NCBI GenBank assembly: GCA_963829235.1
Contig: CAWHIF010000007.1
Coordinates: 67,723 to 131,722, forward strand
Length of the DNA: 64,000 nt
Direction: 5' to 3'
Source: an uncultured Acidimicrobiaceae bacterium
GTDB lineage: Bacteria > Actinomycetota > Acidimicrobiia > Acidimicrobiales > RAAP-2
Shown: one piece after another, positions 1 through 64,000 of the stretch
How the letters are laid out: every line of letters starts with the position of its first letter
Position numbering within the stretch: position 1 is the stretch's first letter
Made by a program: the position numbers and the translations under genes
The notes under the pieces: generated by a model
The model's database searches: none
Seen by the model: the letters and a program-made list of their open reading frames with translations, nothing else
What the model was told of the DNA's origin: nothing

Positions 1-1
1 C

Positions 2-121
2 GAGTTCTGCGCCCTCTACGACGAGGTGTCCTTCGACCCCGACTACCGGAGCGAGCCGATCGACACCTTCGAGCCCATGGTCCGTCGCGTGCTCGACCTC
101 CAGTGGGCGCCTCCGCGCTGA
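2..121 (+). CDS. 3' end of an unidentified CDS truncated by the window edge
   Basis: The frame is open from position 2 to TGA at 119-121, with G/C-rich third codon positions. The translation EFCALYDEVSFDPDYRSEPIDTFEPMVRRVLDLQWAPPR carries no motif I can assign. Confidence 0.5.
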   Translation, partial: EFCALYDEVSFDPDYRSEPIDTFEPMVRRVLDLQWAPPR

Positions 122-224
122 CCCGCCGTGACCGGGGCCGTGCTGACGTCGGTTGCGCTCACGGAGTGGGCCCCGGCGGGCGGCTGACCGATGAGCCCAC
201 GCCACCGAGCCGAGTCTGCAGATC

Positions 225-767
225 ATGAAGAGATCCAACCTCGCCGACCTCTACGGGTTGCCGTTCCTCGAGTGGGCACCCATCGAGATCCCGCCTCGAG
301 CAAGGCGTGACCCAGGCGCCGCGGCACGGGCGGTCCCAACCGGCACACGTGTTGGCTGGCCACCGTCAACGGGGACGGGAGCCCACACGTCACCGGGGTC
401 GGAGCACTCTGGGTGGACGGTACGTTCTGGTTCGAGACGGGCCAACGGACCCGCAAGGGGAGGAACCTCGCCCGGGACCCGCGATGCACGTTGAGCCTGG
501 CCACCGATGATTTCGATCTCGTCGTGGAAGGCGAGGCCCACAAGGTCACCGAGCCGGGCACGGTTGCCGCCATGGCCGCTGCAGTGGAGGGCCCAGGGTT
601 GGCCGGCCCGGGTGGACGACACCGGGCTCGCTCTCACCGCCGAGTACAGCGCACCGTCCGCCGGGCCACCCCCGTGGACGGTGTACCGGCTCACCGTCCG
701 CACCGCCACCGTGCTCCAGACCGTCGAACCGGGCGGTGCCACCCGCTGGACATTCTCCGGGGAGTAA
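225..767 (+). pseudogene. PPOX-class (pyridoxamine 5'-phosphate oxidase fold) protein disrupted by at least three frameshifts
   Basis: One PPOX-like protein is spelled across several frames. It runs MKRSNLADLYGLPFLEW (frame of 225), then LEQGVTQAP (frame of 307), then WLATVNGDGSPHVTGVGALWVDGTFWFETGQRTRKGRNLARDPRCTLSLATDDFDLVVEGEAHKVTEPGTVAAMAAA (frame of 413). It ends with WRAQGWPARVDDTGLALTAEYSAPSAGPPPWTVYRLTVRTATVLQTVEPGGATRWTFSGE and a stop at 765-767 (frame of 507). Confidence 0.7.
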
Positions 768-811
768 CGAGCAGCGGCGCTTCGGCGATCTGGCACCGCA
801 CGATCCGCGCT

Positions 812-1040
812 GCTAGGTTCGGGCCTCTCAGTACATGCAGCACGTTGGGGAAGCCGGTCGAAGTCCGGCGCTGGTCCGCAACCGTAGGTGACGACGCCAT
901 CAGTCCGTCACGAGCCGGGATACCACCGCACTGCACCAGTGAGTCCATACCCGTCGAGAAACGCGGCAAGGACTCGGTCGGTCACGGACCCTCGTGGGTG
1001 TTGCGGCTTCCGGGTCATTGCCCTGGAAGCGAGGAACCAT
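812..1040 (+). promoter_or_regulatory. cobalamin (B12) riboswitch-like leader with an RBS-sequestering hairpin
   Basis: GGTTC lies at 816-820. The core GGGGAAGCCGGTCGAAGTCCGGCGCTGGTCCGCAACCGTAGG (about 847-888) fits the GGGAA..CCGGUGnAAnUCCGG.GCnG..CCGCnACnGUA pattern. A GTGACG/CGTCAC hairpin is followed by a B12-box-like GAGCCGGGATACCACC (911-926). GCTTCCGGG (1006-1014) can pair with CCCTGGAAGC (1021-1030), which covers the RBS GGAAGCGAGGAA in front of ATG 1044. Confidence 0.75.
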
Positions 1041-1043
1041 CCC

Positions 1044-2391
1044 ATGTCCACCAAGCGCATCTTTGCGTCAGCAGCCCTCGGGGCCTGTCTGACGGTCGCT
1101 GTTGTCGCGGGACCGGCAACGGCACATGCGGCCGGCACGCCGGCGACCACCCCCCTGCCCGACGCTTCCCCAGGTCACCTCGGCCCTGAACGGGGCCGGC
1201 TGGTTGGCCGGCCAACTCGACCCGGCAGGCGACGTCCCCGCCGGGACAACACCTGATCTCGCCGCCACCGCCAACGTGGCGCTCGCCCTGGCCAGCACGG
1301 GAACCGACCCGGGTGCCGCCCATCGGGCCCTCGCCTACCTCGAATCCCACGTGAACGGCTACGTCCACGTCGACGGAAGCGACGGACCCGGCCAGCTGGC
1401 CCTGCTCATCCTCGACGTCCATGCCCTGGGCGGGAACCCGAGGTCGTTCGGGGGGACCGATCTGGTCTCCCGCCTGCTGGCCACCGAGCGGACGTCCGGT
1501 GCCGACAAGGGCCTGTTCGGAGCCCAGGACCCGACCTACGACGGTGCCTACCGTCAAGGTCTGGCTCTCGCCGCCCTGGCCGGCGCCGGCGTGTCGAGCC
1601 AGGCGCAGGTGGGATCGGCGGAAAACTGGCTCCTCGGACAACAGTGCCCGGACGGAGGATGGACCAGCTTCATCACCTCCGACAATCCGTGCACCGGCAA
1701 TCCGGCCGACTTCGAGGGCCCGGACACCAACTCGACGGCCCTCGCCATCCAGGGTCTTTCGGCCCAGGGCGTCCTCGGGTCCACGGCCGCCGGCAAGGCG
1801 GCCGCCTTCCTACGGGGTGCGCAGGACAGCGACGGCGGCTGGGGATACGAACCCGGCACCGCCCGCGCTCCGGGCTCGACGGACCCAGATTCGACGGCAC
1901 TGGTCATCCAGGCGATTCTGGCGCTCGGCCAGTCCCCGTCGGCCGTCACCTTCGACAGGGGAAAGGCCAACCCCATCTCGGCCCTGCTCTCATTCCAGCT
2001 GACGTCGGGATCCGGCAAGGGCGCATTCCGCTACCCCGGCAGTACCGCCCCCAACCTCCTGGCCACCTATCAGGCCGTTCCGGCCGCGGCCTCGGTCAAG
2101 CTCCCGTTCAACCTCGCCGTCACGACGTCGTCACTCCGGAACGGTGCCGTCGGCGTCCCCTACTCGGCCACGCTGTCCGCCCGCGGTGGCAACGGTCCCC
2201 ACACCTGGCAGTTGGTCGGTGGCTCGGCGTTGCCGGCAGGTCTGGTCCTCACCCGTGGTTCCGGTGTCATCTCGGGCAAGCCGAAGCACTCGGGAACGAC
2301 GAGGTTCACGGTGGAGGTGGTCGACACCGAGACGACGACCGTTCCCCACACCCAGGACATCGCCTGGAAGGTGCTCTCGATCTCCGTTTGA
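1044..2391 (+). CDS. secreted prenyltransferase/squalene-cyclase-repeat (alpha/alpha toroid) protein with a C-terminal Ig-like (He_PIG-type) domain; an apparent frameshift separates the signal peptide from the mature part
   Basis: The signal peptide MSTKRIFASAALGACLTVAVVAGPATAHA (ATG 1044, behind an RBS) is in a different frame from ORF 1102..2391. The frames switch near the C6 run at 1150-1155. The mature part has QxxDGGW-type repeats (QQCPDGGW, AQDSDGGWGY). The C-terminus reads GVPYSATLSARGGNGPHTWQLVGGSALPAGLVLTRGSGVISGKP. Confidence 0.8.
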
Positions 2392-2461
2392 ACCCGTACC
2401 CCACCGGGTGGTTCGCCGCACCTGCCCGACCCGGCGGCCGGGGGAGGTAGGTTGCAGGGCC

Positions 2462-2938
2462 ATGGCCATCGCCCCCTACATCCAGCGGCTCCGCACGTTG
2501 GTCGGTCACGAGCTGCTGGTGCTTCCCGGGGCGGCTGCCCTCCCACGCGACGAGCAGGGCAGAATCCTCCTGGTCAGGATCACCGATACCTCGCAGTGGG
2601 CGGCCATCGGCGGAGCGATCGAGCCCGACGAGTCACCGCAACAAGCCGCAATCCGGGAAGCCGAGGAGGAAGCCGGCGTCATCCTCCACGTCGGCCGCAT
2701 ACTTGGCGTGCTCGGCGGTCCCGAGTTCCGCATGCGCTACCCCAACGGCGATGAGACGTCATATGTGACGACGGTGTTCGATGCGACCGTCGTGGGCGGC
2801 TCTCCGAGGCCCGACGGTGAAGAGACGTGTGCAGTGAAGTGGTGGGATGGCGACGCCCTTCCCTATGACGAGATGAGCGGCTTCACACGGGCACTGCTGC
2901 GAGATGCCGGTGTCGGGTCCCCCCGGAGGAGCGACTGA
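2462..2938 (+). CDS. NUDIX hydrolase
   Basis: ATG 2462 follows GGGGGAGG. The Nudix box reads GGAIEPDESPQQAAIREAEEEAGV. Confidence 0.88.
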   Translation: MAIAPYIQRLRTLVGHELLVLPGAAALPRDEQGRILLVRITDTSQWAAIGGAIEPDESPQQAAIREAEEEAGVILHVGRILGVLGGPEFRMRYPNGDETSYVTTVFDATVVGGSPRPDGEETCAVKWWDGDALPYDEMSGFTRALLRDAGVGSPRRSD

Positions 2939-3048
2939 GCGGTTCGGCTCGACGAGCAACGCGGACCCGCCACGCCTTCCGGCCGAAGGACTTGACCATC
3001 CCCGGTGCGGGTCGTGAAGCTGGGCCCGGACCTCTTGAAGGGAATGAT

Positions 3049-3786
3049 GTGGCACGAATCGTGATGGTACACGGGGCATTCAACGAATTGTGGGGGCCGA
3101 ACGAGCTCAAGGCCCGGTGGCTGCCCGCGCTCCGGGACGGTCTCTGGCACCACGGTGTGGAGATCGACGACACCGATGCCGAGGTGTGCTTCTACGGGGA
3201 CCTCTTCCGAAGAGAACCGGGCACCGAGGAAGACCGGCGAATCGAGGAATCACGAGCCGGCATCGCCGACGCACTCTCCGATCTGTCCGGAAACGAGATG
3301 ATCCGGGCGCTGAGCCGGTTGGCGGGCGAAGCCGCGTTCGACCGCACCGTCGACCTGGTCACCATCATGGCCACGGAGCCGGACCTCCAAGCTCGGATGC
3401 GGGCACGGATGGAGTCCCTGGTCGACGGGGATACCCGGGTGATCGTGGCGCACTCGCTCGGATCCGTTCTGTCGTACATCGCCCTCAGCAACCACCCCGA
3501 CTGGAAGGTCGACACCTACATCACCCTGGGATCACCCCTGGCATCACCGATGTTGGACGGACTGGCGGGATCATTCGTCGATGACTTCGGAGCCTGGCCC
3601 GGTTCCGTCAAGCGGTGGGTGAACGTCCGCGCCCTCGACGACAAGGCGTGCTCCGTTTCGCTGACGGAGAGATTCGGCCCGAAGGTGGAAGAGGTGGTGG
3701 TCGACAACGGACATCGGGCCCACGCGCCGGAGCCGTACCTCAATTCGGCGGTCACCGGAGGGGCCATCGCCGCGGCGCTCTCCTAG
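3049..3786 (+). CDS. alpha/beta-hydrolase-fold (lipase/esterase-like) protein
   Basis: It has an IVMVHGAF N-terminal strand and an AHSLGS nucleophile elbow (GxSxG). The start is uncertain: GTG 3049 or TTG 2992 in the same frame. Confidence 0.7.
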   Translation: MARIVMVHGAFNELWGPNELKARWLPALRDGLWHHGVEIDDTDAEVCFYGDLFRREPGTEEDRRIEESRAGIADALSDLSGNEMIRALSRLAGEAAFDRTVDLVTIMATEPDLQARMRARMESLVDGDTRVIVAHSLGSVLSYIALSNHPDWKVDTYITLGSPLASPMLDGLAGSFVDDFGAWPGSVKRWVNVRALDDKACSVSLTERFGPKVEEVVVDNGHRAHAPEPYLNSAVTGGAIAAALS

Positions 3787-3852
3787 TCGATACCCGGGTG
3801 TCCACCGCAACCGGCGACGCCGGGGCTCCCGGGCGGCGCCGAGCCACCGGCG

Positions 3853-4632
3853 CTACTCCCGCCGGCACGAGACGCAGACGACGGCGGCGAACGGGGTCCA
3901 GAACCCCTCGTCACCCAGAAGGGCCATCGCCGCCTCGAACGTCTCCCGGCTCACGGGGGGAGCGCCGTTCGCCCGGGCGACAGCGGGATCGGTCAGCCGA
4001 TCCTCCACGGCCCGGAACGTGTGGGCCCAGAACGCGGCCTCGGCCGACCCGCCTTGGAGCATGGACGTGTCGACGGTCACGTCGAGGTCGGCCACGGGCA
4101 GCCGGGAGAGCGTGGTGGGGATCGTGCGGGCCCATGTCCATCCGGACACCAGTGCCGCGGCGACCTCGGCGAGTGCGGGCGATGTCATGCCGGCGAGGGG
4201 GAAGTAGTCGGCCTCCTCCAAGAGCAGCACGCCGCCCGGCCGGAGTGCGTCCACCAGCTCGGGGATGACGTCGTCGGCTCCGTCGAGGTGCATCAACGTG
4301 TTCCGGGTGTGGATGAGATCGACGGACGCCGGAGCGAACTCGAGGTCCTCGATCGACGCCTCCACGATCTCGACGTTGGACCGTCCGGCCAGATCGTGGA
4401 GGAGGGTCACATTGCGGTCGACGGCCAGCACGGTTCCGGTGTCACCGACACGCCGGGCCAGCCACGAAGCGATCGATCCGCCACCGGCGCCCAACTCCGC
4501 ACATCGCCATCCCTCCCCGACTCCAAGCTGGTCGAGGAGCCGGATGGACCTCGGGTCGGCCACAGCCTCGAGCAGACGAAGCCGATCTCCCTCGTCGGCG
4601 AGGGAGTTGTCGAACCAGTAACGATCCTTCAT
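3853..4632 (-). CDS. class I SAM-dependent methyltransferase
   Basis: SAM motif I reads CAELGAGGGS. The post-I acidic residue lies in LAVDRN. A Methyltransf_11/25-like core reads VDLIHTRNTLMHL...LRPGGVLLLEE. Confidence 0.82.
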   Translation of the reverse strand: MKDRYWFDNSLADEGDRLRLLEAVADPRSIRLLDQLGVGEGWRCAELGAGGGSIASWLARRVGDTGTVLAVDRNVTLLHDLAGRSNVEIVEASIEDLEFAPASVDLIHTRNTLMHLDGADDVIPELVDALRPGGVLLLEEADYFPLAGMTSPALAEVAAALVSGWTWARTIPTTLSRLPVADLDVTVDTSMLQGGSAEAAFWAHTFRAVEDRLTDPAVARANGAPPVSRETFEAAMALLGDEGFWTPFAAVVCVSCRRE

Positions 4633-4836
4633 GTCGTCAGTTTCGCAGCCCGGCCGGGGACGGCCACGAAGTCATCGGCCGGAAGGCGACCGGGCCCGAT
4701 CCGCCCGGCTGCACGGGCGGGGTCGGGCCCGGAGATCCGCACACCGGCTCTGGTACCATCGCTTCTTCCGACCGTGGCGGTCCCACCGGATGGCTCCGGC
4801 GGTTCCGTCAACGCAGGCAGAAAGGTCGACCAGGCA

Positions 4837-5124
4837 ATGATCCGACTCAGCGTGCTCTATCCGTCCACCGAGGGGGCCACCTTCGACCACGACTACTACC
4901 GCGACAAGCACGTACCGCTCGCGGTGAAGAACTGGGGGCTCGACGGCGCGGAGATCGACAAAGGGCTCGACGGTCCCTACGTCGCCGCGGTGCACTTCAA
5001 GTTCGAGTCGCCAGAGGCCCTGGCAACGGCGATGGGCGCCCCCGGAACCGGCGACGTACTGGCCGATGTGGCCAACTACACCACGATCGCCCCGGTCCTC
5101 CAGACCAGCGAGATCGTGGGCTGA
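4837..5124 (+). CDS. EthD-family protein
   Basis: The 95-aa product MIRLSVLYPSTEGATFDHDYYRDKHVPLAVKNWGL...AAVHFKFESPEALATAM shows the typical EthD/TIGR02118-like pattern. Confidence 0.8.
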   Translation: MIRLSVLYPSTEGATFDHDYYRDKHVPLAVKNWGLDGAEIDKGLDGPYVAAVHFKFESPEALATAMGAPGTGDVLADVANYTTIAPVLQTSEIVG

Positions 5125-5184
5125 GCGGAGGCCGCGCCGGCCAGGCGGGCCGGCCGGCCCCCTTGGGACCCCGTCGGCCTGTCG

Positions 5185-5943
5185 CTACGGGTGGGCCACC
5201 CAGTTCCAGTGATCCGACAGCTGCTCGAGGAACTCGGAGAGGCCGAGCGGTCCGATGCCTTCCATGTCGAACAACCGCAAGCCCACATCCCGGCACAGGA
5301 GATCGAAGAGCTCCTCGGACATTCCGGTGCCGAGCCCGTGCTCGAAGGCGATGACCGGCTTGGCTCGTCGCAAGGTGTCGACCGCCCCTTCGAGCACGTG
5401 GAGCTCCGCCCCCTCGACGTCGATCTTCACGAAGTCGGGAAGCCACCCGTCAGGACAGTTGTCATCCAGGCGTTCCGTCGTGACCGTGATCGTCTCGGTG
5501 CGCACCCCCTTGGGACGCCGGCCGGGCAAGTGCTCGGCCAGCCCGCTGAGGCCCTGGTGACCCGCATCGAGGACATGGACGAACTCCATCCGGCCGGCCA
5601 CGTTGGAGAGCGCACGCTCGCGGACCTCGATCGTCGGGAACTCCTGGGCCAGCTTCTCGCTCATGAGCGGAATGGGCTCGTAGGCGATGTGGTGACCGGC
5701 CGGGGCGACCCGCTGGATGTCGCGCAGGAAGATGCCCTGATTCGCCCCGACCTCGAGGCAGTTCGAGTCGGCCCGCAGTCCGAATCTGAGCAACAGCTTC
5801 AAGTGATAGTCGTCTCTCCGGTTTCGTCGGACGACCCAGTCGCCGTGATCCCCCTGGAGGAGGTGGACGAGCCGATCCCTGCCCTGCGCCACTGCCCGGC
5901 GTGCGCCCACCTGGTCAGCCCATCGCCCCAGCTCGTGCCGCAC
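5185..5943 (-). CDS. FkbM-family methyltransferase
   Basis: It contains CLEVGANQGIF (motif I) and DFVKIDVEGAELHVLEGA, characteristic of FkbM-type methyltransferases. It lies 10 nt downstream of the GtrA gene on the same strand. Confidence 0.85.
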   Translation of the reverse strand: MRHELGRWADQVGARRAVAQGRDRLVHLLQGDHGDWVVRRNRRDDYHLKLLLRFGLRADSNCLEVGANQGIFLRDIQRVAPAGHHIAYEPIPLMSEKLAQEFPTIEVRERALSNVAGRMEFVHVLDAGHQGLSGLAEHLPGRRPKGVRTETITVTTERLDDNCPDGWLPDFVKIDVEGAELHVLEGAVDTLRRAKPVIAFEHGLGTGMSEELFDLLCRDVGLRLFDMEGIGPLGLSEFLEQLSDHWNWVAHP

Positions 5944-5953
5944 GGGGCCAAGG

Positions 5954-6526
5954 TTACCGCCTGAGCGTTGTCGACTCGAAGGACCAACCGGGGGCGGTGC
6001 GTCCTGTCGCCGACAGCTCCTTGGGCTCGCGCCTTCTCCCCGACACCGACGTGGGTCCGGCCGCGTCGACCTGGGCCCGGTCGCGGTCGCCGGTGCGGAA
6101 CAGGACGCGATCGAGCATCTGGTACTGCACCACCCACAGGGTTCCGTAGGCGGCGATGTTCGCCGTCAGCACGGCCACGGTGTGGCTCCAGTGACTCCAC
6201 CCTGCGGTATGGCTCGCCATCATTCCGACGGCCAAGGTCGAAACCACGAGTCCGGTGCACGACAGTGCACAGAACGGCACGATCTGGCCGAACAGGGATG
6301 GCCGGCCGGTGGAGCTCCATACCCATCTCCGATTGAGCTCGAACGACGGCACCGTACCGACCGCGGTGGCAATGACGTTCGACCACGTGGCCGGAAGATC
6401 GACCAGGCCGACGAGGATGCCCAGGACGACCAGGCTCGTGGCCGTGGCCACGACGGACACCGCGGAGTACTTCATCAACCGGATGACGGTGGCGCGCCGG
6501 ATCGACCGATTCAGTCGCCGGATCAT
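5954..6526 (-). CDS. GtrA-family membrane protein
   Basis: The product starts MIRRLNRSIRRATVIRLMKYSAVSVVATATSLVVL and contains FELNRRWVW. It has four hydrophobic segments. The rest of the 512-aa track ORF upstream of this Met is Pro/Arg-rich noise. Confidence 0.85.
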   Translation of the reverse strand: MIRRLNRSIRRATVIRLMKYSAVSVVATATSLVVLGILVGLVDLPATWSNVIATAVGTVPSFELNRRWVWSSTGRPSLFGQIVPFCALSCTGLVVSTLAVGMMASHTAGWSHWSHTVAVLTANIAAYGTLWVVQYQMLDRVLFRTGDRDRAQVDAAGPTSVSGRRREPKELSATGRTAPGWSFESTTLRR

Positions 6527-6801
6527 GTGGGCGACGTGAGGTCGTAGACCGTTTGGCCGCCGATCGTCTTCGTGGTGAAGTGGGCCTCGACCCAGCTGGT
6601 GATGGCCGCGTCGCTGTTGGCGCCTCCCCCGCCACCCGGAGCGCCTCCGCCGCCGGCCCGGCCGGGACCACCCAACGTGGAGACGGCGGGACCGTCCGCC
6701 CACCCCGTGCAGCGGCGGCCGGAGGAGGGGCGTGTTCCGCAGCCATGGGCTGGGAGGAGGGGGGACGGGCGGCGGCGACACGGTGATGGACATGACGGCA
6801 T
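6523..6801 (-). CDS. small ORF or gene remnant with a tail like the C-terminus of family-39 (PMT/ArnT-like) glycosyltransferases
   Basis: Its TGA overlaps the GtrA ATG (ATGA at 6523-6526). The tail GGGGAPGGGGGANSDAAITSWVEAHFTTKTIGGQTVYDLT resembles the extreme C-terminus I associate with actinobacterial GT39 proteins. There is no membrane domain upstream. Confidence 0.4.
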   Translation of the reverse strand: MPSCPSPCRRRPSPLLPAHGCGTRPSSGRRCTGWADGPAVSTLGGPGRAGGGGAPGGGGGANSDAAITSWVEAHFTTKTIGGQTVYDLTSPT

Positions 6802-6950
6802 CCTCGGATCTGCTGCTGGGAGTGCGCTGGGGACGGGCTGGGTGGCGAGTAGGACCCGTCGGGGCCCGTCGACCCTGTGCGTGTCGGCGTGCAGGCATCC
6901 TGGGTCCAGTGGTAAGCCAAGACCTCACCATCCACCCAAGAGGAGGCAGC

Positions 6951-7796
6951 GTGCGGTGCGGACTGGTACTGGCCGGAGGGGGCGTCGCCGGCATCGCCTG
7001 GGAGCTCGGCGTCCTCCGTGGCATCGGGGACGCGGACACCGAGTTGCAGTCGGACGTCATCGCCGCCGACGTGGTGGTGGGAACGTCGGCCGGCTCAGCT
7101 GTCGGGGCGCAAATCACCAGCGGGACGGCCATCGAGGCCCTGTATGCGGCCCAGCTCGACGAGATCTCGTACGAGATCGAGGTCGATGTGGACCTCGAGG
7201 AGCTCATGACCCGATTCGTGGCCATCACCAGCGGGGCACAGGGCGCCGAGGACATGCGGCGGCGTATCGGTGCCCTTGCCCTCGATACGCCGACCGTCGG
7301 TGAGGCCGTTCGGCGCGCCGTCATCGCCGCCCGGCTGCCGGAACCATCGTGGCCGGACCGGAAGCTCCTCGTGACGGCCGTCGACGCGCACTCGGGTGCA
7401 CTGACCGTCTTCACCAAGGAGTCGGGCGTCGAACTGGCCGACGCGGTGGCGGCCAGCTGCGCCGTGCCCGGCGTCTGGCCACCGGTGACCATCGGTGGGC
7501 ACCGCTACATCGACGGAGGGGTTCGATCGGGCAGCAACGCCGACCTGGCCGTCGGCTGCGAGCGGGTGCTCGTGATCACCCCCTCGCGGGCCGATGCGCC
7601 GCAGCCCTGGGGGAACCTCGATGACGAGATCCATCGACTGGGACCGGCGGTCGTCCACGTCATCTCCGCCGATGTGGCGTCGATCACCGCGTTCGGCACC
7701 AACCCGCTCTCTCCGGCCGTCCGAGGGCCCTCCGCCCTCGCCGGGCGGGCCGTGGGCCGGGCCGCCGCAGCCGACCTCGCCGCCTTCTGGAGCTGA
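6951..7796 (+). CDS. patatin-like phospholipase
   Basis: GTG 6951 lies 4 nt after AGGAGG. Motifs present are LAGGGVAGIAW (oxyanion GGxR-type region), GTSAGS (GxSxG) and YIDGGV (catalytic Asp). Confidence 0.85.
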   Translation: MRCGLVLAGGGVAGIAWELGVLRGIGDADTELQSDVIAADVVVGTSAGSAVGAQITSGTAIEALYAAQLDEISYEIEVDVDLEELMTRFVAITSGAQGAEDMRRRIGALALDTPTVGEAVRRAVIAARLPEPSWPDRKLLVTAVDAHSGALTVFTKESGVELADAVAASCAVPGVWPPVTIGGHRYIDGGVRSGSNADLAVGCERVLVITPSRADAPQPWGNLDDEIHRLGPAVVHVISADVASITAFGTNPLSPAVRGPSALAGRAVGRAAAADLAAFWS

Positions 7797-7961
7797 TTGC
7801 CGCGCCGGGCGGCCGCCGGGGCCGATGTCGACGCCGCGGAGGTCCTCCGATGGGAGGCCCGTATCGCCGACGGGGAGGTGCGAGACCGGGCCGACCGGCA
7901 CGGTCCAAAAACCATTAACTCGATGGGTAGACTCGGGTTTCTCACGTATCCGGGAGGCTCG

Positions 7962-8839
7962 ATGACCACCAACGAGATCGCCGCCGCTACAAAGACCAGG
8001 TCCGGCAGCTGACTCCCCGCATCGGGGCCGAAATCAGCGGGGTGGACCTGGCCACGGAATTGCCCGACGAGACCCGGGCAGAGATCCGGACTGCCCTCCT
8101 CGCCCACCGGGTCGTCTTCTTTCGCGCCCAGCATCTCGACGCCGAAGGCCAGCTCGCCTTCGCCCGGGGGCTCGGTCCGCTCACCCGGGCCCATCCGACA
8201 CTTCCGGCGAGCAGCGTGAGCCGGCACTGTTCGACCTGGACTCAAAGCGGGCCCGGCCGCCAACCACTGGCACAGACTGAATTCGTCGAGCAACCGCCGA
8301 CGTTCTCGATACTCCGGGCCGTCGTCATCCCCGGATCGGCGGTGACACACTGTGGGCCACACGGTGGCCGGCTACGCTGACCCTGGCCCAGCACCGGGCC
8401 CTGGCCAACGAGCTCCGTGCCGTGCAGACCAACGGCAGGACTACGGCGGTCGACGTGGCGAAGGCCAAAGGACGGCTCCGGCCCGAGGAGCTCGAGCACC
8501 TGAAGACCTTCGTCTCGACCGTCAATGAAACGGAACACGGTGGTACGAACCATCCCGAAACCGGAGAGCCTCGCTCTGCTCGGAGGCTTCGCCCGACGCC
8601 TGGTGGGCCATCAGTCGGCCGGCGGTCGACATCCTGCGACCTTGCAGGCATACGTACGCGCCCCGAGAACACCGTGCGATGGCATGGCGTGCCGTCGACG
8701 TCGCCTTCTGGTACAACCGTTCGACGCAGCACGATGCCATCTACGACTACGGGACCCGGCGCCGGCATGTCGGCGCACCACCACCGCCGGCGTCATCCCC
8801 GTCGGGCTCGACGGTCGCCCGAGCATCGCGCTGAGGTGA
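7962..8839 (+). pseudogene. TauD/TfdA-family Fe(II)/2-oxoglutarate dioxygenase, heavily frameshifted
   Basis: ATG 7962 follows GGGAGG. Family-typical pieces are scattered over all three frames. They include LTPRIGAEISGVDLATELPDETRAEIRTALLAHRVVFFRAQHLDAEGQLAFARGLGPLTRAHPTLPAS, ANHWHTD-like, FVEQPPTFSILRAVVIPG, TEHGGTNHPETGEPRSA, LLGGFARRLVGHQSAGG, ENTVRWHG, DVAFWYNRSTQHDAIYDYGTRRRH and TTAGVIPVGLDGRPSIALR. Confidence 0.75.
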
Positions 8840-8920
8840 CCCGGCGGACTACTACCGGGAGAACTGACGGGACGGACAGGACCGGGTCGGCGCCGGCCGC
8901 ACGGGCCATCTGGCTGGCGC

Positions 8921-9253
8921 TCAGCCCCGTCCACCACCCGACCGAGCCTTACCTGCTCGGACACGCGGCGTCACGATCACGTTCACGCTGAAAGGTCGCA
9001 CGCACGCGTCAGCGACTGGGCGGCTGGCGTGGGGACCGAACTGTCGAACCAGGGAGATGAACCACTCCGGCACCGCCGGCGACGCGGCGCCGACGAGGGC
9101 CACATCGGCTTCATTGGCCAGGGTCAGATCCACGAGATCCTGGAGCTGTCCGTCCGTCAGAGGGAAGACCTCCCCGGTGAACCGGTTCCTGAACACCGTC
9201 GGATGACCGGCTCCGATCTGTGGATAGAGAAAAGCCGCGATCGCACGAGGCAT
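8921..9253 (-). CDS. hypothetical protein, possibly the 3' part of a disrupted larger gene
   Basis: The product MPRAIAAFLYPQIGAGHPTVFRNRFTGEVFPLTDGQLQDLVDLTLANEADVALVGAASPAVPEWFISLVRQFG has coding-like G/C third positions. I recognise no family. Coding-like stretches continue upstream to about 9691 in other frames. Confidence 0.3.
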   Translation of the reverse strand: MPRAIAAFLYPQIGAGHPTVFRNRFTGEVFPLTDGQLQDLVDLTLANEADVALVGAASPAVPEWFISLVRQFGPHASRPVADACVRPFSVNVIVTPRVRAGKARSGGGRG

Positions 9254-9712
9254 AGAGATGGACGAGAGCTTCCACAGCTGGTCCGACCGCAGTCGGTGAG
9301 CACGTCCCGCTCGTCCAATCCGAGCAGCGCGAATCCGAACCCGTCGGTCCCAGCAGGCTGGCACAACCCGGCCGTCGAGAGCGCCGGGTGGACCCCCAGT
9401 CCATCAGGAGTCGTTCCGTCCGCTTCAGATGGTCGAGGAGTCGCCCGAGCAGATGCGGCACGGCATCGGCATGCCGGTCGTACAGGAGTCGGAGGGCACG
9501 TCCTCGCCGACGCTCCCTCCCGTATCGACGTGATGCGACTGCCTTCGACCAGTGTCCACCACGATCACCTCCACCGTCCCGGAGCTTGTCCGCTCCAGGA
9601 GAGTGAGGCGATGGTACAAACGGCAGCGGGCCCCGCGGCGCCAGGTGACCGCCCCGGGGCCCAGACGGGTCCCAGCCCCGGTCGTGCCCATCCCCCTCCG
9701 GCGAGCCTGGCA

Positions 9713-10468
9713 CTAGCCCGGTCGCTGGAACACGATCATCTCCGCAGTGGCGCGGCGGACGCTGTCGGTGGGCGGCAACGCCCGAAGGGCCTCGATGGCG
9801 GGCCTCGTGACCTCCTCGACGGCATCCTCGTCCAGCTCGCGCAGCGCCGGCCACGTGCGGTTGGCGATGGCCGCCAGCTCGTGGTCGGGTGATGCGTGCC
9901 ACTGGCGCTCCAACCGGTGGACGGCGCCGGCAAATCCGGCGTTCCCGCCCCAGACGAGTACTTCGTCAACGGACACCCCGCGTGGACGCGACGCCCCCCG
10001 GCGGGCGTCGATCCGGGCTCCCATGTCCGAGATGATCGCGCCCACCCGGTCGCCGGCCAACGGGCACTGGGTTGCGCAGACCACGTAGCTGCCCCCGGGG
10101 CGGATCACCCTGGCCGCCTCCCGGAAGAGCGCCATCGGCTCCGCCACCGAGTGGACCACCCACACCGACACGGCGTGGGCGACACTGCCGGTGGCCAGAG
10201 ACATTCTCATCGCGTCGGACAGGACGACGACCGGGCCGAGCCGCAACCGGGCGCGGGACAGCATGGGGGCCGAAAGGTCCAGGCCGATCACACGCCGGCC
10301 CCGGCGCCGCAGGCCCAGAGCCACAACGCCCGTACCCACTCCTATCTCGAGAATCGGGCCGTCCCCTGCGGGTAGGTGGGCGTCCACGTCGCCGGCGTAC
10401 TCGTCACCCCGCTGCTCACCTCCACGGGTCTCGTCGTAGTGCTCGGCCAGTTGGTCGTACTCGGTCAT
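9713..10468 (-). CDS. class I SAM-dependent methyltransferase
   Basis: It starts YDQLAEHYDETRGG. Motif I reads ILEIGVGTGVVAL, followed by VIGLDLSAPML and IRPGGSYVV. Confidence 0.85.
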   Translation of the reverse strand: MTEYDQLAEHYDETRGGEQRGDEYAGDVDAHLPAGDGPILEIGVGTGVVALGLRRRGRRVIGLDLSAPMLSRARLRLGPVVVLSDAMRMSLATGSVAHAVSVWVVHSVAEPMALFREAARVIRPGGSYVVCATQCPLAGDRVGAIISDMGARIDARRGASRPRGVSVDEVLVWGGNAGFAGAVHRLERQWHASPDHELAAIANRTWPALRELDEDAVEEVTRPAIEALRALPPTDSVRRATAEMIVFQRPG

Positions 10469-10559
10469 CTCCCGATGTTGACACCGCCGCCGCCGGACGG
10501 TCGAAGCGACAGGCGACCGACGGCCGCGGCCCGATCATCGGCCCGCACCGGCCCGTTGC

Positions 10560-11003
10560 TCAGCTATGGGTGATCTTCGCTTCCATGGCTTCGATGCGGT
10601 CGTAGAGATCCTTCAGACCACCCTGGGTGTGGACGTCGAGCCGATCGAGGATCTCCAGAGTATCGTCGTAGGTGTGCTGCGATCGGAGATCGCTCGCCTG
10701 ACTCTGCACGTTCTGTCCCACCATGATGACCGAGAGCAGTACCAACTGGAGGAACGTCTGGGCGATCCACGCGATGATCCCCTCCCCTCCGGGCTTGAGT
10801 GCCGGTCGGAGCCCCAGCAGCGCGATCCCCGCGAACACGTAGGCGCACCACATCGAGCCGACGATATTGGTGAGGAACACCGCAATTTTCGCGTTCACAC
10901 CATCGGCGCGCCGGACGTCGCCACGCAGACCGTGGACGCTGATCGCCTGCTTGAAGAGGCGATGTGCCTTCACCGGTTTCGGTATCTGAATTCCGTCGCT
11001 CAT
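10560..11003 (-). CDS. DUF1003-family membrane protein
   Basis: ATG 11003 follows AAGGAGGAA. It has two TM helices (AVFLTNIVGSMWCAYVFAGIALLGL; IIAWIAQTFLQLVLLSVIMVGQNVQ), then a coiled-coil-like tail. Confidence 0.8.
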   Translation of the reverse strand: MSDGIQIPKPVKAHRLFKQAISVHGLRGDVRRADGVNAKIAVFLTNIVGSMWCAYVFAGIALLGLRPALKPGGEGIIAWIAQTFLQLVLLSVIMVGQNVQSQASDLRSQHTYDDTLEILDRLDVHTQGGLKDLYDRIEAMEAKITHS

Positions 11004-11216
11004 CGTTCCTCCTTGCTGGGTCTGCAAAGCATCTCACCCTGGCCGAGGGATGCCACTGATCCACAGCTACCGGAGGGGCCACCGACCAAGCCGGGGACGG
11101 CCCCCCGGTGCTCCACCGAGAACGTCCGTCGACGCGATCACGACCGGGCGATCCGGTCGATCAGACAGGCTGTTCGTTGTTGTCGCCGATGGGTCGGAAG
11201 GTGGCACGGGGCACTG

Positions 11217-11597
11217 TCAGGCAACCCCTCCCTCCGCCCGGGAGGTCGCAGACGCCATGCCCTTGATCATTTCGATCACCTCGTCGGTGCCATATCCGTG
11301 GTGTCGGGCGAAGTCGACCAACTCGTTGACCTTGCGGAGCACGGCGCTCTGCTCAGGGGTGCCGACAACGGTGATCCCCCGACCGCGGCGGAACTCCAGG
11401 AGCCCTTCGTCCCGAAGGATGTGCATGGCCCGCAGGACAGTGTTCTTGTTCACCCCCAAGACCGCGGCGATGTCCTTGACCAGGGGCAAACGATCACCCG
11501 GAGCAGCCTCACCGTCGGCGATGGCCCGACGGATGTCGGCGGCGACTTGGTCGTGCAGGGGAATCGGTCCCGTACGGTCGATCTGAAGAAGGTGCAT
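11217..11597 (-). CDS. GntR-family (short, YtrA-like) transcriptional regulator
   Basis: The wHTH region reads PLHDQVAADIRRAIADGEAAPGDRLPLVKDIAAVLGVNKNTVLRAMHILRDEGLLEFRRGRGITV. The product is only 126 aa. Confidence 0.88.
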   Translation of the reverse strand: MHLLQIDRTGPIPLHDQVAADIRRAIADGEAAPGDRLPLVKDIAAVLGVNKNTVLRAMHILRDEGLLEFRRGRGITVVGTPEQSAVLRKVNELVDFARHHGYGTDEVIEMIKGMASATSRAEGGVA

Positions 11598-11720
11598 AGT
11601 ACTACTGACTATAGATCCATTTTGGCGGGAAGCAAGGATCTCATCCGGGCGTGACCCACCGGGGCGTCGTCGTTCCCGTCTGTCAGCGGCGGATCCCCCG
11701 GTCGTCCGATCGACGGCTAC

Positions 11721-12824
11721 TCATTCTGCGATCGACGAATGGTCCGGACTGCGAATCGCGATTGCATCCCGCCCACCTCGTTTGACCTGATACAGAGCGA
11801 AGTCGGCATCGTCCAACAGGTGCTCGACGGTGGGGGTCGAATGATCGAGGCCGCCGACGCCGACACTGAGGGTCACGGCTACCTCGACGGCGGCGGAGAG
11901 ATCCTGACGGATCCGTTCGGCAACCTCTGCGGCTGCGGAGACGTCCGTATCCGGAAGGAGGAGGGCGAATTCGTCGCCGCCGAACCGACTGGCGAGATCG
12001 AAGGATCGACTGTTCCGGCGAAGGACGGACCCGGTGCTGGCCAGCACATGGTCGCCGACGACGTGACCGTAGGCGTCGTTCACCGCCTTGAACTGATCCA
12101 CATCGATCATCAAGAGGCTGAGGGGGCTTCGATTGCGGACTGATCGGGCGATCTCCTGCTCCATCCGCTGACGAAGGACACGCCGGACGGCGCATCCCGT
12201 GAGCTCGTCGATGGATGCCATGTCGGCCAGCGCGGCCTGGAGTCGTGCCCCGTGCTGCTCGATCCGCGTGCGATTGACCGAGGCGGCGACGGTGAGTGCC
12301 GAGGCGCCGGCGAGGGCTGCGAAGAGCAGAAAGGCACGGCCCGGAGAGCTGTCGAGGCGGCCATCGGCGAGGGGTACCAGCGCCACCGCCACCATGGTGG
12401 AGATTCCACAGAGGGCGGCCGCCTTCGGTGTGAACATGAGGGTGCCGAAGATCAGGGGAAGGAAGAGCAGGACGAGGAGCGGGCTGTTCAAGCCGAGGTC
12501 GAGCATGGCCACGGCGCCGACCCCGAAAGCGGACAGTGCCGTCCACGTGACGGAATACGTGGCGCACCACGGCTTCGACGCCACGGCCGGGGCCACGGCC
12601 ATGCCGATGATGGCGAGAACGAGCCACACGCCGACGACGACCCACAGGATGCCGCGATGCGGGCCATCGGGTGTCAGCGCCAGATAGCCGACGACGACGA
12701 ATGTCTCAGCCAGGAAGATGCCGAAGCCGATGCGAATGTGGGTGAGCCAGAAGCTCCGCCATGCGACCTGATCCGCGTCCCCGCGCAGCGCGCCGTCGAG
12801 CAGGTTCACGTCGTTCGAATCCAT
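11721..12824 (-). CDS. membrane-anchored diguanylate cyclase (GGDEF)
   Basis: It has five to six N-terminal TM segments. The GGDEF domain reads DELTGCAVRR...LLMIDVDQFKAVNDAYGHVVGDHVL...RFGGDEFALLLPDT. Confidence 0.92.
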   Translation of the reverse strand: MDSNDVNLLDGALRGDADQVAWRSFWLTHIRIGFGIFLAETFVVVGYLALTPDGPHRGILWVVVGVWLVLAIIGMAVAPAVASKPWCATYSVTWTALSAFGVGAVAMLDLGLNSPLLVLLFLPLIFGTLMFTPKAAALCGISTMVAVALVPLADGRLDSSPGRAFLLFAALAGASALTVAASVNRTRIEQHGARLQAALADMASIDELTGCAVRRVLRQRMEQEIARSVRNRSPLSLLMIDVDQFKAVNDAYGHVVGDHVLASTGSVLRRNSRSFDLASRFGGDEFALLLPDTDVSAAAEVAERIRQDLSAAVEVAVTLSVGVGGLDHSTPTVEHLLDDADFALYQVKRGGRDAIAIRSPDHSSIAE

Positions 12825-13110
12825 GGCACCTGCCCTTCACCAGTCTCGTCTCCTTGTCACATCGACCAACTTGGGGTGGGCCTTTACGGTTTTTGTGGCC
12901 ATCGACGGTTCTCTCAGGCGGGGATCCGTTTGCCCCGCTCCCTCGTAAGCCGACGGCCGGGAACTCACCTGAATGTGTCATCGGTGTGAACTCTCCGCCC
13001 ATGGAACCGGCCGACGACGGACCCCTCCGGTGCCTACCCGGAGTTCCCGACCCTGACATCGAACAGCGGCGACGGAAGGCGGAACGAGAGGGTCGCGACG
13101 AACGGCTACC

Positions 13111-14067
13111 GTGAGCCCGGTGGAGCGAGGTCCCCGATCAGCAGTGCTGTCCGTCGTCCACGGAGAATCTGCCGTTGGGCCCGCCGTTCTCAGCGGTGCC
13201 ATCGTGGCGGTCGCCTCGTACCTGATCGGCTCGAAACGGGGCGATGTCCGGGTGGACGTCGCCCTCGCCAGCATCGCCAGCTTCCTGTTCGGCATTCTCC
13301 TGGCCTTCACGATCGTCCGCACACGTGAGCGGATGGCCCTGGTCCAGGACCTCGTGAGCAAGGGGAACGCCTCCTTGCTGGCCATCCATAATCTCATGGA
13401 GGTCTTTCCAGCGGATGTGCGCTCCACCGTCCGCGACCTCATCGACCGTCAACTCACCGACCAGATCGACTACCGGTTAGTGGACAATTATCTGTCGACA
13501 CCTTCCCATCTCGCGCTCACACAAGCCGTCATCTCCCTCGAACCGCGCACCCCACAACAAGAGATCGTCTACAAGGAAGCAGTTGAGATCTGCATCGACA
13601 TGGGGTCGAACCGGGCACTGATAGAGGCCGCCAGCGGCCAGTCCCTCTCGCCGATCGAATGGACCGGGCTCCTACTCCTGCTCCTGTTGCTCATGGCCCT
13701 CATCGCCGTCTTGCCCGGTGGGACGCTGTGGGGGGCCCTGGTCGCCGGCCTCATGGCGGGCACGTTGGTCACGCTCCTCATCATTCTGCGCAAGTTGGAT
13801 CGGCTCCGATGGCACGAGCGGACCTCGATCTGGGAGCCTACCGCCCGGCTCTTCCGCAGCATGGGGAGGGACCCATACGTGCCTCGAGAGGCCATCGACA
13901 GCGGTCGCTACCGACCCACCGGACACGTCCGGGTGGCCGACTACCCCGATCCATATCCGAACCGGGCCGGCAAGATCGTCACCGTGGAGGATTTCGACCA
14001 CACAGACGCCCGGCGCGACACCACCCCGGCCGTGAGCATGGATGCGGCCGACCGCAGCCCCAATTGA
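13111..14067 (+). CDS. membrane protein (DUF4239-like)
   Basis: GTG start. It has two N-terminal and two central TM helices (LLLLLLLLMALIAVLPGG; LVAGLMAGTLVTLLIILRKL). SFLFGILLAFTIVRTRERMAL resembles DUF4239. The family call is tentative. Confidence 0.6.
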   Translation: MSPVERGPRSAVLSVVHGESAVGPAVLSGAIVAVASYLIGSKRGDVRVDVALASIASFLFGILLAFTIVRTRERMALVQDLVSKGNASLLAIHNLMEVFPADVRSTVRDLIDRQLTDQIDYRLVDNYLSTPSHLALTQAVISLEPRTPQQEIVYKEAVEICIDMGSNRALIEAASGQSLSPIEWTGLLLLLLLLMALIAVLPGGTLWGALVAGLMAGTLVTLLIILRKLDRLRWHERTSIWEPTARLFRSMGRDPYVPREAIDSGRYRPTGHVRVADYPDPYPNRAGKIVTVEDFDHTDARRDTTPAVSMDAADRSPN

Positions 14068-14086
14068 GGAGTTGAGAGGTGAGCCC

Positions 14087-14665
14087 GTGGACCTGACCAT
14101 CATCGGGACGGGATTCATCGGCACAACCCTCGGTCGGGCACTCACAGACTCTGGGAACCACGTCACGTTCGGCTCCCGACATCCCGATGACGAACAGGTG
14201 GCGATACCCGGCACACGCATCGCGTCCATCGGTGACGCGATCCCGGATTCGGACGTCATCATCCTGGCCATTCCCGGTGCGGCGGTTGACGACCTTTCAT
14301 CACGGTACGGGAAGGATCTGGCGGGCAAGCTGGTCATCGACGCCACCAATCGGATGGGTGAACCGGTCGCCAACAGTCGCGCCATGCTGCCGTCCACCGT
14401 CCGCTATGCCCGTGCGTTCAACACACTCGGCGGTGAGAACTTCGCCGACCCCGTCTTTTCCGAAGGGAGAGCGGACATGTTCTTCTCGGCCCCCGAGAAT
14501 GACCGTCGCCTGGTGGAGGAGGTCATCGAAGGCGTGGGTCTGCGTCCCGTGTACGTCGGCGAGGACGAGGAGCCGATCATCGATGCACTGTTCCAGCTCT
14601 GGATCGCTCTCGCCCTGAAGCAAGGTCGGGGAAGACGGATCGCTCTTCGTTTGATGGAGAACTGA
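14087..14665 (+). CDS. NADPH-dependent F420 reductase-like NAD(P)-binding oxidoreductase
   Basis: The Rossmann motif reads LTIIGTGFIGTTLGRAL, followed by VIILAIPGAAV and VIDATN. The start GTG 14087 is preferred over 14042, which overlaps the previous gene. Confidence 0.78.
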   Translation: MDLTIIGTGFIGTTLGRALTDSGNHVTFGSRHPDDEQVAIPGTRIASIGDAIPDSDVIILAIPGAAVDDLSSRYGKDLAGKLVIDATNRMGEPVANSRAMLPSTVRYARAFNTLGGENFADPVFSEGRADMFFSAPENDRRLVEEVIEGVGLRPVYVGEDEEPIIDALFQLWIALALKQGRGRRIALRLMEN

Positions 14666-14864
14666 CGCCCACCCGCCCGGAGAACCTTGCCGCCGCGGAC
14701 CTGGTGCTCGATGACGAGGCTCTGGAACTGCTCCCGTAAGCAGCGGATGAGGTCGGCCGACCTGGTCCCGACGGACTGACCGGTCCTCGGCGGGAGCCGG
14801 CGAGGAGAGGGCGGCGGGTCCGTGGCCGTTAGCATCGAGGCCTCATGTCGATTCTGGAGACCAC

Positions 14865-15668
14865 ATGACAGACATTTCGGGGCCGGGGCTCTCCGTCCCA
14901 AGTCGGCTCGGAGTTGCGGCGCGGTTCGAGGACGGTCAGCTCATCCTCGAGCTCAGGCCGCAGCCGGAGACGCTGCACCACGGCATCGTGCGGGCCAGTG
15001 TCATCTCGTTCGTCATCGATGTGGTGGCAGGGATCCCCCTGGATCGGGACCCCGGCGTGTGGACGCTCACCTCGGACATGTCGGTCCGGATGCGACCGAT
15101 ACCCGCGCCCGAACGCATCGATGCCACCAGCACGATCCTCCGCCAGGGCCGGCGATCGGCCACCAGCCTGGTCGAGCTCAGAACCGACGAAGGGGCGCCG
15201 ATCGCCACCGGTGCCATCGGCTTCGTGAACATCCCCCGCAAGGCGACCGACCCGCCAAAGCCGAACGTGCCGCTCGGGCAGATCCCTTCGATCTTCCGCG
15301 ATCCCGGCACGCTCACTCGGCCGCTGCGCGAGGAAGCCGGCATCAGCGTGATCGATGCGGCGGAGGGCGTCGTGCAGGTCGAGGTCACCCCGGAGCTCCG
15401 CAATCCCGCGGGGACGCTACAGGGCGCGATGGTCGCACTTCTGGCTGAAGCCGCGGCCGAAGATCTCGTGGCGACACGTTTCGAGTCGCCCGTCGTGGTG
15501 AGCGACCTCGACCTCCGGTATCTCAGGAAGGCGGAGGTGGGCCCGGTGCGCACCCGGAGCACGCTCTTGGGCACCGGGCCGCACGCGCCCGTCCAGGTCG
15601 AGCTCATCGACACGTCCACAGATCTGATCACGACGTTGGTCTATGCCACGACAGTCACCGTCTCCTGA
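14865..15668 (+). CDS. PaaI-type thioesterase, tandem hot-dog domains
   Basis: There are two repeats of the PaaI pattern: one with HHGIVRASVISFVIDVVAG, the other with NPAGTLQGAMVALLAEAAAED. Confidence 0.75.
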   Translation: MTDISGPGLSVPSRLGVAARFEDGQLILELRPQPETLHHGIVRASVISFVIDVVAGIPLDRDPGVWTLTSDMSVRMRPIPAPERIDATSTILRQGRRSATSLVELRTDEGAPIATGAIGFVNIPRKATDPPKPNVPLGQIPSIFRDPGTLTRPLREEAGISVIDAAEGVVQVEVTPELRNPAGTLQGAMVALLAEAAAEDLVATRFESPVVVSDLDLRYLRKAEVGPVRTRSTLLGTGPHAPVQVELIDTSTDLITTLVYATTVTVS

Positions 15669-15842
15669 CGCCTGGTTGGCCTGTCGACGCACAGAGACCG
15701 GCCGTTCTCGAAGCCTTGGTCCCGCTCCCTGTCGCATTTCAGCAGTTCAGGGCGGTCACGAGGGAAGCGCTCGAGCCCGTGACTGGTTCGTTGTCCCGGC
15801 CACCTCCTTCGATTGACGACCGAGAAGATACAGTGACCGGCC

Positions 15843-17051
15843 GTGGATGGAACCGATGCCGAGAGACCTGAGATCACCTTCCCGGAGGGCTTTGTCTGGG
15901 GCACGGCGACCGCGGCCCACCAGATAGAGGGCGGCAACGTCAACAATGACTGGTGGGCCTGGGAGCACAATCCCAATTCGGGATGTGCCGAGTCGAGTGG
16001 CGACGCCTGTGATTCGCTCCACCGATGGGCCGAGGATGTCCAGCTCGTCGCGGACATGGGGCTCCAGGCGTATCGGTTCTCCCTCGAGTGGAGTCGCATC
16101 GAGCCCGCCGAGGGCGAGTTCTCGATCGCTGCGCTCGACTACTACCGCCGCATCTGTGCAGCCTGCCGCGAGCGCGGCATCTCCCCGGTCGTGACGTTCC
16201 ATCACTTCACGACCCCGACCTGGCTGGCCGATCGAGGAGGGTGGGAGGCCGCGGACGCTGCCGATGTCTTCGCCCGTTTCGTCTCTCGGGCGGCAACCCA
16301 CCTCGGGGATCTGATCGGTTGGGCCTGCACGATCAACGAGCTCAACCTCATCGGCGTCATGGGCTACGCCCTCGGGTCATCTCCGCCGGGGGTGAAGGAC
16401 GACTTCGTCCGACATCTCGCAGTGAACGAGACCATCGTCCGGGCACACCGGCTCGCCGTCGACGCCCTTCGATCCGGCCCGGGGAGCTATCCCGTGGGCC
16501 TGACACTGTCGATGGACGAGATGGTGGCCGACCCGGGCGGAGAGGAAGTGCTCGAAGCCGCCCAGGAGATTCTCGAGGACCGGTTCATGCGGGGAGCCGA
16601 GGGTGACGACTTCATCGGGGTCCAGTGCTATTCGCGTGTGCACTTCGGACCAGACGGCCAGGCCCCCAACGAACCCGGAGTCCCTGTCACCCAAATGGGC
16701 TACGAGTACTGGCCGCAAGGAGTTGAACACTGTGCCCGGCGAGCCTCGGCAGTATCCGGGCTCCCTGTCCTCCTGACCGAGAGTGGGATCGCCACCGAGG
16801 ACGACACCGAGCGCATTGCCTACATCTCCGAGGCTCTTCGGGGCGTCCGGCGCGCCCTCGATGACGGCGTGGACATCCGCGGGTACTTCGTCTGGAGCCT
16901 GCTCGACAACTTCGAGTGGTCGAACGGATTTGCACCCCGGTTCGGCCTCCACAGTGTCGATCACACGACCTTCGCGAGGTATCCCAAGCCCAGCGCATCG
17001 TGGTACGGCGCGGTGGCCAGAGCAAACGGCTTGCCGGCGCCCCCGGCCTGA
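15843..17051 (+). CDS. GH1 beta-glucosidase
   Basis: Family motifs are FPEGFVWGTATAAHQIEGG, YRFSLEWSRIEP, TINELN (acid/base Glu) and LLTESGIA (nucleophile Glu; Ser replaces the usual Asn of TENG). Confidence 0.9.
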   Translation: MDGTDAERPEITFPEGFVWGTATAAHQIEGGNVNNDWWAWEHNPNSGCAESSGDACDSLHRWAEDVQLVADMGLQAYRFSLEWSRIEPAEGEFSIAALDYYRRICAACRERGISPVVTFHHFTTPTWLADRGGWEAADAADVFARFVSRAATHLGDLIGWACTINELNLIGVMGYALGSSPPGVKDDFVRHLAVNETIVRAHRLAVDALRSGPGSYPVGLTLSMDEMVADPGGEEVLEAAQEILEDRFMRGAEGDDFIGVQCYSRVHFGPDGQAPNEPGVPVTQMGYEYWPQGVEHCARRASAVSGLPVLLTESGIATEDDTERIAYISEALRGVRRALDDGVDIRGYFVWSLLDNFEWSNGFAPRFGLHSVDHTTFARYPKPSASWYGAVARANGLPAPPA

Positions 17052-17275
17052 GGCGCACTCACAGCACGGTGCGACGGGACGGCGATCCCGGCGCGGCTCG
17101 AGCCGCACGGAAGTCGAGCCTCCGTGGGCCTCGCGCCAGCTGTGGGAGCAGTGGCGGCGACAACGTCGATCCCCGTCATCGTGCCCGGACAGAGCGTTAA
17201 CATCGGTCCACCACCAGGTCCCCACCCAGGCTCGATCGAGTCGAGGACCGATGCTGGGGTTCGGGAGGAACCTTC

Positions 17276-18433
17276 ATGAGCGATCCGTTGGCACCAACGC
17301 CCGAACACCATTTCACCTTCGGACTCTGGACGGTCGGCAATCCGGGGCGTGACCCGTTCGGTCATGAGGTCCGAGCGCCGCTCGATCCCGTGGTTGTCGT
17401 GCATCATCTCGCCGAGCTGGGGGCCTACGGCGTGAGCTTCCACGACGACGACCTCGTGCCCTACGGATCTTCGGCGGCCGAGCGCCAGATCGTTCTCAAG
17501 CGCTTCGCCCGGGCGCTCGCCGAGACGGGGCTGAAGGTCCCGATGGTCACGACCAACCTCTTCTCCCGACCGATCTTCAAAGAGGGCGCATTCACCGCCA
17601 ATGATCCGCGGATTCGCCGATTCGCCATCAGAAAGGCGTGTGAGGCGATCGACCTCGGCGCCGAGTTCGGCGCCGAGGTCTTCGTGCTGTGGGGGGGCCG
17701 AGAAGGAGTCGAGGCCGATGCGGCCAAGGATGTCCGGGACGCACTGGATCGATACAAGGAGGCAGTGGACCTCTGCTGCGAGTACATCCGCGATCAGGGT
17801 CTGACCATGCGCATCGCCATGGAGCCCAAGCCGAACGAACCGCGGGGGGATATCTTCCTTCCGACGGTCGGGCACGTCCTGGCCTTCATCGGAGCACTGG
17901 AATGGCCGGACATGGTGGGGGTCAATCCCGAGTTCGCCCACGAGACGATGAGCGGCCTCTCCTTCTCCCACGCCGTGGCCCAGGTCCTGTGGCACAAGAA
18001 GCTCTTCCATATCGATCTCAATGCCCAGCGGATCGGGAAGTTCGACCAGGACTTCCGCTTCGGCTCCGAGGGAATCCGGGACGCCTTCTACCTGGTGAAG
18101 GTGCTCGAGGACGCCCACTGGGACGGCATGAAGCACTTCGATGCACACCCCTACCGGACCGAGGACACCGCCGGTGTCTGGGAGTTTGCCCGCGGGTGCA
18201 TCCGCACCTACCTGATTCTGGCGGAGAAGGTCCGCCGTTTCGGGGAGGACAAAGAGATCCAGGAGGCCCTGCGTGTGGCCAAGGTCTCCGATCTGAGCGA
18301 GAGGACCGCATCGGGTGGTGGGCTCGCCGATATCCGCAAAGGGTCTTATGACGAGGATGCGCTCGCCGCTCAGGGCTACGGCCACGAACGCCTCGACCAG
18401 CTGGTGACGGAGCTGTTGCTCGGGGTGCGGTAG
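17276..18433 (+). CDS. xylA: xylose isomerase
   Basis: This is the actinobacterial short-type XylA, with FTFGLWTVGNPGRDPFG, VSFHDDDL, FVLWGGREG, IAMEPKPNEPRGDIFLPTVGH, VNPEFAHE and HIDLNAQ. Confidence 0.97.
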   Translation: MSDPLAPTPEHHFTFGLWTVGNPGRDPFGHEVRAPLDPVVVVHHLAELGAYGVSFHDDDLVPYGSSAAERQIVLKRFARALAETGLKVPMVTTNLFSRPIFKEGAFTANDPRIRRFAIRKACEAIDLGAEFGAEVFVLWGGREGVEADAAKDVRDALDRYKEAVDLCCEYIRDQGLTMRIAMEPKPNEPRGDIFLPTVGHVLAFIGALEWPDMVGVNPEFAHETMSGLSFSHAVAQVLWHKKLFHIDLNAQRIGKFDQDFRFGSEGIRDAFYLVKVLEDAHWDGMKHFDAHPYRTEDTAGVWEFARGCIRTYLILAEKVRRFGEDKEIQEALRVAKVSDLSERTASGGGLADIRKGSYDEDALAAQGYGHERLDQLVTELLLGVR

Positions 18434-19857
18434 TGCCACTGGTCGTCGGCGTCGACTCCTCGACGACATCGTGCAAGGTCCAGGTGCGCGATGCCGACTC
18501 CGGCGCGCTCGTTGCCTCGGGACGGGCCCCTCATCCCCCGACCACACCACCCCGCAGCGAGCAGGACCCCCACGCCTGGGAGGTGGCGTTCTCCCGGGCC
18601 GGTGCCATGGCCGGCATGAATGACACCCGGCCTGCCGCCATATCGTTTGCCGCGCAACAGCACGGTGCCGTCATCCTCGACGTTCACGGGGACGTCGTGC
18701 GCCCGGCCAAGTTGTGGAACGACACCGAGGCGGCGACGGACGCCCAGGAGCTTCGGGATGAACTCCCGGGCGGGGCAGGCGCATGGGCGCAAGCGTGTGG
18801 AAGCGTTCCCCTGGCCAGCTTCACCATCAGCAAGCTTCGCTGGCTGCGGCGCTGCGAGCCCGAATCGTTCCGCCGCATGAGCTCTGTGCTCCTCCCCCAC
18901 GACTGGCTCACCTTTCGGCTGACCGGAGAAATGACGACCGACCGGGGAGATGCCTCGGGAACCGGCTACTGGTCCCCGGCGGAGGGTCGCTATCGACCCG
19001 ACCTGCTGAGCCTGGTGGACGACGGCGTCGACTGGGACTCCCTGCTCCCGGTGGTGCTCGGCCCCCGGGCCACAGCCGGGAAGTGGGGAGATACCGGATC
19101 GACCGTGGGGCCGGGGACGGGCGACAACATGGCCAGTGCCCTGGGCCTCGGCCTGCGTCCCGGCGACCTCTCCCTCAGCTTCGGGACGAGCGGGGTGGCC
19201 TGCACGGTCACGGGCGAACCACGTGCTGATCCTTCCGGGACGGTGGCCGGGTTCGCCGACGCCACCGGCCGGTTCCTCCCCCTCGTCTGCACCCTCAACG
19301 CCACCAAGGTGACCGACTCGGTGGCCCGGCTCCTCGGCGTCACCCCCGAGGAGTTCGATGCACTGGCGCTGTCAGCGCCTGCCGGTGCCGGCGGTTTGGT
19401 CCTCGTCCCTCATTTCGACGGGGAGCGGACGCCGGACCGACCGGCGGCAACCGGCACACTGGTCGGCATCAGGAACGACGTCTCCGCGGCCAACCTGGCC
19501 AGGGCCGCCGTGGAAGGGGTGGTCTGCAACCTCCTCGGGGGCGTCGACTCCCTGGTCACGGGCGATCGGACCAGCGGACAGCGGGTGTTCCTCGTCGGAG
19601 GTGGGGCCCGGAGCGCTGCGTACCGGCAGATCGTGGCAGACCTCCTGGGCTCTCCGGTGATCGTGCCGTCGGAGACCGACCTGGTCGCCGCGGGCGCAGC
19701 CGTCCAGGCGGCTGCGGTGCTTCACGGGTGCGACGTCGACACGCTGGCCGAGGCGTGGAACCTCGGGGCGGGCGATGTCGTCGAGCCCGACGACGCAGCT
19801 GATCGGGCGGCTGTCCGTGCGGCATTCACGGAGGCGACGAAGGCAGCGGCACGATGA
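18433..19857 (+). CDS. xylB: xylulokinase (FGGY family)
   Basis: GTG 18433 overlaps the xylA stop codon. Family motifs are VVGVDSSTTSCKV, AKLWNDT, GTGDNMASALGLG and FLVGGGARSAAYRQIVADLLG. Confidence 0.92.
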   Translation: MPLVVGVDSSTTSCKVQVRDADSGALVASGRAPHPPTTPPRSEQDPHAWEVAFSRAGAMAGMNDTRPAAISFAAQQHGAVILDVHGDVVRPAKLWNDTEAATDAQELRDELPGGAGAWAQACGSVPLASFTISKLRWLRRCEPESFRRMSSVLLPHDWLTFRLTGEMTTDRGDASGTGYWSPAEGRYRPDLLSLVDDGVDWDSLLPVVLGPRATAGKWGDTGSTVGPGTGDNMASALGLGLRPGDLSLSFGTSGVACTVTGEPRADPSGTVAGFADATGRFLPLVCTLNATKVTDSVARLLGVTPEEFDALALSAPAGAGGLVLVPHFDGERTPDRPAATGTLVGIRNDVSAANLARAAVEGVVCNLLGGVDSLVTGDRTSGQRVFLVGGGARSAAYRQIVADLLGSPVIVPSETDLVAAGAAVQAAAVLHGCDVDTLAEAWNLGAGDVVEPDDAADRAAVRAAFTEATKAAAR

Positions 19858-20890
19858 ATTCCGAGGCCGGCTCTCACTCGGTCCCGACCCCGACCCGGCC
19901 CGGGGCGCGAGCGACGGTCGGAAAGCCCGCTCAACGATGCGGGCCGGCAGCCGCGGAGGCGAACTCGAGCCCGGCCCCGGCCTTCCCGTGCAACAGGTCG
20001 ACTTCTGCCACTTCGAGCAGGTGGACCGCGATGTCGCCATCCCCTGATCGGCCACACGTGCAGAGAAACCATGGGGCACAGCTGCCATCATCGGCCGACA
20101 GCGGCGGAACTGGCATCGGCTCATGGTGATCCATAGGCGTGCTTCTTACCCCGAAGATCCTGCCTTCAACCGGAATTCCTTCGGCAGCCCGAGGAATTCC
20201 ATGCCGCCACCACCAGGATCCGGTCCCGAGGGCCGGAATCGATCCCCTCGACGGCGCCAGCCTCGTCCGCCCGGGGAGAGCCCGCCCGTGCGCCCGGGAG
20301 AGGACGCGCTGGTCCCTTGCTGTGGAAGGGACCGGCGCACAAGCCCGTATCAGGAAAGGAAAGCGGCATCCTTCTCTTCCGAACGGGCTGCCCAGCCATA
20401 CCCCGGAGCCACGGGTCCCAAACATCACATCTCACTCCGAGGATCGGGGACGACTCATCGGCGATCGGTGGACAAAGAGGTTTGCCGGGTCCTGACCCCG
20501 GGTATTGGCATTCCGTGCCCATGCACTCGTGTTCAAAGGCTGGTTCGGATTCCACTCCCGGCTCGGAGGTGTGTCCGGCTTGCCTCTGTGCCGGCAACCT
20601 CCCACGCTGCCGAGGGGACGGACGGACGCCAACCAGGCGTCGCCGCCACGCGTGGGCTTCTACTGTCCGGCCGATCGAGCCAGGTCCCGCCGCCTGGTTC
20701 CCGGCCTGGCCCGCACCTTCTGTCGCAACAGGGGTCGCAACAGGACCCCGAGCGGTCCCCACGTGAATTCGATGGGCTCACTCACCGCGAATTGGGAACT
20801 CATGGGTGGAGCGCACGGATACGTCGATTCGTCTCCGGCTGATGGCCAGCCGGGATGCAGCGAGCCAACGAGCGAACATCGGAGGAGACC
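19858..20890 (+). other. about 1 kb spacer without a convincing ORF, rich in nested hairpins (candidate structured RNA or decayed DNA)
   Basis: All six frames give only Arg/Pro/Gly-rich overlapping ORFs. Perfect stems include GGAATTCC 20172-79 with 20193-200. GTGCGCC 20288-94 pairs with GGCGCAC 20334-40 and encloses GGTCCCTT/AAGGGACC. AGCCCGT 20342-48 pairs with ACGGGCT 20383-89. GGAGGT 20565-70 pairs with ACCTCC 20597-602 and encloses CCGGC/GCCGG. Further pairs are GACGCC 20625-30 with GGCGTC 20636-41, and GGGGTC 20731-36 with GACCCC 20744-49. Confidence 0.4.
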
Positions 20891-21520
20891 ATGAGGGTGC
20901 GGTTGCAGGCGATCACAATTGGTTGTGTCCTATTCATTGCCCTCTTCTCCTCGATGGCGGCATCGACGTCTGTCGCCACTGCCGCGACCTCGAACAGCAG
21001 CGCTGATCTCTATCCGATCGATTACGTCGTCAAGGCGACGACCACCCTGGCGAAGCTGAATGAAACGGTCACCGTACCCCCGGGCACCTTCAAGGGATCT
21101 CTCAACCTGGACAACTTCGTCCTGCGCGGAGTGTTGAGCCTCCCACCCGCGTCGACCACGGTGAGCCTGGGGGGAATCGGTCTGGCCACGGCAACCTTCA
21201 GGCTGGCTGAGACAAAGCCCGTCACCGGAAAGGTGAACCTCTCGGCATTGAAGGTCACCGCGACGTCGACCTTCAATGTCCTGGTCACCTCGGTGAAGCC
21301 GCTCGGGCTTCCGGTGAACCTCGTGGGCAACGACTGCGGAACGGCGACGCCGGTGTCGGTGACCTTCAGCGGGAAGTTCTCGTTCAGCGGAGCCTCGAAG
21401 TTCTCCGGCACGTACACCATCCCACCCCTCCAGAATTGCGGGTTGGCGACGACGGTCCTCAACGAGGTGATCCCGGGGCCGGGCAACGTGTTCAGCGCTT
21501 CGTTCGCGCCGAAGAGCTGA
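20891..21520 (+). CDS. secreted hypothetical protein
   Basis: ATG 20891 follows GGAGGAG. The signal peptide reads MRVRLQAITIGCVLFIALFSSMAASTSVATA. The mature part is Thr/Ser/Val-rich and beta-strand-like, with two Cys (NDCG, QNCG). I recognise no family. Confidence 0.7.
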   Translation: MRVRLQAITIGCVLFIALFSSMAASTSVATAATSNSSADLYPIDYVVKATTTLAKLNETVTVPPGTFKGSLNLDNFVLRGVLSLPPASTTVSLGGIGLATATFRLAETKPVTGKVNLSALKVTATSTFNVLVTSVKPLGLPVNLVGNDCGTATPVSVTFSGKFSFSGASKFSGTYTIPPLQNCGLATTVLNEVIPGPGNVFSASFAPKS

Positions 21521-21937
21521 GGCATAGCCTCGGTTTCCTGATTCACCGGTTCCGCCAGCCGGCGACGGGGCGGTTCGAAGATCTCAAGGATCCTGGGCGG
21601 GTCCGGTCGGAGATCGAGGCAACCGGGAGTCGTCCTCACTGGTCCCGGCTGATTCCGACCAGTCGGCTCCGACGGCGCCCTCTGGTGTGGGAGCCGGGTA
21701 CGCACAGGTTGCAGCTTCTGGGCCTCCCGCACGGGGTCGGGAATCGGGACGGACCTGGGTGCCCCCGGGCGATCTGCGGCGCCGGCTGCACGCGCCCGAA
21801 CTGATGTGGGACCCGTTTTCGAGCGGCCCACGGCGCAGTATTCTCTGAAGTACGTTTGACGCCCGGGTGACCTGCAGTTTTGCTGAGATGGGTCCGCGAG
21901 GGACTGCGGGCCCGGTTCCGACCAGAAGAGAGGGCAC

Positions 21938-22279
21938 ATGGAACACACATTCACCGTTTCGGTTGAGAGTGGCGGGCAATATTCCGTGGTCTCGGTGGTC
22001 GGCGAGATAGATAGTGCGACCGCCCCCGAACTCCGCGACGGCCTGCACGAAGCCACTGCCTCGGGGCCGTCATTGCTGGTGGTGGACCTCCTCCAGGTCA
22101 CATTCATCGACTCAACGGCTCTGGGAGTGCTGATCGAGGCATCGAATCGGGCCGAAACCGAGGGGCAGATGATGCGAATCGTTGTCTCTGAGCCGAGGAT
22201 CCTCAAAGTCTTCGAGATCACCGGCCTCACCGAGATCTTCGCAATCCGAACCTCCCGCGAGGAAGCGCTCGCTGGATAA
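21938..22279 (+). CDS. STAS-domain anti-sigma-factor antagonist (RsbV/SpoIIAA-like)
   Basis: It contains VVSVVGEIDSATAPELRDGL, then LLVVDLLQVTFIDSTALGVL (the phosphorylatable Ser context), then KVFEITGLTEIF. Confidence 0.87.
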   Translation: MEHTFTVSVESGGQYSVVSVVGEIDSATAPELRDGLHEATASGPSLLVVDLLQVTFIDSTALGVLIEASNRAETEGQMMRIVVSEPRILKVFEITGLTEIFAIRTSREEALAG

Positions 22280-22313
22280 GCGAACCGGTTACAGGAGTGG
22301 ATGGGGTGACCCG

Positions 22314-22706
22314 ATGACAGACATTGTGGAACTGAGTTTCCCGGTCATGGCGGACCTGGTGGTGCTGGCCCGACTGGCGGCGTCGACGGTGGCCACCCGC
22401 GCCGGCTTCGACGTCGAGGAGATCGAGGACCTGAAACTGGCGGTCGACGAGCTGTGCGTCTCACTGGTCCACGAGCGAACCAACGGCACGCTGGCTCTCC
22501 GGTTCACCCAGGACGAGGACACGGTTGAGGTGTCGTGCACGTATCAGCCGATCCTTGGTGGCACGGTCGAAGAACAATCGGTTCCCCTGACAGAAGGCCT
22601 GTCCGAGCGGATCCTCGATGCGCTCGTGGACGAACACGGCAACGACCACCGAGACGGTCTGCCCCGGGCCTGGTTGCGCAAGCGGCGGGCCCGCCAACGA
22701 GCCTGA
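22314..22706 (+). CDS. RsbW-like anti-sigma factor with degenerate GHKL kinase motifs
   Basis: Its position (between STAS and sigma, TGATG overlap with the sigma gene) and size (130 aa) fit RsbW/SpoIIAB. The N-box region reads AVDELCVSLVHE, with no Asn. No DxGxG G1 box is visible (VEVSCTYQPILGG). Confidence 0.7.
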   Translation: MTDIVELSFPVMADLVVLARLAASTVATRAGFDVEEIEDLKLAVDELCVSLVHERTNGTLALRFTQDEDTVEVSCTYQPILGGTVEEQSVPLTEGLSERILDALVDEHGNDHRDGLPRAWLRKRRARQRA

Positions 22707-23443
22707 TGAGCCCACCGGAGCGACCCCCAAGGTCGACTCGGGAAGAGTTCGTCGAATTCGCCCTCACGCGCGACGAGCGGCTCCGCAACGAGCTGGTGGA
22801 GTCCCATCTGGGATTGGCACATCAGTTGGCCCGCCGATTCGTCAGTCGGGGAGAGACCTATGACGATCTCGTGCAAGTGGCCTCCCTGGCCCTCGTCAAG
22901 TCAGTCGATCGCTTCGATCCTGACCGCGGCGTCGAGTTCAGCAGCTTCGCCACCCGCACGGTTGTCGGCGAGCTCAAACGTCACTTTCGGGACCGCGGCT
23001 GGGCCATCCGGGCACCTCGTCGTATCCAGGAGCTCTACCTCCAAATCGGACCGGCCATCGAGTCCCTCTCCCACGACCTGGGCAGACCGCCCACCATCAC
23101 CGAAATGGCGGAGTCGATCGGCGTCACCGAGGAGGCCGTCCTCGAGGCCCTCGAGGCTGGAAAGAGCTACCACCTCTCTTCGATAGATGCGCAAGATCGC
23201 AAAGAGGGCACCATCCTCGACCGCCTGGGCGACGTCGACGCCGGCTTCGACGGGGCCGAGGACCGACTGGCACTGGCGATATCTCTTGCCGACCTTTCGG
23301 AGCGACAGCGAACAATTCTCGGCCTCCGGTTCGTGGACGGTCTCACCCAATCGGAGATCGCAGAGCGCGTCGGGGTGAGCCAGATGCATGTGTCGCGACT
23401 ACTGGCCGACAGTCTGGCCGCGCTGAGAAGAGCGTTCGAATGA
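22706..23443 (+). CDS. SigB/SigF-family (group 3) RNA polymerase sigma factor
   Basis: Region 2 reads YDDLVQVASLALVKSVDRFDPDRGVEFSSFATRTVVGELKRHFRD. Region 3 reads PTITEMAESIGVTEEAV. Region 4 reads LSERQRTILGLRFVDGLTQSEIAERVGVSQMHVSRLL. Confidence 0.9.
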   Translation: MSPPERPPRSTREEFVEFALTRDERLRNELVESHLGLAHQLARRFVSRGETYDDLVQVASLALVKSVDRFDPDRGVEFSSFATRTVVGELKRHFRDRGWAIRAPRRIQELYLQIGPAIESLSHDLGRPPTITEMAESIGVTEEAVLEALEAGKSYHLSSIDAQDRKEGTILDRLGDVDAGFDGAEDRLALAISLADLSERQRTILGLRFVDGLTQSEIAERVGVSQMHVSRLLADSLAALRRAFE

Positions 23444-23588
23444 GAGCCCGGTCGCTCAACAGGGGCGTGAGCTACTATGTCAATCGTGCCGGAAAGTATC
23501 CACCGCTCCTGGTGAGCGAAGGAAAGGGCGGTTCGGCGGAGTTGGCTCCCAAGAGATCCCTCGACGACAAGACCATCCTGGGGCAGCA

Positions 23589-23912
23589 ATGACGGAACTA
23601 GATGACAGCGTGACCGCCTCGGTCAATGGCACCCTCGATCCCACTGGAGGGCTCACGCTCTTCCTCGCCGGGGAGCTCGACATCGTCAGTGTCGATGGTG
23701 TGAAGGAGGTCATCACCAAGCTCTTCGCCAGCAATCCACGGCGGGTGGTGTTCGACCTGGAGCGCCTGACCTTCATGGACAGTTCGGGGATCGCCCTGAT
23801 GCTACAGATGTCGAGGCGGGTGGATTCTGTCGAGGTCGTCAATGCCACGCCGATCGTGCGCAGGGTGATCGAAGCGACGGGGCTCGATCAGATACTCGGG
23901 CTCCAGTCATGA
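23589..23912 (+). CDS. STAS-domain anti-sigma-factor antagonist (second copy)
   Basis: It contains LFLAGELDIVSVDGVKEV, RVVFDLERLTFMDSSGIALML and RRVIEATGLDQIL. It shares an ATGA overlap with the next gene. Confidence 0.85.
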   Translation: MTELDDSVTASVNGTLDPTGGLTLFLAGELDIVSVDGVKEVITKLFASNPRRVVFDLERLTFMDSSGIALMLQMSRRVDSVEVVNATPIVRRVIEATGLDQILGLQS

Positions 23913-24508
23913 CCCTTCGGCGATCGTTCAGTATGGATCCGATGTCGGTAGCCGCCAGTCGGCGATTCGTCGGGGATACCCTGACCGACCTCCCAACCGA
24001 CATACAGGAAGCAGCTGTCTTGATGGTGTCCGAACTGGCCACCAATGCCATCGTGCATGCGACCACCGGATTTGAAGTCACCATCGAGCGGACGAAGTCG
24101 AAACTGCGGGTTGAGGTGGCCGACCTCGGCGGGGGCGAGCCGGAACTGCAGATGCCGTCGGTCAGTGAGCCCCACGGCAGAGGACTCCAGATCGTCAGGG
24201 AGCTGTCCGACGAGTGGGGCATCATCGATAGCGACGATGACAGGGGCAAGACCGTGTGGTACGAGGTCCGCGTGGGTCCGGCAAGGTTGCTCGACAGCGA
24301 CGATCCCACCACTCCGGAAGCGACCCGCCGGAAGGCGCATCAGGGGTCCGGGCAGGCGTCGAGAACCAGCCCGAGGACCCTGCGTCAGGAATCTGATCCG
24401 TCCGGCTGCGCGGGTGCGGATACAGCCCCCGACGGGCACCCCGGCCAGACGACGGAGGACCACGAGCACCCGTGTCCCTGCAGGTGGATGCAAACCTCGG
24501 TGGCCTGA
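23909..24508 (+). CDS. anti-sigma regulatory Ser/Thr kinase (HATPase_c_2-type) with a disordered C-terminal tail
   Basis: GHKL motifs are intact: N-box SELATNAIVHA, G1 VADLGGGEP and G2-like HGRGLQIVRELSDEWG. About 65 C-terminal residues are low-complexity. Confidence 0.82.
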   Translation: MTLRRSFSMDPMSVAASRRFVGDTLTDLPTDIQEAAVLMVSELATNAIVHATTGFEVTIERTKSKLRVEVADLGGGEPELQMPSVSEPHGRGLQIVRELSDEWGIIDSDDDRGKTVWYEVRVGPARLLDSDDPTTPEATRRKAHQGSGQASRTSPRTLRQESDPSGCAGADTAPDGHPGQTTEDHEHPCPCRWMQTSVA

Positions 24509-24551
24509 ACCCCCGCGGCCCTCTTGTGGATCGGGCCTGCGCAAAAAGGAT

Positions 24552-24576
24552 GTTTCGTCCGGCAGAGCCGGGGTAG
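24552..24576 (+). promoter_or_regulatory. candidate SigB/SigF-type promoter facing the giant surface-protein gene
   Basis: GTTTCG (24552-57), a 13-nt spacer, then GGGTAG (24571-76) fits the GTTT-N12-16-GGGTA pattern of SigB/SigF-class promoters. It lies about 265 nt upstream of ATG 24839. Confidence 0.4.
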
Positions 24577-24838
24577 AGAGGGCGTACGCGAATCCGCTGA
24601 CAGGCTCCGACACCTCGAGCCGGATTCGATGCCACTGAGCACCTGCCCCTCGGCTCAGCGGCAACCCTCTCTCTCTTCGCAGAGTAGAGGGCCGCGCATA
24701 CGCCCGACGGAGGAGGCTCCGGGACTGCCGGCGGTGGGACGGAGCCCGCTGGGGCTGGGCGGAATCGACTGTGGCGCCTGCCGTAAACTAGGGTATTGAG
24801 CGGGCGGTGCGGGGGTACGGCAGGACGGGGAGGCAGGA

Positions 24839-27800
24839 ATGAGTGCGTTGGCGGGAACAAACCATCCCAGACGACGCCTGGCGTCGAGCTTGTGCGCCGT
24901 CGGACTGCTGTTGACCGGCGTCCTCTCCCTTTCGGCGGTGGTGCTGCCCGCCCAAGAGGCCGGGGCGGCGACGGATACGGTGACGAACTGCTCTGGGGAT
25001 CCCGGCACGGCAGGTTCCTTGCCCAACGAGATCGCGGGTGCAGGCGCGGGGGACACCATCGTGTTCTCGCTGTCCTGTTCGACGATCACCCTCACGTCGA
25101 CGATCGTGATCTCGCAGGACCTGACAATCAACGGGCCTGGACAAACCAGCCTGGCCGTCGATGGCGGTGGAACCACGGAGCCTTTCCAAGTCTCGAGCGG
25201 CACCGTGTCCATCTCTGGTCTGACCATCCAGAATGGAAGCGGAACAGATGGTGGTGGCATCGAGAACAGCGGCAACCTCACGGTGAGCAACAGCTCCCTC
25301 GCCAGCAACTCGGCAACAGGTGGCGGCGGTGCCATCGACAACAGCGGCGGCGGAACCCTGACTGTGACCAGCTCAACGCTGTCGGGGAACTCGGCGGGAA
25401 CCGGTGGTGGCGCCATCGACAACAGCGGCAGCGGAACCCTTACTGTGACCAGCTCAACGCTGTCGGGGAACTCAGCCGGGACGGACGGGGGTGCCATCGA
25501 CAACCTGGGCACGGTCACAGTAGAAGAGAGCACCTTGTCGGGGAATACGGCCGGGAACTACGGCGGTGGCATCGAGAGCAACGACGCCACCATGACTGTC
25601 GACAGCTCCACTGTGTCGGGAAACAGCGCCATCAGTGACGGCGGCGGCGTCGACATCGAGGACGACGACGCCCACGGAATGTCAACGATCGACAACAGCA
25701 CCGTGACGAGCAACGGCGCGCCCTTCGGCGGTGGGATCCAGGACGATCAAGGTCCGCTCACGATCGGGGCCACCATCGTGGCCGAGAGCACGCCGGACAC
25801 CGACTGTGCCGTGAATGCCAGTGTTACCGACCAGGGCTACAACATCGACGACGACGGGACGTGCGCATTCACCGGCCCCGGCAACAATTCGGGCACGCTT
25901 GACGGTACCCTCGGATCGTTGGCCAACAACGGGGGGCCGACCCAGACCGTCGCCCTCGAGCCTGGGAGCCCCGCCAGCGGCCTCGTGACCGCCGCGCTGT
26001 GCCCGGCCACCGACCAGCGCGGTGTGACGATCATCACCACTCCATGTGATGCCGGCGCCTACGACACCAACGGAGCCTCCATCTCCTCCGTCACCGTCAC
26101 CGGGAGCCTGGCCGCCCCGACGGTGACCATCTCGGGAACCGGATTCGGCAGCGAGTCCGAGCTCGGTTCAGCGACGCCACCGCCCGGCTGCCCAACGACC
26201 GGCTCGGACTATGACAATTTCTACTACTTCTCCTTCTCCGATGTAACCGCGGGGTGGCAGGCCGGACAAGGTGGGAACTGCACCGGGGTGTCCATCTCGG
26301 GATACTCGGGCACCGGGATCACCTTCACGTTCGGCAGCGGCTACGGCAACGACTACAACTCCAACGAATTCGGTTCCCTCGGCTACGGTGACAGCTTTCA
26401 GATGAGCGTGCTGGGCGACACCTACAACGGCTCGATCGCCCCATTCTCACCGACGCCGACCATCACCTCGGTCACCATCACAGGTACCCTGGCCACCCCG
26501 ACGGTGACCGTGTCGGGGTCCGGGTTCGGCATGCAGTCCGACCTTCTGCCACCGGTGCCTGCAGGCTGCTCGAATACCGGCTCGGACTATGACAACAACT
26601 TCTACCTCACCGATGGCTGGGGGGCTGGAGAGGGGATCGTAGGACCCGAGGACTGCACAGGGGTGTTCGTCTCGTCGTACACAAGCAACCAGATCACCTT
26701 CACCTTCGGGAACGGCTACGGGAGCGGCAACGGCGAATACGGCGGTCTGTCCCCGGGCGACAGTTTCCAGATGCACGTGCTCGGCGCCACCTACGATGGC
26801 ACCGTCCCGGTCCTGCCGCCGAGCATCGACGGGGTCACCTTCGGCGGCAATCCCACCAATCCGACGGTGACCGTGTCGGGGTCCGGTTTCGGCGCCCTGG
26901 CCGACCTCGGGACGGCGGCCCCCAGCGGTAACGGCGGCTCCGACTACGGCAACAACTTCTACTTCTCCGATAACTCGAGCGGTGCCTTCGGAGCATGGCA
27001 GGCCGGACAGGCAGGCGACACGATCGGGCTGGTCATCTCGGTGTACTCGGACGACCAGATCACCTTCACCTTCGACGGCGATTACTCCGTGTTCGGCCCG
27101 GTGTCGGACGGCGACAGCTTCTCGGTGAGGCTGTTCGGGGTCACCTACAACGGCACGGCCTCGCTCGGTACCGGCTACACCTGTGCCGGCTTCGGGTCGA
27201 CCAGCTTCCCGGTGGTGGTGTCCGAATCGCCGGCCCCGCCGGCCAGCATCGACGACGGCGGGACCTTCCAGACGGCCCCGGCTGCCCAGCTGACCATCCC
27301 GGCGACGGTCATCAACGACTTCATCGGCGACGGGGCCACCTCGCTCACCATCGCCTCCCAGACCACCGCCATCGACGGCCTCAACGCGGTCGGGGGGTCG
27401 CCGAGCGGAGCAGTCGATCCCAGCACCGAGTCGGGCTCGGCCTCCAACCTGCCCCTCAGCCACACCCTGGCGGCCGACACCCCGTTCACCTACGACACCA
27501 GCTACAACCCGGTCACCTTCCAGACCGGTCCGGGGACCGGTCAGGTCTTCCTCACCCCCGGGGCCATCTCGGCCGAGGTCACCTTGGTCATCGGCGGGAC
27601 CCCGACCCCCGAGTCCATCTCCTGTACGCCCCCCTCCGGGGTGGCCGCTCTCGGGACGACCACGGTCAACGCGCCCGCGGCCGCCCCCACCTTCCAGGTG
27701 CCCCCGTCCACCCCGCCCCTCCAGAACCAGGTCAGCGCGGGCACCGACGGCGGATGGGGGGCCACCATCGCCAATACGTCCAGGGCCTCGGTCACCGGGC

Positions 27801-28639
27801 TGTCGGCCCGCGTGCGGGTCACCGACGGCCACGGCACGCCCACCTTCGACCTGGCCGGCATGGCCGCCTCGGGCACCACCTGTGCCAACGCCGGGTCGGG
27901 CAAGCTGACCTGTTCCATCGGGACCCTGGCCGCCGGGGCCGCTGACACCCTCGACGTGCTGGTGGACACCAACGGTCTCCCCGACGGCGCCACCATCACC
28001 GGCTCGGCCACGGTGACCTCGTCCAATGCCGGGACCCAGGCCACCACCCTCGGGGCCATCGGGGTGGTGGTGGTCGAGGGCGGCGACGGCACGAAGGCGG
28101 TGGCCGCCCCCGGGATCGCCCTCGTGAGCACCAAGGCCACCCTGAAGAAGGCCAAGGCCTCGGTGTCGCTCACCCTGCCCAAGGCCAAGATCAAGGTCAA
28201 AAAGAGGGTGGGGGAGGTCGGTGGGACCGGCCCCTCCGCCTCGGGCACCATCACCATCAGCCCCCCGCCGGTGGCGGTGACCCTCGAGTCGCTGTCCCCC
28301 TCGGCCGAGCCGGCCCTGTGCCCGCCCACCGGGTCGACCAAGTGCGAGGGCAACATCATCCAGGTGTTCGGCAACTTCTCGCTCTACACCAGCAAGCTCA
28401 ACCCCATCGTGGCCACGGTCAAGTTCTTCTACGGCACGAAGGTCCCGGCCGGCACGGTCTACTTCTTGAAGCCCAACGGCAAGACCGTGGACAAGCTGTC
28501 CACCTGCAAGAAGACGGCCAGCGGCTACGACACCCCGTGCCTGTCCGGCGCCGAGAAGGACCTCGGGACCACCGGCAACAAGTACGCCGAGGACACCGTC
28601 TACTTCACCGGGAACGACCCGGCCATGGGGCGCCGCTGA
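24839..28639 (+). CDS. large secreted beta-helix surface protein (Pmp/choice-of-anchor-Q-like repeats, triple about 125-aa repeat, DUF11-like module)
   Basis: The signal peptide ends in AQEAGAA. The N-terminal part reads TVTNCSGDPGTAGSLPNEIAGAGAGDTIVF and carries GGGAIDNSG..LTVTSSTLSGNSA repeats ending in NNGGPTQTVAL...DQRG...CDAGAYD. Three about 125-aa repeats span 26081-27170. The DUF11-like stretch reads TIANTSRASVTGL...TLDVLVD. Confidence 0.9.
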   Translation: MSALAGTNHPRRRLASSLCAVGLLLTGVLSLSAVVLPAQEAGAATDTVTNCSGDPGTAGSLPNEIAGAGAGDTIVFSLSCSTITLTSTIVISQDLTINGPGQTSLAVDGGGTTEPFQVSSGTVSISGLTIQNGSGTDGGGIENSGNLTVSNSSLASNSATGGGGAIDNSGGGTLTVTSSTLSGNSAGTGGGAIDNSGSGTLTVTSSTLSGNSAGTDGGAIDNLGTVTVEESTLSGNTAGNYGGGIESNDATMTVDSSTVSGNSAISDGGGVDIEDDDAHGMSTIDNSTVTSNGAPFGGGIQDDQGPLTIGATIVAESTPDTDCAVNASVTDQGYNIDDDGTCAFTGPGNNSGTLDGTLGSLANNGGPTQTVALEPGSPASGLVTAALCPATDQRGVTIITTPCDAGAYDTNGASISSVTVTGSLAAPTVTISGTGFGSESELGSATPPPGCPTTGSDYDNFYYFSFSDVTAGWQAGQGGNCTGVSISGYSGTGITFTFGSGYGNDYNSNEFGSLGYGDSFQMSVLGDTYNGSIAPFSPTPTITSVTITGTLATPTVTVSGSGFGMQSDLLPPVPAGCSNTGSDYDNNFYLTDGWGAGEGIVGPEDCTGVFVSSYTSNQITFTFGNGYGSGNGEYGGLSPGDSFQMHVLGATYDGTVPVLPPSIDGVTFGGNPTNPTVTVSGSGFGALADLGTAAPSGNGGSDYGNNFYFSDNSSGAFGAWQAGQAGDTIGLVISVYSDDQITFTFDGDYSVFGPVSDGDSFSVRLFGVTYNGTASLGTGYTCAGFGSTSFPVVVSESPAPPASIDDGGTFQTAPAAQLTIPATVINDFIGDGATSLTIASQTTAIDGLNAVGGSPSGAVDPSTESGSASNLPLSHTLAADTPFTYDTSYNPVTFQTGPGTGQVFLTPGAISAEVTLVIGGTPTPESISCTPPSGVAALGTTTVNAPAAAPTFQVPPSTPPLQNQVSAGTDGGWGATIANTSRASVTGLSARVRVTDGHGTPTFDLAGMAASGTTCANAGSGKLTCSIGTLAAGAADTLDVLVDTNGLPDGATITGSATVTSSNAGTQATTLGAIGVVVVEGGDGTKAVAAPGIALVSTKATLKKAKASVSLTLPKAKIKVKKRVGEVGGTGPSASGTITISPPPVAVTLESLSPSAEPALCPPTGSTKCEGNIIQVFGNFSLYTSKLNPIVATVKFFYGTKVPAGTVYFLKPNGKTVDKLSTCKKTASGYDTPCLSGAEKDLGTTGNKYAEDTVYFTGNDPAMGRR
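25331..25492 (+). repeat. two near-identical 81-bp (27-codon) tandem units inside the beta-helix region
   Basis: The unit gccatcgacaacagcggc(g/a)gcggaaccct(g/t)actgtgaccagctcaacgctgtcggggaactc... starts at 25331 and 25412. A third, divergent unit starts at 25493. The first about 65 nt of the two copies differ at only about 4 positions. Confidence 0.85.
26081..27170 (+). repeat. three tandem about 125-aa protein repeats of unrecognised family
   Basis: The repeats start at about 26081, 26462 and 26825. The shared pattern is (I)xxVT(V/I/F)xGxxxxPTVT(I/V)SG(T/S)GFG...GSDY(D/G)NxFY(F/L)...(W)xAGxxG...C/ITGVxxSxYxxxxITFTFxxxYG...GDSFxxxxxGxTYNG. Confidence 0.8.
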
Positions 28640-28781
28640 GGGAACCCCGGCCCCGGACCGGCCCAGGTGGGTCGATTGGCTGATCCGGGCACCTCGGGTG
28701 GGGTACCAGGGACGCGCCGGATCGGGAGACGGTAGCAGACACCCGAGAACCGTTTCCCGACCTGCGGGCAATACTCAGTCG

Positions 28782-29405
28782 ATGGGGAAGAACCAGGAGG
28801 CGGGCGGAACCGACGCTCAGCATATCGAGCGGTCTCTGTTGGACCCCGACGCGTTCGCCATCCTCTTCGATCGGCACGCAGTGCCTTTGCACCGCTACAT
28901 CGTCAGCAGGGTCGGTCGCCGTGACGCCGCAGATCTCGTCGGCGAAACATTTTCGACCGCGTTCCGTTCCCGGAGGTCATACGACCTGGAGCGATCTGAC
29001 GCCCGCCCATGGCTCTTCGGTATCGCGACAAACATCTCCCATCACTACTGGCGCACCGAGGGTCGCAGGGCCCGGAGCGAGGGGGCGGTCTCCCCCGGCA
29101 GCGACGTTGACGACCAAGGAGAGCAGGTTCTCGCCAGGATCTTCTTCGAAAGCCTGCGCGCACCCATCGGCAGGGCACTGGGCCAGATCGATGGCGCCGC
29201 GCTCGACGTCCTGCTTCTGGTGGCCGGACCGGAGCTCAGTTATGAAGAGGTCGCAACCGCCCTTGGCATTCCCATCGGCACCGTCCGGTCGCGCTTGTCC
29301 CGCGCCCGAAGGCAGCTTCGAGAACTTCTTGGCGACTCCGGGCAATACCTGGATGAACTGTCGTCAGTCGAACGGGCTCCGATGGCAAAGAGGGGTTCAC
29401 CATGA
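28782..29405 (+). CDS. ECF-type RNA polymerase sigma factor
   Basis: Region 2 reads FAILFDRHAVPLHRYIVSRVGRRDAADLVGETFSTAF...ARPWLFGIATN. Region 4 reads LSYEEVATALGIPIGTVRSRLSRARRQL. ATG 28782 was chosen within ORF 28698..29405. Confidence 0.88.
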   Translation: MGKNQEAGGTDAQHIERSLLDPDAFAILFDRHAVPLHRYIVSRVGRRDAADLVGETFSTAFRSRRSYDLERSDARPWLFGIATNISHHYWRTEGRRARSEGAVSPGSDVDDQGEQVLARIFFESLRAPIGRALGQIDGAALDVLLLVAGPELSYEEVATALGIPIGTVRSRLSRARRQLRELLGDSGQYLDELSSVERAPMAKRGSP

Positions 29406-30775
29406 GCACCGAACTGGATTTGGTCCACGACCTCATGAGAGACGTGGAGATACAAGAGGACGAGATGTTGTCTGCTCGTTCAATTCTCGACGCCGCAATC
29501 AGAGTGGAGGTCGATGGGCGCGATCGAGCCGAGACGGAACCGGAGCCCCGACGGGCGAGACCCCGAACGTCAGGTCGCATTGCCCGTTGGTCGATCGGAG
29601 TTGCAGCCGTCGCGGCGGCATTTCTCCTGGTGCTCGAGCTTATCCCGGCGTCGAAGTCCACCGCCCGCCTGTCAGTTGCTGCGGCCCAGCTGTCCCGACT
29701 GGTCGACTCGGTCAAGCCACTCCCCCCGCTCCGCGCCGGACAGTGGTCGTCATATCAGCTTCACGGGGACCTGACGGCAACGGTTGACATCGGCACCACT
29801 CCCCCAACGGACGCCGCTGCGTCCATCCCGATCGGGGTTACCGAGTGGTCGAACTCGACCGGCGCGTCATGCACGTCACAGCAACTGGGCACGGCCTCGT
29901 TCGCCAACCCCGCGAATGCCCAGGCATGGCACGCGATGGGTCTGATCGACACGCCGGCCAACCAACCGGCAACCGGCTGCGACGGCGACACCGGACCCCT
30001 CGCCGATACCGGGGCCACGCTGCCGGCCATCGACGGGTCGAGCATTACTCACAGCCCGTCGACCCTCGTGGCGCAGCTGGAAGCAGGAACCACGGGAATC
30101 TCACGGATCGACAGTGTCGGTGGCGGGGATCCCTCCCAAGAGGGAGCCTTCATCCGGCTGACCTACCTTCTTGTCGGCCCGATCACCGGAAGCTGGCCCG
30201 GGCTGGGCCAGGAGCTTCTCGAGGCCATGGCCCATCTTCCCGGGGTGGTGGCGCTGGGAAAGAGTACCTCCCACTCAGGACGGCAAGGCCTGGCCTTCAC
30301 CTCCCGATCTCAGCCGGGCGCGGTACTGCCGGTTGTGGTGCTCGACCCGAATTCCGGCTCGCTGCTCGAGGCCCGCGATCTGAACATGTCGGTACTCACT
30401 TCGGAGGCGGAGGATTTCATCGGGGGCTCGTCGTCGCCACTGTTCACCTACGGCGGGGGTTACGGACTCACCGCACAGTGGATCGACCCGATTGCACCTC
30501 CTGCGGTCGTCGGACAAGCCTCGTTGCCCAACTGGATCGACAACATCCATATCGTCGACGCAGTGGCCAAACCGACCACGACCCAGGCGGAAGTCTCGCC
30601 CGTCGTGCAGCCGTTTTTGGCTGCGGGGGACACCTTTGCGGCTGCGGGGGAAGGTATGGGTGGCAGGGTGCTCGGGTACGACATCACCGTTGTGGGTACC
30701 ACGGCCGACGAAGCCGCTGTCGTTGAAGCGCTGACATCCTCCGGTCTGTTCGAGAGCGTGACGGTCAGGATGTGA
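29402..30775 (+). CDS. membrane-anchored putative anti-sigma factor / ECF-associated extracytoplasmic protein
   Basis: It shares an ATGA overlap with the ECF gene. It has a short cytoplasmic N-terminus, one TM helix (WSIGVAAVAAAFLLVLELI) and an extracytoplasmic domain of about 370 aa. It resembles the ECF-adjacent actinobacterial proteins I know as the CU044_5270 type. That family call is tentative. Confidence 0.7.
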   Translation: MSTELDLVHDLMRDVEIQEDEMLSARSILDAAIRVEVDGRDRAETEPEPRRARPRTSGRIARWSIGVAAVAAAFLLVLELIPASKSTARLSVAAAQLSRLVDSVKPLPPLRAGQWSSYQLHGDLTATVDIGTTPPTDAAASIPIGVTEWSNSTGASCTSQQLGTASFANPANAQAWHAMGLIDTPANQPATGCDGDTGPLADTGATLPAIDGSSITHSPSTLVAQLEAGTTGISRIDSVGGGDPSQEGAFIRLTYLLVGPITGSWPGLGQELLEAMAHLPGVVALGKSTSHSGRQGLAFTSRSQPGAVLPVVVLDPNSGSLLEARDLNMSVLTSEAEDFIGGSSSPLFTYGGGYGLTAQWIDPIAPPAVVGQASLPNWIDNIHIVDAVAKPTTTQAEVSPVVQPFLAAGDTFAAAGEGMGGRVLGYDITVVGTTADEAAVVEALTSSGLFESVTVRM

Positions 30776-30839
30776 ACCGATACGGTTGTGGCCAGCGCGA
30801 GTGTGTGGCATCGGGACGTCGGCGAACACAGGGAATGTC

Positions 30840-32480
30840 GTGACCTCGGTGGAGCGGATCAATCCACGCCAAGACGACACCCGGAACCGTCGCCGTCTGG
30901 TGGGCCGGAGCGTCCTGATCGGCTTGTCCGTCCTGGGTGTCTTGTCCCTCGGGGGCGTGGCCTACGCCTACTACATCACCCACGATCTCAACCGGGTCAC
31001 GGTCAGGGGACTGCACGGTCCACTGACAACCGGATCTGAGGCCGGAAGCGAGAACATTCTGATGATGGGCTCCACCTCACGGTGTGCCCTCACCGTCCAG
31101 AACCCGGCGTACGGCTTGTGCTCCCAAGGGGTGAACGGTGTCAACAGCGACGTGATCATGATCCTCCACGCCGATCCGACAACCCATCAGTTGGCGCTCC
31201 TGTCCATCCCGCGGGATCTGTTCATCCCGAACGCCCGCGCCGAAGGGGCCAACAAGATCGATGCCGGCCTGTACGAGGGCCCGACCCAGTTGGTGGCAGC
31301 CATCGAAGAGGACTTCGGGATTCCCATTCAACACACCGTCGAGGTCAACTTCGATCAGTTCGCCAACGTGGTCACCGCACTGGGCGGTATCAACATGCGA
31401 TTTCCGATGTCGGTGTTCGATGCCAACTCGGGTTTGAACGTGCAGGCGGCGCCCTGTGTCCACCTCGACGGCACCCAGGCCCTCCAGGTGGTCCGGGCCC
31501 GTGAGCTCCAGTACGACGACGACCCGAGCACCGACGGCACTGACGCCGAGCTCTGGCCCAAGGAAGGCCTGAGCGACCTGGCCCGGATCCGCCGGGACCA
31601 CGAGTTTCTCCGCGTGCTGGCAACTGCCGTGTCCAAGAAGGGGCTCGGAAACCCGATCACCGATGTCGACCTCATCAACTCGGTCAAGAGCGACCTGACC
31701 TTCGACACCGACTGGCCGGTCAGCGACATGGAAAACCTGGTGCTCAACTTCCACTCCGTGGACATCGACTCGGTGCCGCAGCTGACCTTGCCGGTGTCCG
31801 TGGTCTACGACCCCGATGGGCCGCCGAACACCGGGGACTACGAGTATGAAGGAAGTGCGGGCTTCGGCTACGGCGATGTGGAATTCCCATCAGAGGCACA
31901 GGATCAATCCGCCATCGACCAGGTCCTCGACATCAAGGCGAAGACCGACTCCATGACCGGGAAGCCGCTGCCGTCGCCGGCGACGGTGACCGTTTCGGTG
32001 CAGAACGGTACCGGCACGTACGACCAGGCCACCGATACAGCCTCTGCGCTGGCAGGCCTCGGGTTCAAGGCAACTGCGGCGGGAGACGTCACTCCGGTGG
32101 GCGATCTGTCCGAGACCGTCGTCTCTTACGGCTCTCGGGCTCCGGCTGCAGAGGCCGCCGCTGAAGCGGTGACCCGCTCGATGTCAGGAGCGGTGATCAT
32201 GGCCTATGACCCCAGCCAGGTTACGGCAGGGGCCGAGGTGACCGTGGTGACGGGAACTCAGTTCGCGGTGAACACGGCCCCGCCCGTCACCCCGACGTCG
32301 ACACCGACGACCGGTGCCGGCAGCGCCACCTCGACGACTCCATCCGCCACATCGACAACGACCACGACCAACCCGAACATTGCCGAACCGTCGGCCAGCA
32401 ACGCCCGACCTCAGCCCTGGGACCCCCGGGCGTGTTCCGCCGGAACCACGCCGACCGCACCGGTGGCGAACCAGACGTAG
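30840..32480 (+). CDS. LCP (LytR-CpsA-Psr) family protein with a LytR_C-like domain and Thr/Pro-rich tail
   Basis: It has one TM helix. The LCP core reads ENILMMGSTS...NSDVIMILH...LLSIPRDL...IDAGLYEGPTQLVAAIEEDFGIPIQHTVEVNF..F.NVVTALGGINM. The LytR_C-like part reads TVSVQNGTGTYDQATDTASALAGLGF. The start is uncertain: GTG 30840 or TTG 30786. Confidence 0.9.
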   Translation: MTSVERINPRQDDTRNRRRLVGRSVLIGLSVLGVLSLGGVAYAYYITHDLNRVTVRGLHGPLTTGSEAGSENILMMGSTSRCALTVQNPAYGLCSQGVNGVNSDVIMILHADPTTHQLALLSIPRDLFIPNARAEGANKIDAGLYEGPTQLVAAIEEDFGIPIQHTVEVNFDQFANVVTALGGINMRFPMSVFDANSGLNVQAAPCVHLDGTQALQVVRARELQYDDDPSTDGTDAELWPKEGLSDLARIRRDHEFLRVLATAVSKKGLGNPITDVDLINSVKSDLTFDTDWPVSDMENLVLNFHSVDIDSVPQLTLPVSVVYDPDGPPNTGDYEYEGSAGFGYGDVEFPSEAQDQSAIDQVLDIKAKTDSMTGKPLPSPATVTVSVQNGTGTYDQATDTASALAGLGFKATAAGDVTPVGDLSETVVSYGSRAPAAEAAAEAVTRSMSGAVIMAYDPSQVTAGAEVTVVTGTQFAVNTAPPVTPTSTPTTGAGSATSTTPSATSTTTTTNPNIAEPSASNARPQPWDPRACSAGTTPTAPVANQT

Positions 32481-32538
32481 CCTCCAGGACGGGCGGAGGG
32501 ATGAACCGGAGAGGGCAGAACCGTTGTCAATGGCCCTG

Positions 32539-34176
32539 TCACTCCCCACCAGACGCCGTACACGCACGAGGATCCCAGGGCGATAAGGGCTCGACCGAGG
32601 AGGTCGGCGCGCTGAACTCCTGACTGGAAGGAGAAGGAATGGTGGTAGTGGTGGACGGAGTGCTCGCGGTGGTGGTGCTCGAGCCAGCACCCGGAGTCGT
32701 CGTCGTGGTGGCAGGCGTGGCCGGAGGGTTCACCGAATAGTCAGTACCCGTTGTGACCGTGACCTGGGCTCCGTCTGTTGTCGGCCCGTAGGCAAGGATC
32801 ACCGCGCCTGACATCGAATCAGCAACGGCCTGGGCTGCCGCCTCATCCGTCGGGGTCAACTGATCGTAGGTCACCAGTGTTTCGGCTTGTTGGCCCACGG
32901 GCTGGGTATCGCCGGTCCCCACGACATGGAAACCGAGCTCGCCAAGTCCCAAGGCGGTGATACCGGCTTGGTTGTACACGTCGGAGCCGTCGAGCACCGA
33001 AACCGTCACACTGCTCGGCGCCGGTAGCGGTCCCCCGCTCATGGTGTCCGTCGTCGGCGCCACCCCGAGGAACTGGTCGACTACCTGCTTGTCCTCGGGC
33101 TGGATGGGGAACTCGATGTCTCCATAGTCGCTCCCGTCATAGTAGTAGTCGCCGAACTGGTCGACCTGGACCGGCAGCGTCAGTTGCGGCGCGTTCTGAA
33201 TGTTGACCCCGTGGTAGGTGAGAACCAGGCTCACCATGTCCGAAAGATTGAATCCGCTATCCACGGTCAGTTGGCCGACGACCCCGGAGACGAGTTGCTC
33301 ATCGGTGATGGGATTGCCGAGGCCGCGTTTGGACACTGCGGTTGCCAGGACCCGGAGGAACTCGTGATCCCGTTGAATGCGGGCCAGGTCGCTCTGCGCC
33401 TCCTGAGGCCAGTCGCTCGGATTCGGATCGGTGTCCCCCGGAGGCTGATACTGCAGATGGCGGGCCCGGACCACCTGGAGCGCCTGCCATCCGTTGAGGT
33501 AGCGGCAACCGGTGGTGGTGACGTCGAGGTCCGAGTATGAATCGAACACGGGCTCGGGAAAGTCCATGTAGATCCCACCGAGCGCGTTGACTATGTTGCC
33601 GAAGCTGTCGAAGTTCAGCTCGACATAGTGCTGAATGGGGATTCCGAAGTCCTCCTCGACAGCTGCGACGAGTTGGCTCGGTCCCTCCTCGAGAGCGGCG
33701 TCGATCTTGTAGGCGCCCTCAACCCGAGCATTGGGGATGAACAGGTCACGGGGAATCGAGAGGATGGACACGCTCGGGATATTCGGATTGAGGTGGAGCA
33801 CCATGACGACGTCGCTGTTGACACCGTCGACGCCCTGAGAGCACAGCCCGTACGCGGTGGCTTGCACCGCGAGGGCGCAGCGGGAGGTCGAGCCGACCAG
33901 GAGGATGTTCTCGGTCCCGAGGTCGGCTCCTTTGACAGGGGCCTTGGCGAGCCCCTTGACTGCGATCCGGGTGATCTTGTGATTGAGGTACCACGCATAG
34001 CCGGCCCCACTGGCAGCCAGTACCACGACGAGCGCGGCGACGATGATCAGAGCCCGCTTGGTTTTCTTGAAGCGCCGGGGCTTGGCATCGTCGGCACGAC
34101 CGGCGGTTCCGGCAGCCAGGGCGTCTTCCGGGCCATCGACATCGAGAGGATCCGGGTCGGGCTCCGAACGGGCCAT
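32539..34176 (-). CDS. LCP (LytR-CpsA-Psr) family protein, convergent paralogue of 30840..32480
   Basis: It has the same architecture and many identical blocks (GSTSRCAL, AYGLCSQGVDGVNSDV, SIPRDLFIPNARVEGA, SDLARIQRDHEFLRVLATAVSKRGLGNPITD). It ends with the same PWDPRAC motif. Confidence 0.9.
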   Translation of the reverse strand: MARSEPDPDPLDVDGPEDALAAGTAGRADDAKPRRFKKTKRALIIVAALVVVLAASGAGYAWYLNHKITRIAVKGLAKAPVKGADLGTENILLVGSTSRCALAVQATAYGLCSQGVDGVNSDVVMVLHLNPNIPSVSILSIPRDLFIPNARVEGAYKIDAALEEGPSQLVAAVEEDFGIPIQHYVELNFDSFGNIVNALGGIYMDFPEPVFDSYSDLDVTTTGCRYLNGWQALQVVRARHLQYQPPGDTDPNPSDWPQEAQSDLARIQRDHEFLRVLATAVSKRGLGNPITDEQLVSGVVGQLTVDSGFNLSDMVSLVLTYHGVNIQNAPQLTLPVQVDQFGDYYYDGSDYGDIEFPIQPEDKQVVDQFLGVAPTTDTMSGGPLPAPSSVTVSVLDGSDVYNQAGITALGLGELGFHVVGTGDTQPVGQQAETLVTYDQLTPTDEAAAQAVADSMSGAVILAYGPTTDGAQVTVTTGTDYSVNPPATPATTTTTPGAGSSTTTASTPSTTTTIPSPSSQEFSAPTSSVEPLSPWDPRACTASGGE

Positions 34177-34385
34177 GAGCGACGGTATCAGTATTGGCCA
34201 CTGTCCAGTGGGCCCTTTCCCAACCGCCTCTGAACTGGCCTTCCGTCAGCCGGCCCAATACCACCTCGAGAGGGCGAACGGGCTCGAGGCACTGGCTCGG
34301 GCCTTCTCCGTAACCTCTCGATGTCGATTCCGTCGGAGGAGGTGCGACCCTGTTCGCGCCCTGGATCCACCCTCAGGAACATGGC

Positions 34386-34558
34386 TCACCACTCGACGCC
34401 GGTCGAGACACAGAATTCGTTGTTCTCAGGATCCGCCATCGTCACCCAGCGAGTCGGGCCGAAGCTCCGGCGGCCATCGTGGAGCCGCCGTGCGCCGAGC
34501 GCCTCCAGCCGGTTCACCTCGACCTCTCCAGCGTCGCTCTTCGAACCATTCCCCACCT
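34386..34558 (-). pseudogene. C-terminal relic of a VOC/glyoxalase-like protein
   Basis: The minus-strand frame reads ...SKSDAGEVEVNRLEALGARRLHDGRRSFGPTRWVTMADPENNEFCVSTGVEW with a stop at 34386-88. This is the typical Glyoxalase_6-type ending (xxRLxxLGA...WxVMADPEGNEFCV). An in-frame TAG lies at 34559-61, and no N-terminal half is present in that frame. Confidence 0.55.
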
Positions 34559-35060
34559 CCTTATGGCACTACCCGGTGCACCAGACTCTCTCTCACCGAC
34601 AGATGCCCGAAGCGCCAGCCCGGGAGCGGAACTGCCAACCCCGTGCGCCTGTGGACTCGAGTATCCGATCGAGATCGTTCCCGCCTGTTTGCCCGCCCGT
34701 GCGGGAGATCGGCTCGCCCGTCGGCCCGACGAACGGTAGCTGGATCAGCCCCCGCCGGCCGCTGCCACGGCGGTCACAGCGGACCAACCGCTCGGGGCTC
34801 CGAGGTTCGCTTCGGTGTAGCCGACTGGGCCGGCGTGGTGCAGACGAAGTAGATAGACCCTTGTGCCGAACAGTCGACCCGTGCGACGATTGACAGAGCA
34901 GCACGGATCGCACCGAACCACGTTCACATTCCCAAAGAGTGACGGGAACGCCTCTCGAGAGTGCGAGCCTCGAACATTTGGGACTTTGGGTACTTGAAAC
35001 GGTCCGCACGGTGGCCGCGCGGTGGAGATCTCGGGCAGGAGTGCGGTGGAAGGGGCTTCG

Positions 35061-36881
35061 ATGTCAATTTTTCGTTCCGTTCTTGTCCACGCGGCGGCAT
35101 TTGCGCTTGGGGCCGTCGTTGTCTTCGGCCTGATTGCCATGCCGGCCGGGGCGAATGCGGCCACGTCGCCCCATGGTTCGGCCCGCGCGCTGGCCTCGTC
35201 GCCGGTCACCAAATATGCGATCGCCGTGCCGGTCTGCCCTCCCCCAACTGCGGGTCACGTGCAGTGTCTGGCGATGCGGAAGGTCTCTGTGCCGAAGGGC
35301 ACTCCCGGCGCGGTTCCTGTCAAGATCGGAGACGGCATCGCCACCGCCCACGTCGCCCGGGCGGGGGCGAACGCAACCATCGGGCCGGCTGGGGGTCTCA
35401 CGCCGAGCGATCTGGCCACCGCCTACGGCTTCAACGCGACCGGGTCGGGCGCCAGCCAGACGGTTGGGATCATCGACTGGGGCAATGATCCGACGATTGC
35501 AGCCGACCTCAATGCGTTCGACAGTCAGTATCACCTCAGCGCCTGCACGACGACAGACGGTTGCCTGCGCATTCTCAACCAGCTCGGACAAACCTCACCC
35601 CTTCCGACGGATCAGGGTGGTGCCGGCGAGATCTCGCTCGACGTCGAGTCGGTCCACTCTGTGTGCCGGCAGTGCAAGATCGACCTCATCGAAGTCACCA
35701 GCAACTCGTTCTCCGACACCGGGGCCGGCGTCAACGAAGCCGTGAAGTTGGGTGCGACGGAAGTCAGCAACTCCTACGGTGGGCCCGACACGACAGGGGG
35801 AGCCTTGGCGTACACGGCCGACTACAACCATCCGGGCGTCGTCATCACTGCCTCCAGCGGTGACCACGGCTACTACGGATTCGACTACTGGCCGGATACT
35901 CCGTCCGGTGGTCCAGCGGCCACGCAGCAAGCGCCGGAGTTCCCGGCAGAACTGGCAACGGTGGTGTCCGTTGGCGGCACGTCGCTGTACCTGAACCAGA
36001 ATGGGACCCGGCAGTCCGAAACGGTGTGGAACGAGGACGGCGCAAAGGACCACGACGAGGAGCTCGCAGGGGCCCCACTCGGTGCGTCCGGCGGCGGCTG
36101 CAGCCTCTTCGTAACGGCCCAAGCATGGCAGCGGGATCTCACAGCCTGGCCGAAGACGGACTGCGGCACGAACCGGTTGGATAACGACGTATCGGCAGTC
36201 GCCGACCCGTACACGGGGTTCGATACCTACAATACGAGCGACGGTGGAACGGGTTGGGGGACAATCGGCGGAACCTCTCTGGCCTCACCGGTCATCGCCG
36301 CGATGTACGCCCTCGCTGGAGGTGCGAACGGTGTGACGTACCCTGCACTGACGCTCTACGGTCACCTCGGAACCCCCTCCCTTTACAACGTGACGGCCCT
36401 CGGCAACGGGTTCTGCGGCGGCGAAGGCGCAGCCCAGTGCGGAAACGTGAATGACCTCGAGTTCGATGGCGTCGCCCTTGGCGCCATGGACTGTGACTAC
36501 CCGACGAGCGGGAGCACGCCGAGTGTCGGTGATCTCGCCTGTGATGCGGCCCCGGGTTACAACGGCCCGAGCGGCGTCGGCACGCCGAACGGCCTCGGTT
36601 CGTTCGCCAAAGCCGGGCCGCGGGCCTCCGTCTCCGGGCCTACCTCGGTCGTCCATGGGGTGGCTCACACGTGGACGGCGTCCACGTCCGATCCGTTCCC
36701 CCATGGTGTCGTCGAGACCTACTCGTGGAACTGGGGCGATGGGAGTGCTGCCGCCGTGACATCGAGCGGCTCGGCATCACACCACTACGCAACGGCAGGG
36801 GGACACCACACGATCACCCTGACGGTGACGGACAGCTACGGGCAAAAAGGCAGTGCGACCCGTGTCGTGGCGGTGACCTGA
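35061..36881 (+). CDS. secreted S53 (sedolisin) family serine peptidase with a C-terminal PKD-like domain
   Basis: It has a signal/TM segment (MSIFRSVLVHAAAFALGAVVVFGLIAMPAGANA). Family motifs are LTPSDLATAYGF, SSGDHGYYG and GGTSLASPVIAAMYAL (catalytic Ser). The PKD-like end reads YSWNWGDGSAA...HHTITLTVTDSYGQKGS. Confidence 0.85.
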   Translation: MSIFRSVLVHAAAFALGAVVVFGLIAMPAGANAATSPHGSARALASSPVTKYAIAVPVCPPPTAGHVQCLAMRKVSVPKGTPGAVPVKIGDGIATAHVARAGANATIGPAGGLTPSDLATAYGFNATGSGASQTVGIIDWGNDPTIAADLNAFDSQYHLSACTTTDGCLRILNQLGQTSPLPTDQGGAGEISLDVESVHSVCRQCKIDLIEVTSNSFSDTGAGVNEAVKLGATEVSNSYGGPDTTGGALAYTADYNHPGVVITASSGDHGYYGFDYWPDTPSGGPAATQQAPEFPAELATVVSVGGTSLYLNQNGTRQSETVWNEDGAKDHDEELAGAPLGASGGGCSLFVTAQAWQRDLTAWPKTDCGTNRLDNDVSAVADPYTGFDTYNTSDGGTGWGTIGGTSLASPVIAAMYALAGGANGVTYPALTLYGHLGTPSLYNVTALGNGFCGGEGAAQCGNVNDLEFDGVALGAMDCDYPTSGSTPSVGDLACDAAPGYNGPSGVGTPNGLGSFAKAGPRASVSGPTSVVHGVAHTWTASTSDPFPHGVVETYSWNWGDGSAAAVTSSGSASHHYATAGGHHTITLTVTDSYGQKGSATRVVAVT

Positions 36882-36982
36882 ACGGGGTAGGCGGAGGCGC
36901 TCGACGAGCACTGGATAGAACCGACCGACCCGGGTGTCCGGGATACCTGGCGAAGCGAACATCCCGGTGCGAGCATGGGCAG

Positions 36983-37447
36983 GTGTTGATTCGCATCGAA
37001 GGCTCCGACCTACCAGGTTGCTTCTGTGGACCCGGGCCCGACTATCCAGACGGCCACCAGAACGTCCACGTCGCGGTACAGGGCCGGAAAGGGCAACAGG
37101 ACCTCGTCGGGTTGGTGCCGGCTGGCGTGAAATCTGCGATCTGGGAGCTGGAGTGCACTGTCGCCGCTACCGCGCCCACAGTGGATCTGCGAGGTCCTCA
37201 GATCCAAGGCTCACCGGGCCAGCGATTCATCTACCTCACGTGGGGTGTCGTCGACGCAGCAGCGGTCTTCACCATGTTCCGTCGGGCCAAACTCTGGCTC
37301 AACGCCGTTCCCCCGGAGGTCCTACGGGCAGCCTCACCATCTGGCACCTTGATCGGACGGCTGGGCCTGTCAGACGATGAGGGCTGGCCGCTGTGCGCCT
37401 CCGTCAGGCCGCCTCGAATCGAATGGGTCGCAGGATCTGGCCCATAG
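36983..37447 (+). CDS. conserved hypothetical protein (DUF5990-like)
   Basis: The product reads VLIRIEGSDLPGCFCGPGPDYPDGHQNVHVAVQ...DLRGPQIQGSPGQRFIYLTWGVVD...MFRRAKLWL. The start GTG 36983 was chosen because the upstream part of ORF 36671.. overlaps the peptidase gene. The family call is tentative. Confidence 0.6.
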   Translation: MLIRIEGSDLPGCFCGPGPDYPDGHQNVHVAVQGRKGQQDLVGLVPAGVKSAIWELECTVAATAPTVDLRGPQIQGSPGQRFIYLTWGVVDAAAVFTMFRRAKLWLNAVPPEVLRAASPSGTLIGRLGLSDDEGWPLCASVRPPRIEWVAGSGP

Positions 37448-37652
37448 ATCCCAACCCCCGGGTGAGCGATGGCGAGCGCCGCCAGGCTGGATGCCCACAC
37501 GGTGGCTGCGCCACGGTTGAACACCGCTGCCGATCCGGCGCTCCGGTAGCTGGTGACGCCGTCCGTCATGACCGGTGCCCCACGGCGGCACCGGTGGAAG
37601 TGCCGCCGTGGGGCAGGGCTGATTGAAGGGGCTTCCGGCGGTCGGCCGGAGC

Positions 37653-38621
37653 TCAGGACGCCGGTGGATAGACCGCGACAGCCGAGGCATCCAGTGCGCC
37701 CGACGAGTTGGTACCGATGACCGACGCCTTGCCACCGACGCAGACGTTGACAAAGGACGGCGAAGCTACGCCGTTCTCCACGAACGGGGTCGTGGCTGTC
37801 ACACTGACCGTGGTGTTGATCGTGGAGGGCGGGATCGACTGGTTGTCCGTCCACGTCACGACGAAGGACCCTGCCGTGTCGGCAACACCGCAAGTACCAG
37901 TCGTCGAAAGGCCGTTGACGGACGTGACCTGGCCCTTGACGTGGAGCGGTGTTGGCGTCTTCGGAGGTGTCACCACGACGACGGCGGCGAGGATCGTGTT
38001 CCCGATGCTCGGGCCCTCGGCGGCCGCGTTGTCACCCACGCAGACGTCGGCGAAGGTCGCCCCAGGCAGCTTGGGATCACGGAACTTGGTGGTCCGGTAC
38101 ACGACGACCGTGTCGATCACGGTGGACTTCCCGACCTTGAAGTTCAACGTGAACGTCCCCCTGGCACCGGCCGTTCCGCAGGCACCGGGTGTCGGCGAGC
38201 CGTCCACGGCGGTGACCTGGCCGAAGCGGTTCACTGTCGCAGGGGCGGCAATCCGGACAGCCAGGGCATTCATCGAATGAGCCGTGTTGTTTCCGATGGC
38301 CGTTGCCTGGAAACCAACGCAGACGTTTGCGAACGACGGGGTCGAGATGCCCTTCTCGACGAAGGAGGTCGACGCCGTCACATTCACCGTGGTGAGGTGG
38401 GTCTTGCCGGAGGTCGACTTCAGGATGAAATTACCTGTCGCCCCAGCGGTGCCGCAGGTGCCAACCGTCACATCCCCGTTCACTGCGATCACCCGTCCGA
38501 TGACCGAAGGCGCGTCGCCGCTCGATGCACTGTGGATGGTTGCTCCGGCCACACCGCCAGTCAAAGCAAAGAGCGCAACTGTCAATGCGGTGGCCGCTGC
38601 CACCTTCAGGGCGGATATCAT
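37653..38621 (-). CDS. secreted protein made of three about 95-aa repeats (DUF5666-like), two Cys per repeat
   Basis: The signal peptide reads MISALKVAAATALTVALFALTGGVAGA. The repeat pattern is G(R/Q)V(I/T)(A/S)VNG...G(T/A)CG(T/V)A...G.F......T.V.V...T.F.......SFA(N/D)VCVG..A.A.G, present three times. Confidence 0.8.
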   Translation of the reverse strand: MISALKVAAATALTVALFALTGGVAGATIHSASSGDAPSVIGRVIAVNGDVTVGTCGTAGATGNFILKSTSGKTHLTTVNVTASTSFVEKGISTPSFANVCVGFQATAIGNNTAHSMNALAVRIAAPATVNRFGQVTAVDGSPTPGACGTAGARGTFTLNFKVGKSTVIDTVVVYRTTKFRDPKLPGATFADVCVGDNAAAEGPSIGNTILAAVVVVTPPKTPTPLHVKGQVTSVNGLSTTGTCGVADTAGSFVVTWTDNQSIPPSTINTTVSVTATTPFVENGVASPSFVNVCVGGKASVIGTNSSGALDASAVAVYPPAS

Positions 38622-38700
38622 GCCGCTGCCTCCTCAGTAGGGGTCGACGTCGTCGGGAACATCCGTACCCGACGCCCTTCGATATTTCACATCCGGTGAC

Positions 38701-38747
38701 CACGCACACGAGGTGCCCGTCACGCACACGAGGTGCCCGTCACGCAC
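38701..38747. repeat. 20-bp direct tandem repeat (2.35 copies) upstream of the triple-repeat protein gene
   Basis: cacgcacacgaggtgcccgt occurs at 38701-38720 and again at 38721-38740, followed by cacgcac at 38741-38747. The array lies 80-126 nt upstream of start codon 38621 (minus strand). Confidence 0.9.
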
Positions 38748-38953
38748 CTCTAGCAACGATGCCGAGACCTGGGCGTTACAGCGCCTCGTTTGTGATGCCC
38801 GGGATCACCACCGCCCGGTCTCTCCCTTGGCGACGACGTCGGCCGACCTGGGGCCAGCTGGCAACATCGGCTCTCTGACGCAGGCCGACATGGGGTCCAG
38901 CGCGTCTCTGCCCGATTCGACCACATGGATCCGACACCCTCAGCTATCGACGG

Positions 38954-39409
38954 TCAGTTGGCGCGTCCTTCAAAGAGAGCGGTCAGATCGAGCGAAGGTA
39001 CGTGCTCACTCGTGGCCAGAGCCACCCACGATCGCGCCAGGGCGTCCTTCCCCGTGCCGAGAACGGTGCCGATCAGCCCAGCTGAATCGAGTAACTCTTC
39101 GGCCGGAAGCGGGGCGATGACGACGCGCCAGATCGCCTCCTCCAGCACGTTGAAGGCAGTCTGCACCTCGGCGATGCTGAATCCGGCGCTGAAGCGTTCC
39201 TGTGCGACGGTGTTGGCGTACTCGGTGATCGGGTCGAGGTTGCGCTTGGCCAGACACTCGACGACCAGATCGAAGAGCTCCGTGAGACGGCGACCTGACT
39301 CCTCCGAACCAGAAGCCTCGTAGTGGGCGAGGTGGCCGCGGGCCAGGGATGCCGACGCCGCCTCCAGGACCTCATCCCGAGCGTCGCTCATAACCTCTGT
39401 CAAACCCAT
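38954..39409 (-). CDS. stand-alone RsbRD_N-like (stressosome co-antagonist N-terminal, globin-like) domain protein
   Basis: The 151-aa all-helical product contains ...ITEYANTVAQERFSAGFSIAEVQTAFNVLEEAIWRVV..., which matches my recollection of the RsbRD N-terminal domain. No STAS domain is attached. Confidence 0.55.
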   Translation of the reverse strand: MGLTEVMSDARDEVLEAASASLARGHLAHYEASGSEESGRRLTELFDLVVECLAKRNLDPITEYANTVAQERFSAGFSIAEVQTAFNVLEEAIWRVVIAPLPAEELLDSAGLIGTVLGTGKDALARSWVALATSEHVPSLDLTALFEGRAN

Positions 39410-39612
39410 ATCGCCACCCTACTCCGCCCATCTGGGACCTACCGCGGGAGGGCTGGCCACGACCTCGACGCCGTCGACCTTCGTCGGCGACAAATGATTC
39501 AGACCCCCTTGCCGTTCCACGGGATGCCGAAGGCCGGCCGTCACACCACGATGCTCAGCTCCAACGCTGTTGGGCTGACGACCGACAGCGCTCCTGGGCG
39601 CAGCAATCCGGA

Positions 39613-41187
39613 TCACTGATCCCGTTCGGGGGAGGGCGGCTGTTCACGGGAACCATGGGAAGGCAACGCCACGAGGACGAGGACCGAAGCGGCGAGGGCG
39701 ACGATTGCGCCAACAGTGAGGGCCACCTGGGTACCACTCATGAAGGCGATGCGCGCGGCGTGGGCCAGCTCGGCCCCGGTCGAGCCTCCGACGTGTGCCG
39801 CCACGGCCAGGGCGGCGCCAAGGGACCCGAGGATGGTGGCGGTGACAGACGGAGGCACCTGCCGGCCTACCAACGCCGCCGCCAGATGACCCTGGTAGCG
39901 GGTCAACATCACACTGCCGATGACCGCAACACCCAGCGCTCCGCCAACTTGGAGCGCCACGGTGTTGCTGGCGGACCCCATCCCCGAGTCGCCCTGGGGG
40001 ACCGACCCGATGACCGAGTTCGTGGCTGTCGGCAGCATGAGCCCGGCGCCGAGGCCGATCAGGAGCAGGCCCAGGACGACATCGCCGTAGGTCGTGTCCA
40101 ACCGGGACGAAGCCGACACCTGCCACAGCCCGGCCGCGATCGGGAGGAGGCCGGCCACCACCGTGAGCTTGACGCCCGCCAGCCGGGCGATCGTCGGGGA
40201 CGCGGCGGCGCCGACTACAACCATGCCGGCGATCGGGAGGATGCGAAGGCCGGCTTGGAGGGGCGAGTATCCGAGGTCGAATTGGAGGAACTGCGTCGAC
40301 AGGAAGAGCGCACCCATCAGCCCGAAGACCGCCAGACACTCTGCGACGAGGGCAACCGAGAAACGGCGTTCCCGGAAGAACGTGAGCTTGAGCATGGGAT
40401 GCGTACTGCGGGACTCCCAGAAGACGAAACCTCCGAGCACCACGAGGCTGGCCAACGCGGCCCCCACCACGATCCCCGACGTCCACCCCCGGGTCGGCCC
40501 CTCGATGATCGCCCATAGCAGCAGTCCCAGGCCGGCGATCGACAGCGCCGCGCCCGCGGGGTCGGGACGCTGGACGTCCGGGTTCTTCGAGTCGGGAACC
40601 ACCAGCGCGGCCCCGAGGAAGCCGATGCACGCGATCGGGACGTTCACGAAGAAGATCGACCCCCACCAGAACCTCGACAGCAGGAGCCCACCGGCGATGG
40701 GACCGACGGCGATCCCGAGGCCAATCGTGCCGGCCCAGACACCGATGGCACGAGCGCGCTCGCCCGGCTCGCGGAACATGTCGTTGATGATCGCCAGCGA
40801 CGTCGGGATGGTGAGCGCAGCGCCGGCTCCCATGAGGGCACGGAATCCGATGAGCGTCGGAACCGAACTGGACAGCGCCGCGCCGATCGACCCGGCAGCG
40901 AACACGGTGAGCCCGATGAGAAAGACCCGCCTGCGGCCGAACCGGTCGGCGAGCGTCCCTCCGACAAGGAGCAGCCCGGCGAACACCATCGCGTAGGAGT
41001 CGACGATCCACTGGAGTTGGCTCGATGTCGCATGCAGCTCCCGGACAAGCGTCGGGAGCGCGACGTTGAGGATGGTGTTGTCGACATTGATGATCAGCGC
41101 CGCGAGACAGACGATGATCAGGGCCAGCCGTCGATGTCTGTCCCGCCGGCCGGACGTCGCCTGGTCGGCTGGGATCAGCAGGCTCAT
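39613..41187 (-). CDS. MFS transporter, DHA2 (EmrB/QacA, 14-TMS) type
   Basis: It contains LALIIVCLAALIINVDNTILNVALPTLVRELHATSSQLQWIVDSYAMVFAGLLLVGGTLADRFGRRRVFLIGL and about 14 hydrophobic segments. ATG 41187 is preferred over 41229. Confidence 0.9.
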   Translation of the reverse strand: MSLLIPADQATSGRRDRHRRLALIIVCLAALIINVDNTILNVALPTLVRELHATSSQLQWIVDSYAMVFAGLLLVGGTLADRFGRRRVFLIGLTVFAAGSIGAALSSSVPTLIGFRALMGAGAALTIPTSLAIINDMFREPGERARAIGVWAGTIGLGIAVGPIAGGLLLSRFWWGSIFFVNVPIACIGFLGAALVVPDSKNPDVQRPDPAGAALSIAGLGLLLWAIIEGPTRGWTSGIVVGAALASLVVLGGFVFWESRSTHPMLKLTFFRERRFSVALVAECLAVFGLMGALFLSTQFLQFDLGYSPLQAGLRILPIAGMVVVGAAASPTIARLAGVKLTVVAGLLPIAAGLWQVSASSRLDTTYGDVVLGLLLIGLGAGLMLPTATNSVIGSVPQGDSGMGSASNTVALQVGGALGVAVIGSVMLTRYQGHLAAALVGRQVPPSVTATILGSLGAALAVAAHVGGSTGAELAHAARIAFMSGTQVALTVGAIVALAASVLVLVALPSHGSREQPPSPERDQ

Positions 41188-41219
41188 TGATCCAGTCAAA
41201 CGCCGGGAATGCCGTGATG

Positions 41220-42017
41220 CTAGGGCCAAAGGTCACCAGGCGACCGAGGGTGGGCGCCGTACAGGCCGTGTTCCTTGTCGGCTCTGGTTCCCGTCACCAG
41301 TCGCTCCCGGTCGAACATCCCGGACACGAAATGCAAGAGGAGGGCATCGACCACGACCAGCCCGACGGCAAAAGCGAGCGCCACGAGGAACGTCGGGCTG
41401 ACCACGCCGACAGCCAGCAGGATGATCACGCCCACCGGAGGAAAGCTGGCCAGAAGGCTCAGCTGCTGGGCGACGCGCGCTTCGTTCGCCCTGACCGAGA
41501 CGGCCATGCCGACCACAATGCCCCAGGCGGCCAGGAGGGGGGCGAGGAGGAACAAGGCGAGAAGTGCCGGACTGTCGTGGAAGACGGCCGAAGCGACGGC
41601 GGAGTTGGCGAACAGCCGGACGGCGACGAGGAAGAGAGCGAAGACAGCGTAGGACAGAGCCAGCGTGGGCATCATGACCGCCGTGGCCTTGCCCAGGAGG
41701 AACTCCTGCTTTCGCAGAGGCGTGGTGAGCAGTGGTTCGAGCGTTCCCTGCTCGCGCTCGCCGACCACGCTGTAGGCGGCGAGCGTGCTCGGCATGATGC
41801 TCGGGATCAACAAGAGGTAGAGGATGGGAAGAATGAGGCTCTTCTCCAGCGCTGCTCCCGATGTGCTCGGCGTGGCCAGAAAGATGGTGATCACGGGCTC
41901 AACCAGGAAGAGGAGGGGCAAGATGCACATGGTCACGACGATGGACCGTTTACGCCGGTAGTCGCGCAGCTCCTTGCGGACGACGGCGCGGACACGTGCG
42001 GTGTCGAGGCCACTCAT
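41220..42017 (-). CDS. ABC-2 type transporter permease
   Basis: It contains AVVRKELRDYRRKRSIVVTM...GEREQGTLEPLLTTPL and has six TM segments. It overlaps the upstream ATPase gene by 4 nt. Confidence 0.85.
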   Translation of the reverse strand: MSGLDTARVRAVVRKELRDYRRKRSIVVTMCILPLLFLVEPVITIFLATPSTSGAALEKSLILPILYLLLIPSIMPSTLAAYSVVGEREQGTLEPLLTTPLRKQEFLLGKATAVMMPTLALSYAVFALFLVAVRLFANSAVASAVFHDSPALLALFLLAPLLAAWGIVVGMAVSVRANEARVAQQLSLLASFPPVGVIILLAVGVVSPTFLVALAFAVGLVVVDALLLHFVSGMFDRERLVTGTRADKEHGLYGAHPRSPGDLWP

Positions 42018-43477
42018 GGCTTGTGGGCCTCGACGTCTTCGGCAATCAGCTCGAGGTACACCTCTTCGAGCGAGTGCTGTGTCTCTCCGATGGTGAGGAC
42101 ATCTGCTCCTGCATTGACCAGGCCCCGCGCCACCTCGGGCGCGGCCGCCCTCGGCTCCGACACCGAGAGAACGTAGGAGGCCGGCGCATCAGTGTGCCAG
42201 CTCTCGACGCCCTTGATGCTGGTGAAGAGCTGATCGGGTCTCTCGAGCGGCTCGACGGTGGTGACCACGAGCGACTTGTTGAACAGCTGTTCCCGTAGCC
42301 CGGCGGGAGTGCCGACGGTTCGCAGCGTGGTGTTCATGATGGCCACCCGGTCGCAGAGCTTCTCGGCTTCGTCGAGCCGGTGGGTGGTGAGAAAGATCGT
42401 CACTCCCCGCTGGCGGAGCCCGATGATCAGCTCGTGAACCTCGCGCGAAGCCACCGGGTCGAGGCCCGACGTCGGTTCGTCGAGGAACATGACGGCCGGA
42501 TCGCTCAGCAGGGTTCGGGCCAGACCCACGCGCTGTCGGAGCCCCTTGGAGAGCGCGCCACACAGATCACCGGCCCGGTTGGCGAGGTTTACGGCCTCGA
42601 GTGCCTTTTCGATCCTCGGACCAGGATCGTGCAGACCATAGAGACCCGCGAAGTACTCCAGGTTCTCGGTCACGGTCAGGCGCAGATAGAGACCGGGCGC
42701 CTCCGGCATGATGGCGATGCGCCGGCGGATCTCGACTCCGTTCTCGGGAGTGAGCGGGATCCCGGCGACCAAGGCCGAGCCCGAGGTCGGTGCGATCAGC
42801 GTGCCGAGCGTGCGGACGGTGGTGGTCTTGCCGGCCCCATTGGGGCCCAGGAAGCCGAACACCTCCCCGTAGGCAACTTCGAAGGACACCTCTGAAAAGG
42901 CAGTCCGCTGACCGAATCGCTTGGTCAGCTGATGCACGGCGAGCGCGGCTCGGTCTCCTCCACCATCGAGAGTCGGCGAACTGGTGATCTCGTTGACGCC
43001 GGCGATCGCGCTGGTTCTGGCCGATGCCCTTGACGCGACCGCAGCCTCTGTTCGTCGTCCGTTGCCGTTGCTGGCGGCTTCGGAGTCAGTCTCGATGAAG
43101 TCGTCAGGGGTGAGACTGATCCATACGTCGTGCTTGAAGAGGCTGGCGACCAGAAAGGCGATCGATCGCTGGACGATGAAGGGATGGCGGGGTCGCCGCC
43201 GACACGAGAGTCCGACGACCTGCCCCCCCACCACCTCGAGGGACTCCTTCGGGCTGCGGAGAAACCGCCTCGACATGACCTCAACGGTGTGGTGTCCCGC
43301 TTCAACCTGCAGATCGAGCGTCTCGTTGTTGGGGATGGAGCCGACATCGATCCCGTCGATCAGCACCTGCCACTGCCGACCGCTGTGAGAGGTGCCCGAC
43401 CCCTCGCCCTGGCGCGACAGCCTCATGGTCGCCGCGGTGGTGGCGGTGTATGTCATGGAATTGCGCCCCGGTGGCAC
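42014..43477 (-). CDS. ABC transporter ATP-binding protein with an extra N-terminal domain of about 180 aa
   Basis: ABC motifs are Walker A GPNGAGKTT, signature LSKGLRQRV and Walker B VMFLDEPTSGLD. The N-terminal extension reads WQVLIDGIDVGSIPNNETLDLQVEAGHHTVEVMSRRFLRSPKESLEVVGGQVVGLSC, followed by one hydrophobic stretch (IAFLVASLF). GTG 43477 follows GGAG. Confidence 0.88.
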   Translation of the reverse strand: MPPGRNSMTYTATTAATMRLSRQGEGSGTSHSGRQWQVLIDGIDVGSIPNNETLDLQVEAGHHTVEVMSRRFLRSPKESLEVVGGQVVGLSCRRRPRHPFIVQRSIAFLVASLFKHDVWISLTPDDFIETDSEAASNGNGRRTEAAVASRASARTSAIAGVNEITSSPTLDGGGDRAALAVHQLTKRFGQRTAFSEVSFEVAYGEVFGFLGPNGAGKTTTVRTLGTLIAPTSGSALVAGIPLTPENGVEIRRRIAIMPEAPGLYLRLTVTENLEYFAGLYGLHDPGPRIEKALEAVNLANRAGDLCGALSKGLRQRVGLARTLLSDPAVMFLDEPTSGLDPVASREVHELIIGLRQRGVTIFLTTHRLDEAEKLCDRVAIMNTTLRTVGTPAGLREQLFNKSLVVTTVEPLERPDQLFTSIKGVESWHTDAPASYVLSVSEPRAAAPEVARGLVNAGADVLTIGETQHSLEEVYLELIAEDVEAHKP

Positions 43478-43891
43478 CTACCGACTCCAGCTCTGATTGG
43501 TGGTACCGGGTTGGCCAGACTCCTGTAGCGCCGGCCACGGGACGCGGACGGAGCCGCCCGCCCTGAGGGTCGATCAAGTCGGCCCGCACTTCCCGCAACG
43601 GACACGGCGTCCTCCTGGGTACGGAGCCACTGTACACCGGGCGCCGGTCGGCCCAGGCTGGGACACATGCCGCTCCCAATTCCAAGAAGTGTCCGAGTTC
43701 GTGCCCCGTAACTCTTCGACGATCACCGATCCATACCCCACTCGACCTGCCCAGTGGCGAAGAAGCAGCCACCGGCACCATGTGGGCGTCCACCGTCCCG
43801 GGGTCGGCCCGGGGTCGGCCACAATCCCGTCTGCGTCCGCTCCGGGGAGGTGAAAAGCGGAGTACGGTCGCTGTAGGGAAAGGAGGCTGAC

Positions 43892-44005
43892 ATGTCCGAT
43901 AAGTCTCCCCGTAAGACCGCCTCGAAGAAGTCCGGCAAGTCACTCAAGGAGAAACGCCAGGCGAAGAAGGCCAAGGAGCAAACCCACAAACCGCTGGCTC
44001 GCTGA
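43892..44005 (+). CDS. small highly basic protein (37 aa)
   Basis: It is not in the ORF track because it is shorter than 60 aa. ATG 43892 lies 6 nt after GGGAAAGGAGG. The product is MSDKSPRKTASKKSGKSLKEKRQAKKAKEQTHKPLAR with a stop at 44003-05. It resembles short Lys-rich actinobacterial proteins that start MSDKSPR...KKSGKS(L/I)KEKR. Confidence 0.6.
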   Translation: MSDKSPRKTASKKSGKSLKEKRQAKKAKEQTHKPLAR

Positions 44006-44096
44006 AGGCACGATCCCGAAGACCGGTTCAACGGGTCGGCGGGCACAGAACGATTGGCCATTCGCACGGTGAGGTCTAGCCGTCTGGAGTTTGATT

Positions 44097-44234
44097 GTGG
44101 GCTTCGAACCTGTGATCGGCATCCTTGCGTCCGATGAACGGGTGTGGGCGGCTCAGGCCGACGTGGAGCGCGAGCCGGAGTGGACCACCTCCATCACGTC
44201 CGTCACCCGGATTGACAGCGGCAGAGGCGGCTGA
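44097..44234 (+). pseudogene. N-terminal fragment of an SRPBCC (polyketide-cyclase/START-like) protein
   Basis: VGFEPVIGILASDERVWAAQADVEREPEWTTSITSVTRIDSGRGG-stop matches the first about 45 aa of SRPBCC proteins (..VWa...Dve.wPeWtpsi.sv..). The remaining about 100 aa are absent. Confidence 0.5.
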
Positions 44235-44315
44235 GCGGGCTCGGCGGTCTCTGGACTGTCGTCCTACTCGATTCGATCCTGTACCGGAAACCCAGAGTGG
44301 ATAGGCGCGATTACG

Positions 44316-44810
44316 ATGGTGAGAATCGTGAGTGGTAATCAAGAGTGGGCCTCTGCACCCCTGAAGACGCGATCCCTGGTGTGGCGGTGGATATTCCTTG
44401 CAACAGGTGCACTGTGGTCACTGGGGTTTGCCGCTTTCATCTTCAGCTACCACATCGATGAACCGCACGGGGTGCTCACGATTACGACTGGTGACCGCAC
44501 CTTCGCTGGCAACCCGCCCGCGTTGACCCTGTACGAACGGGGTGGAGTGGTTTGGGAGATTACACTCTTCATCGTTGGATTCGTGATCGTGTGCGGAACC
44601 GCCGATCTTCTTCATCGCACCGTCCGCCGCCAGACCGGGCCAGGGCTCGTTGCCATCGTTGCGGGCGGGCTCCTCGTTGCCTACTCCCTGTTCGGGCTTC
44701 TCTATGGCCTGCTCGGGGTTGGAACCATCGGCGCATTGGTGATCCTCACGGGGCTACCGATGAGGAAGAGCCAGACAGAGGCTGAACCTTTACCAATCAG
44801 CATCACCTAG
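44316..44810 (+). CDS. hypothetical membrane protein
   Basis: It has four hydrophobic helices (e.g. WIFLATGALWSLGFAAFIF; LVAIVAGGLLVAYSLFGLLYGLLGVGTIGALVILTGL). G+C is visibly lower than in the neighbours. I recognise no family. Confidence 0.6.
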   Translation: MVRIVSGNQEWASAPLKTRSLVWRWIFLATGALWSLGFAAFIFSYHIDEPHGVLTITTGDRTFAGNPPALTLYERGGVVWEITLFIVGFVIVCGTADLLHRTVRRQTGPGLVAIVAGGLLVAYSLFGLLYGLLGVGTIGALVILTGLPMRKSQTEAEPLPISIT

Positions 44811-44879
44811 CGGCTGGTTGCAGATTTGGTGATCTGATCGATACATCGCCGGCGTGCCCGTCGACGGTACTGTTGCGAA

Positions 44880-45428
<549 letters not shown>

Positions 45429-45515
45429 CGCCCGGGCTCGCCAGCCCGGTGCGTGGCTCCTACGCGGCCCACCGAATCGGTTCCCTCGGCGGCGGCCCGT
45501 CTTGTCCGCTACGGG

Positions 45516-45995
45516 TCAGTCGGAATCCCCCGCAAGCAGTCGTTCGGACAGCAGTTCCAGTGCCTGGCGTGCGTAGCCACGCCACATCGAGGTGATCGGG
45601 CGCATGACGTATGCACCAAGGCTCTTTGGATGTAGGGCCCATCGCCAGGTGATCAACGTGCCTGTGCCCCGCGTAGTGAACTCCCAGCGTCCGTCGATAG
45701 TGTCGACCAGTGGCCCCATCGGGCCGGAGATGTCGCTCAGGAGATAGCTGAACGAGTGCGGGGCATCGACTTCCGTCAGTAGCTCACGCATCGTGCCGCC
45801 ATCAGTGGTGACGACAGTGCGCGACTGCCCCACCTGACCCCAGGCCCCGTCCTGCCCGCGGACCTCTTTGACGGGAGGCAGGAGGCCGTAGCGCCTGGAG
45901 AAGACCGCGGTCAGCGGCATAGGAAGCGTGCCGTGGAAGGCTCGTTCGAGTTCGATCGGAATCGCACGCGACTGTTCGACGATGGTCGTGTCCAT
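45516..45995 (-). CDS. SRPBCC family protein
   Basis: The 159-aa product contains ...ELLTEVDAPHSFSYLLSDISGPMGPLVDTIDGRWEFT..GTGTLITWRWALHP..., a START/Bet v1-like pattern. Confidence 0.75.
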   Translation of the reverse strand: MDTTIVEQSRAIPIELERAFHGTLPMPLTAVFSRRYGLLPPVKEVRGQDGAWGQVGQSRTVVTTDGGTMRELLTEVDAPHSFSYLLSDISGPMGPLVDTIDGRWEFTTRGTGTLITWRWALHPKSLGAYVMRPITSMWRGYARQALELLSERLLAGDSD

Positions 45996-46058
45996 GACGC
46001 GAGGCTAGCGTCGAGAATCGGTGGTGGATCAGCGATCGTCTCTGAACGAGAGAGGCGG

Positions 46059-48115
46059 CTACCAGAGCCCACGAAGCCCAACGTCGACGGCCTTGCTGAC
46101 CGGCAGTGTCGCGGCCGGCATGGGATGATCGACACGGCTACGTACTGCCCGCAACTCCATGAGGCCGTCGAGCTCCCGAGGAAGAAAGCGGGTCCGTTGG
46201 GCATAGCTGTGCTTGTCGGTCCACCCGGCCGGATCGCCGTGGTGATAGCGCAGCGGCGCGTAGATGTGCAGATTGCTGCGAGCCCGGGTCAGAGCCACAT
46301 AGAACAGTCGTCGCTCCTCATCGACGCCCTCCGCGGTGCCCGTCGCCATGTCGGAAGGAAACGCACCGTCGGCGGCATGGATGAGGTGCACGACGTCCCA
46401 TTCGCCCCCCTTCGCCGAGTGCACCGTCGAAAGTGTGAGCCAGTCGTCGTCCAACGAAGGCTTCCCGGCGAGATCGCCTGTCGAGCTGGGCGGATCAAGG
46501 GTCAGATCGGCGAGAAAGGTGTCAAGGTCGGGATAATCGGCCGCCAACCCGGCCAGGGCGTCGAAATCGGCCAGGCGGGGCTCGGGATGATCATAGATTC
46601 GCCTAATCATTGGCTCGAGAACGCCGCAGAGGAGCTCCACCCGGGCCCCCAGAGGCAGACTCTGGTCGCGGCAACCAGCCAGTCCATCGGCGATCCCCCG
46701 GAGCTCGATGCCCGAACGGTGGTCCGGCCGATCGACCGTAGGATCGGAACAGAACCTGTCCAGTGGATTCGGTACGGCAAAGCCCATGTCCCGCACTCCG
46801 AGCTCTTGCATCATCCGGCTCGCCGACTTCGGGCCGACTCCGTCCGCCAGCTGGAGCACCCGCAGCCAGGCCAACTCGTCCCACGGGTTCTCCACCAGTC
46901 GCAGCCCAGCGAGTAGATCGCGAATGTGCGCGGCCTCGAGGAATCTGAGTCCCCCGTACTTGACGAAGGGTACGCCCCGCCGGCCAAGCTCGACCTCGAG
47001 AAGGTCGCTGTGGTGCGAGGTCCGGAACAGCACGACTTGGTCCTTCAGCGCCTTGCCCGCCTCGTGATGCTCGAGGATCGTTGTGCAAACCGCCTCCGCC
47101 TGACACTGCTGGTCTTCACATGTGGCCAGGACGGGGCGCGCTCCCCACCCTGGTCGGTCCACAGCGCCTTCCCATAGCCCTCGGAGGCATCGGCGATCAC
47201 GGCATTCGCCAGTGCAAGGATGGGCGCGGTGGACCGGTAGTTGTGCTCCAACGTGACGGTCGTAGAACCGGAGAAGTGTTCCGGAAAGTCCAGGATGTTG
47301 CGGACCGAGGCCGCCCGAAACGAGTAGATCGCCTGAGCGTCGTCCCCGACGACGGTAAGCCGGGCGTCCAGCGGGCGGAGTGCCCGCAGGATGTCGGCTT
47401 GAACAATGCTGGTGTCCTGGTATTCGTCAACAAGGACGTGGTCGAACATCGAGGCCAGGACGGGGCCGACGTTCGGGTCCTTGGCCGCGGCTCGCCAGAA
47501 AAGCAGAAGGTCGTCGAAATCCAGCAGCTGCTGGGCCCGTTTCCGTTCGGTATAGGCCGTAAAGATCGACTTGAGCCCATCGATATCCTCTGCACACCAC
47601 GGGAAGTCACGGGCGACCGTCTCCTCCACACCCACCTGAGAGCTGACCACCCTTGCGTACACTGTGGCCACGGTCGAGGCCTTCGGGAATCGGCGGCGCC
47701 GATCCGCGGCTATCGGCGTTCGGAGGAGGGCGAACAGGTCGACCACGTCCCCCTGGTCCATGACCGTGAACCCTTCGGGTAGGTCGAGCGCCGAGCTGTA
47801 GCGACGCAGGATCCGATGGGCGACGGAGTGAAAGGTTCCCGCTTCGACGCGCTTGGCAATCCTCGGATCCACCAGCCGACAGGACCGTCTGATGAGCTCG
47901 GAGGCTGCCCGACGGCTGAAGGTGACGAGCAGTACCCGCTCGGGAGGCGTCCCGTCCTGGAGCAGGCGGGCCAGCCGGCTCACCAGGGTCCGGGTCTTGC
48001 CGGTACCTGCACCGGCGATGATGCGGAGCGGGCCTCCGTCATGGTCCACGGCTCTCCGCTGCTCGGCATTCAGTCCGAGGGCCCATCCTGGTGCTGACTC
48101 GAGTGACGCGACCAC
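46059..48115 (-). pseudogene. UvrD/PcrA/Rep-type superfamily 1 helicase split by one frameshift
   Basis: The N-terminal ORF 47045..48115 has LNAEQRRAVDH, AGAGTGKTRTL (Walker A), VDEYQDTS and GDDAQAIYSFRAA. The C-terminal ORF 46059..47162 has AVLFRTSHHSD, TVHSAKGGEWDVVHL and RRLFYVALTRAR. The frames meet near the G4 run at 47133-36 (KALWTDQGGER / PVLATCED). Confidence 0.85.
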
Positions 48116-48413
48116 TGCGCCAGGCTAATCCAGATGACGAACACCTGTTCGCATACCCGGAACCCGGACCCCATCCGGAGAAGGCCTCGACCGAGGCGTT
48201 GGCCATCAGGTGGCGTGGCCCAAGACCCGCCAGCCGGAACAGAGGTTGCCTGTCAGTGCGACATCGCGCTGACCGTGTCGACCAAGGGCTGAAGGGATCC
48301 TCGTACGTCATCCACCCACGTCAGGAAGGTCAGATGATCATGCAAAGTGGATGTCGTAGCGTCGGCTGGCATCCCGTCGAAGAAGTCCAAGGTGCCGAGC
48401 CGGTCGCCGCAGG

Positions 48414-49001
48414 CTAGCCGTCGTCAAGAAGTCTTGTGACCAAGTCCACCAAATGCTCTTTGGGCACAGCCACTAGTTCATCGAACCATCCCAAGGACCG
48501 CCCGAGACTGATGCCGATAAGGGCCGAGACGACGATTTCAGATCGAAGGCGCGCCTCGTCGGCCGCGCCGCGGGTCAATTCGGCGGTCATCGGATCCACC
48601 ATGCGTCGCATCATGTGAGTGCGCGCCGCTTGGTGGACAGGGTCTGCCGTGTCGGTGCGAATCAGGGCTTGCATCCCAGGTCCGAGTCCGTGACTGTCCA
48701 TGCGAGCCACCATGCCCTCGGCCATGTCTCTCAGGCCCCCGAAGTCCGGCGGCGACTGATCGCCTTGGACTTCGGCTACAAGAACGGCGATGGAGAGATC
48801 GGCCTTGCTTCCGTAGTATCGAGCGATGAGGGCATGATCGACGCCAGCCCGTTCGCCGATCTCGCGGATGGTCGTGCCGTCGAAGCCATGCTGACCGAAC
48901 AGTTCCTGGGCCGCATCCAAAAGTGCCTGTTTGGTAGCTCCGGCGTTCCTCGGCCGGACCGTCCCCGATCGTGCGGGCCGTTGAGAGTGAGAAGTCGTCA
49001 T
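48414..49001 (-). CDS. TetR-family transcriptional regulator
   Basis: The HTH region reads TKQALLDAAQELFGQHGFDGTTIREIGERAGVDHALIARYYGSKADL. Its ATG overlaps the stop of the upstream MFS gene (ATGA at 48998-49001). Confidence 0.9.
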   Translation of the reverse strand: MTTSHSQRPARSGTVRPRNAGATKQALLDAAQELFGQHGFDGTTIREIGERAGVDHALIARYYGSKADLSIAVLVAEVQGDQSPPDFGGLRDMAEGMVARMDSHGLGPGMQALIRTDTADPVHQAARTHMMRRMVDPMTAELTRGAADEARLRSEIVVSALIGISLGRSLGWFDELVAVPKEHLVDLVTRLLDDG

Positions 49002-50558
49002 GTGCCGGAGCCGGTGGTTTCAGAGCCGAGCGGGTCGTCGGCAAGCATCAGGCCGACACCCCCGACTTCGGCCTCATCTTCCATCATCTCCTCGACGTCC
49101 TCGGACAGAGTTGACAATCCCCGGGCCGACGTTCCAGGAAGGAGGTAGCTGAGCACAGCAGTGAGGAGGCAGAGCGCAGTGGCGATGATCAATGTGACCC
49201 GAAAGCCCTGATAGCTGGGATACGTCTTTCCAGGTGCGGTGTAGGTGATGAGCACGGCGGCAGCGAGGGCGCTGCCGAGTGAAAGCCCAATGCTGCGCAG
49301 AACCTGGTAGAGGCCCATGGCGCTTCCGGTCTCCGATGGCGGAACGGCACGGACAACGAATCCTGGCATTGCGGCAAAGGTGAAGCCGATCCCGATGCCC
49401 GCTATCCCCGAGGCCACAAACGCCTCCCACGGGGCTCGGTGTTCGATGGTGAAGAACAGGGTGGACACCGCGAACATCAGAGAACCGAAGGGAATCATGC
49501 TTCTGACCCCGAAGCGTTTCGTGTACGCCGTTAGGCAGCGGCTGGCCACGAATGAGCCGACGGACAAGGGGACAAAGACCAGTCCCGATACGAGGATGGA
49601 AGCGCCGAAGCCGTAGCCACTGGCCACCGGGATCTGTACGAACTCGATGATGATGGGAAGGAACAGGTACATGGCGACTGCGATCAGGAACGCGGAGGCG
49701 TCGGCGGTGAGAACGGAGCGGTTCCGCACCTGCCGGACGTCGATAAGTGGATCGGTGACGTTGAGTTCGTGCACGATCCATAGACCCACCATGACCAGGC
49801 TGAGGACGAAGAGGACGACCGACCGCACTGACGTCCACCCCCAACCGCCTCCCTCGCTCAACACAACAGACACGCCGACCACCGCTGCGCCGAGGCTGGC
49901 CATTCCCAGGCGGTCGAAGCGTCGAGTGCGGCCGTCTGATCGATTGGGAAGGACGACTACGACCAATATGAGCGCCGCAGCGACGGTGATGGCGCCAAAC
50001 CAGAAAGCTGCCCGAAAGTCGAAGAGCTGAGCGATGAACGACGTGATTGGATAGCCGAGACCGGCCCCGACCGCCGCGCTGACGGAGAGCGTGGCGATTG
50101 CGGCGCCCGCCTCATCGGGGGAGAATTCGACTCCGGGCAATCGCCATCGTCACCGGTAGCAACCCGAGGCCCACCCCTTGCAGACCCCGCCCGAGGATCA
50201 GCACGACGAAACCGGTCGACACAGCCGAGAGCACACACCCCGCGAGCACCACGGTCAGAGCGACCTCGATGACCCTTCGCTTGCGAGGGCCGTCTGCCAG
50301 ACGGCCCATGGCTGGAGTGGCCAGGGCTCCCGTCATCAGCGCGGCCGTGAGTACCCACTCGGCCGCGCTCAGGGAGACGTGGTCGGACCGAGCGATCGAC
50401 GGGATGAGTGGGGCACCCAGGCTGGAGACGATCGCCACCAGGGCAGCCACGGTGACCAGGACGGGCAAGGTACCCCGCTGCCGCCACGTTGGGCGTTCGG
50501 GTTCAAATGATTGAAGTGAGTTCGCGGTCACATCTCCGCACCATTCCGCACAAGTCAC
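48998..50558 (-). pseudogene. MFS drug-efflux-type transporter split by one frameshift
   Basis: The N-terminal ORF 50112..50558 (...GRLADGPRKRRVIEVAL...LGRGLQGVGLGLLPVTMAIARS) and the C-terminal ORF 48998..50140 (..PDEAGAAIATLSVSAAVGAGLG...) together make one transporter. Removing one G from the G5 run at 50117-21 would restore AIARSRILPDEAGAA. Confidence 0.8.
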
Positions 50559-50656
50559 CGCTTGGTGACTTCTCGTTCCACCGTATCAGCATCATCTTCG
50601 AGGTCCTGACGCGCCGAGCGCCGCTTCCGAGTGCCGGTGGTCTGGGGCGGTCGGTT

Positions 50657-50702
50657 GTGTCAGTTTAGGTTGACACCTTAGGGATGTCAGTCTATACTGA
50701 CA
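50657..50702 (+). promoter_or_regulatory. consensus sigma-70-type promoter with overlapping palindromes (putative operator); leaderless transcript predicted
   Basis: TTGACA lies at 50670-75, followed by a 17-nt spacer and TATACT at 50693-98. ATG 50706 follows 7 nt later with no RBS. The perfect palindrome TGTCAGT-ctat-ACTGACA (50685-50702) overlaps the -10 element. GTGTCA (50657-62) pairs with TGACAC (50671-76) across the -35 element. TGTCAGT also occurs at 50658-64. Confidence 0.6.
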
Positions 50703-50705
50703 GGC

Positions 50706-50918
50706 ATGGACATCGAAAAACTCAGCGGGGATCTCTCGTCGGATGACCCGGCAATTGGCCTTCGCGCCTCGTTGGCGCTCCATCGCCTGGCTGAGAGGGT
50801 CGAAGCGAACCACGTCGCGTCGGCCCGGGAAAAGGGCTGGTCGTGGCAGCAGATCGGAGATGCGTTGGGCGTCACCCGCCAATCCGTGCACACCAAATAC
50901 AACAAGGAGTCATCATGA
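50706..50918 (+). CDS. small helix-turn-helix protein
   Basis: The 70-aa product ends with REKGWSWQQIGDALGVTRQSVHTKY (HTH). It shares an ATGA overlap with the next gene. Confidence 0.75.
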   Translation: MDIEKLSGDLSSDDPAIGLRASLALHRLAERVEANHVASAREKGWSWQQIGDALGVTRQSVHTKYNKESS

Positions 50919-51427
50919 CCACCGAATCCGCTGTGCCAGAGGTGCTTCACCCCTGGGCCATCTATGTGCGGGCCAGTGAGGAGGCTCGTCGCCGAGGTGA
51001 TCGCCGAACGGGCACCGATCACGTCTTGCTCGCCTTGTTCGAGGATGCCTCGATCGAAGCCGCGTTGGGCGTGAGCCTGCAGCAAGCTCGCCAGGCCCTT
51101 GAGTCGCTCGATCAGGAAGCGCTGGGCGCTCTGGGCCTGGGGTCCGGCGCCGACGCTCCCCCACTGCCGATGCGCGCCGTGCCGAAGAAGCCGAGGTTCA
51201 GAGACGTCGTGCAAAAGGATCGCCTCCGCATGACGCCCGCGGCAAAGAAGCTGCTCGAGGAAGCGGTCAAGCCCAACCGGCGGAAGGGCCGGGTCACGGG
51301 GCAGCAGGTGCTGGCCCAGATCCTCACCCTCCAACCACCGGATCCGGCGGCGGTGCTGCTGGGCGCTCTCGGTGTGGACGCGTCAGAGGTTCGGCGCCGA
51401 TTGGATGCGGTCACGCCCGACAGCTGA
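50915..51427 (+). CDS. Clp N-terminal (Clp_N repeat) domain-only protein
   Basis: GTDHVLLALFED, then a second repeat with TGQQVLAQILT...AAVLLGALGVDASEVRRRL, fits the Clp_N double repeat. There is no AAA+ module. Confidence 0.75.
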   Translation: MTTESAVPEVLHPWAIYVRASEEARRRGDRRTGTDHVLLALFEDASIEAALGVSLQQARQALESLDQEALGALGLGSGADAPPLPMRAVPKKPRFRDVVQKDRLRMTPAAKKLLEEAVKPNRRKGRVTGQQVLAQILTLQPPDPAAVLLGALGVDASEVRRRLDAVTPDS

Positions 51428-51703
51428 GCTCCCGGCGACGTTCGCGACTTCGAGCGAACGGGTTCGGATCGGTCCGTTCCCCGGCTGGGCTCGGGCGCGA
51501 GTACCAGGCCCCGCGCACCGCTCCTTCGAGGGCGGACGCTCACGGAGGCGTTCGTCAACTCGTGGTGGAGCGTCCGCCCTGGCATCGCCGTGGCGCGTGA
51601 CGGTACGGACGAGCGCCGGCGTCGGACCGGCCTCTCCATCGAGTGGCCTGCGTCGCCCGTGACCACTACCGTTTGGCCTCCTATCCAGTGCCCAGGAGGA
51701 ACG

Positions 51704-52687
51704 TTGACCCAGAGCAGAGCAGGGACACCGGGACCTGTGGAGTTCTACGCAGAGGTATTCGACGCGGTCACGACCAACGTCGCTCGAGTGCTCGAGGGCA
51801 AGGACGAACCGGTCCGATTGACCCTGATGTGCATGGCTGCAGGCGGACACGTCCTCCTCGAGGATGTCCCCGGCGTCGGCAAGACGACTCTGGCCAAGGC
51901 CCTGGCCCATTCGCTCGGTCTCGAGTGGCACCGGATCCAGTTCACGCCCGATCTGCTCCCCTCCGATGTCACCGGTGTCAACATCTTCGAGCGCGAGCAG
52001 GGCAGCTTCCGGTTTCGGCCTGGGGGCGTGTTCGCCAACATCCTTCTCGGCGACGAGATCAACCGGGCCTCCCCGAAGACTCAGGCCGCGCTGCTCGAGG
52101 CCATGCAGGAAGGGCAGGTCACCGTGGACAGCACGTCCCATGCCCTTCCTGTGCCCTTTCTGGTCATCGCCACGCAGAATCCGGTCGAGCATGCGGGCAC
52201 GTACCCGCTCCCCGAGGCCCAACTCGATCGATTCCTGCTGCGTATCGGCATCGGATACCCCGCACACGATGCCGAAGTCGCCATGTTGGCCCGTCACGGA
52301 ACGGGTCCGGACGTCGACCATCTACCGGCCGTCGTAGAGCCCACCGCGGTGCCCGCGCTCATGCGGGTGACCTCGCAGATCCACGTGGCCGACGCCATCA
52401 AGCACTACATCGTCCGCCTGGCGGAGGCGACCCGCACCCATCCGTCGCTGGTGCTCGGCATGTCCCCACGCGCCGCACTGGCCCTCCAGCAGGTGGCCCG
52501 GGCGCGGGCTGCCTCCCTCGGCCGGACATACGTGATCCCCGACGATGTCAAGGCACTTGGTGAACCCGTGCTCGGCCACCGACTCAAGCTGACACCGGCG
52601 GCAAGAGCAGCAGGTACAACCGTGTCCAACGCGATTGCCGACGTCTTCCATTCGGTGCCGACCCCGACAGGTGACGGGTTTCGGTGA
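51704..52687 (+). CDS. MoxR-family AAA+ ATPase
   Basis: TTG 51704 follows AGGAGGA. Motifs are Walker A LLEDVPGVGKTTLAKALA, RIQFTPDLLPSDVTG, Walker B ILLGDEINRASPKTQAALLEAMQE and VIATQNPVEHAGTYPLPEAQLDRF. Confidence 0.93.
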   Translation: MTQSRAGTPGPVEFYAEVFDAVTTNVARVLEGKDEPVRLTLMCMAAGGHVLLEDVPGVGKTTLAKALAHSLGLEWHRIQFTPDLLPSDVTGVNIFEREQGSFRFRPGGVFANILLGDEINRASPKTQAALLEAMQEGQVTVDSTSHALPVPFLVIATQNPVEHAGTYPLPEAQLDRFLLRIGIGYPAHDAEVAMLARHGTGPDVDHLPAVVEPTAVPALMRVTSQIHVADAIKHYIVRLAEATRTHPSLVLGMSPRAALALQQVARARAASLGRTYVIPDDVKALGEPVLGHRLKLTPAARAAGTTVSNAIADVFHSVPTPTGDGFR

Positions 52688-53928
52688 TCAAGACGTGGAC
52701 CGCCCGGCGAATGCCCCGCGCATTGCCCGTCCCGACGCGACGAGGCTGGGCGGTGGGGGTCGCGCTGGCGCTTCTCGGTGCCGTTGGTCTTGCCCGGTCC
52801 AACGAGCTCCTTGCCCTTTCCGGGGCGGCGGGAGCGTTGCTGCTCTACTCGACCCTGTGGGTGTGGAGACGCTCTCCTTCCCTGGATGTGCAGATCCAGG
52901 CGTCGCCCCGACGAATGTCGGCCGGATCCCGAGGAACAGTCTCTGTCGTCATACGCAATACCGAGCGGCGCCGCTCACCCATCATGACGGTCAGACGGTC
53001 GGTCCCTGCCCTCGTCACAGGTGACCACCCGGGGCCGGTTCTCACCGTGCCATCGATGGCTCCGGGGCAGTCACGATGGTCCGAGGCGTCACTCCGCTGG
53101 GGCAAGCGGGGTGTGTTCGACCTCGGCCCGGCACTCGTCGACGTGAGCGACCCGTTCGGCATGATGCACAAGATGCGTATGTCAACCCAACAAGATCAGG
53201 TGGTGGTCGTTCCGCTCGTCGTGCCACTCTCGGCGCTCCCTCCGCCGTTCGGTCCGGCAGCACCAGAGGCGGACGAGCTCACCCAGATCGGCTTCGACGG
53301 AGACGAGTTCCACGCCATCCGTGACTACGAGCCGGGTGACGACCTCCGGAAGGTCCACTGGGCGCTGACCGCACGGACCGGGTCCCTGATGATCCGCGAG
53401 GACCATCCCTCGGCCAGGGCCCGGCTCACTGTGCTCCTCGACCTGCGACTCGGCGAAAGGAGCGAACCCGCCTTCGAGCTCGCGTGCTCGGTCGCCGCCA
53501 GCGTCGCAGTCGCTGCTGTCTCCGAAGGTCGTTCGGTGCGTCTGGTCACCTCGGACGGTGTGCCCACGGACTTCGGCTACACGCAGGAACACGCCGACGA
53601 ACTGCTCGACCTACTGGCAAGGGTCGAACCCCGTGCGGGTGGAGGGATCGTCGATCGGCCCGGGGACCTGGCGACCTCCCACGCCGACGGCAGCCTGGTG
53701 GTGGTGAGTGCGGCGGCGGTCACGTCGACAGACGTCATCATCCTGGCACCGCTGGCCCCCCCCGAGTCGGTGACCTTGGTCGCAATCGACCCCACGCCCG
53801 GACGTCAAACAGGGAACCTCGGCACGCAGTCCCCTGGTCCTCCAGAGCCCTCGTTGCCCTTCGTCGTGATCGACATTGTCGACAGCCAGACCTTTCAAGC
53901 GGTCTGGAATACCGCCTTCGCCCCCTGA
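52684..53928 (+). CDS. DUF58 domain protein (MoxR-associated, vWA-like)
   Basis: It shares a GTGA overlap with the MoxR gene. It has two N-terminal TM helices and the hallmark EFHAIRDYEPGDDLRKVHWALTARTGSLMIRE. Confidence 0.85.
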   Translation: MIKTWTARRMPRALPVPTRRGWAVGVALALLGAVGLARSNELLALSGAAGALLLYSTLWVWRRSPSLDVQIQASPRRMSAGSRGTVSVVIRNTERRRSPIMTVRRSVPALVTGDHPGPVLTVPSMAPGQSRWSEASLRWGKRGVFDLGPALVDVSDPFGMMHKMRMSTQQDQVVVVPLVVPLSALPPPFGPAAPEADELTQIGFDGDEFHAIRDYEPGDDLRKVHWALTARTGSLMIREDHPSARARLTVLLDLRLGERSEPAFELACSVAASVAVAAVSEGRSVRLVTSDGVPTDFGYTQEHADELLDLLARVEPRAGGGIVDRPGDLATSHADGSLVVVSAAAVTSTDVIILAPLAPPESVTLVAIDPTPGRQTGNLGTQSPGPPEPSLPFVVIDIVDSQTFQAVWNTAFAP

Positions 53929-53932
53929 GTCG

Positions 53933-55342
53933 ATGAAGAAGCGCGGTTATCCTCTGACAACAGGGATTCTGGCACTTGCGACGGTGGCCGCCGCGGCGGG
54001 GTTTTGGCGGGTGTTCACCGGTGACACGTGGATCATCCCCCTCCTTGCCATGGTGCTCAGCATCCATCTGTTGGGCTGGTGGTTCCGCCGGACCAACACC
54101 TCCTTCTCGCTCGCAGTCATCGCAACCATCATGGTGATAGCCCTGGTGTCGGTTTGGGCGGTTCTGCCATCTTCCACCGCTCACGGCGTACCGTGGACAA
54201 CAACTTGGGATGCCGTGCGGAGCGCTCTGGATCACCTCGGGAGCGGCGTTCCCCATCCGCCTGTGCACCCGGATGCCGGCTACATGCTGGAGGCCCTGTG
54301 GTTGGTGGGCATAGGCGCGGCTCTCGCTGACTGGTCGGCATTTCGGGTGGGCTCAGCATTGCAAGGAATCGTTCCGGCCGTCGGGATATTCGCTCTCTGC
54401 CAGGTGCTGGGTGGATCCATCCACGGTACGGTCTTGATCGCCGGCCTGACCGGGGCCTCGACCGCCTTCCTGCTCGCACATCGGGCAACCGTGGGCAGGG
54501 CGAGGGCGACATGGCTGGGCGGATCGCCGAACGGATACCTCCGGAGTGTCATCAGAGCGGGTGCAATCGGCGTCGTAGCCGCCACCGTCGTCGCCATCGG
54601 TATCGGATCGCAACTCCCGAGTTCGGCGGCATTGGGCTCCGATCGGCAGGCGCCCGCCCGACCTCATTCCGCAGCAGCACCCCCACCGCATGCCGCAGAG
54701 AGGACGGTTCCGGCTCCGTCGACTTCGACAGCCGTCGTCCAGCCGAAGCCACGGACAGCGCCGACAGCGGTTCCCGCGTCCCGAAACGGACCGGGGAGGG
54801 CCGACCACATGAGTCCCAATGTCCCCCAGCCTGGCCGTCCACGGTGGCCGTTCGCTGTACTGGCTGCCCTCGTCGCCTTGGCCGGCTGGATCACCCTCAA
54901 CGTCGGGTATCGCCGGATGCGTTGGCGGCACCGGCGCCGGGGCGACGGACATCCCACACCGGCCTACTCGGTACGAGTGGCTTGGGCTGAACTGACTGAG
55001 ACCCTGGCCTCGTGGAACCTCCATCGCGATCGCGCCGAGACTCGTGTCGAGTTCGGCCAACGGGTAGGCTCCTCGCTGGCCATCCAATTCCGAGCCACCG
55101 CGCGCCGACATTCGTCCGATTGTGAAAGCGCGGAGCTCCTCAGGATCGAATCTCCCCGGGTTGCAGCGATCGCCGACCGGGTCGCGTTCTCCGATGACCC
55201 ACTCCCTCCGGACCTCGCCTGGTCGGCAGTGGCCGCGACCGAACAGATCGTCAAGACGCTGCGAGCGCGGGCATCCTTCGGAGCCAAGGTCGTGGGCCTC
55301 GTTGTTCCCCACCGGAGTCGGGTTGTCGGTCGAGTCGATTAA
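53933..55342 (+). CDS. polytopic membrane protein in the TgpA/transglutaminase position of MoxR-DUF58 operons, without a recognisable transglutaminase core
   Basis: It starts 5 nt after the DUF58 stop. It has about six N-terminal TM helices (DUF3488-like), a Pro/Ala-rich linker, one more TM helix, and a C-terminal DUF4129-like region (VAWAELTETL...RVAFSDDPLPPDLAWSAV). No G-x-C-x-x-F-A type Cys-His-Asp core is seen. Confidence 0.65.
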   Translation: MKKRGYPLTTGILALATVAAAAGFWRVFTGDTWIIPLLAMVLSIHLLGWWFRRTNTSFSLAVIATIMVIALVSVWAVLPSSTAHGVPWTTTWDAVRSALDHLGSGVPHPPVHPDAGYMLEALWLVGIGAALADWSAFRVGSALQGIVPAVGIFALCQVLGGSIHGTVLIAGLTGASTAFLLAHRATVGRARATWLGGSPNGYLRSVIRAGAIGVVAATVVAIGIGSQLPSSAALGSDRQAPARPHSAAAPPPHAAERTVPAPSTSTAVVQPKPRTAPTAVPASRNGPGRADHMSPNVPQPGRPRWPFAVLAALVALAGWITLNVGYRRMRWRHRRRGDGHPTPAYSVRVAWAELTETLASWNLHRDRAETRVEFGQRVGSSLAIQFRATARRHSSDCESAELLRIESPRVAAIADRVAFSDDPLPPDLAWSAVAATEQIVKTLRARASFGAKVVGLVVPHRSRVVGRVD

Positions 55343-55392
55343 CTCGTATCCAGCAAAAGAGAGGACCGAGACGGCACCGTGCCGCTTCCTCG

Positions 55393-56112
55393 ATGTGCGC
55401 CTACTCTTACAGCCATGTGGCACAAGGACACGGGCTTGTGCTGAGGGTCGTCATTGGAGAAATTCTTCCTCTTGCACTGGTGGTGACCATATCTCCGCTG
55501 AACATCATCCCGGCGATTCTCCTCCTCTTCACTCCAAGGCCACTCCTGAATGCCCTGAGCTTTCTGGCAGGTTTCGTGGGAGGCGTCGCCGTGGTCCTCG
55601 GGCTGCTCATCTCCCTCGGGGGAGCAGTCAACCTTTCGACGGACTCGGACCATTCGACTTGGGCCGGGATCCTGAAACTGGGCCTTGGCGTGTACCTCCT
55701 CTTCGCAGCGGTCAAGAAGTTCGGTGGTCGCCCAAGGGCTGGCCAGGAAGGTTCGCTCCCGAAGTGGATGGATGGAATCGCCGGATACTCCTCAACGAAG
55801 GCGCTCGGTGCCGGCGCAGCTCTTGGGGCTCTGAATCCCAAGAACCTCGTCGTCGGCTTGGCAAGTGCCGCCGCAATTTCGGAGGGAGGCCTCTCCACTA
55901 CTCAGAAATTGGTTGCAGGTGCCGTCTACGTCGTGGTCGCTGTCCTCGGGGTCGTGGCACCCATTGTCGTGATGCTCTCGCTCGGAGGTAGGGCGCATCA
56001 GGTGCTCGAGAGCTGGAATGCGTGGCTCAGACAGAACAATGCCACTGTCATGTCCGTCCTCTTCGTTGTGTTCGGCGCCGTGCTGATTGGCCAAGGCATC
56101 GCGGGCGTCTAG
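55393..56112 (+). CDS. GAP/Sap-family (PF11139-like) membrane protein
   Basis: It contains VIGEILPLALVVTISPLNIIPAILLL, LPKWMDGI and GALNPKNL, with six TM segments. An alternative start is GTG 55438. Confidence 0.7.
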   Translation: MCAYSYSHVAQGHGLVLRVVIGEILPLALVVTISPLNIIPAILLLFTPRPLLNALSFLAGFVGGVAVVLGLLISLGGAVNLSTDSDHSTWAGILKLGLGVYLLFAAVKKFGGRPRAGQEGSLPKWMDGIAGYSSTKALGAGAALGALNPKNLVVGLASAAAISEGGLSTTQKLVAGAVYVVVAVLGVVAPIVVMLSLGGRAHQVLESWNAWLRQNNATVMSVLFVVFGAVLIGQGIAGV

Positions 56113-56262
56113 GGCCAGCCGGGACGTACCGGTCGGTGACAGCTCGCGGGGCGTGACCACCGACCGCGTCCGAACGGAGGTAACGCGACCCGCTCGCCTA
56201 CGCAGTCCAGAGGCAGGGATTGGGAATGGACAGAGATCCGATCCAGGTGGAGAATCTGGCGA

Positions 56263-56532
56263 ATGGACAAGACATTTCGAGCCAGGATGCAAAAGAGCGA
56301 CAACAAAGCAGGCTGGACCTATGTCGTGATGGACGGCTCGGCTGAATACTTTGGCACCAAGGGCCTTGTCAAAGTGCGCGGAACAGTGGACGGCGAACCC
56401 TTCCAGAGTTCCTTTATGGCCCTGGGCGATGGGACGCACAAACTGCCGATCAAGGCCGAAATCCGAAAGAAGATCGATAAGGCAGAAGGAGACGAGGTGG
56501 TCATAACGCTCACTGAGCGGCTGCCGACCTAG
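56263..56532 (+). CDS. DUF1905 domain protein
   Basis: The product reads [69 protein letters not shown]. Confidence 0.8.
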
Positions 56533-57087
56533 CTGTCCGGCCCATGAGGTGCAGCCTCACCGATCCGGAGATTGGGGCATGCCTTCAAACCATTGGCGAG
56601 CCGAATCTGAGAACGTTGCCGTCAGTCGCTTGCAGTGATCAAGCGATGCATCGAGGTCGCGGACGGGCAGGATCGGGGCCACTCGCCTTGCAGTTGCCAT
56701 GCAGGCAGAGTGCACCAAATGCCCCCGCGCTGCAGTTGACGACGAGCACACGGCGGCAGCCACGTATCTGGTTCGGGCACCGTCCGACGCCGGTGAACAC
56801 CGCTGTCCCGTTGCCCTTCAGGTCGGACACGCCCAAATTGCCGTTCGGGCCGATCACACCGTCCTGGCCGGCAACCCTGCCTGTGCCGGTCACGAGCTGG
56901 TTCGAGACCACCAAGTCGTTGGGATTCGGCGGTCCGATGGTGGCACTGGTGCCGGATTGCCCCCGTCCCTCACCTCTGTTGACGGTCGAGGCGGCCGTTC
57001 ATCGAAACGGACTTGACCTCCCTGCTGACAGTCACCAATCTGTGTCCGTGCCCATTCACCTTCCCCGGACAGCCGGCTGACCGACCC

Positions 57088-58275
57088 ATGGGTGTTCTCG
57101 ATGGGGTCAAGGTAATCGAGGCCGGATTGCTGGTGCAGGGCCCCCAAGCGTCTCTGACCATGCTTGAGTGGGGTGCCGAGGTCATCAAAGTCGAACTCCC
57201 CGGATTCGGCGACCAGAGCCGGTGGTTGCCGATCAGCCGGGAAGACCGGCGGTCGGCATTCTTTACCGCCTACAACCGGGGCAAGCGAAGCGTGACGATC
57301 GACCTGCGCGTCTCCACGGGTCGCGAGGTCTTCCTTCGACTGCTCGAGGGGGCCGACGTCGTGATCACGAACTTCAAGCCCGGGACAATGGAGAGCTGGG
57401 GTCTGGGCTATGCCGACGCGGCGGCGCGCAACGAGCGGATCGTCTACGCCATGGGGTCGTCGTTCGGCCCCGAAGGTCCCGACGCCGGCCGCGAAGGAGC
57501 CGACCTCAGCGGACAGGCGGCCGGTGGCCTGATCAGCACGACTGGTGGAAGAGGGGCCGACCCGAGTTCGATCGGGGCCACGGTGGCCGACCACATCGCG
57601 AGCCAGAACCTTCTTGCCGGGATACTCGGAGCTCTGTACGCACGAGAGCGGACGGGCCGAGGGCAGCTGATCGAAACCTCCTTGCTCGGTGGCCAGATCT
57701 GGGCCCAGGCCGGCGAATACACGCGCTATCTCATGTCCGGGTCGGTCTCGGGGCCGAGCGGCCGGGGTCACCCGATGATCCCGGGCATCTACGGCGTCTT
57801 CCCGACCTCTGACGGCTGGATCGCCATCGTGGGCGTCGCCGGGCCGGCCCGCGATCTCTTCTACCGAACTATCGGTCGGCCGGATCTCATCGAGCAGTTC
57901 GATCAGCTCCTCTACTTCGAGGATGACCGGGCCGCTTTGTGGCCCATCCTCGACGAGGTATTCGCACAGAAGCCGACCGCCGAATGGTGCCGCCTGCTGG
58001 GGGACGCCGGCCTGCGTTTCGCCCCGGTGCGCGATCACGCCGAGGTGGCGGCCGACCCCGGCGTCAGAGCGAACGGCTACATCACCCGGGTCACCGGATC
58101 CGGCAAAGGCGCAGCTGAGCGGGAAATCGTGCGTGCCCCGGTTCGCTTCGCCGGTCAGGTACCGCCGGCCGTCGTCGAGGTCCCCGAGCTCGGCGAGCAC
58201 ACCGAAGAGGTTCTTCTCGAGAACGGATACTCCTGGAGCGACATCGGGGCCCTGTCGGGGGACGGTGCCATTTAG
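57088..58275 (+). CDS. family III CoA-transferase (CaiB/BaiF type)
   Basis: It contains LDGVKVIEAGLLVQGPQASLTMLEWGAEVIKVE, NRGKRSVTIDL, DVVITNFKPGTMESWGL, VADHIAS (catalytic Asp context) and ELGEHTEEVL. Confidence 0.9.
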   Translation: MGVLDGVKVIEAGLLVQGPQASLTMLEWGAEVIKVELPGFGDQSRWLPISREDRRSAFFTAYNRGKRSVTIDLRVSTGREVFLRLLEGADVVITNFKPGTMESWGLGYADAAARNERIVYAMGSSFGPEGPDAGREGADLSGQAAGGLISTTGGRGADPSSIGATVADHIASQNLLAGILGALYARERTGRGQLIETSLLGGQIWAQAGEYTRYLMSGSVSGPSGRGHPMIPGIYGVFPTSDGWIAIVGVAGPARDLFYRTIGRPDLIEQFDQLLYFEDDRAALWPILDEVFAQKPTAEWCRLLGDAGLRFAPVRDHAEVAADPGVRANGYITRVTGSGKGAAEREIVRAPVRFAGQVPPAVVEVPELGEHTEEVLLENGYSWSDIGALSGDGAI

Positions 58276-58528
58276 ATCACATTTAGATCCGGGCGGACCG
58301 CGGGCCCTTCTCGGGAAGGGTTGGCGTCGCTTGGTCTCGGAGGGAGTGAACCGGTTTCGGTCATCGGTGATCGGACACCCTTTCGGAGATCCCCGACGGA
58401 TGGAAGATAGCGGGATGACGGAGCTGGAGTCCTACTGCGTGAACTGGTGCTCGGACGTCGACATCCGCGTCGTTGTTCTGTGCTGCCTGGAAGCTACGCT
58501 TGTGAGTCCGGCGTGAACGGGGGATCCT

Positions 58529-58825
58529 GTGACCGGTGATGTGCCTACTTTGCAAGCCTCTCGGACAAAACTTGATGCTATCGACGCATCACTCGTGCGA
58601 CTCCTTGCTCGGAGGTCCCAGGTCATTCTCGATGTGATCCGATACAAGAGGGTCAACTCGATGGCCGTCGTCGATCGAGATCGTGAGGACAGGATGTTGG
58701 CCGGCATTGAGGACCTGGCGAGTTCAGAGCGTGTCGATCCCAGGATCGCCCGACAGGTCCTGCGATCGGTCATCGACGCCTTTACGCTGCTCGAGATCGA
58801 GGACCTTGGGCCGGATCCCACCTGA
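58529..58825 (+). CDS. chorismate mutase (AroQ class)
   Basis: GTG start. It contains LQASRTKLDAIDASLVRLLARRSQVILDVIRYKR, DRDREDRML and IARQVLRSVIDAF. Confidence 0.85.
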   Translation: MTGDVPTLQASRTKLDAIDASLVRLLARRSQVILDVIRYKRVNSMAVVDRDREDRMLAGIEDLASSERVDPRIARQVLRSVIDAFTLLEIEDLGPDPT

Positions 58826-59134
58826 AAGGCGGCGGACGATTCGGCTCACCGAGGTACCTCCGAGTCCCGGTGTCGTGAACGAGGCGTGAGCATGGAGTCG
58901 ACCGAACTCAGGCGGTCGGGCTGACGCCGCGACTCATACGACCGTCTATCGTGGAAGGGACACCCCGTAACGCAAAGGGCTATGGGCTCGTTTGAGAGAG
59001 GCAAGGTGTGAGGGCCGGCGTCTGCCTGCCCAGAAGTCCGAACGGGGGACAATGGATGAGATCCACTGCCGAGACTCCTCCGAATTGATGATGCCGGCGT
59101 TTAGAGCGAGATCTTGAAAGGGTATGGAGCTTCG

Positions 59135-60238
59135 ATGACGCTTACTCGAGGAGCCCGCAGACCTGTTGCCGTGGTTCCGGTTGCCGTGTTCCTCACCGCG
59201 GTCGGACTGCTCATTTCGACGGTGCTGGCCATCCCCGGAAGTGCCACCACTCTCCCCTCCGGGTCGACGACGGCCCAGCACGGAGTCAATGTCTATGTCG
59301 AGGAGAACGGTGAGGCGGCCAACCAGTGGCAGGCCGACGCGACCAACGAGATGAGAGGCATCAAGTCCCTGGACGCGAACGCCGTTGCCATCGCGTTCCC
59401 GTTCTACACGCCCTCACTCCATGCGAACTGCGTCTACGCCTATACCGCGAACGAGTGCAGCGGAGGACCCACTTCAAAGTCGCCGGCGCCGGCCCGGGTG
59501 GCCGTTCTGGTCAAGGCGGCCCAGCTCGCCGGTCTGCACGTCCTCCTCCGACCCCTCATGGACGAGACCAATCTGAGCCCCGATTGGCGAGGTGACATCG
59601 ATCCGGCGAGCCGAGCGGCGTGGTTCACCAGCTACGCGGACATGTTGGCCCCGTATCTGACCATGGCCCAATCGGACGGGGTGACCGATTTCACCATCTC
59701 GCTCGAGCTGGCCAGTCTGGCGACGGCCACACAGTGGTCGTCACTCATCACATGGGCCAAGAAGATCTACCACCGTCAGTTGGTCTTCGCCACAAGTTGG
59801 AGGGCCAGCCTCCCGGGAGGCAAGGGCGAGGTCCACGCGGGCACCTCCGTCGGCATGGACTCTTATCCAGGCCTTACCAAAGCCACCCCCACCTGGTCGG
59901 TGGCCCAGCTACTGGCCGGGTGGAACTCGTACCTCAAATCCAAGCCGTACGGGACTGCAGATAGCAATGTCACGATCGACGAGGTCGGTATCGAGGCCGT
60001 GGACGGTGCCTACAAGACCCCCTACATCGCCGTCAGCGGTAAGTTCAACCAGTTGATTCAGGCCAACTGGTTCGACGCGGCCTGCCAGTTCTACAAGGCC
60101 CACAAGCAGAGCGGTATCTATTTCTGGGGCCCGGATTTCACCTTCAACGATGGGAAGCTCACGTCCGCGCCCGTTCCCAGCGAACCCGAACAGCTGCAAC
60201 CAGACGGCTGGGCCGCCATCAAGGCGTGCTTCAAATGA
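59135..60238 (+). CDS. secreted TIM-barrel glycoside-hydrolase-like protein (GH113/GH5-like pattern)
   Basis: It has a signal/TM segment (RRPVAVVPVAVFLTAVGLLISTVLAIPGSA). The pattern reads NAVAIAFPFY...LVKAAQLAGLHVLLRPLMDE...WRGDIDP...WFTSYADMLAPYLTMAQSDGVTDFTISLELASL. The family assignment is tentative. Confidence 0.55.
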   Translation: MTLTRGARRPVAVVPVAVFLTAVGLLISTVLAIPGSATTLPSGSTTAQHGVNVYVEENGEAANQWQADATNEMRGIKSLDANAVAIAFPFYTPSLHANCVYAYTANECSGGPTSKSPAPARVAVLVKAAQLAGLHVLLRPLMDETNLSPDWRGDIDPASRAAWFTSYADMLAPYLTMAQSDGVTDFTISLELASLATATQWSSLITWAKKIYHRQLVFATSWRASLPGGKGEVHAGTSVGMDSYPGLTKATPTWSVAQLLAGWNSYLKSKPYGTADSNVTIDEVGIEAVDGAYKTPYIAVSGKFNQLIQANWFDAACQFYKAHKQSGIYFWGPDFTFNDGKLTSAPVPSEPEQLQPDGWAAIKACFK

Positions 60239-60536
60239 CCGCCAGCTGACCGCGAGCTGACCGTGACCTCACCTGCCGGGTCTCAGTAACGGGAACTCTT
60301 CGACCCCCGGTCGGGCACTCCTTCTGGGCCGTGAAGCGATCGGCAAGCACGGGTCTCTCGATGCGCTCCAAAGCCGGCATGTTCCAGGCGGCGGCAGCAG
60401 ATATTGCACTGGGGGACCATGACCCCTGCCTTCAAGGCGAATCCCCCACTCGGCACGAACGGCCGTCGGCTCGTGTCGAGTGGTGGGCGGTCGTCAGCCG
60501 GTGCTGTCGGCCAGGTCTTCTGCTGGAAGTAGTCCC

Positions 60537-60725
60537 CTAGCTGGCGACCTCGGCGGGCTCGGCTTCCTCGATCACAGAGAGCCAGCCGTTGCCAGCTAGG
60601 CACCACATGACCTCGTTCCGATTGGGCACGTCGGCGGTCCGTCCGATGAGTTGCTCATACCGGCCCACCGCTGCCTGTAGGTCGGCTATCGGGAGGCCGG
60701 CAAAGAGAACCTCCGTGGTCACCAC
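60537..60725 (-). pseudogene. truncated VOC/glyoxalase-like gene (N-terminal 62 aa only)
   Basis: MVTTEVLFAGLPIADLQAAVGRYEQLIGRTADVPNRNEVMWCLAGNGWLSVIEEAEPAEVAS-stop matches the first half of VOC proteins of the type (..pVaDl.aA..wYe.l.Gr..d..p...E.mW.l......yv..d). The expected second half is not in frame downstream. Confidence 0.5.
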
Positions 60726-60744
60726 AGCCGCCTGGTCTCGACCG

Positions 60745-62094
60745 TCAGGCCCCCGGTGTCCCCGGCATCGGAGTGACCGGTACCGGGTCCTTGGGATTCT
60801 TGTTCACACAGACGAACACCTGCTTCCCCTGGCCGAAGACCGGTACGTACTTGCCCCCTTGGACCTGTATATAGGCACTGCAGTCCGGCCAGGTGGTGCC
60901 GGTATGACTCACCGCCCAGTCGACCGGCGCCGAGACACCGCCGGCGGTGAAGTTGGTGATCTCATTGGTGGCGGCGATGACACCGGCCTGGGTGGGATCC
61001 TTGCCGGCGGCCTTCACGCCGGCCGCGATGAGGGCCGCCGACTGCCACCCCTGAAAGGCCACACCGTTGTAAATGAAGTTGGGCTCGTACTTGGCCATGG
61101 CGGCCAGGTAGGCGAGCATGCCGGGGTAGGTGTCGCCGTAGCGGGATTTGTCGCCGGCCTGAAAGGGCACACCTCCGACGTTGTCGACATAGACCCCCTC
61201 CATCAGGCTGCCGTACTGGTCGAGGAGGGCCTGATCGTATCCGTTCAGCCAGAACTGCTTGATCTTGAGGCCGTACTGCTGGATGTCCCGGGCCAGAGTG
61301 ATGTTGTCCGAGGCCTGCATGCAGGTGACCACCAGTTGGGCGCCGGACTGCTGCAGCCGCTGCACGTCGGAGCTGTAGCTCCCCCCGAGCTGGGCCCCGA
61401 CGTCGGCCAGCACTACATTGAATCCTGCCTGTTTCATTCCTGTGGCATAGGAGCTGCACGCGTCGTACGACGAGGCGATGGACGGCCCGTAGCTGATGAA
61501 GGCCACCGACCTGGCCGCCACCTTTTTGATGAAGTACGCCATGCTGGAGTACCCGTTGGCATACACCTGGGTGGAACCCCCTACGGCGTAGAGGTTGGGG
61601 GCTCCTTGCCAGTTGGCGCTCACGTTGTACCCGTAGGTCGGGGTCTTCGTCGTCACGAAGTAGTTCGGGGTGAACCAGGCCGACGCCACTCCGATGGCGA
61701 ACACATGGTCCTGGTCGATAAGGGTGTGGGCGTCCTGGATGAACTGGGTCGGCGAGCCGCCGTCGTCCAGGTTGTCGGTGAGCACGATATGGCGCCCGTT
61801 GATCCCACCGTTGGCGTTGAGGGTGTTGAAGTAGGCGATCATGCCGGGGGCGATCCCGTCGAAATAGCCGGCCAACTCCCCGGTCTTCGACGAGATGGCT
61901 CCGATGTTGATCTGTGTTTTCGAAACCCCGGGCGACGTGCCAGTGGTCCTCCCACCGGACGTGGTCGAACTCGACGCGGCCGTTGTTGTCGTCGTGCTCG
62001 ACGCCGAGCTTCCAGACGAACAGCCCGCGGCGATGACGGCTACTCCGAACACCAGGGCCCCCGGCCACGTCCATGCAGTGCGGCCCTTACCCAT
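60745..62094 (-). CDS. ABC transporter substrate-binding lipoprotein (Leu/Ile/Val-binding, Peripla_BP_6-like)
   Basis: The lipobox is VIAAGCSS, followed by a Ser/Thr linker. The binding-domain pattern reads INIGAISSKTGELAGYFDGIAPGMIAYFNTLNANGGINGRHIVL...DDGG. Confidence 0.85.
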   Translation of the reverse strand: MGKGRTAWTWPGALVFGVAVIAAGCSSGSSASSTTTTTAASSSTTSGGRTTGTSPGVSKTQINIGAISSKTGELAGYFDGIAPGMIAYFNTLNANGGINGRHIVLTDNLDDGGSPTQFIQDAHTLIDQDHVFAIGVASAWFTPNYFVTTKTPTYGYNVSANWQGAPNLYAVGGSTQVYANGYSSMAYFIKKVAARSVAFISYGPSIASSYDACSSYATGMKQAGFNVVLADVGAQLGGSYSSDVQRLQQSGAQLVVTCMQASDNITLARDIQQYGLKIKQFWLNGYDQALLDQYGSLMEGVYVDNVGGVPFQAGDKSRYGDTYPGMLAYLAAMAKYEPNFIYNGVAFQGWQSAALIAAGVKAAGKDPTQAGVIAATNEITNFTAGGVSAPVDWAVSHTGTTWPDCSAYIQVQGGKYVPVFGQGKQVFVCVNKNPKDPVPVTPMPGTPGA

Positions 62095-62342
62095 ATCTCA
62101 CTTCCCCCTAACCGAGTGGACCTATCGGATCGTCACCGATGCCGTCAGCCGCAGGTTGCCGGATCCACTTCCCGCGAAGGCCAATCCGCAGTGACCCTAG
62201 GCGAGGCCGTTCCCGGTGAGCAAGGGGCGGCGACGACTTCGGTCCGGAGCCCGAAGGCGGCTGAGGTCCGGGTGGCGTGAAAGTCCTTTCGGCATCCGGA
62301 CCTTCGAGCGATATACCCTCAGACGAGCTACCCACGGAGGTG

Positions 62343-63488
62343 ATGATGGCCAACACGCGTTCTGAACGAGACCTGTCGCTTCACCTTACGGCCCTGCTCT
62401 CGGCGCTGCTGGTGGCCTTTACCATCGAGTTCGACAATGAGTTCGAGCATCGCATGCCGCACCGGACGACTCGCCACGGGCGCACGGCGGGGGCAGGTCC
62501 TCGACCATGGTTGATCTCCATGGCCATGTGGGTCCACGTCATGCGTCTCGTACCGGAAGACGGCATCAGTGCCCGGGATCTGGTTCGGCGGTCACAGCTC
62601 ACGCCCAAGAGCATGCAGGTCCTCGTCAAGCGGGTCGGGCAATGGTGGGGTTATCTGGAGGTGGGGCCGGATCCCGCCGATGGGCGGGCCAGCCCGCCTG
62701 CTTCGGATTGGGTGGTCCGACCCACGAAGGCGGGCCGCGACGCGCAGGGCATCTGGGCACTGCTCACCGATGAAATCGAGGCGCGGTGGAACGATCGATT
62801 TGGTCGAAACGCAGTGGGCGATCTGCGGACCGCGCTGGCGGATGTGGTGGGGCGACTGGATGTAGATCTCCCCGATTATCCTCTCGGCGAACCGCGCCTA
62901 CCACCGCGGCAGCTGACCAGGGGTGACGTAGAGTTGCCGCTGACCGCCCTGCTCTCGAAGGTGCTGCTGGCGCTGGCGCTCGATTTCGACGACCACTCGA
63001 ATCTGTCCCTCGAGATCTACACCGCGGGGGTGGGGTCCCGCCTGCCGATCTGCGCCAATGTCTTGCGCCTCATCGGCGACAACGGGGTCGTCGTGGTCAG
63101 GATCCCCGAACTGAGCGGCGTTGACAAGATGGCCATCGACAACTGGGTCCGCATTCTGGACAAGCGCAGTTATATCGAGGTGGCGTCAGAGCCTGGCGAC
63201 CGGCGACGCGTGGCCCGGTTGACTCCCGAAGGAGTGCAGGCCCGCGACGCGTACTTCGACTGGACGGAGTCACTCGAAGGGCGCTGGCCCGACGCCCGAT
63301 CGTCGGGGGCGGTCCGGCGTCTACGGCGGGCCGCCGCGCAAATCGTCGGGGACCCCGCTCCGGGTTCGCCTCTCTGGAAAGGCATGGAGCCCTACCCGGA
63401 CGGATGGCGGAGCGAGATGCCGCCGCGACAAGTCCTGCCGCACTTCCCGGCGGTGACCGCCAAAGGAGGGTTCCCGGACGGCAGCTGA
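62343..63488 (+). CDS. protein with two MarR-like winged-helix units in tandem
   Basis: ATG 62343 follows GGAGG. Unit 1 reads ISARDLVRRSQLTPKSMQVLVKRVGQWWGYLEV...VVRPTKAGRDA. Unit 2 reads IPELSGVDKMAIDNWVRILDKRSYIEVASEPGDRRRVARLTPEGVQARD. Confidence 0.65.
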   Translation: MMANTRSERDLSLHLTALLSALLVAFTIEFDNEFEHRMPHRTTRHGRTAGAGPRPWLISMAMWVHVMRLVPEDGISARDLVRRSQLTPKSMQVLVKRVGQWWGYLEVGPDPADGRASPPASDWVVRPTKAGRDAQGIWALLTDEIEARWNDRFGRNAVGDLRTALADVVGRLDVDLPDYPLGEPRLPPRQLTRGDVELPLTALLSKVLLALALDFDDHSNLSLEIYTAGVGSRLPICANVLRLIGDNGVVVVRIPELSGVDKMAIDNWVRILDKRSYIEVASEPGDRRRVARLTPEGVQARDAYFDWTESLEGRWPDARSSGAVRRLRRAAAQIVGDPAPGSPLWKGMEPYPDGWRSEMPPRQVLPHFPAVTAKGGFPDGS

Positions 63489-63535
63489 GGTCCCGGAGTT
63501 TTCGCGGCTTTCGAGCTGTGGGGACGACGAGCCGG

Positions 63536-64000
63536 CTACTTCGAGGTCATCACCCAGATACCGTTCCAGTCGGCAGGGGGGTTCTCCTTCAGGGCAAGGC
63601 ACCGATCGATGTACGTCTCTGCGAGGGTGTCGTCAGGATTCGCCCGGAGCGTCTCACGAAACGCATTGACAGCGTTCTCCCAGTTGCCGCTTCGGTACTT
63701 CTCGATCCCGTCCCGGAAGTGGTTCACCGCGTCCATCAGGTTCGGGAACGTCTCCGGGGTGTGGTAGTCGAGGACCTCGTACACACCCACGGGCTGGGTC
63801 TTGCCCTTGACCACCACGTGGTCGACTTCGCGTGTCCGGTATACCCCATTGAGCTGCCCCAGGGTGTACTCGCTGATGAGGATCCGTGCGCTGTACTGCT
63901 TGCAGGCGCTCTCCAGCCGCGAACGCGAGGTTCACGCCGTCGCCGATCATGGTGAAGTCCATGCGCTTTGGACTCCCGATATTGCCAGCGACCACGGTCC
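63536..64000 (-). pseudogene. class III adenylate/guanylate cyclase (3' part; window-truncated) with a 1-nt frameshift in the catalytic motif
   Basis: VVAGNIGSPKRMDFTMIGDGVNLA (frame of ORF 63654..63995) should continue SRLESACKQYSARILISEYTLGQLNGVYRTREVDHVVVKGKTQPVGVYEVLDYH... (frame of ORF 63536..63817). An extra base at AA 63922-23 turns ctcgcgtcgcgg into ctcgcgttcgcgg. The C-terminal tail is TPR-like and ends at the stop at 63536-38. Confidence 0.8.

Follow-up and report, generated by a model that had tools for sequence, protein, structure and literature searches.

A cobalamin riboswitch before a secreted alpha/alpha toroid in Acidimicrobiales: probably one partner of a split, transcobalamin-like pair for corrinoid capture

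Introduction

The locus analyzed here raises a simple question: Why should the gene for a secreted protein, built as an alpha/alpha toroid followed by an immunoglobulin-like module, be placed behind what resembles a cobalamin riboswitch? ECF transporters are the textbook case of import without the help of extracellular binding proteins, and to our knowledge the way in which Gram-positive soil bacteria capture scarce B12 is poorly known. The gene lies in the window, that is, the whole 64-kb stretch of DNA that we have analyzed. An initial annotation had suggested that its product scavenges corrinoids, on account of a fold shared with the eukaryotic B12 carriers. We have followed up this suggestion by examining the leader, the protein, the neighborhood of the gene in related loci and the predicted fold of a recurrent partner.

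The Leader Is a Cobalamin Riboswitch

The intergenic leader of the gene spans positions 768-1043 and measures 276 nt, as first annotated. It contains a match to the cobalamin riboswitch family RF00174, besides which no other Rfam family was matched in the 64-kb window. The match lies on the strand of the gene, ends about 100 nt before its ATG and encompasses the following elements.

802-945, + strand: RF00174 cobalamin riboswitch match, 33.8 bits versus a gathering score of 31.5 (E 7.3e-5)
About 836-935, + strand: covariation-supported aptamer, with helices 96% paired and 11 covarying pairs
847-888, + strand: invariant aptamer core GGGGAAGCCGGTCGAAGTCCGGCGCTGGTCCGCAACCGTAGG, almost all positions of which are invariant across 57 leaders
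912-927, + strand: B12-box region GAGCCGGGATACCACC, aligned to the RF00174 consensus gAGCCAGGAGACCuGCC and conserved in the leader alignment

Both the riboswitch core and the B12-box-like element recognized by the initial annotation are therefore present, and the Rfam search and the survey of relatives that it had proposed came out in its favor: nhmmer, queried with the leader of the window, found a homologous leader of about 245 nt directly upstream of the toroid gene in every one of the 80 related loci, which belong almost entirely to MAGs of Acidimicrobiales, and the RF00174 gathering score is attained by 12 of the 18 orthologous gene leaders tested. Compensatory changes occur in the 11 aptamer pairs, with 96% of the helix cells paired, and none of 500 shuffles reached the observed values. 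The P1 helix (836-848 with 923-935) is 88% paired and shows covariation in 8 of its 10 pairs. P6 is a plain hairpin without peripheral extension. The single-sequence fold of the whole leader was uninformative (z = 0.19), so that the alignment was required. Since the leader recurs in front of the gene throughout these loci, with RF00174 matches among its members and covariation in its helices, its likeness to a riboswitch lies far beyond chance, and we conclude that it is a genuine cobalamin riboswitch; from its sequence, the RNA is predicted to bind cobalamin and to control expression.

The Expression Platform and the Translation Start

Upstream and downstream of the aptamer, the leader carries the elements listed below.

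811-819, + strand: conserved extended -10-like motif TGnTAnnnT (TGCTAGGTT), found in 50 of 57 aligned leaders
941-975, + strand: platform hairpin H1, GAGTCC (941-946) with GGACTC (970-975), whose loop contains the invariant CCGTCGAGA
965-1022, + strand: long-range alternative helix Y, 965-977 with 1010-1022, predicted by RNAalifold
1007-1029, + strand: RBS-proximal hairpin Z, CTTCCGGG with CCCTGGAAG, 79-94% of cells paired
1032-1046, + strand: Shine-Dalgarno sequence GAGGA (1032-1036) and start codon ATG (1044-1046), read from the sequence

A scan of the leader with the sigma-70 consensus found no promoter, and the -10-like motif was recognized instead by its conservation; among the aligned leaders that have it, its end lies for the most part 26-28 nt before the GGGGAAG core. 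This suggests a promoter motif with transcription starting near 826, in which case the initial 25 nt or so of the Rfam match would belong to the promoter and not to the transcript. A scan of the leader revealed no intrinsic terminator.

H1 is paired in 98.5% of cells, with compensatory changes in three pairs, and Y in 95% of cells, with exchanges of CG for UA and of AU for GC. Helix Y is incompatible with both H1 and Z. The platform is thus capable of switching, having in H1 and Y two mutually exclusive helices that are both supported by covariation. A candidate partner for a kissing loop, CGGAC at 986-990, is complementary to the GUCCG of L5 and was dropped because it is not conserved in the alignment of the leaders, where no conserved L5 partner was found.

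The initial annotation had described a hairpin that buries the ribosome binding site. This does not hold as stated, for the hairpin at 1007-1029 stops 2 nt before GAGGA and leaves the Shine-Dalgarno sequence outside; in the minimum-energy fold of the window leader, an extension of Z pairs part of the Shine-Dalgarno sequence and the AUG region. We infer that the riboswitch would repress when the B12 coenzyme is abundant in the cell, most likely at the initiation of translation, and that the choice between H1 and Y would decide whether the RBS-proximal hairpin, with its extension over the Shine-Dalgarno sequence and AUG, is formed.

The Protein and Its Reading Frame

The start codon at 1044 is aligned with the first methionine of full-length orthologues, and the coding region is organized as follows.

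1044-1130, + strand: Sec-type signal peptide of 29 residues, MSTKRIFASAALGACLTVAVVAGPATAHA/AG, with the cleavage site AHA/AG (from the translation)
About 1157, + strand: single extra base, which shifts the frame of 1044 into that of 1102-2391
1165-2391, + strand: mature coding region after the frameshift, with the stop codon at 2389-2391 (Pfam, AlphaFold model, Foldseek)
About 1174-2088, + strand: alpha/alpha toroid (Pfam, AlphaFold model, Foldseek)
About 2131-2346, + strand: He_PIG Ig-like domain (Pfam, AlphaFold model)

The signal peptide, toroid and Ig-like module of the initial annotation are all recovered here. The toroid matches SQHop_cyclase_C of Pfam (30.8 bits versus a gathering score of 26.1), residues 364-435 match He_PIG (PF05345; 35 bits versus 24), and the AlphaFold model (mean pLDDT 93, pTM 0.93) shows a helical toroid and then a beta-sandwich at the He_PIG region. 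The C-terminus, ending in DIAWKVLSISV, follows directly after He_PIG and is devoid of a hydrophobic tail or membrane anchor. Orthologues conserve the signal-peptide pattern PATAxA. In view of this pattern, and of the absence of the cysteine from two orthologues, we have rejected as the main reading that of a lipoprotein, based on LGAC (residues 12-15), which resembles a lipobox. Conserved stretches of residues in the toroid are QQCPDGGW, GPDTNST and DPDST.

The frame had been repaired in the initial annotation, and the frameshift is truly in the sequence. Around 1157 the window reads CCCCCCTGCCCGACG, with one base more than three close relatives (L001, L002, and L081), which agree with each other in reading CCCCCCT-CCCGACG; the relatives' version of 1150-1165 is CCCCCCTCCCGACG, and orthologous proteins read TPLPTLPQVTS across the site. 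Either the assembly is in error here or the gene has recently been inactivated. Under the second of these, the window gene would be a dead pseudogene from which only a 70-residue peptide is made, its riboswitch being a relic. Besides the agreement of the three relatives, further single-base differences at 287, 323, 580, and 771, which likewise break or touch the neighboring upstream ORF, speak for this possibility. Yet leader and 1.3-kb ORF alike are otherwise intact, being 92-96% identical to intact relatives without additional stops, and scattered single-base insertions are typical of errors in long-read assemblies, to which many of the related MAGs belong. We consequently regard a pseudogene as unlikely. 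The question concerns the window copy only and does not touch the function of the toroid family.

The best NCBIfam match of the window protein is SCO2321_fam (NF053823; E 1.4e-54, 185.5 bits, residues 155-353), a score that lies under the curated cut-off of 300 bits; on this profile comparison, the protein is a homologue of the SCO2321 family and not an equivalog. In stating that the gene is not a known B12 transporter, the initial annotation had overlooked this recognized family, which is linked to ECF transporters.

Operon Context in Related Loci

The neighborhood of the gene was evaluated in the 65 related loci that offer 7.5 kb or more of sequence downstream. In 38 of them the toroid gene is followed by a SCO2322-like gene, by ECF genes or, in 27 cases, by both; the next gene encodes the SCO2322-like, transcobalamin-beta-like domain in 35 of the 65, and the toroid gene is solo in the remaining 27. 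Many relatives have the same operon order: riboswitch, toroid, SCO2322-like protein, EcfT (CbiQ), a fused double ATPase EcfA-A', and EcfS. Pfam and NCBIfam assign these neighbors to CbiQ, two ABC_tran domains and SCO2322, the SCO2322-like proteins matching both SCO2322_fam (NF040672; 50 bits, below its cut-off of 85) and PF28005. The S component is matched by ECF_trnsprt of Pfam in 2 of its 14 members, and its search against PDB sequences returned only spurious matches to lactate oxidase. Where the ECF operon stands apart, the leader is found before it as well (L018, 4672-4749; L075, 16972-17118), and the chromosome OY969923.1 bears one copy of the toroid gene that is solo and one that belongs to an operon (L012 and L058).

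No gene for a beta-domain partner or ECF component lies within the 64-kb window, where none of ten large ORFs examined is a B12 gene, and the closest relatives of the window locus are also solo. The window gene is hence a stand-alone paralogue under the control of its own riboswitch.

Fold Comparisons and the Proposed Function

The initial annotation had assigned the toroid to the fold class of transcobalamin, and this is borne out in part. Transcobalamin does match the toroid model significantly, at rank 22 in Foldseek (E 5e-5, TM 0.45; chains from E 5e-5 to 2e-4), but class II terpene cyclases head the list of PDB matches (E 2e-7) and there is no link by sequence. A profile of the toroid family (111 sequences) retrieved squalene-hopene cyclases among PDB sequences (E 2.8e-15) and none of the B12 carriers; Cobalamin_bind of Pfam (PF01122) gave no match to the window protein at E up to 1; and Pfam, phmmer and the family profile led only to terpene cyclases. 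The likeness of the toroid model to transcobalamin is therefore not specific.

The picture is different for the partner. The SCO2322-like protein carries, on a membrane anchor, a beta-grasp domain similar to the beta domain of transcobalamin, and the model of this domain has a pLDDT around 90. The first 17 PDB matches of the model are beta domains of transcobalamin or intrinsic factor or the DUF4430 protein 3u7z, with TM 0.60-0.70 to isolated beta domains and marginal E-values around 1e-3. The link of this partner to transcobalamin comes from the fold search, as the sequence searches found nothing: DUF4430 of Pfam does not detect the protein, and a profile search of PDB sequences does not connect it to any of these structures.

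The resemblance to cyclases invites another answer to our question, namely that the toroid is an extracellular enzyme or envelope protein of the glycoside-hydrolase-like or cyclase-like (alpha/alpha)6 kind, for which B12 control would be indirect. The best matches by structure and sequence (drimenyl diphosphate synthase, MstE, SHC, and unsaturated glucuronyl hydrolase), an invariant DPDST motif that resembles DxDDT, the envelope genes GtrA and LytR_cpsA_psr around the window gene and a PMT_2 gene in a close relative all lean this way. Class II terpene cyclases such as SHC are indeed the closest solved relatives by both sequence and fold, and share QW-like repeats. However, the window protein has a single toroid, not a double one, it is secreted, and the acidic DVDD of SHC is aligned to DTNS (PDVDDTA in SHC versus PDTNSTA in the window). 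This replacement of the catalytic DxDD argues against cyclase chemistry, and on such residues the protein is judged not to be a cyclase. A signal peptide would moreover take it outside the cell, where isoprenoid diphosphate substrates are absent; and the flanking genes vary between loci, the conserved linkage being with the ECF importer and the transcobalamin-beta-like protein, not with envelope genes. We deem this alternative very improbable.

Corrinoid scavenging remains the best-supported reading, as the initial annotation had proposed, although the support lies in the genomic context and the fold of the partner and not, as it had argued, in the fold of the toroid. Given that the riboswitch and toroid gene adjoin SCO2322-like and ECF genes, and that the partner matches the beta domain of transcobalamin, it is probable that the toroid represents the alpha-like part of a transcobalamin-like corrinoid capture pair, split between two proteins, by which an ECF transporter is supplied. 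By analogy with the two domains of transcobalamin, the extracellular toroid and the anchored beta-grasp protein would clasp a corrinoid between them and hand it over to the ECF S component, for import driven by ATP. The window copy, which has no anchor, may be a soluble or wall-associated capture protein that acts in trans with an operon elsewhere in the genome, an assumption made because the window lacks partner and ECF genes and 27 of the 65 loci are solo. The complete scheme, in which a secreted toroid repressed by B12 captures a corrinoid together with its SCO2322-like partner for ECF import, is the one that we favor, with somewhat better than even confidence. It predicts that the source genome has an operon copy and, probably, that the organism is a B12 auxotroph or makes B12 in part.

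What could the ligand be, if not a complete corrinoid? It might be cobalt, a chelated metal, heme or another tetrapyrrole, with the riboswitch simply coupling the supply of cobalt or of a precursor to B12 status in the manner of CbiMNQO. The T component is CbiQ-like, and cobalt ECF transporters are classic targets of B12 riboswitches. An operon with the same parts in Lactobacillus sakei is reported for the uptake of heme (bioRxiv 10.1101/864751), and Burroughs et al. (2007) left room for "B12 or its precursors" as well as, in archaea, a distinct metabolite. Against such ligands stands the S component, which shows no similarity to CbiM or NikM and matches the generic vitamin-type ECF_trnsprt. 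A toroid of about 300 residues with a transcobalamin-beta-like domain would, besides, be an oversized apparatus for a bare ion. Finally, the cobalamin riboswitch is present in 80 of the 80 loci, none of which shows a visible metal-responsive element. On balance, a ligand other than a complete corrinoid appears rather improbable.

Comparison with Known Systems

The concept that bacteria scavenge B12 with toroid and transcobalamin-like proteins is not new, for it was predicted computationally in 2007: Burroughs, Balaji, Iyer, and Aravind (PMC1796856) proposed the scavenging of B12 or its precursors by toroid and SLBB proteins encoded in CbiO/CbiQ operons of Gram-positive bacteria. The Acidimicrobiales family has the same constituents, with a secreted toroid (often bearing an Ig fold in the earlier examples), a transcobalamin-beta-like beta-grasp partner and an operon with CbiQ-like and CbiO-like genes. 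This type of neighborhood is present in 38 of the 65 related loci and absent in the window. The earlier work was computational only and did not include riboswitch evidence; its examples come mostly from Firmicutes and archaea and often have toroid and SLBB fused, whereas in the Acidimicrobiales family they are encoded by separate genes, and the SLBB partner has diverged beyond the reach of DUF4430 and of sequence profiles.

The ECF-like system of L. sakei, Lsa1836-1840, is the only similar operon with experimental work, and it is reported to take up heme and not B12. All five parts recur in it: the S, A-A' and T components of an ECF transporter, a secreted transcobalamin-beta-like protein, Lsa1839, and an alpha-like toroid, Lsa1840, the last two encoded by separate genes (10.1101/864751). 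The system belongs to Firmicutes, has a different gene order, and its paper does not mention a riboswitch; the comparison made here is one of parts. Among Actinobacteria, ECF modules have been described behind cobalamin riboswitches in the acI lineage (PMC5301498). In Streptomyces coelicolor, SCO2321 and SCO2322 are homologues of the toroid and its neighbor, with both models scored under their cut-offs (185 versus 300 and 50 versus 85 bits); SCO2321 carries the name of a membrane protein, but the window protein terminates in He_PIG and has no anchor. In agreement with the initial annotation, which considered such a protein uncharacterized in Actinomycetota, our literature search found no experimental characterization, and neither functional studies of SCO2321-2325 nor of DUF4430 were found in the literature searched.

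The CbrT protein of Lactobacillus delbrueckii reportedly binds its substrate by itself, without extracellular capture proteins. ECF-CbrT (PMC5997447) is also an ECF-type ABC importer of cobalamin in a Gram-positive bacterium. The S component of the related loci matches no PDB chain in sequence searches.

In mammalian transcobalamin, intrinsic factor and haptocorrin, an alpha6/alpha6 toroid and a beta-grasp domain sandwich one cobalamin. The toroid fold is common to the window protein, which has He_PIG where transcobalamin has its beta domain. The mammalian carriers have no detectable sequence similarity to the Acidimicrobiales family, whose two domains reside on separate polypeptides, and their receptor is CD320 or cubilin, whereas an ECF S component is proposed here.

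Extending this parallel, the toroid-Ig protein without anchor could be a freely released "corrinophore", a bacterial counterpart of haptocorrin or intrinsic factor that works like a hemophore. Having picked up cobamides at a distance, it would dock on the anchored SCO2322 protein, thereby completing the binding site from which the ligand passes to EcfS. We consider this version doubtful. If true, it would give ECF transporters their first known relay by an extracellular binding protein, and would represent a living version of the split ancestor that has been proposed for the animal B12 carriers.

Significance for the Family

The window copy adds to the toroid family a solo paralogue under separate regulation, and no new principle. 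It is the family as a whole, in which a strict cobalamin riboswitch goes together with toroids, SCO2322-like proteins and ECF components, that offers a clean and testable system, both for a binding-protein relay to an ECF transporter and for the proposal that the animal B12 carriers arose in bacteria. The family is abundant in uncultured soil Acidimicrobiales, in environments where the exchange of B12 shapes communities.

A cobalamin riboswitch precedes the toroid gene

The intergenic leader of the toroid gene, described in the initial annotation as resembling a cobalamin riboswitch, contains the sole Rfam match in the whole 64 kb: RF00174 (cobalamin riboswitch) at 802-945, scoring 33.8 bits (E = 7.3e-5), where the gathering score is 31.5. 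The elements concerned are as follows:

768-1043, + strand: intergenic leader, 276 nt
847-888, + strand: riboswitch core singled out in the initial annotation
912-927, + strand: B12-box-like sequence

Sampling one genome per species gave 80 related loci, nearly all from MAGs of Acidimicrobiales/Acidimicrobiaceae, and in all 80 the window leader matches directly 5' of the toroid gene (nhmmer), usually across the entire ~245 nt including the region 3' of the aptamer. Among 18 orthologous leaders tested, 12 pass the RF00174 gathering score and the six below it still carry the invariant core. In A4, our alignment of 57 gene leaders, pairing in the aptamer helices stands at 96%, with compensatory change at 11 pairs; the observed values were reached by none of 500 shuffles, and pairing drops to 25-47% in shifted helix registers. 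For P1, the pairing of 836-848 with 923-935 (88% paired, covariation at 8/10 pairs in A4) is a better representation than the one in the Rfam alignment. The aptamer is compact, P6 in the window being a plain hairpin at the site of a 62-nt insertion in the Rfam consensus. Given the Rfam score, the constancy of the pairing and the covariation, we regard the riboswitch as almost certainly genuine. The motif TGnTAnnnT at 811-819, which 50 of the 57 leaders retain with constant spacing to the core, is a putative extended -10 element, from which transcription would start near 826.

Expression platform

How might this aptamer control the gene? The window leader contains no intrinsic terminator. Two conserved helices compete for bases 970-975: H1, formed by 941-946 with 970-975 (98.5% paired in A4, with AU/GC and UA/CG exchanges), and Y, formed by 965-977 with 1010-1022 (95% paired, with CG/UA and AU/GC exchanges). 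Since Y uses both these bases and the 5' arm of Z, an RBS-proximal hairpin at 1007-1029 (79-94% paired), formation of H1 leaves Z able to form. The simplest reading would be translational control, with H1 plus Z as the closed state. In the minimum-energy fold of the window leader (-47.5 kcal/mol vs. -38.6 for the Y state) Z is extended, pairing part of GAGGAAC and the CCCAUGUCC start region; other leaders folded singly adopt in some cases the H1/Z-type and in others the Y-type state. The earlier description of a hairpin burying the RBS is approximately right: The extension pairs part of the Shine-Dalgarno sequence (GAGGA, 1032-1036), but the hairpin proper ends 2 nt before it.

Two further elements outside the aptamer, CCGTCGAGA in the H1 loop (window 954-962, A4 columns 232-240) and CTCGG at 973-977, vary little or not at all among the 57 leaders, with a tertiary contact or alternative pairing as candidate roles.

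The toroid gene and its product

The coding sequence begins with a Sec-type signal peptide (MSTKRIFASAALGACLTVAVVAGPATAHA/AG) at ATG 1044, but the frame from this ATG ends in a stop at 1256 and the long ORF, 1102-2391, uses another frame. Full-length orthologues (446-455 aa) read TPLPTLPQVTS at the junction, and DNA alignment with three related loci (L001, L002, and L081; 91-96% identity) places the break at one extra base at ~1157. That the gene is dead in this particular genome is one main rival to a functional interpretation; further single extra bases at 287, 323, 580, and 771 relative to the same loci suggest that error-prone assembly is as likely as true decay. Upstream, a 532-bp stretch (129-660) is shared with L001 and L002 and missing from L081/L082, which are otherwise 96% identical; it also contains the single-base differences from L001/L002 at 287, 323, and 580, and the broken ORFs of this region (225-494, 307-510, and 507-767) have no Pfam match.

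Pfam recognizes SQHop_cyclase_C (30.8 bits) and He_PIG (35 bits) in the window protein, and its AlphaFold model (111 sequences; pLDDT 93, pTM 0.93) consists of a helical toroid followed by a beta-sandwich, in agreement with the secreted toroid plus Ig-like module initially proposed. In NCBIfam the protein matches the SCO2321 family best, at 185 bits, below the cut-off of 300. The proposed likeness to the alpha domain of transcobalamin holds for the toroid fold without being specific. In fold comparison with the PDB, class II terpene cyclases rank highest (drimenyl diphosphate synthase, E = 2e-7; MstE; SHC), next come glycoside hydrolases and prenyltransferase beta subunits, and transcobalamin first appears at rank 22 (E = 5e-5, TM 0.45); among PDB sequences, the family profile finds SHC (E = 2.8e-15) and no B12 carrier. 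An alpha/alpha toroid is thus confirmed by the fold, which does not point to the B12 carriers in particular. An enzymatic role is accordingly a second main rival; DTNS stands in place of the SHC acid motif DVDD in the alignment, which makes cyclase chemistry unlikely.

Genomic context and the SCO2322-like partner

The toroid gene of the window, like those of its closest relatives, stands alone and is followed by a NUDIX gene, and the 64 kb contain neither ECF genes nor a partner gene. More distant relatives have the same leader and toroid gene followed by four further genes:

Gene 1: SCO2322-family protein (PF28005; NF040672)
Gene 2: CbiQ-like EcfT
Gene 3: fused double ABC ATPase
Gene 4: ~270-aa membrane protein (Pfam ECF_trnsprt in 2/14 members)

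In 65 loci the downstream sequence extends for at least 7.5 kb. SCO2322-like and ECF genes both follow the toroid gene in 27 of these, the SCO2322-like gene without ECF genes in eight, and ECF genes without it in three; in the other 27 the toroid gene is solo. Separate ECF operons carry their own copy of the leader (L018, L076, and L075), and the complete chromosome OY969923.1 has a solo He_PIG-type copy (L012) together with an operon copy (L058).

The SCO2322-like protein comprises a signal peptide, a ~130-residue globular domain (model pLDDT about 90), a linker of low complexity and, at the C terminus, a membrane anchor. Sequence methods give no link to transcobalamin. The first 17 PDB fold matches of the domain are all beta domains of transcobalamin/intrinsic factor or the DUF4430 protein 3u7z (TM 0.60-0.70 to isolated beta domains, 17-20% identity to transcobalamin chains), beyond which match probability drops sharply. 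The E-values are marginal, about 1e-3; nevertheless, the specificity of this list persuades us that the modelled SCO2322 family has the transcobalamin-beta fold.

Other features of these loci deserve mention. A BtuF-like Peripla_BP_2 gene adjoins the ECF S-component gene in several (L083 8756-9667; L084 12323-13219); its product begins MKIVSLLPSATEIV, without a signal peptide, and such a cytoplasmic homologue, unusual for an ECF operon, might receive imported corrinoid. A second toroid paralogue of 624 aa (L085 7347-9221, - strand), divergent from the He_PIG-type gene and with C-terminal GYWL..GSDGGVF..GDA repeats, has its own cobalamin riboswitch (L010 9483-9560, - strand) and lies upstream of ECF genes. 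One relative has a SAM riboswitch (RF00162, 66.8 bits; L004 12634-12722, + strand) 1.3 kb 3' of the toroid gene. Within the window, a cell-envelope neighbourhood is suggested by a convergent pair of LytR_cpsA_psr plus LytR_C genes (30786-32480, +; 32539-34176, -), by a gene with a GtrA domain (5954-7492, -) and by one for a PKD-domain protein (35022-36881, +); Pfam matches nothing at E up to 1e-5 in the long ORFs 24839-28639 (+, 1266 aa) and 29402-30775 (+, 457 aa).

A probable system for corrinoid capture

The initial observation stands, and its interpretation as corrinoid scavenging is partly supported: the support comes from the constant riboswitch pairing, the ECF linkage in relatives and the transcobalamin-beta-like model of the partner, the toroid's own fold not being specific to B12 carriers. 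At low levels of intracellular B12 coenzyme, the riboswitch would permit translation. Extracellular corrinoid would be clasped between two proteins, the alpha-like secreted toroid and the beta-like anchored beta-grasp protein, in the manner of the two transcobalamin domains, and passed by them to the ECF S component, which would import it. With no anchor and its own regulation, the window copy may be an extra capture protein for an operon elsewhere in the genome. The data show the regulatory element, the protein architecture, the gene linkage and the fold of the partner; we infer the ligand, the hand-over and this action in trans, and consider the complete scheme, corrinoid capture by toroid and partner feeding an ECF importer, somewhat better than an even bet. 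Its other main rival is a ligand other than a corrinoid: CbiQ-type systems carry cobalt, and a similar operon in Lactobacillus sakei, with the same five parts as separate genes, was reported to take up heme (bioRxiv 10.1101/864751).

Systems of this kind have already been predicted computationally, and the window toroid is a new member. Transcobalamin's C-terminal domain is a soluble-ligand-binding beta-grasp (SLBB), and secreted bacterial versions are fused to, or neighbours of, alpha/alpha toroids and Ig domains in CbiO-like/CbiQ-like operons, for which B12 scavenging and lateral transfer to animals were proposed (Burroughs et al. 2007, PMC1796856). In acI Actinobacteria, cobalamin riboswitches have been noted in front of ECF modules (PMC5301498). 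NCBIfam and Pfam already hold models for SCO2321 and SCO2322; we found no experimental study of either family in the literature, in keeping with the earlier remark that such proteins were uncharacterised in Actinomycetota. What is added here is the strict riboswitch pairing throughout a whole order, the structural placement of the SCO2322 family in the predicted transcobalamin-beta fold, and the existence of separately regulated solo toroid-Ig paralogues. The concept will not surprise the specialist, and the system offers a clean entry point to an idea so far only predicted.

Follow-up and report, generated by a model that had tools for sequence, protein, structure and literature searches.

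A likely mosaic control region with stress-sigma promoter-like sites, a candidate two-hairpin RNA and a REP-like repeat in an uncultured Acidimicrobiaceae bacterium

The analysed window, a stretch of 64,000 nt from the genome of an uncultured Acidimicrobiaceae bacterium (G000), contains a gap of 1 kb (19858-20890) downstream of a xylB-like gene. The downstream boundary of the gap is a plus-strand gene encoding a secreted protein of 209 aa (20881..21520, including the Shine-Dalgarno sequence GGAGGAG at 20881-20887; ATG at 20891), whose orthologues occupy the same position in G085, G060, G004, G001 and G023. A presumably cognate sigma factor for the promoter-like sites described below is encoded 1.6 kb downstream of the gap: this gene of the SigB/F/G family (22535-23443) matches TIGR02980 with 257.8 bits (cutoff 234.35) and is accompanied by STAS and RsbW-like (HATPase_c_2) partner-switching neighbours. 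The gap is likely a mosaic control region beside this stress-sigma operon, and not a single large RNA. Acidimicrobiia are abundant in soil and water and have seen almost no experimental genetics.

An earlier note on this DNA had drawn attention to a series of perfect nested stems in the gap and proposed a large structured RNA. All the listed stems are present at their coordinates; the 1 kb as a whole shows no folding advantage over shuffled sequence or over the xylA/xylB neighbours. In sliding 150-nt windows compared with dinucleotide shuffles, the mean z is about -0.6 (plus strand) and -0.8 (minus strand) inside the region, versus -0.6 in the xylA/xylB coding flank, and the sole outlier is the segment 20300-20449 (z -2.8/-2.2). 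Most of the stems moreover fail to hold up across the four syntenic relatives. The GTGCGCC/GGCGCAC stem is present in G000 alone because its 5′ arm sits within a 22-nt insertion, the GGGGTC/GACCCC and GACGCC/GGCGTC stems are broken in the relatives, and only the core GCCC/GGGC of AGCCCGT/ACGGGCT is retained. The relatives do keep the GGTCCCTT/AAGGGACC stem as well as the AGGA/UCCU and GGAA/UUCC pairs. In a genome of 67% G+C, neither runs of perfect stems nor missing long ORFs say much in favour of a large RNA.

The alignment of relatives shows conserved blocks interspersed with indel-rich spacers, and a self-similarity search indicates that the 1 kb is single-copy in its own genome, with the exception of a repeat of about 50 nt. 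No family of Rfam 15 (including RNase P, tmRNA, SRP, 6S, riboswitches, F6 and 6C) was detected in 19600-21100, where the best match reached 18 bits (E 0.2-7), far under its gathering score, in agreement with the earlier failure to match the region to a known RNA class; related loci, scanned at permissive E-values, yielded tRNA only. Likewise, none of the ORFs of at least 60 aa in the six frames of the region matched Pfam or NCBIfam, and scans of 19700-21000 for sigma-70 promoters and for U-tract terminators returned zero sites each. The view that 19858-20890 holds no credible ORF stands for long ORFs and for Pfam/NCBIfam matches but not for small ORFs, as one on the minus strand (ORF a, 19931-20134) is coding and the first ~35 codons from 20515 on the plus strand (ORF c) are 3-base periodic.

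Small ORF a (19931..20134, minus strand; 67 aa, MDHHEPMPVPPLSADDGSCAPWFLCTCGRSGDGDIAVHLLEVAEVDLLHGK...) is a protein-coding gene, as indicated by a synonymous excess and an open frame in the orthologues: the synonymous fraction is 0.51 with no stops in its own frame, compared with 0.09-0.32 in the other five frames, four of which contain stops. By tblastn, its product shares 94% identity with the corresponding sequence in G085, 91% in G004, 85% in G001, 74% in G060 and 73% in G110. The protein belongs to an orphan family confined to this genus. Two hypothetical proteins from JGI, 67 and 69 aa long, match it, and it has only three or four true relatives among 1.84 billion representatives, with no match in Pfam, NCBIfam or PDB. 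No homologue was found in 400 genomes by an HMM search at the level of the order, and tblastn at the level of the family gave marginal matches only, G111 excepted. Matches to WD40, FAST-kinase and ankyrin repeat proteins were rejected, as they look like motif-level noise (G-x-S/T-G-D-G...LLE). The AlphaFold model, a beta-hairpin plus a helix, is weak (pLDDT 57).

Three promoter-like sites of the SigB/F type are present in the gap. Two of them are exact matches to the motif in the form GTTT-N16-GGGTAT and diverge from each other, 56 nt apart: the distal minus-strand site P2 (20398..20423), and P(+) (20480..20505, plus strand), which faces ORF c, the secreted-protein gene and the partner-switching/sigma operon. 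The third, the proximal minus-strand site P1 (20146..20170), reads GTTG-N15-GGGTAA. At P2, GTTT and GGGTA are retained in G000, G085, G060, G001, G110, G099 and G023, with differing spacers of 15-17 nt. At P(+), both boxes are invariant in six orthologues and the spacer is always 16 nt long, most of its positions being variable. At P1, the -35 box is GTTG, ATTG or GTTT in seven genomes and the -10 box GGGTA is retained in six of the seven; the spacer and the sequence between this box and the ATG of ORF a both vary. This ATG lies 11-12 nt past the GGGTA, which would leave the mRNA with almost no leader. Immediately upstream of the -35 box of P1, two GGAATTCC palindromes (20172..20200) form an imperfect 12-bp inverted repeat that possibly corresponds to an operator; its pairs are kept in 8/8 cases in G085, 6/8 in G060 and G004 and 2/8 in G001.

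The conservation of boxes while spacers drift is as expected for SigB/SigF-type promoters, and the three sites are likely stress-sigma promoters. The exact motif GTTT-N14-17-GGGTA occurs four times in the window for 0.25 expected, and three of these matches fall within 4.2 kb around the sigma operon. Genome-wide in G000, GTTT-GGGTA with N15-16 is found 31 times, about the number predicted from base composition, and start codons 9-13 nt past the motif are in no excess over control motifs. Enrichment across the genome is thus not clear, and the support for the promoters comes from local clustering and conservation.

The motif in the window has boxes identical to those of the SigF consensus of M. 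smegmatis (GTTT-N14-19-GGGTA), with a spacing of 15-16 nt, and also fits the consensus of B. subtilis SigB (GTTTAA-N12-14-GGG(A/T)A(A/T)) and that of the Streptomyces SigB homologue (PMC4694148, PMC8346170). SigF promoters of M. smegmatis often lie 8-11 nt before the start codon (PMC4694148), and start codons are similarly located ~10-12 nt past the -10 box here. As in SigB/SigF systems, a sigma factor of the SigB/F/G family and its STAS/RsbW-like partners are encoded next door; this sigma factor would act at the three candidate sites. The -35 box of P1 (GTTG or ATTG) departs from consensus SigF promoters. The host, moreover, is an uncultured Acidimicrobiia bacterium, for whose sigma factor a specificity of this type is predicted.

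The nested helices of the earlier note include a real, covarying RNA structure at 20288-20389, which is limited to about 100 nt, belongs to the minus strand and follows a promoter-like site of its own. This candidate two-hairpin RNA (20290..20389, minus strand) opens ~10 nt past the P2 hexamer with the hairpin hp2 (20388..20343), in which a purine-rich, Shine-Dalgarno-like 5′ arm pairs with a CU-rich 3′ arm. It is followed by hp1 (20338..20306), whose GC-rich stem of 13 bp closes the conserved loop CCACAGC. The predicted minimum free energy is -48.9 kcal/mol (z -3.46), and none of 200 shuffled sequences folded equally well. The structure is backed by compensatory changes among eight sequences that represent three genomic contexts and ~4 independent lineages. 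In hp1, both partners have changed in five of the 13 pairs, as against 0-2 doubly changed pairs in slid controls, and 93% of cells are paired; for the whole structure, 92.8% of cells are paired versus 41-58% when partners are slid. In the minus orientation there are 30 G-U for 7 A-C cells, an asymmetry that assigns the RNA to the same strand as P2 predicts. The covariance model built on this structure (R1) matches 20292-20426 in the window, and no Rfam family corresponds to the two-hairpin RNA.

The 5′ end of this RNA is predicted from P2, and its 3′ end from hp1 and the drop in conservation past 20295. The tail that follows hp1 (GUCCUCUCCC) contains no U-tract and no canonical intrinsic terminator, so the RNA may continue into ORF a. 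Alternatively, P2 could start a longer transcript reaching ORF a, with hp2-hp1 as its structured leader at the 5′ end and P1 as an internal second promoter. The hairpins would then have a role in cis, whether in stabilising the 5′ end, in forming an SD/anti-SD helix like that of an RNA thermometer or in providing a processing site. The pairing of an SD-like arm with a CU-rich arm in hp2 would suit such a role, and ORF a lies on the same strand, downstream of the hairpins, in seven of the eight genomes, including G110 and G099, where promoter, hairpins and ORF a form a translocated copy elsewhere in the genome. Nevertheless, in the remaining genome, G023, the promoter and both hairpins are present, no copy of ORF a lies within 420 nt and a permease gene comes next. 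The spacer of 130 nt between hp1 and P1 is indel-rich and poorly conserved, ORF a is preceded, 11-12 nt before its ATG, by a promoter-like site of its own, and the SD-like arm, ~230 nt away from this ATG, cannot be the ribosome site of ORF a. We consider a leader function rather unlikely, if worth keeping in mind, and in our view the most probable reading of the two-hairpin RNA is a small RNA that depends on the sigma factor and stands alone. A search of the window for exact complements of the hp1 loop or of the CU-rich arm revealed nothing convincing as targets. A candidate uORF inside hp2 (GGAAGAGAAGGAUG, MPLSFPD...) was discarded, since it is frameshifted in G085 and G060 alters four of its residues yet keeps the stem.

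On the other side of the divergent promoters, ORF c (20515..20766, plus strand; 83 codons, (V)PMHSCSKAGSDSTPGSEVCPACLC...) starts with a GTG located exactly 10 nt past the GGGTA of P(+) in six of six genomes, though these 10 nt themselves vary. Substitutions are concentrated at third positions (13 versus 3 and 5 in the comparison with G060; 16 versus 2 and 10 with G001), and in G023 synonymous differences affect seven of 12 conserved codons. The frame has a synonymous fraction of 0.48, and the antisense frame, with 0.56, fits the periodicity equally well. Only the first ~25-35 codons look constrained, the 3′ two-thirds being devoid of coding constraint; the frame is open with an identical stop in four genomes and frameshifted after codon 23 in G001. 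No homologues were detected beyond this clade, as a search of the genus recovered syntenic orthologues and noise. ORF c is a probable leaderless ORF that may be translated. The idea that the gap contains a long structured 5′ UTR of the secreted-protein gene is partly retained: the right-hand ~400 nt resemble the beginning of its transcript, but not a dedicated structured UTR, because a repeat element lies in this part and its first portion is apparently a short leaderless ORF.

This element (20662..20713, plus strand), located in the unconstrained 3′ part of ORF c, is one copy of a hairpin repeat with an interrupted 18-bp stem and the conserved loop GGUUCCGCC. A covariance model (R2) detected 19 strong copies in G000, of which 17 lie between genes, and 1-21 copies in each of 22 out of 24 genomes of the same genus; 16 genomes of other families yielded one weak match (E about 0.002). 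The copy is degenerate in the orthologous region of G023. Both sides have changed in eight of the 18 pairs, and the plus orientation exhibits 21 G-U for 6 A-C cells. Relative to neighbouring genes, seven copies run in the same direction and four are opposed. With many intergenic, palindromic copies of ~50 nt in one lineage, the element is REP-like. It resembles REP/BIME sequences in its size, long imperfect hairpin, intergenic location, copy number of ~20 per genome, with occasional tandem copies, and restriction to a lineage. It differs from them by the strong conservation of the loop, by a G-U asymmetry that points to a transcribed strand and by the location of some copies right at predicted transcript starts. 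Conserved hairpin repeats have also been reported in mycobacterial intergenic regions.

The repeat and the two-hairpin RNA could be related. In G110, the 5′ hairpin of the two-hairpin RNA opens with the GUCCGUC(A/G)AGC motif of the repeat itself, and weak model matches in other genomes of the genus share one layout, in which a GTTT-N16-GGGTA site precedes a copy of the dispersed repeat and a GCGCCGGUCC...GGACCGGCGC hairpin comes last. The two-hairpin RNA might then belong to a genus-wide family of stress-sigma-dependent small RNAs for which a REP-like hairpin was domesticated as building material, a scenario that we regard as doubtful; if true, a selfish intergenic repeat would have been repeatedly recruited as the body of a regulatory RNA in a lineage of uncultured Acidimicrobiia. 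The same resemblance of the hp2 5′ end to the repeat in G110, together with the dispersed, intergenic distribution of the repeat and its lack of strict orientation to neighbouring genes, is what one would expect if the hairpin elements acted as DNA, either as protein-binding palindromes or as REP-like substrates for recombination or transposition. This seems improbable, as the large excess of G-U over A-C cells in both elements (30 versus 7 and 21 versus 6) is expected of RNA or single-stranded folding, not of duplex operators, and as stems covary and loops are conserved.

Of 100 genomes of the genus, only ~8 contain the whole arrangement, and it was detected in none of 138 genomes from 35 other genera of the family; G110, G099 and G023 have only parts of the region. 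In G001, a gene of 1.9 kb encoding a SpoIIE phosphatase of 549 aa is located between the two halves of the region, between P2 and P(+). A partner-switching locus is where such a phosphatase belongs, and the gap of G000 could be viewed as a decayed gene, for instance a SpoIIE/RsbU-like phosphatase kept in G001, with the conserved blocks as eroding fragments. This explanation is very unlikely: a tblastn search with the G001 phosphatase against 19700-21000 found no remnant, the six-frame ORFs are without Pfam or NCBIfam matches, and the blocks flank the phosphatase gene of G001 instead of being parts of it. G023 likewise has no SpoIIE phosphatase at the locus, and the compensatory changes and synonymous bias indicate that the blocks are under selection. 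The main proposal of the earlier note, one structured ncRNA of a new class spanning the whole ~1 kb, had in its favour the many perfect stems and the absence of any Rfam family or long ORF to account for the region, but it is already contradicted and scarcely credible, given a mean folding z equal to that of coding flanks, mostly unconserved stems, a protein-coding gene inside, structured parts on opposite strands, relatives with only parts of the region and the phosphatase gene of G001, whose location between the halves rules out a single transcript.

We rather consider it probable that the gap serves as divergent control region for a stress regulon island of the SigB/SigF type. P2 (20423..20398) would drive a leftward minus-strand RNA of ~100 nt, opening with a 5′-terminal hairpin in which the SD-like purine arm is paired to the CU-rich, anti-SD-like arm, and ending with the 13-bp GC-rich hairpin. 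The CU-rich arm or the conserved CCACAGC loop of this small RNA could pair with putative target mRNAs. Past the variable spacer, P1 (20170..20146) would drive the nearly leaderless 67-aa gene (20134..19931). In the opposite direction, P(+) (20480-20505) would start a transcript whose first element is the leaderless short Cys-containing ORF from the GTG at 20515; this transcript would cross the copy of the REP-like repeat to reach the secreted-protein gene (20891) and possibly extend into the STAS/RsbW/sigma operon.

The closest parallel to the candidate RNA is F6/SfdS of M. tuberculosis, a SigF-dependent small RNA of 102 nt (PMC8557902). In both cases, a structured RNA of ~100 nt is found right behind a SigF-type promoter in an actinobacterium, and the pyrimidine-rich single-stranded or arm segments of the candidate could, as in RNAs of the F6/SfdS kind, pair with ribosome-binding sites. 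The candidate RNA matches neither F6, 6C nor any other family, by sequence or in Rfam, and has no U-tract terminator; among the genomes searched, its family was found in a single genus. Looser parallels are the SigB-dependent small RNAs of Staphylococcus and Listeria and the 6C RNA of Actinobacteria with its C-rich loops. ORF a and ORF c recall the leaderless small ORFs that mycobacteria reportedly possess, as both start at a predicted transcription start without a Shine-Dalgarno sequence; they differ in that ORF c is constrained in its first ~25-35 codons only and that both predicted peptides are orphans. The locus alters no general principle and widens the range of known kinds of elements by a new lineage, providing testable parts of the general-stress circuitry of Acidimicrobiia: three conserved candidate promoters, a covariation-supported small RNA outside Rfam, two orphan micro-proteins and a genus-specific structured repeat.

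Finally, a hairpin of the form GCCCGC-N8-GCGGGC (19925..19944) is located where the 3′ ends of the xylB-like gene (plus strand) and ORF a (minus strand) converge. It was not retrieved by the U-tract terminator scan; UUUCC follows it on the minus strand. The TGA stop codon of ORF a lies within its loop, and the alignment shows that its arms are retained in G085, G060 and G004.

The gap at 19858-20890 is a divergent control region. In a 4.9-Mb genome (67% G+C in this sequence), it separates a xylose isomerase/FGGY-kinase gene pair (17276-19857) from a gene encoding a secreted protein of 209 amino acids (20891-21520), itself followed by genes for a STAS protein, an RsbW-like protein, a sigma factor, a second STAS protein and a kinase (21938-24508). 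The sigma factor scores above the NCBIfam SigB/SigF/SigG subfamily cutoff. Leftward transcription would produce a hairpin RNA from the promoter-like site P2 and a small gene, ORF a, from P1; rightward transcription from P(+) would cover ORF c, a hairpin repeat and the secreted-protein gene, possibly reaching on into the sigma operon. By analogy with other Actinobacteria, all three units are probably controlled by the neighbouring SigB/F-type sigma factor. The region has no second copy in its own genome. A syntenic region is present in four of 100 genomes of the same genus (G085, G004, G060 and G001, 69-88% identity), and a covariance model additionally recovered a more distant orthologue in G023.

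A search of the window for GTTT-N14-17-GGGTA returned four sites (0.25 expected), three of which surround the sigma operon: 20423..20399 on the minus strand, 20480-20504 and 24552 on the plus strand. The boxes of P(+) (20480-20505, plus strand, GTTT-N16-GGGTAT) are invariant in six orthologues, with a spacer always of 16 nt in which most positions vary. Those of P2 (20423..20398, minus strand, GTTT-N16-GGGTAT) are kept in seven genomes with differing spacers of 15-17 nt. P1 (20170..20146, minus strand, GTTG-N15-GGGTAA), separated from the ORF a start codon (ATG) by 11-12 nt, is likewise conserved in seven genomes. The motif equals the consensus of Mycobacterium smegmatis SigF, many of whose promoters lie 8-11 nt from the start codon (PMC4694148), and is compatible with those of Bacillus subtilis SigB and the Streptomyces SigB homologues. 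Genome-wide, the motif is not clearly enriched and a start-codon test performed no better for it than for control motifs; we therefore infer promoter use from the clustering of sites at this locus, their conservation and the sigma gene nearby. The fourth exact match, GTTT-N17-GGGTA at 59099-59124 (plus strand), is far from the sigma locus. On another contig of the source genome (C3, ~587-618 kb), four GTTT-N15/16-GGGTA sites, all followed by a start codon after 10-12 nt, occur within 30 kb; they adjoin a SpoIIE-domain paralogue (C3:586972-587580) and may represent another island belonging to this sigma regulon.

Exactly 10 nt past the GGGTA of P(+), a GTG is found in six out of six orthologues, the intervening ten bases being variable. 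It opens a probable leaderless frame, ORF c, with the conserved start (V)PMHSCSKAGSDSTPGSEVCPACLC... Substitutions fall mostly at the third codon position (13 versus 3 and 5 in G060, 16 versus 2 and 10 in G001), and seven of the 12 conserved codons differ synonymously in G023. In four genomes ORF c runs uninterrupted to a shared stop codon, giving 76-81 amino acids from an internal ATG at 20521; in G001 it is frameshifted after codon 23. The antisense frame sharing the wobble position fits the substitution numbers equally well, but the plus-frame start is fixed next to the promoter, which leads us to prefer the plus frame. The 3′ two-thirds of ORF c carry no coding signature, and no homologues were found outside this clade.

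On the minus strand, a first hairpin, hp2 (20388..20343), starts ~10 nt past the P2 hexamer and is followed by a second one, hp1 (20338..20306). Across the 100 nt at 20389..20290, the predicted fold has a minimum free energy of -48.9 kcal/mol (z -3.46), a value reached by none of 200 shuffles. All four syntenic genomes carry the promoter-hp2-hp1 unit. G110 and G099 have it at another locus, where ORF a accompanies it; in G023, the unit occurs without ORF a. In eight sequences representing about four lineages, 92.8% of cells are paired, against 41-58% with partners slid, and five of 13 hp1 pairs changed on both sides (0-2 in slid controls). In the minus orientation, G-U cells outnumber A-C cells (30 versus 7), indicating that the structure works in the single strand predicted from P2. 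The hp1 loop, CCACAGC, is nearly invariant, and a purine-rich, Shine-Dalgarno-like arm of hp2 is paired to a CU-rich arm in every lineage. An apparent start codon within hp2 was rejected, since no conserved ORF follows. The two-hairpin RNA matches no described family in Rfam, and the covariance model of the unit detected no second copy in its own genome and nothing convincing in 138 genomes from 35 other genera of the family. Among known RNAs, the nearest parallel is F6/SfdS of Mycobacterium tuberculosis (PMC8557902), a small RNA of 102 nt that depends on SigF; it resembles the two-hairpin RNA in kind and not by homology. As no U-tract follows hp1, the transcript may instead continue as a leader of ORF a; however, the unit occurs without ORF a in G023, the spacer following hp1 is unconserved and ORF a has its own promoter-like site, so that we favour a stand-alone RNA. 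Weak matches to the same model were obtained at L042 (G075), L045 (G018), L050 (a second locus in G110) and, upstream of a MarR-type gene, L043, L047 and L049 (G105, G100 and G002). All are arranged alike: a GTTT-N16-GGGTA site, which is perfect at three of the loci, precedes one copy of the dispersed repeat, and a GCGCCGGUCC-loop-GGACCGGCGC hairpin comes last. This shared order points to a broader family of two-hairpin units within the genus.

The earlier note had seen no credible ORF in the region. Judging from its coding signature and orthologues, ORF a (67 amino acids, 20134..19931, minus strand) is a real small gene: its frame shows 51% synonymous codon differences to the orthologues and no stops, versus 9-32% in the other five frames, four of which contain stops. 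Its orthologues in the syntenic genomes share 94, 91, 74 and 85% identity with the protein, and the one in G110, where the gene lies at a different place, shares 73%; G111 encodes a weaker relative. ORF a is matched by two hypothetical proteins from JGI (67 and 69 amino acids), and full profile searching of 1.84 billion representatives contributed one further relative (51 amino acids), the rest being motif-level noise. Searches of Pfam, NCBIfam and PDB gave no match, and 400 genomes from other genera of the order yielded no homologue; the structure model, a beta-hairpin plus a helix, is weak (pLDDT 57). In G099, the copy of ORF a is frameshifted (L021 ~1435-1580, G099:C8) and its proximal -10 reads AGGTA, with the upstream two-hairpin unit intact; thus, the RNA can outlive the small gene. 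Two GGAATTCC palindromes at 20172-20200 form an inverted repeat immediately next to the P1 -35 box, a possible operator through which ORF a could be regulated. The inverted repeat is well preserved in G085 and partially so in G060 and G004, and little of it survives in G001.

All stems from which a structured RNA of ~1 kb had been proposed are present. In 150-nt windows folded on both strands against dinucleotide shuffles, the region is no more structured than the xylA/xylB coding flank (mean z ~-0.6 on the plus and ~-0.8 on the minus strand, versus -0.6), where single windows reach -3.3 and -4.0; at 67% G+C, chance alone is thus expected to yield perfect stems of 5-8 bp. The sole outlier within the region is 20300-20449 (z -2.8 and -2.2). 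Most of the proposed stems do not persist in relatives, where GGGGTC/GACCCC and GACGCC/GGCGTC are disrupted; GGTCCCTT/AAGGGACC is conserved there, as are the inner pairs of the adjacent hairpin. GTGCGCC/GGCGCAC exists in the source genome only, because its 5′ arm falls within a 22-nt insertion specific to this genome (20274-20296, gggagagcccgcccgtgcgcccg) that looks like a local duplication of adjoining sequence. The alignment consists of conserved blocks separated by indel-rich spacers. In G001, a gene for a SpoIIE/PP2C (RsbU-like) phosphatase of 549 amino acids (L016 5687-7336, G001:C9, minus strand) separates the two halves, matching window 20433/20515, exactly between the two divergent promoter-like sites. 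At this locus, the gene is seen in G001 only, through either insertion or clean loss; neither gene nor remnant is present in the source genome, G085, G060, G004 or G023, which argues against a decayed gene. The conserved blocks and the gene between the halves rule out one continuous RNA of ~1 kb, and the structured-RNA proposal survives for the ~100-nt two-hairpin piece, through its folding and covariation.

The hairpin repeat at 20662-20713 (plus strand, ~52 nt) folds into an interrupted stem of 18 bp capped by the loop GGUUCCGCC. There are 19 strong copies in the source genome, 17 of them intergenic and in mixed orientation relative to neighbouring genes. The repeat occurs in 22 of 24 genomes of the genus (1-21 copies each), with a single weak match in 16 genomes of other families. 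Eight of its 18 stem pairs changed on both sides, and G-U cells exceed A-C cells (21 versus 6) in the orientation of the 20662-20713 copy. The latter is degenerate in G023 and was therefore acquired later, within the portion of ORF c that is not under constraint. In G010, three tandem copies downstream of mfd (L005 1470-1740, G010:C1; orthologous place in the source genome, C9:255983-256034) show no Rfam match. They follow a strong housekeeping-type promoter, TTGACC-N18-TAATAT, with the first hairpin ~10 nt past the -10 box, and may form an abundant RNA built from repeats.

Follow-up and report, generated by a model that had tools for sequence, protein, structure and literature searches.

The locus described here raises the question of whether, in a SigB/F-type partner switch, sequestration of the sigma factor and phosphorylation of its antagonists can be carried by two different paralogues, and whether such a division of labour would be new. 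The window analyzed is a 64,000-nt stretch of DNA from an uncultured Acidimicrobiaceae bacterium, in which five genes, all on the + strand, occupy positions 21938-24508 in the order STAS1, RsbW-like protein, sigma factor, STAS2 and HATPase kinase. Rechecked coordinates and profile matches bore out this order, the strand and the positions, as given by a first-pass annotation, which had further proposed that the RsbW-like protein binds sigma without phosphorylating, that the last gene supplies the kinase, and that this wiring had not been described. STAS1 (21938-22279, 113 aa) is an anti-sigma-factor antagonist (PF01740, E 2.4e-18; TIGR00377, 80.7 bits) and is followed after 34 nt by the gene for an RsbW/UsfX-type anti-sigma factor without kinase motifs (22314-22706, 130 aa), whose stop codon overlaps the start of the sigma gene (22706-23443, 245 aa) as TGATG. 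After a 145-nt spacer, STAS2 (23589-23912, 107 aa; PF01740, E 1.5e-15), a second antagonist homologue, overlaps the kinase gene (23909-24508, 199 aa) as ATGA. From these two overlaps, the anti-sigma/sigma and STAS2/kinase pairs are translationally coupled. No further STAS gene and no RsbR gene was found at the locus.

The Asn of the N-box, in the E-x-x-x-N helix, is a Mg2+ ligand, and the Asp of the G1 box contacts adenine. In a profile alignment of the RsbW-like protein to B. subtilis RsbW (PDB 6m36), the N-box Asn position is held by Ser50, AVSEACTNAVQH pairing with AVDELCVSLVHE, and the G1 Asp position by Cys75; the G1 region VEVSCTYQP pairs with VIVADEGDS of RsbW and with VEVADLGGG of the partner kinase, while the RsbW G2 sequence GGLGL falls opposite a gap, the G2 glycines being absent. 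The boxes are thus missing and not shifted in the alignment, as had been claimed for the N-box Asn and G1. The alignment placed the protein closer in sequence to the kinase-active RsbW than to M. tuberculosis UsfX (E 8e-14 versus 1e-6); matches to the Pfam and NCBIfam RsbW models were confined to its N-terminal half, which is 29-31% identical to RsbW. Homologues begin at the same Met, the catalytic-base Glu46 is invariant, and the C-terminus, WLRKRRARQ, is conserved. The AlphaFold2 model (pLDDT 85, pTM 0.80) has the Bergerat/GHKL alpha-beta fold, with Foldseek matches to 6m37, 6m36, 8ih8, 8jzt, 1th8 and 1l0o (TMq 0.69-0.76, E down to 8.5e-9); TM scores were 0.71-0.73 to RsbW (6m36/6m37) and UsfX (8ih8/8jzt), and 0.71-0.76 when SpoIIAB was included. 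A truncated ATP lid was considered and discarded, since about 21 residues separate strand and helix here versus 18 in the partner kinase; what has been lost is residues, the loop itself being retained.

This state is not peculiar to one genome. The N-box Asn is found in none of the 80 Acidimicrobiales orthologues. When homologues were clustered at 50% identity, the family profile matched at least 724 representatives at E below 1e-10, and motif states were read in the 150 best-scoring of these (all at E of about 8e-22 or better): the Asn was again absent from every one, and any DxGxG was present in only 4. Across both sets the position is occupied by S, L, A, T, P or M, never by N. Because the Asn is retained in 0/80 and 0/150 in a family of this size, the absence of kinase motifs is best read from these alignments as an old, selected state and not as decay; anti-sigma factors of the RsbW type that are predicted to be kinase-dead make up a family both large and conserved. 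In automatic annotation they usually carry the name "serine/threonine-protein kinase RsbW", a label which is probably wrong family-wide.

The kinase has the opposite profile. Residues 1-121 (23909-24271) form a catalytic core of the RsbW2/SpoIIAB type of GHKL Ser kinase, matching PF13581 over profile positions 1-124 of 127 and also PF02518, and modelled by AlphaFold2 at pLDDT of about 90-96. Its N box (SELATNAIVH), G1 box (DLGGG) and G2 box (GRGLQIV) each pair with the corresponding box of SpoIIAB, which upholds the earlier assignment of intact GHKL motifs to this protein. The three boxes are invariant or nearly so among orthologues, E42, N46, H50, D72 and G90-R91-G92 being invariant. The DxGxG is intact in every kinase gene that follows STAS2 and rare in other nearby HATPase paralogues, and the full set of N, G1 and G2 boxes occurs solely in the STAS2-linked paralogue. 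Degenerate G1 glycines were not retained as a firm criterion of inactivity in the other paralogues, since B. subtilis RsbW, an active kinase, has ADEGDSF there. When the anti-sigma and kinase HATPase families were compared directly by hhalign, the probability was 32% and the N-box helix was misaligned, so that the C-terminal half alone was usable.

Both STAS proteins retain the phosphorylatable Ser, as had been proposed. In STAS1 it is Ser59, within FIDSTALG, and the protein aligns with RsbV, SpoIIAA and RsfB, phospho-Ser included; 80 of the 82 orthologues retain both D58 and S59. The corresponding residue of STAS2 is Ser65, within FMDSSGIA, likewise aligned with the phospho-Ser of RsbV and SpoIIAA; the protein aligns with SpoIIAA and M. 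tuberculosis RsfB, and DSSG is kept in 17/17 orthologues, in all but one of which the kinase gene comes immediately after STAS2. Neither STAS1 nor STAS2 could be assigned as the RsfB equivalent, each scoring 38 bits against RsfB (PDB). Redox control of the RsfA kind was discarded, neither protein containing a Cys.

STAS1, anti-sigma and sigma genes make up a near-universal core in 80 Acidimicrobiales loci, and in about 70 of them a STAS1-type gene immediately precedes the anti-sigma gene; of 100 loci examined in relatives, 99 have the sigma gene after that of the anti-sigma factor. The STAS2-kinase module lies within 5 kb of this core in 18/80 close relatives' loci, in some of them 3' of the core and on its strand, in the others 5' and divergent, so the second pair is indeed linked in relatives, and because the linkage recurs in these two arrangements it is probably functional. 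A PP2C phosphatase gene adjoins STAS2 in 14 of the 18. In the present genome and in its three closest relatives (L057-L059) the PP2C is unlinked; here its orthologue lies on another contig (G000 C3:384585-386159) and is 71% identical to the linked PP2C of locus L053. The protein has two transmembrane (TM) segments around a loop of about 210 aa, and in both the orthologue and the L053 protein the sole Pfam match is SpoIIE at residues 360-544, with no RsbU_N at E up to 0.001. The possibility that a decayed PP2C persists in a non-coding gap of 1 kb (19858-20854) was rejected (best tblastn E 0.18). The non-coding blocks flanking this gap are conserved, with the PP2C gene sitting between them in L051; given these blocks and the lack of a tblastn remnant, the gene is absent from the gap rather than decayed. 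Farther afield, STAS2 orthologues were found in 2/80 other family-level genomes of the order versus 51/80 for the anti-sigma factor, and STAS2 with its kinase therefore cannot be the general control of STAS1.

The sigma factor itself is an alternative one and belongs to the SigB/SigF/SigG family (TIGR02980 SigBFG, 258.8 bits against a cutoff of 234.35; NF005514 SigF, 264.9 bits), with sigma-70 regions r2, r3 and r4 all found (PF04542, PF04539 and PF04545). Promoter-like motifs of the SigB/F type surround the locus. One, GTTT-N16-GGGTA, lies at 20480-20504 on the + strand, upstream of the gene for a 221-aa secreted protein and of the STAS1 operon; a divergent copy is found at 20399-20423 on the - strand; and a third, GTTT-N15-GGGTA, lies at 24552-24575 on the + strand, just 3' of the kinase gene and facing the gene for a 1266-aa surface protein. 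The motif GTTT-N15-16-GGGTA occurs 4 times in the window versus 0.36 expected, and the copies at 20480-20504 and 24552-24575 are kept at the same place in L057-L059. It resembles the mycobacterial SigF consensus GGWWT-N16-17-GGGTAY (PMC7693655). The spacer between the sigma gene and STAS2 (23444-23588, + strand) contains a block common to relatives, with TACTAT at 23473-23478 in an alignment with L057, L058, L059 and L051, from which, we infer, STAS2 and the kinase might be transcribed separately. Neither a sigma-70 promoter nor a convincing terminator emerged from consensus scans of 20300-24900.

The nearest precedent is the SigF system of M. smegmatis, which includes the antagonists RsfA and RsfB (Oh et al. 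2020, PMC7693655; Oh & Oh 2024, PMC10950880), along with its counterpart in M. tuberculosis, where UsfX is paired with RsfA/RsfB. In M. smegmatis, RsbW1 binds SigF and does not phosphorylate RsfB in vitro (PMC7693655), RsbW2, encoded in an rsfB-rsbW2 operon and with N, G1 and G2 boxes conserved, is the sole RsfB kinase, and the PP2C RsfR dephosphorylates RsfB (PMC7693655, PMC10950880). The present locus resembles mycobacterial SigF systems in having an anti-sigma gene without N-box Asn directly 5' of a SigF-type sigma gene (DELCVSLV here, DEVCTRLI in M. tuberculosis UsfX, for which structures exist with RsfB, PDB 8ih8, and with SigF, 8jzt), a distinct STAS-then-kinase operon with intact boxes, two STAS antagonists, and predicted promoters of the GGTTT...GGGTA type. 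A PP2C may be tied to that pair as well, to judge from the relatives' loci in which it adjoins STAS2. The two modules are contiguous here, whereas they are unlinked in mycobacteria, and a STAS gene also lies inside the anti-sigma/sigma operon. Unlike in mycobacteria, the two STAS proteins are of the Ser type and contain no Cys, which leaves no equivalent of the redox-regulated RsfA, and the PP2C is a two-TM membrane sensor, whereas the mycobacterial one is a REC-PP2C under a CHASE3 histidine kinase. The RsbW-like protein is 25-27% identical to UsfX (PDB comparison), a level at which orthology with the mycobacterial proteins is unproven, and the motif loss in the two groups of anti-sigma factors may, on the sequence comparisons, be of convergent origin. 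The classical RsbV-RsbW-SigB (B. subtilis, 6m36/6m37) and SpoIIAA-SpoIIAB-SigF (1th8, 1l0o) systems share the order STAS, anti-sigma, sigma, the anti-sigma fold (TM 0.71-0.76) and the phospho-Ser motif of the STAS protein. RsbW and SpoIIAB, however, are bifunctional, being both anti-sigma factor and kinase, whereas the Acidimicrobiaceae anti-sigma factor lacks the three boxes, which reside in a distant paralogue.

Motif states and linkage therefore support, as a prediction, the proposed split of sequestration and phosphorylation between paralogues at this locus. The part of the proposal that held this wiring to be undescribed fails, because the same division of labour has been shown experimentally in M. 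smegmatis (PMC7693655, PMC10950880). The locus is a new example of a known design, not a new design, and raises no new question; it extends the M. smegmatis arrangement to a deep-branching, uncultured actinobacterial class, Acidimicrobiia, and its five compact genes, with the identified PP2C orthologue, offer a small self-contained set for reconstitution of the switch.

We consider it probable that the locus encodes a mycobacterial-type switch (UsfX/RsbW1 plus RsfB-RsbW2) for a SigF-like stress sigma factor, with the parts gathered together. Gene content and synteny, motif states, folds and conservation across the family were observed directly; the partners in binding and phosphorylation, the role of the PP2C and the use of the promoters are inferred. 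The RsbW-like protein would be an anti-sigma factor that keeps the GHKL fold, no longer binds ATP or Mg, and only sequesters its coupled sigma factor. An unphosphorylated STAS protein would bind it and free sigma, STAS1 being the universal co-transcribed partner and STAS2 an accessory, RsfB-like one. The intact kinase would phosphorylate Ser65 of STAS2, and perhaps Ser59 of STAS1, switching the antagonists off, and the two-TM sensor PP2C would undo this phosphorylation upon a signal. Free sigma would then transcribe from the GTTT-N15-16-GGGTA promoters flanking the locus, before genes for secreted and surface proteins.

The association of STAS, GHKL kinase and PP2C genes beside a sigma module also recalls the RsbS-RsbT-RsbU tier of Bacillus SigB, and the pair could act one level higher: STAS2 would hold the kinase until a signal led to STAS2 phosphorylation, the released kinase would activate the PP2C, and this would dephosphorylate STAS1-P, STAS1 alone antagonizing the anti-sigma factor. 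The fact that PP2C, STAS2 and kinase travel as a unit in relatives fits such a cascade, as does the contrast between STAS1, universal partner of the anti-sigma factor, and the lineage-restricted STAS2; the conservation of the STAS1 Ser implies that something must phosphorylate it. Against it, the cascade needs another kinase for STAS1 and none is encoded at the locus. Moreover, the PP2C has its SpoIIE domain behind a two-TM sensor region and no N-terminal docking domain of the RsbU type, and in M. smegmatis, the nearest studied system, the STAS-kinase pair acts directly on the anti-sigma factor (PMC7693655). The set also differs from the Bacillus tier in its membrane-anchored PP2C, in having no RsbR/stressosome partner near, and in its gene order, PP2C, STAS, kinase. 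We regard this cascade as unlikely. It seems to us decidedly unlikely that STAS2, the kinase and the PP2C form an independent module with another output, in which the kinase might sequester a different target or the second SigF paralogue, adjacency reflecting shared regulation or chance. The gap of 145 nt before STAS2, in which a TACTAT block is conserved, would suit such independence; in two genomes (G073 and G031) the STAS2 orthologues are unlinked to the anti-sigma loci, and contig C3 of the present genome carries a second STAS/anti-sigma/sigma cluster whose sigma factor is 70% identical. Yet the linkage seen in relatives, in two gene orders, would be difficult to account for if the modules were functionally unrelated, and the adjacent anti-sigma factor, having no kinase of its own, calls for one acting in trans.

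Motif loss by itself is no strict proof of zero activity in the RsbW-like protein, which might keep a weak, non-canonical kinase or NTPase activity within a classical RsbV-RsbW-SigB module to which an extra pair was added. The invariant Glu46 would be in keeping with this, and phosphorylation of myelin basic protein has been reported for UsfX, which has no Asn either (PMC1847690); a paper on UsfX nucleotide binding and hydrolysis is cited here through its entry among the references of PMC7693655. Against it, the whole family is without the Asn that binds Mg, the Asp that binds adenine and the glycines of G2, and M. smegmatis RsbW1 did not phosphorylate RsfB in vitro (PMC7693655). We hold residual activity to be very improbable. 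A broader extension of the mycobacterial-type reading can be put forward tentatively, and we hold it to be rather doubtful: the kinase-dead anti-sigma factor would be the default, ancient design of SigF switches across Actinomycetota, one intact kinase and a membrane sensor PP2C would, in this Acidimicrobiaceae clade, set the phosphorylation of both STAS1 and STAS2, and the G1-degenerate HATPase paralogues, which lie beside many such loci and in the C3 cluster of this genome, would be RsbW3-like decoys. If true, this would be an undescribed hybrid of mycobacterial and two-tier Bacillus wiring.

The kinase ends in a C-terminal tail (residues 122-199 plus stop codon, 24272-24508), a difference from the mycobacterial system. 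The first-pass annotation had described an odd, disordered tail of about 65 residues; the disorder was confirmed (pLDDT 40-59 and no secondary structure in the AlphaFold2 model), the length is 78 residues, and only this length is odd, the tail being otherwise a variable, low-complexity sequence of a kind seen in many orthologues. It varies in length and sequence, is absent from other orthologues, and among close relatives has a pN/pS of 0.34-0.50 versus 0.05-0.23 for the core; the tail is weakly constrained.

The + strand of the window (G+C ~65%), which is part of contig C7 of a 4.86-Mb assembly (19 contigs, 88% complete), carries five genes at positions 21938-24508. Among public genomes, those nearest to it are MAGs from soil and peat, which carry the label Acidimicrobiaceae or Acidimicrobiales. 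The genes encode, in order, the antagonist STAS1 (21938-22279, 113 aa), an RsbW-like protein, hereafter the anti-sigma (22314-22706, 130 aa), a sigma factor (22706-23443, 245 aa), a second antagonist, STAS2 (23589-23912, 107 aa), and a HATPase protein, hereafter the kinase (23909-24508, 199 aa). The stop codon of the anti-sigma gene overlaps the sigma start in TGATG, and that of STAS2 overlaps the kinase start in ATGA; STAS1 is followed after 34 nt by the RsbW-like gene, and the sigma gene after 145 nt by STAS2. The sigma factor passed the curated SigB/SigF/SigG model TIGR02980 (258.8 bits vs a cutoff of 234.35), its top-scoring model being SigF. STAS1 and STAS2 alike passed PF01740 and TIGR00377, and alignment placed their Ser59 and Ser65, respectively, on the phosphorylated Ser of RsbV/SpoIIAA, so that both keep the phosphorylatable residue attributed to them by the first-pass annotation. 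A conserved TACTAT block in the sigma-STAS2 gap may represent a separate promoter. Another block conserved in relatives is found 5' of STAS1 (21850-21937, TGAAGTACGTTTGA ... GGTGACCTGCAGTTTTG ... GGGTC); its spacing departs from both the sigma-70 and the SigF-type consensus.

The RsbW, SpoIIAB and HATPase_c_2 models cover just the N-terminal half of the anti-sigma (residues 2-76). A profile of 27 RsbW-like homologues was used to align it with B. subtilis RsbW (PDB 6m36, E 8e-14). In this alignment the N-box Asn of RsbW corresponds to Ser50 (AVSEACTNAVQH vs AVDELCVSLVHE), the G1 Asp to Cys75 (VIVADEGDS vs VEVSCTYQP), and the G2 'GGLGL' stands opposite a gap. The sole Asn near the N-box, N56, pairs with an Asn in a loop of RsbW instead of the N-box one; the motifs, already suspected to be missing, are therefore lost and not merely shifted. 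The AlphaFold2 model of the protein (pLDDT 85, pTM 0.80) matched B. subtilis RsbW (TMq 0.69-0.73, identity 28-31%), M. tuberculosis UsfX in complex with RsfB (8ih8) or SigF (8jzt) (TMq 0.71-0.73, identity 25-27%) and also the SpoIIAB structure, indicating that the anti-sigma is predicted to keep its fold despite the lost boxes.

A word-indexed search recovered 603 homologues of the anti-sigma, the majority of 130 aa and from Acidimicrobiales metagenomes, many of which are annotated as "serine/threonine-protein kinase RsbW". A profile was also run exhaustively against 1.84 billion cluster representatives, of which 724 matched at E <= 1e-10; among the best 150 of these, none has the N-box Asn and only 4 have any DxGxG. 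At 80 Acidimicrobiales loci S, L, A or M occupies the N-box position and N never does; Glu46 and Cys48 are nearly invariant. Judged from these sequences, the motif loss is a conserved and selected state of the family and not decay. The C-terminus of the anti-sigma, WLRKRRARQ (22671-22703, residues 120-130), is almost invariant family-wide, with W120, R122 and R125 invariant, and no counterpart is discussed for RsbW or SpoIIAB.

The HATPase_c_2 hit of the kinase spans profile positions 1-124 of 127. Its SELATNAIVH, DLGGG and GRGLQIV line up with the three SpoIIAB boxes (N, G1 and G2, respectively), which bears out the initial description of intact GHKL motifs. In 23 orthologues these box residues show no or almost no variation. 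When 40 HATPase genes near the loci were compared, DxGxG was intact in every kinase following STAS2 and in few others. In the predicted model, the core has a pLDDT of ~90-96 and residues 122-199 one of 40-59, without secondary structure. This tail varies in length and sequence among orthologues and is absent from some; with pN/pS values among close relatives of 0.34-0.50, vs 0.05-0.23 for the core, it is translated and under weak constraint.

The synteny analysis covered loci from 20 family-level relatives within the order, together with 80 closer ones. At 99 of these 100 loci, anti-sigma and sigma occur as a pair, and a STAS1-type gene lies directly 5' of the anti-sigma at ~70 of the 80 closer ones. 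The STAS2-kinase pair was found within 5 kb at 18 of these 80, preceded directly by a PP2C phosphatase gene in 14 cases. In 80 other family-level genomes, STAS2 orthologues were detected in only two, both unlinked, vs 51 for the anti-sigma, which indicates that STAS2, the kinase and PP2C form a lineage-restricted accessory module on a universal core.

PP2C is absent from the locus in the window genome and in its three closest relatives (L057-L059). At locus L051, whose anti-sigma is 80% identical, a 549-aa PP2C gene lies between xylB and the secreted-protein gene, at a position equivalent to the window junction ~20433-20515. The window genome has its orthologue on another contig (C3:384585-386159), 71% identical to the linked PP2C of locus L053, with two TM segments around a ~210-aa loop followed by a SpoIIE/PP2C domain (residues 360-544). 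The ~1-kb non-coding stretch 3' of xylB (19858-20854) is conserved at the DNA level in relatives: L051 1969-2371 is 69% identical to window 19995-20433, and a second block of L051, 4236-4457, corresponds to window 20515-20708. The gene for the 549-aa membrane PP2C stands between these two blocks in L051 and L052; the window has none there. Divergent GTTT-N-GGGTA motifs flank the junction, at 20399 (-) and 20480 (+), and are conserved in L057-L059.

GTTT-N15-16-GGGTA occurs 4 times in the window vs 0.36 expected, and three GTTT-N-GGGTA copies are conserved in L057-L059. The + strand copies precede genes for secreted or surface proteins. The fourth motif (GTTT-N17-GGGTA, 59099-59124) is directly 5' of the gene of a 374-aa secreted protein (59114-60238). 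Taken with the copies at 20480-20504 and 24552-24575, it suggests that genes of secreted and surface proteins are frequent in the regulon.

A division of labour between paralogues, one sequestering and one phosphorylating, had been proposed as a wiring outside what is described for the classical RsbV-RsbW-SigB systems. The motif states support this reading of the locus, but the design itself has already been described in M. smegmatis (PMC7693655). There, RsbW1, encoded directly upstream of sigF, binds SigF without phosphorylating the STAS protein RsfB. RsfB is phosphorylated, on Ser63, by RsbW2 alone, whose gene lies downstream of rsfB and whose N, G1 and G2 motifs are conserved; RsbW2 does not bind SigF. 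RsfB is dephosphorylated by the PP2C RsfR, itself controlled by a CHASE3 histidine kinase (PMC10950880). What sets the present locus apart is that both modules are contiguous, a Ser-type STAS gene is found within the sigma operon, a Cys-containing RsfA-like antagonist is missing, the PP2C is a membrane sensor instead of a REC-PP2C, and the kinase carries a disordered tail. The N-box of M. tuberculosis UsfX reads DEVCTRLI; the anti-sigma is nearer in sequence to the active B. subtilis RsbW than to UsfX, so that orthology with the mycobacterial proteins is putative and convergent motif loss is possible.

Taken together, the following mechanism appears probable. The sigma factor would be sequestered by the kinase-dead anti-sigma and freed when an unphosphorylated STAS protein binds the latter. 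The STAS2-coupled kinase would phosphorylate STAS2, and possibly STAS1, switching the antagonists off, and the membrane PP2C would undo this phosphorylation on signal, allowing the sigma factor to transcribe from GTTT-N15-16-GGGTA promoters. A two-tier cascade resembling RsbS/T/U is the foremost of the alternatives, although an unlikely one. That the STAS2-kinase pair works as an independent module is slightly less likely still: the pair, which might have proved unlinked in relatives, stays nearby among close ones, lying at 11 loci downstream and, as in the window, on the same strand, and at 7 loci upstream and divergent. That it returns in both gene orders speaks for a functional tie. Residual activity of the anti-sigma, which the report that UsfX phosphorylated a model substrate would favour (PMC1847690) and which the replaced boxes speak against, seems the most doubtful.

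A paralogous partner-switching gene set is present in the same genome at C3 ~586-590 kb (locus L031, C3:586000-597000). Its STAS1-like protein, anti-sigma and sigma factor are 49%, 53% and 70% identical to their counterparts, the anti-sigma again lacking the Asn. Further members are a convergent 124-aa HATPase that has the N-box and G2 and lacks the G1 glycines (TDTSNA), and PP2C genes with GAF and PAS domains. The order is GAF/PAS-PP2C, HATPase, then on the opposite strand sigma, anti-sigma and the STAS1-like gene, with a second PP2C, a REC protein and a PAS histidine kinase farther along. The reading frames at L031 3529-4899 (GAF-PAS part) and 4412-5689 (GAF-PP2C part) overlap, probably owing to a frameshift or an assembly error within one GAF-PAS-GAF-PP2C gene.

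HATPase paralogues with a degenerate G1 box adjoin the loci of many relatives. A third class of small HATPase_c_2 proteins retains E..N..H and GRG, the G1 glycines being gone (DESNRMP, DRSSQRP, DLSPAAP), as at L060 8886-9305, L095 6169-6621 and L100 4137-4550. These could be RsbW3-like decoys or still-active kinases, the latter because B. subtilis RsbW itself reads ADEGDSF. Their genes lie variously 5' of STAS1, back to back with that of the kinase, or in convergent orientation after sigma.
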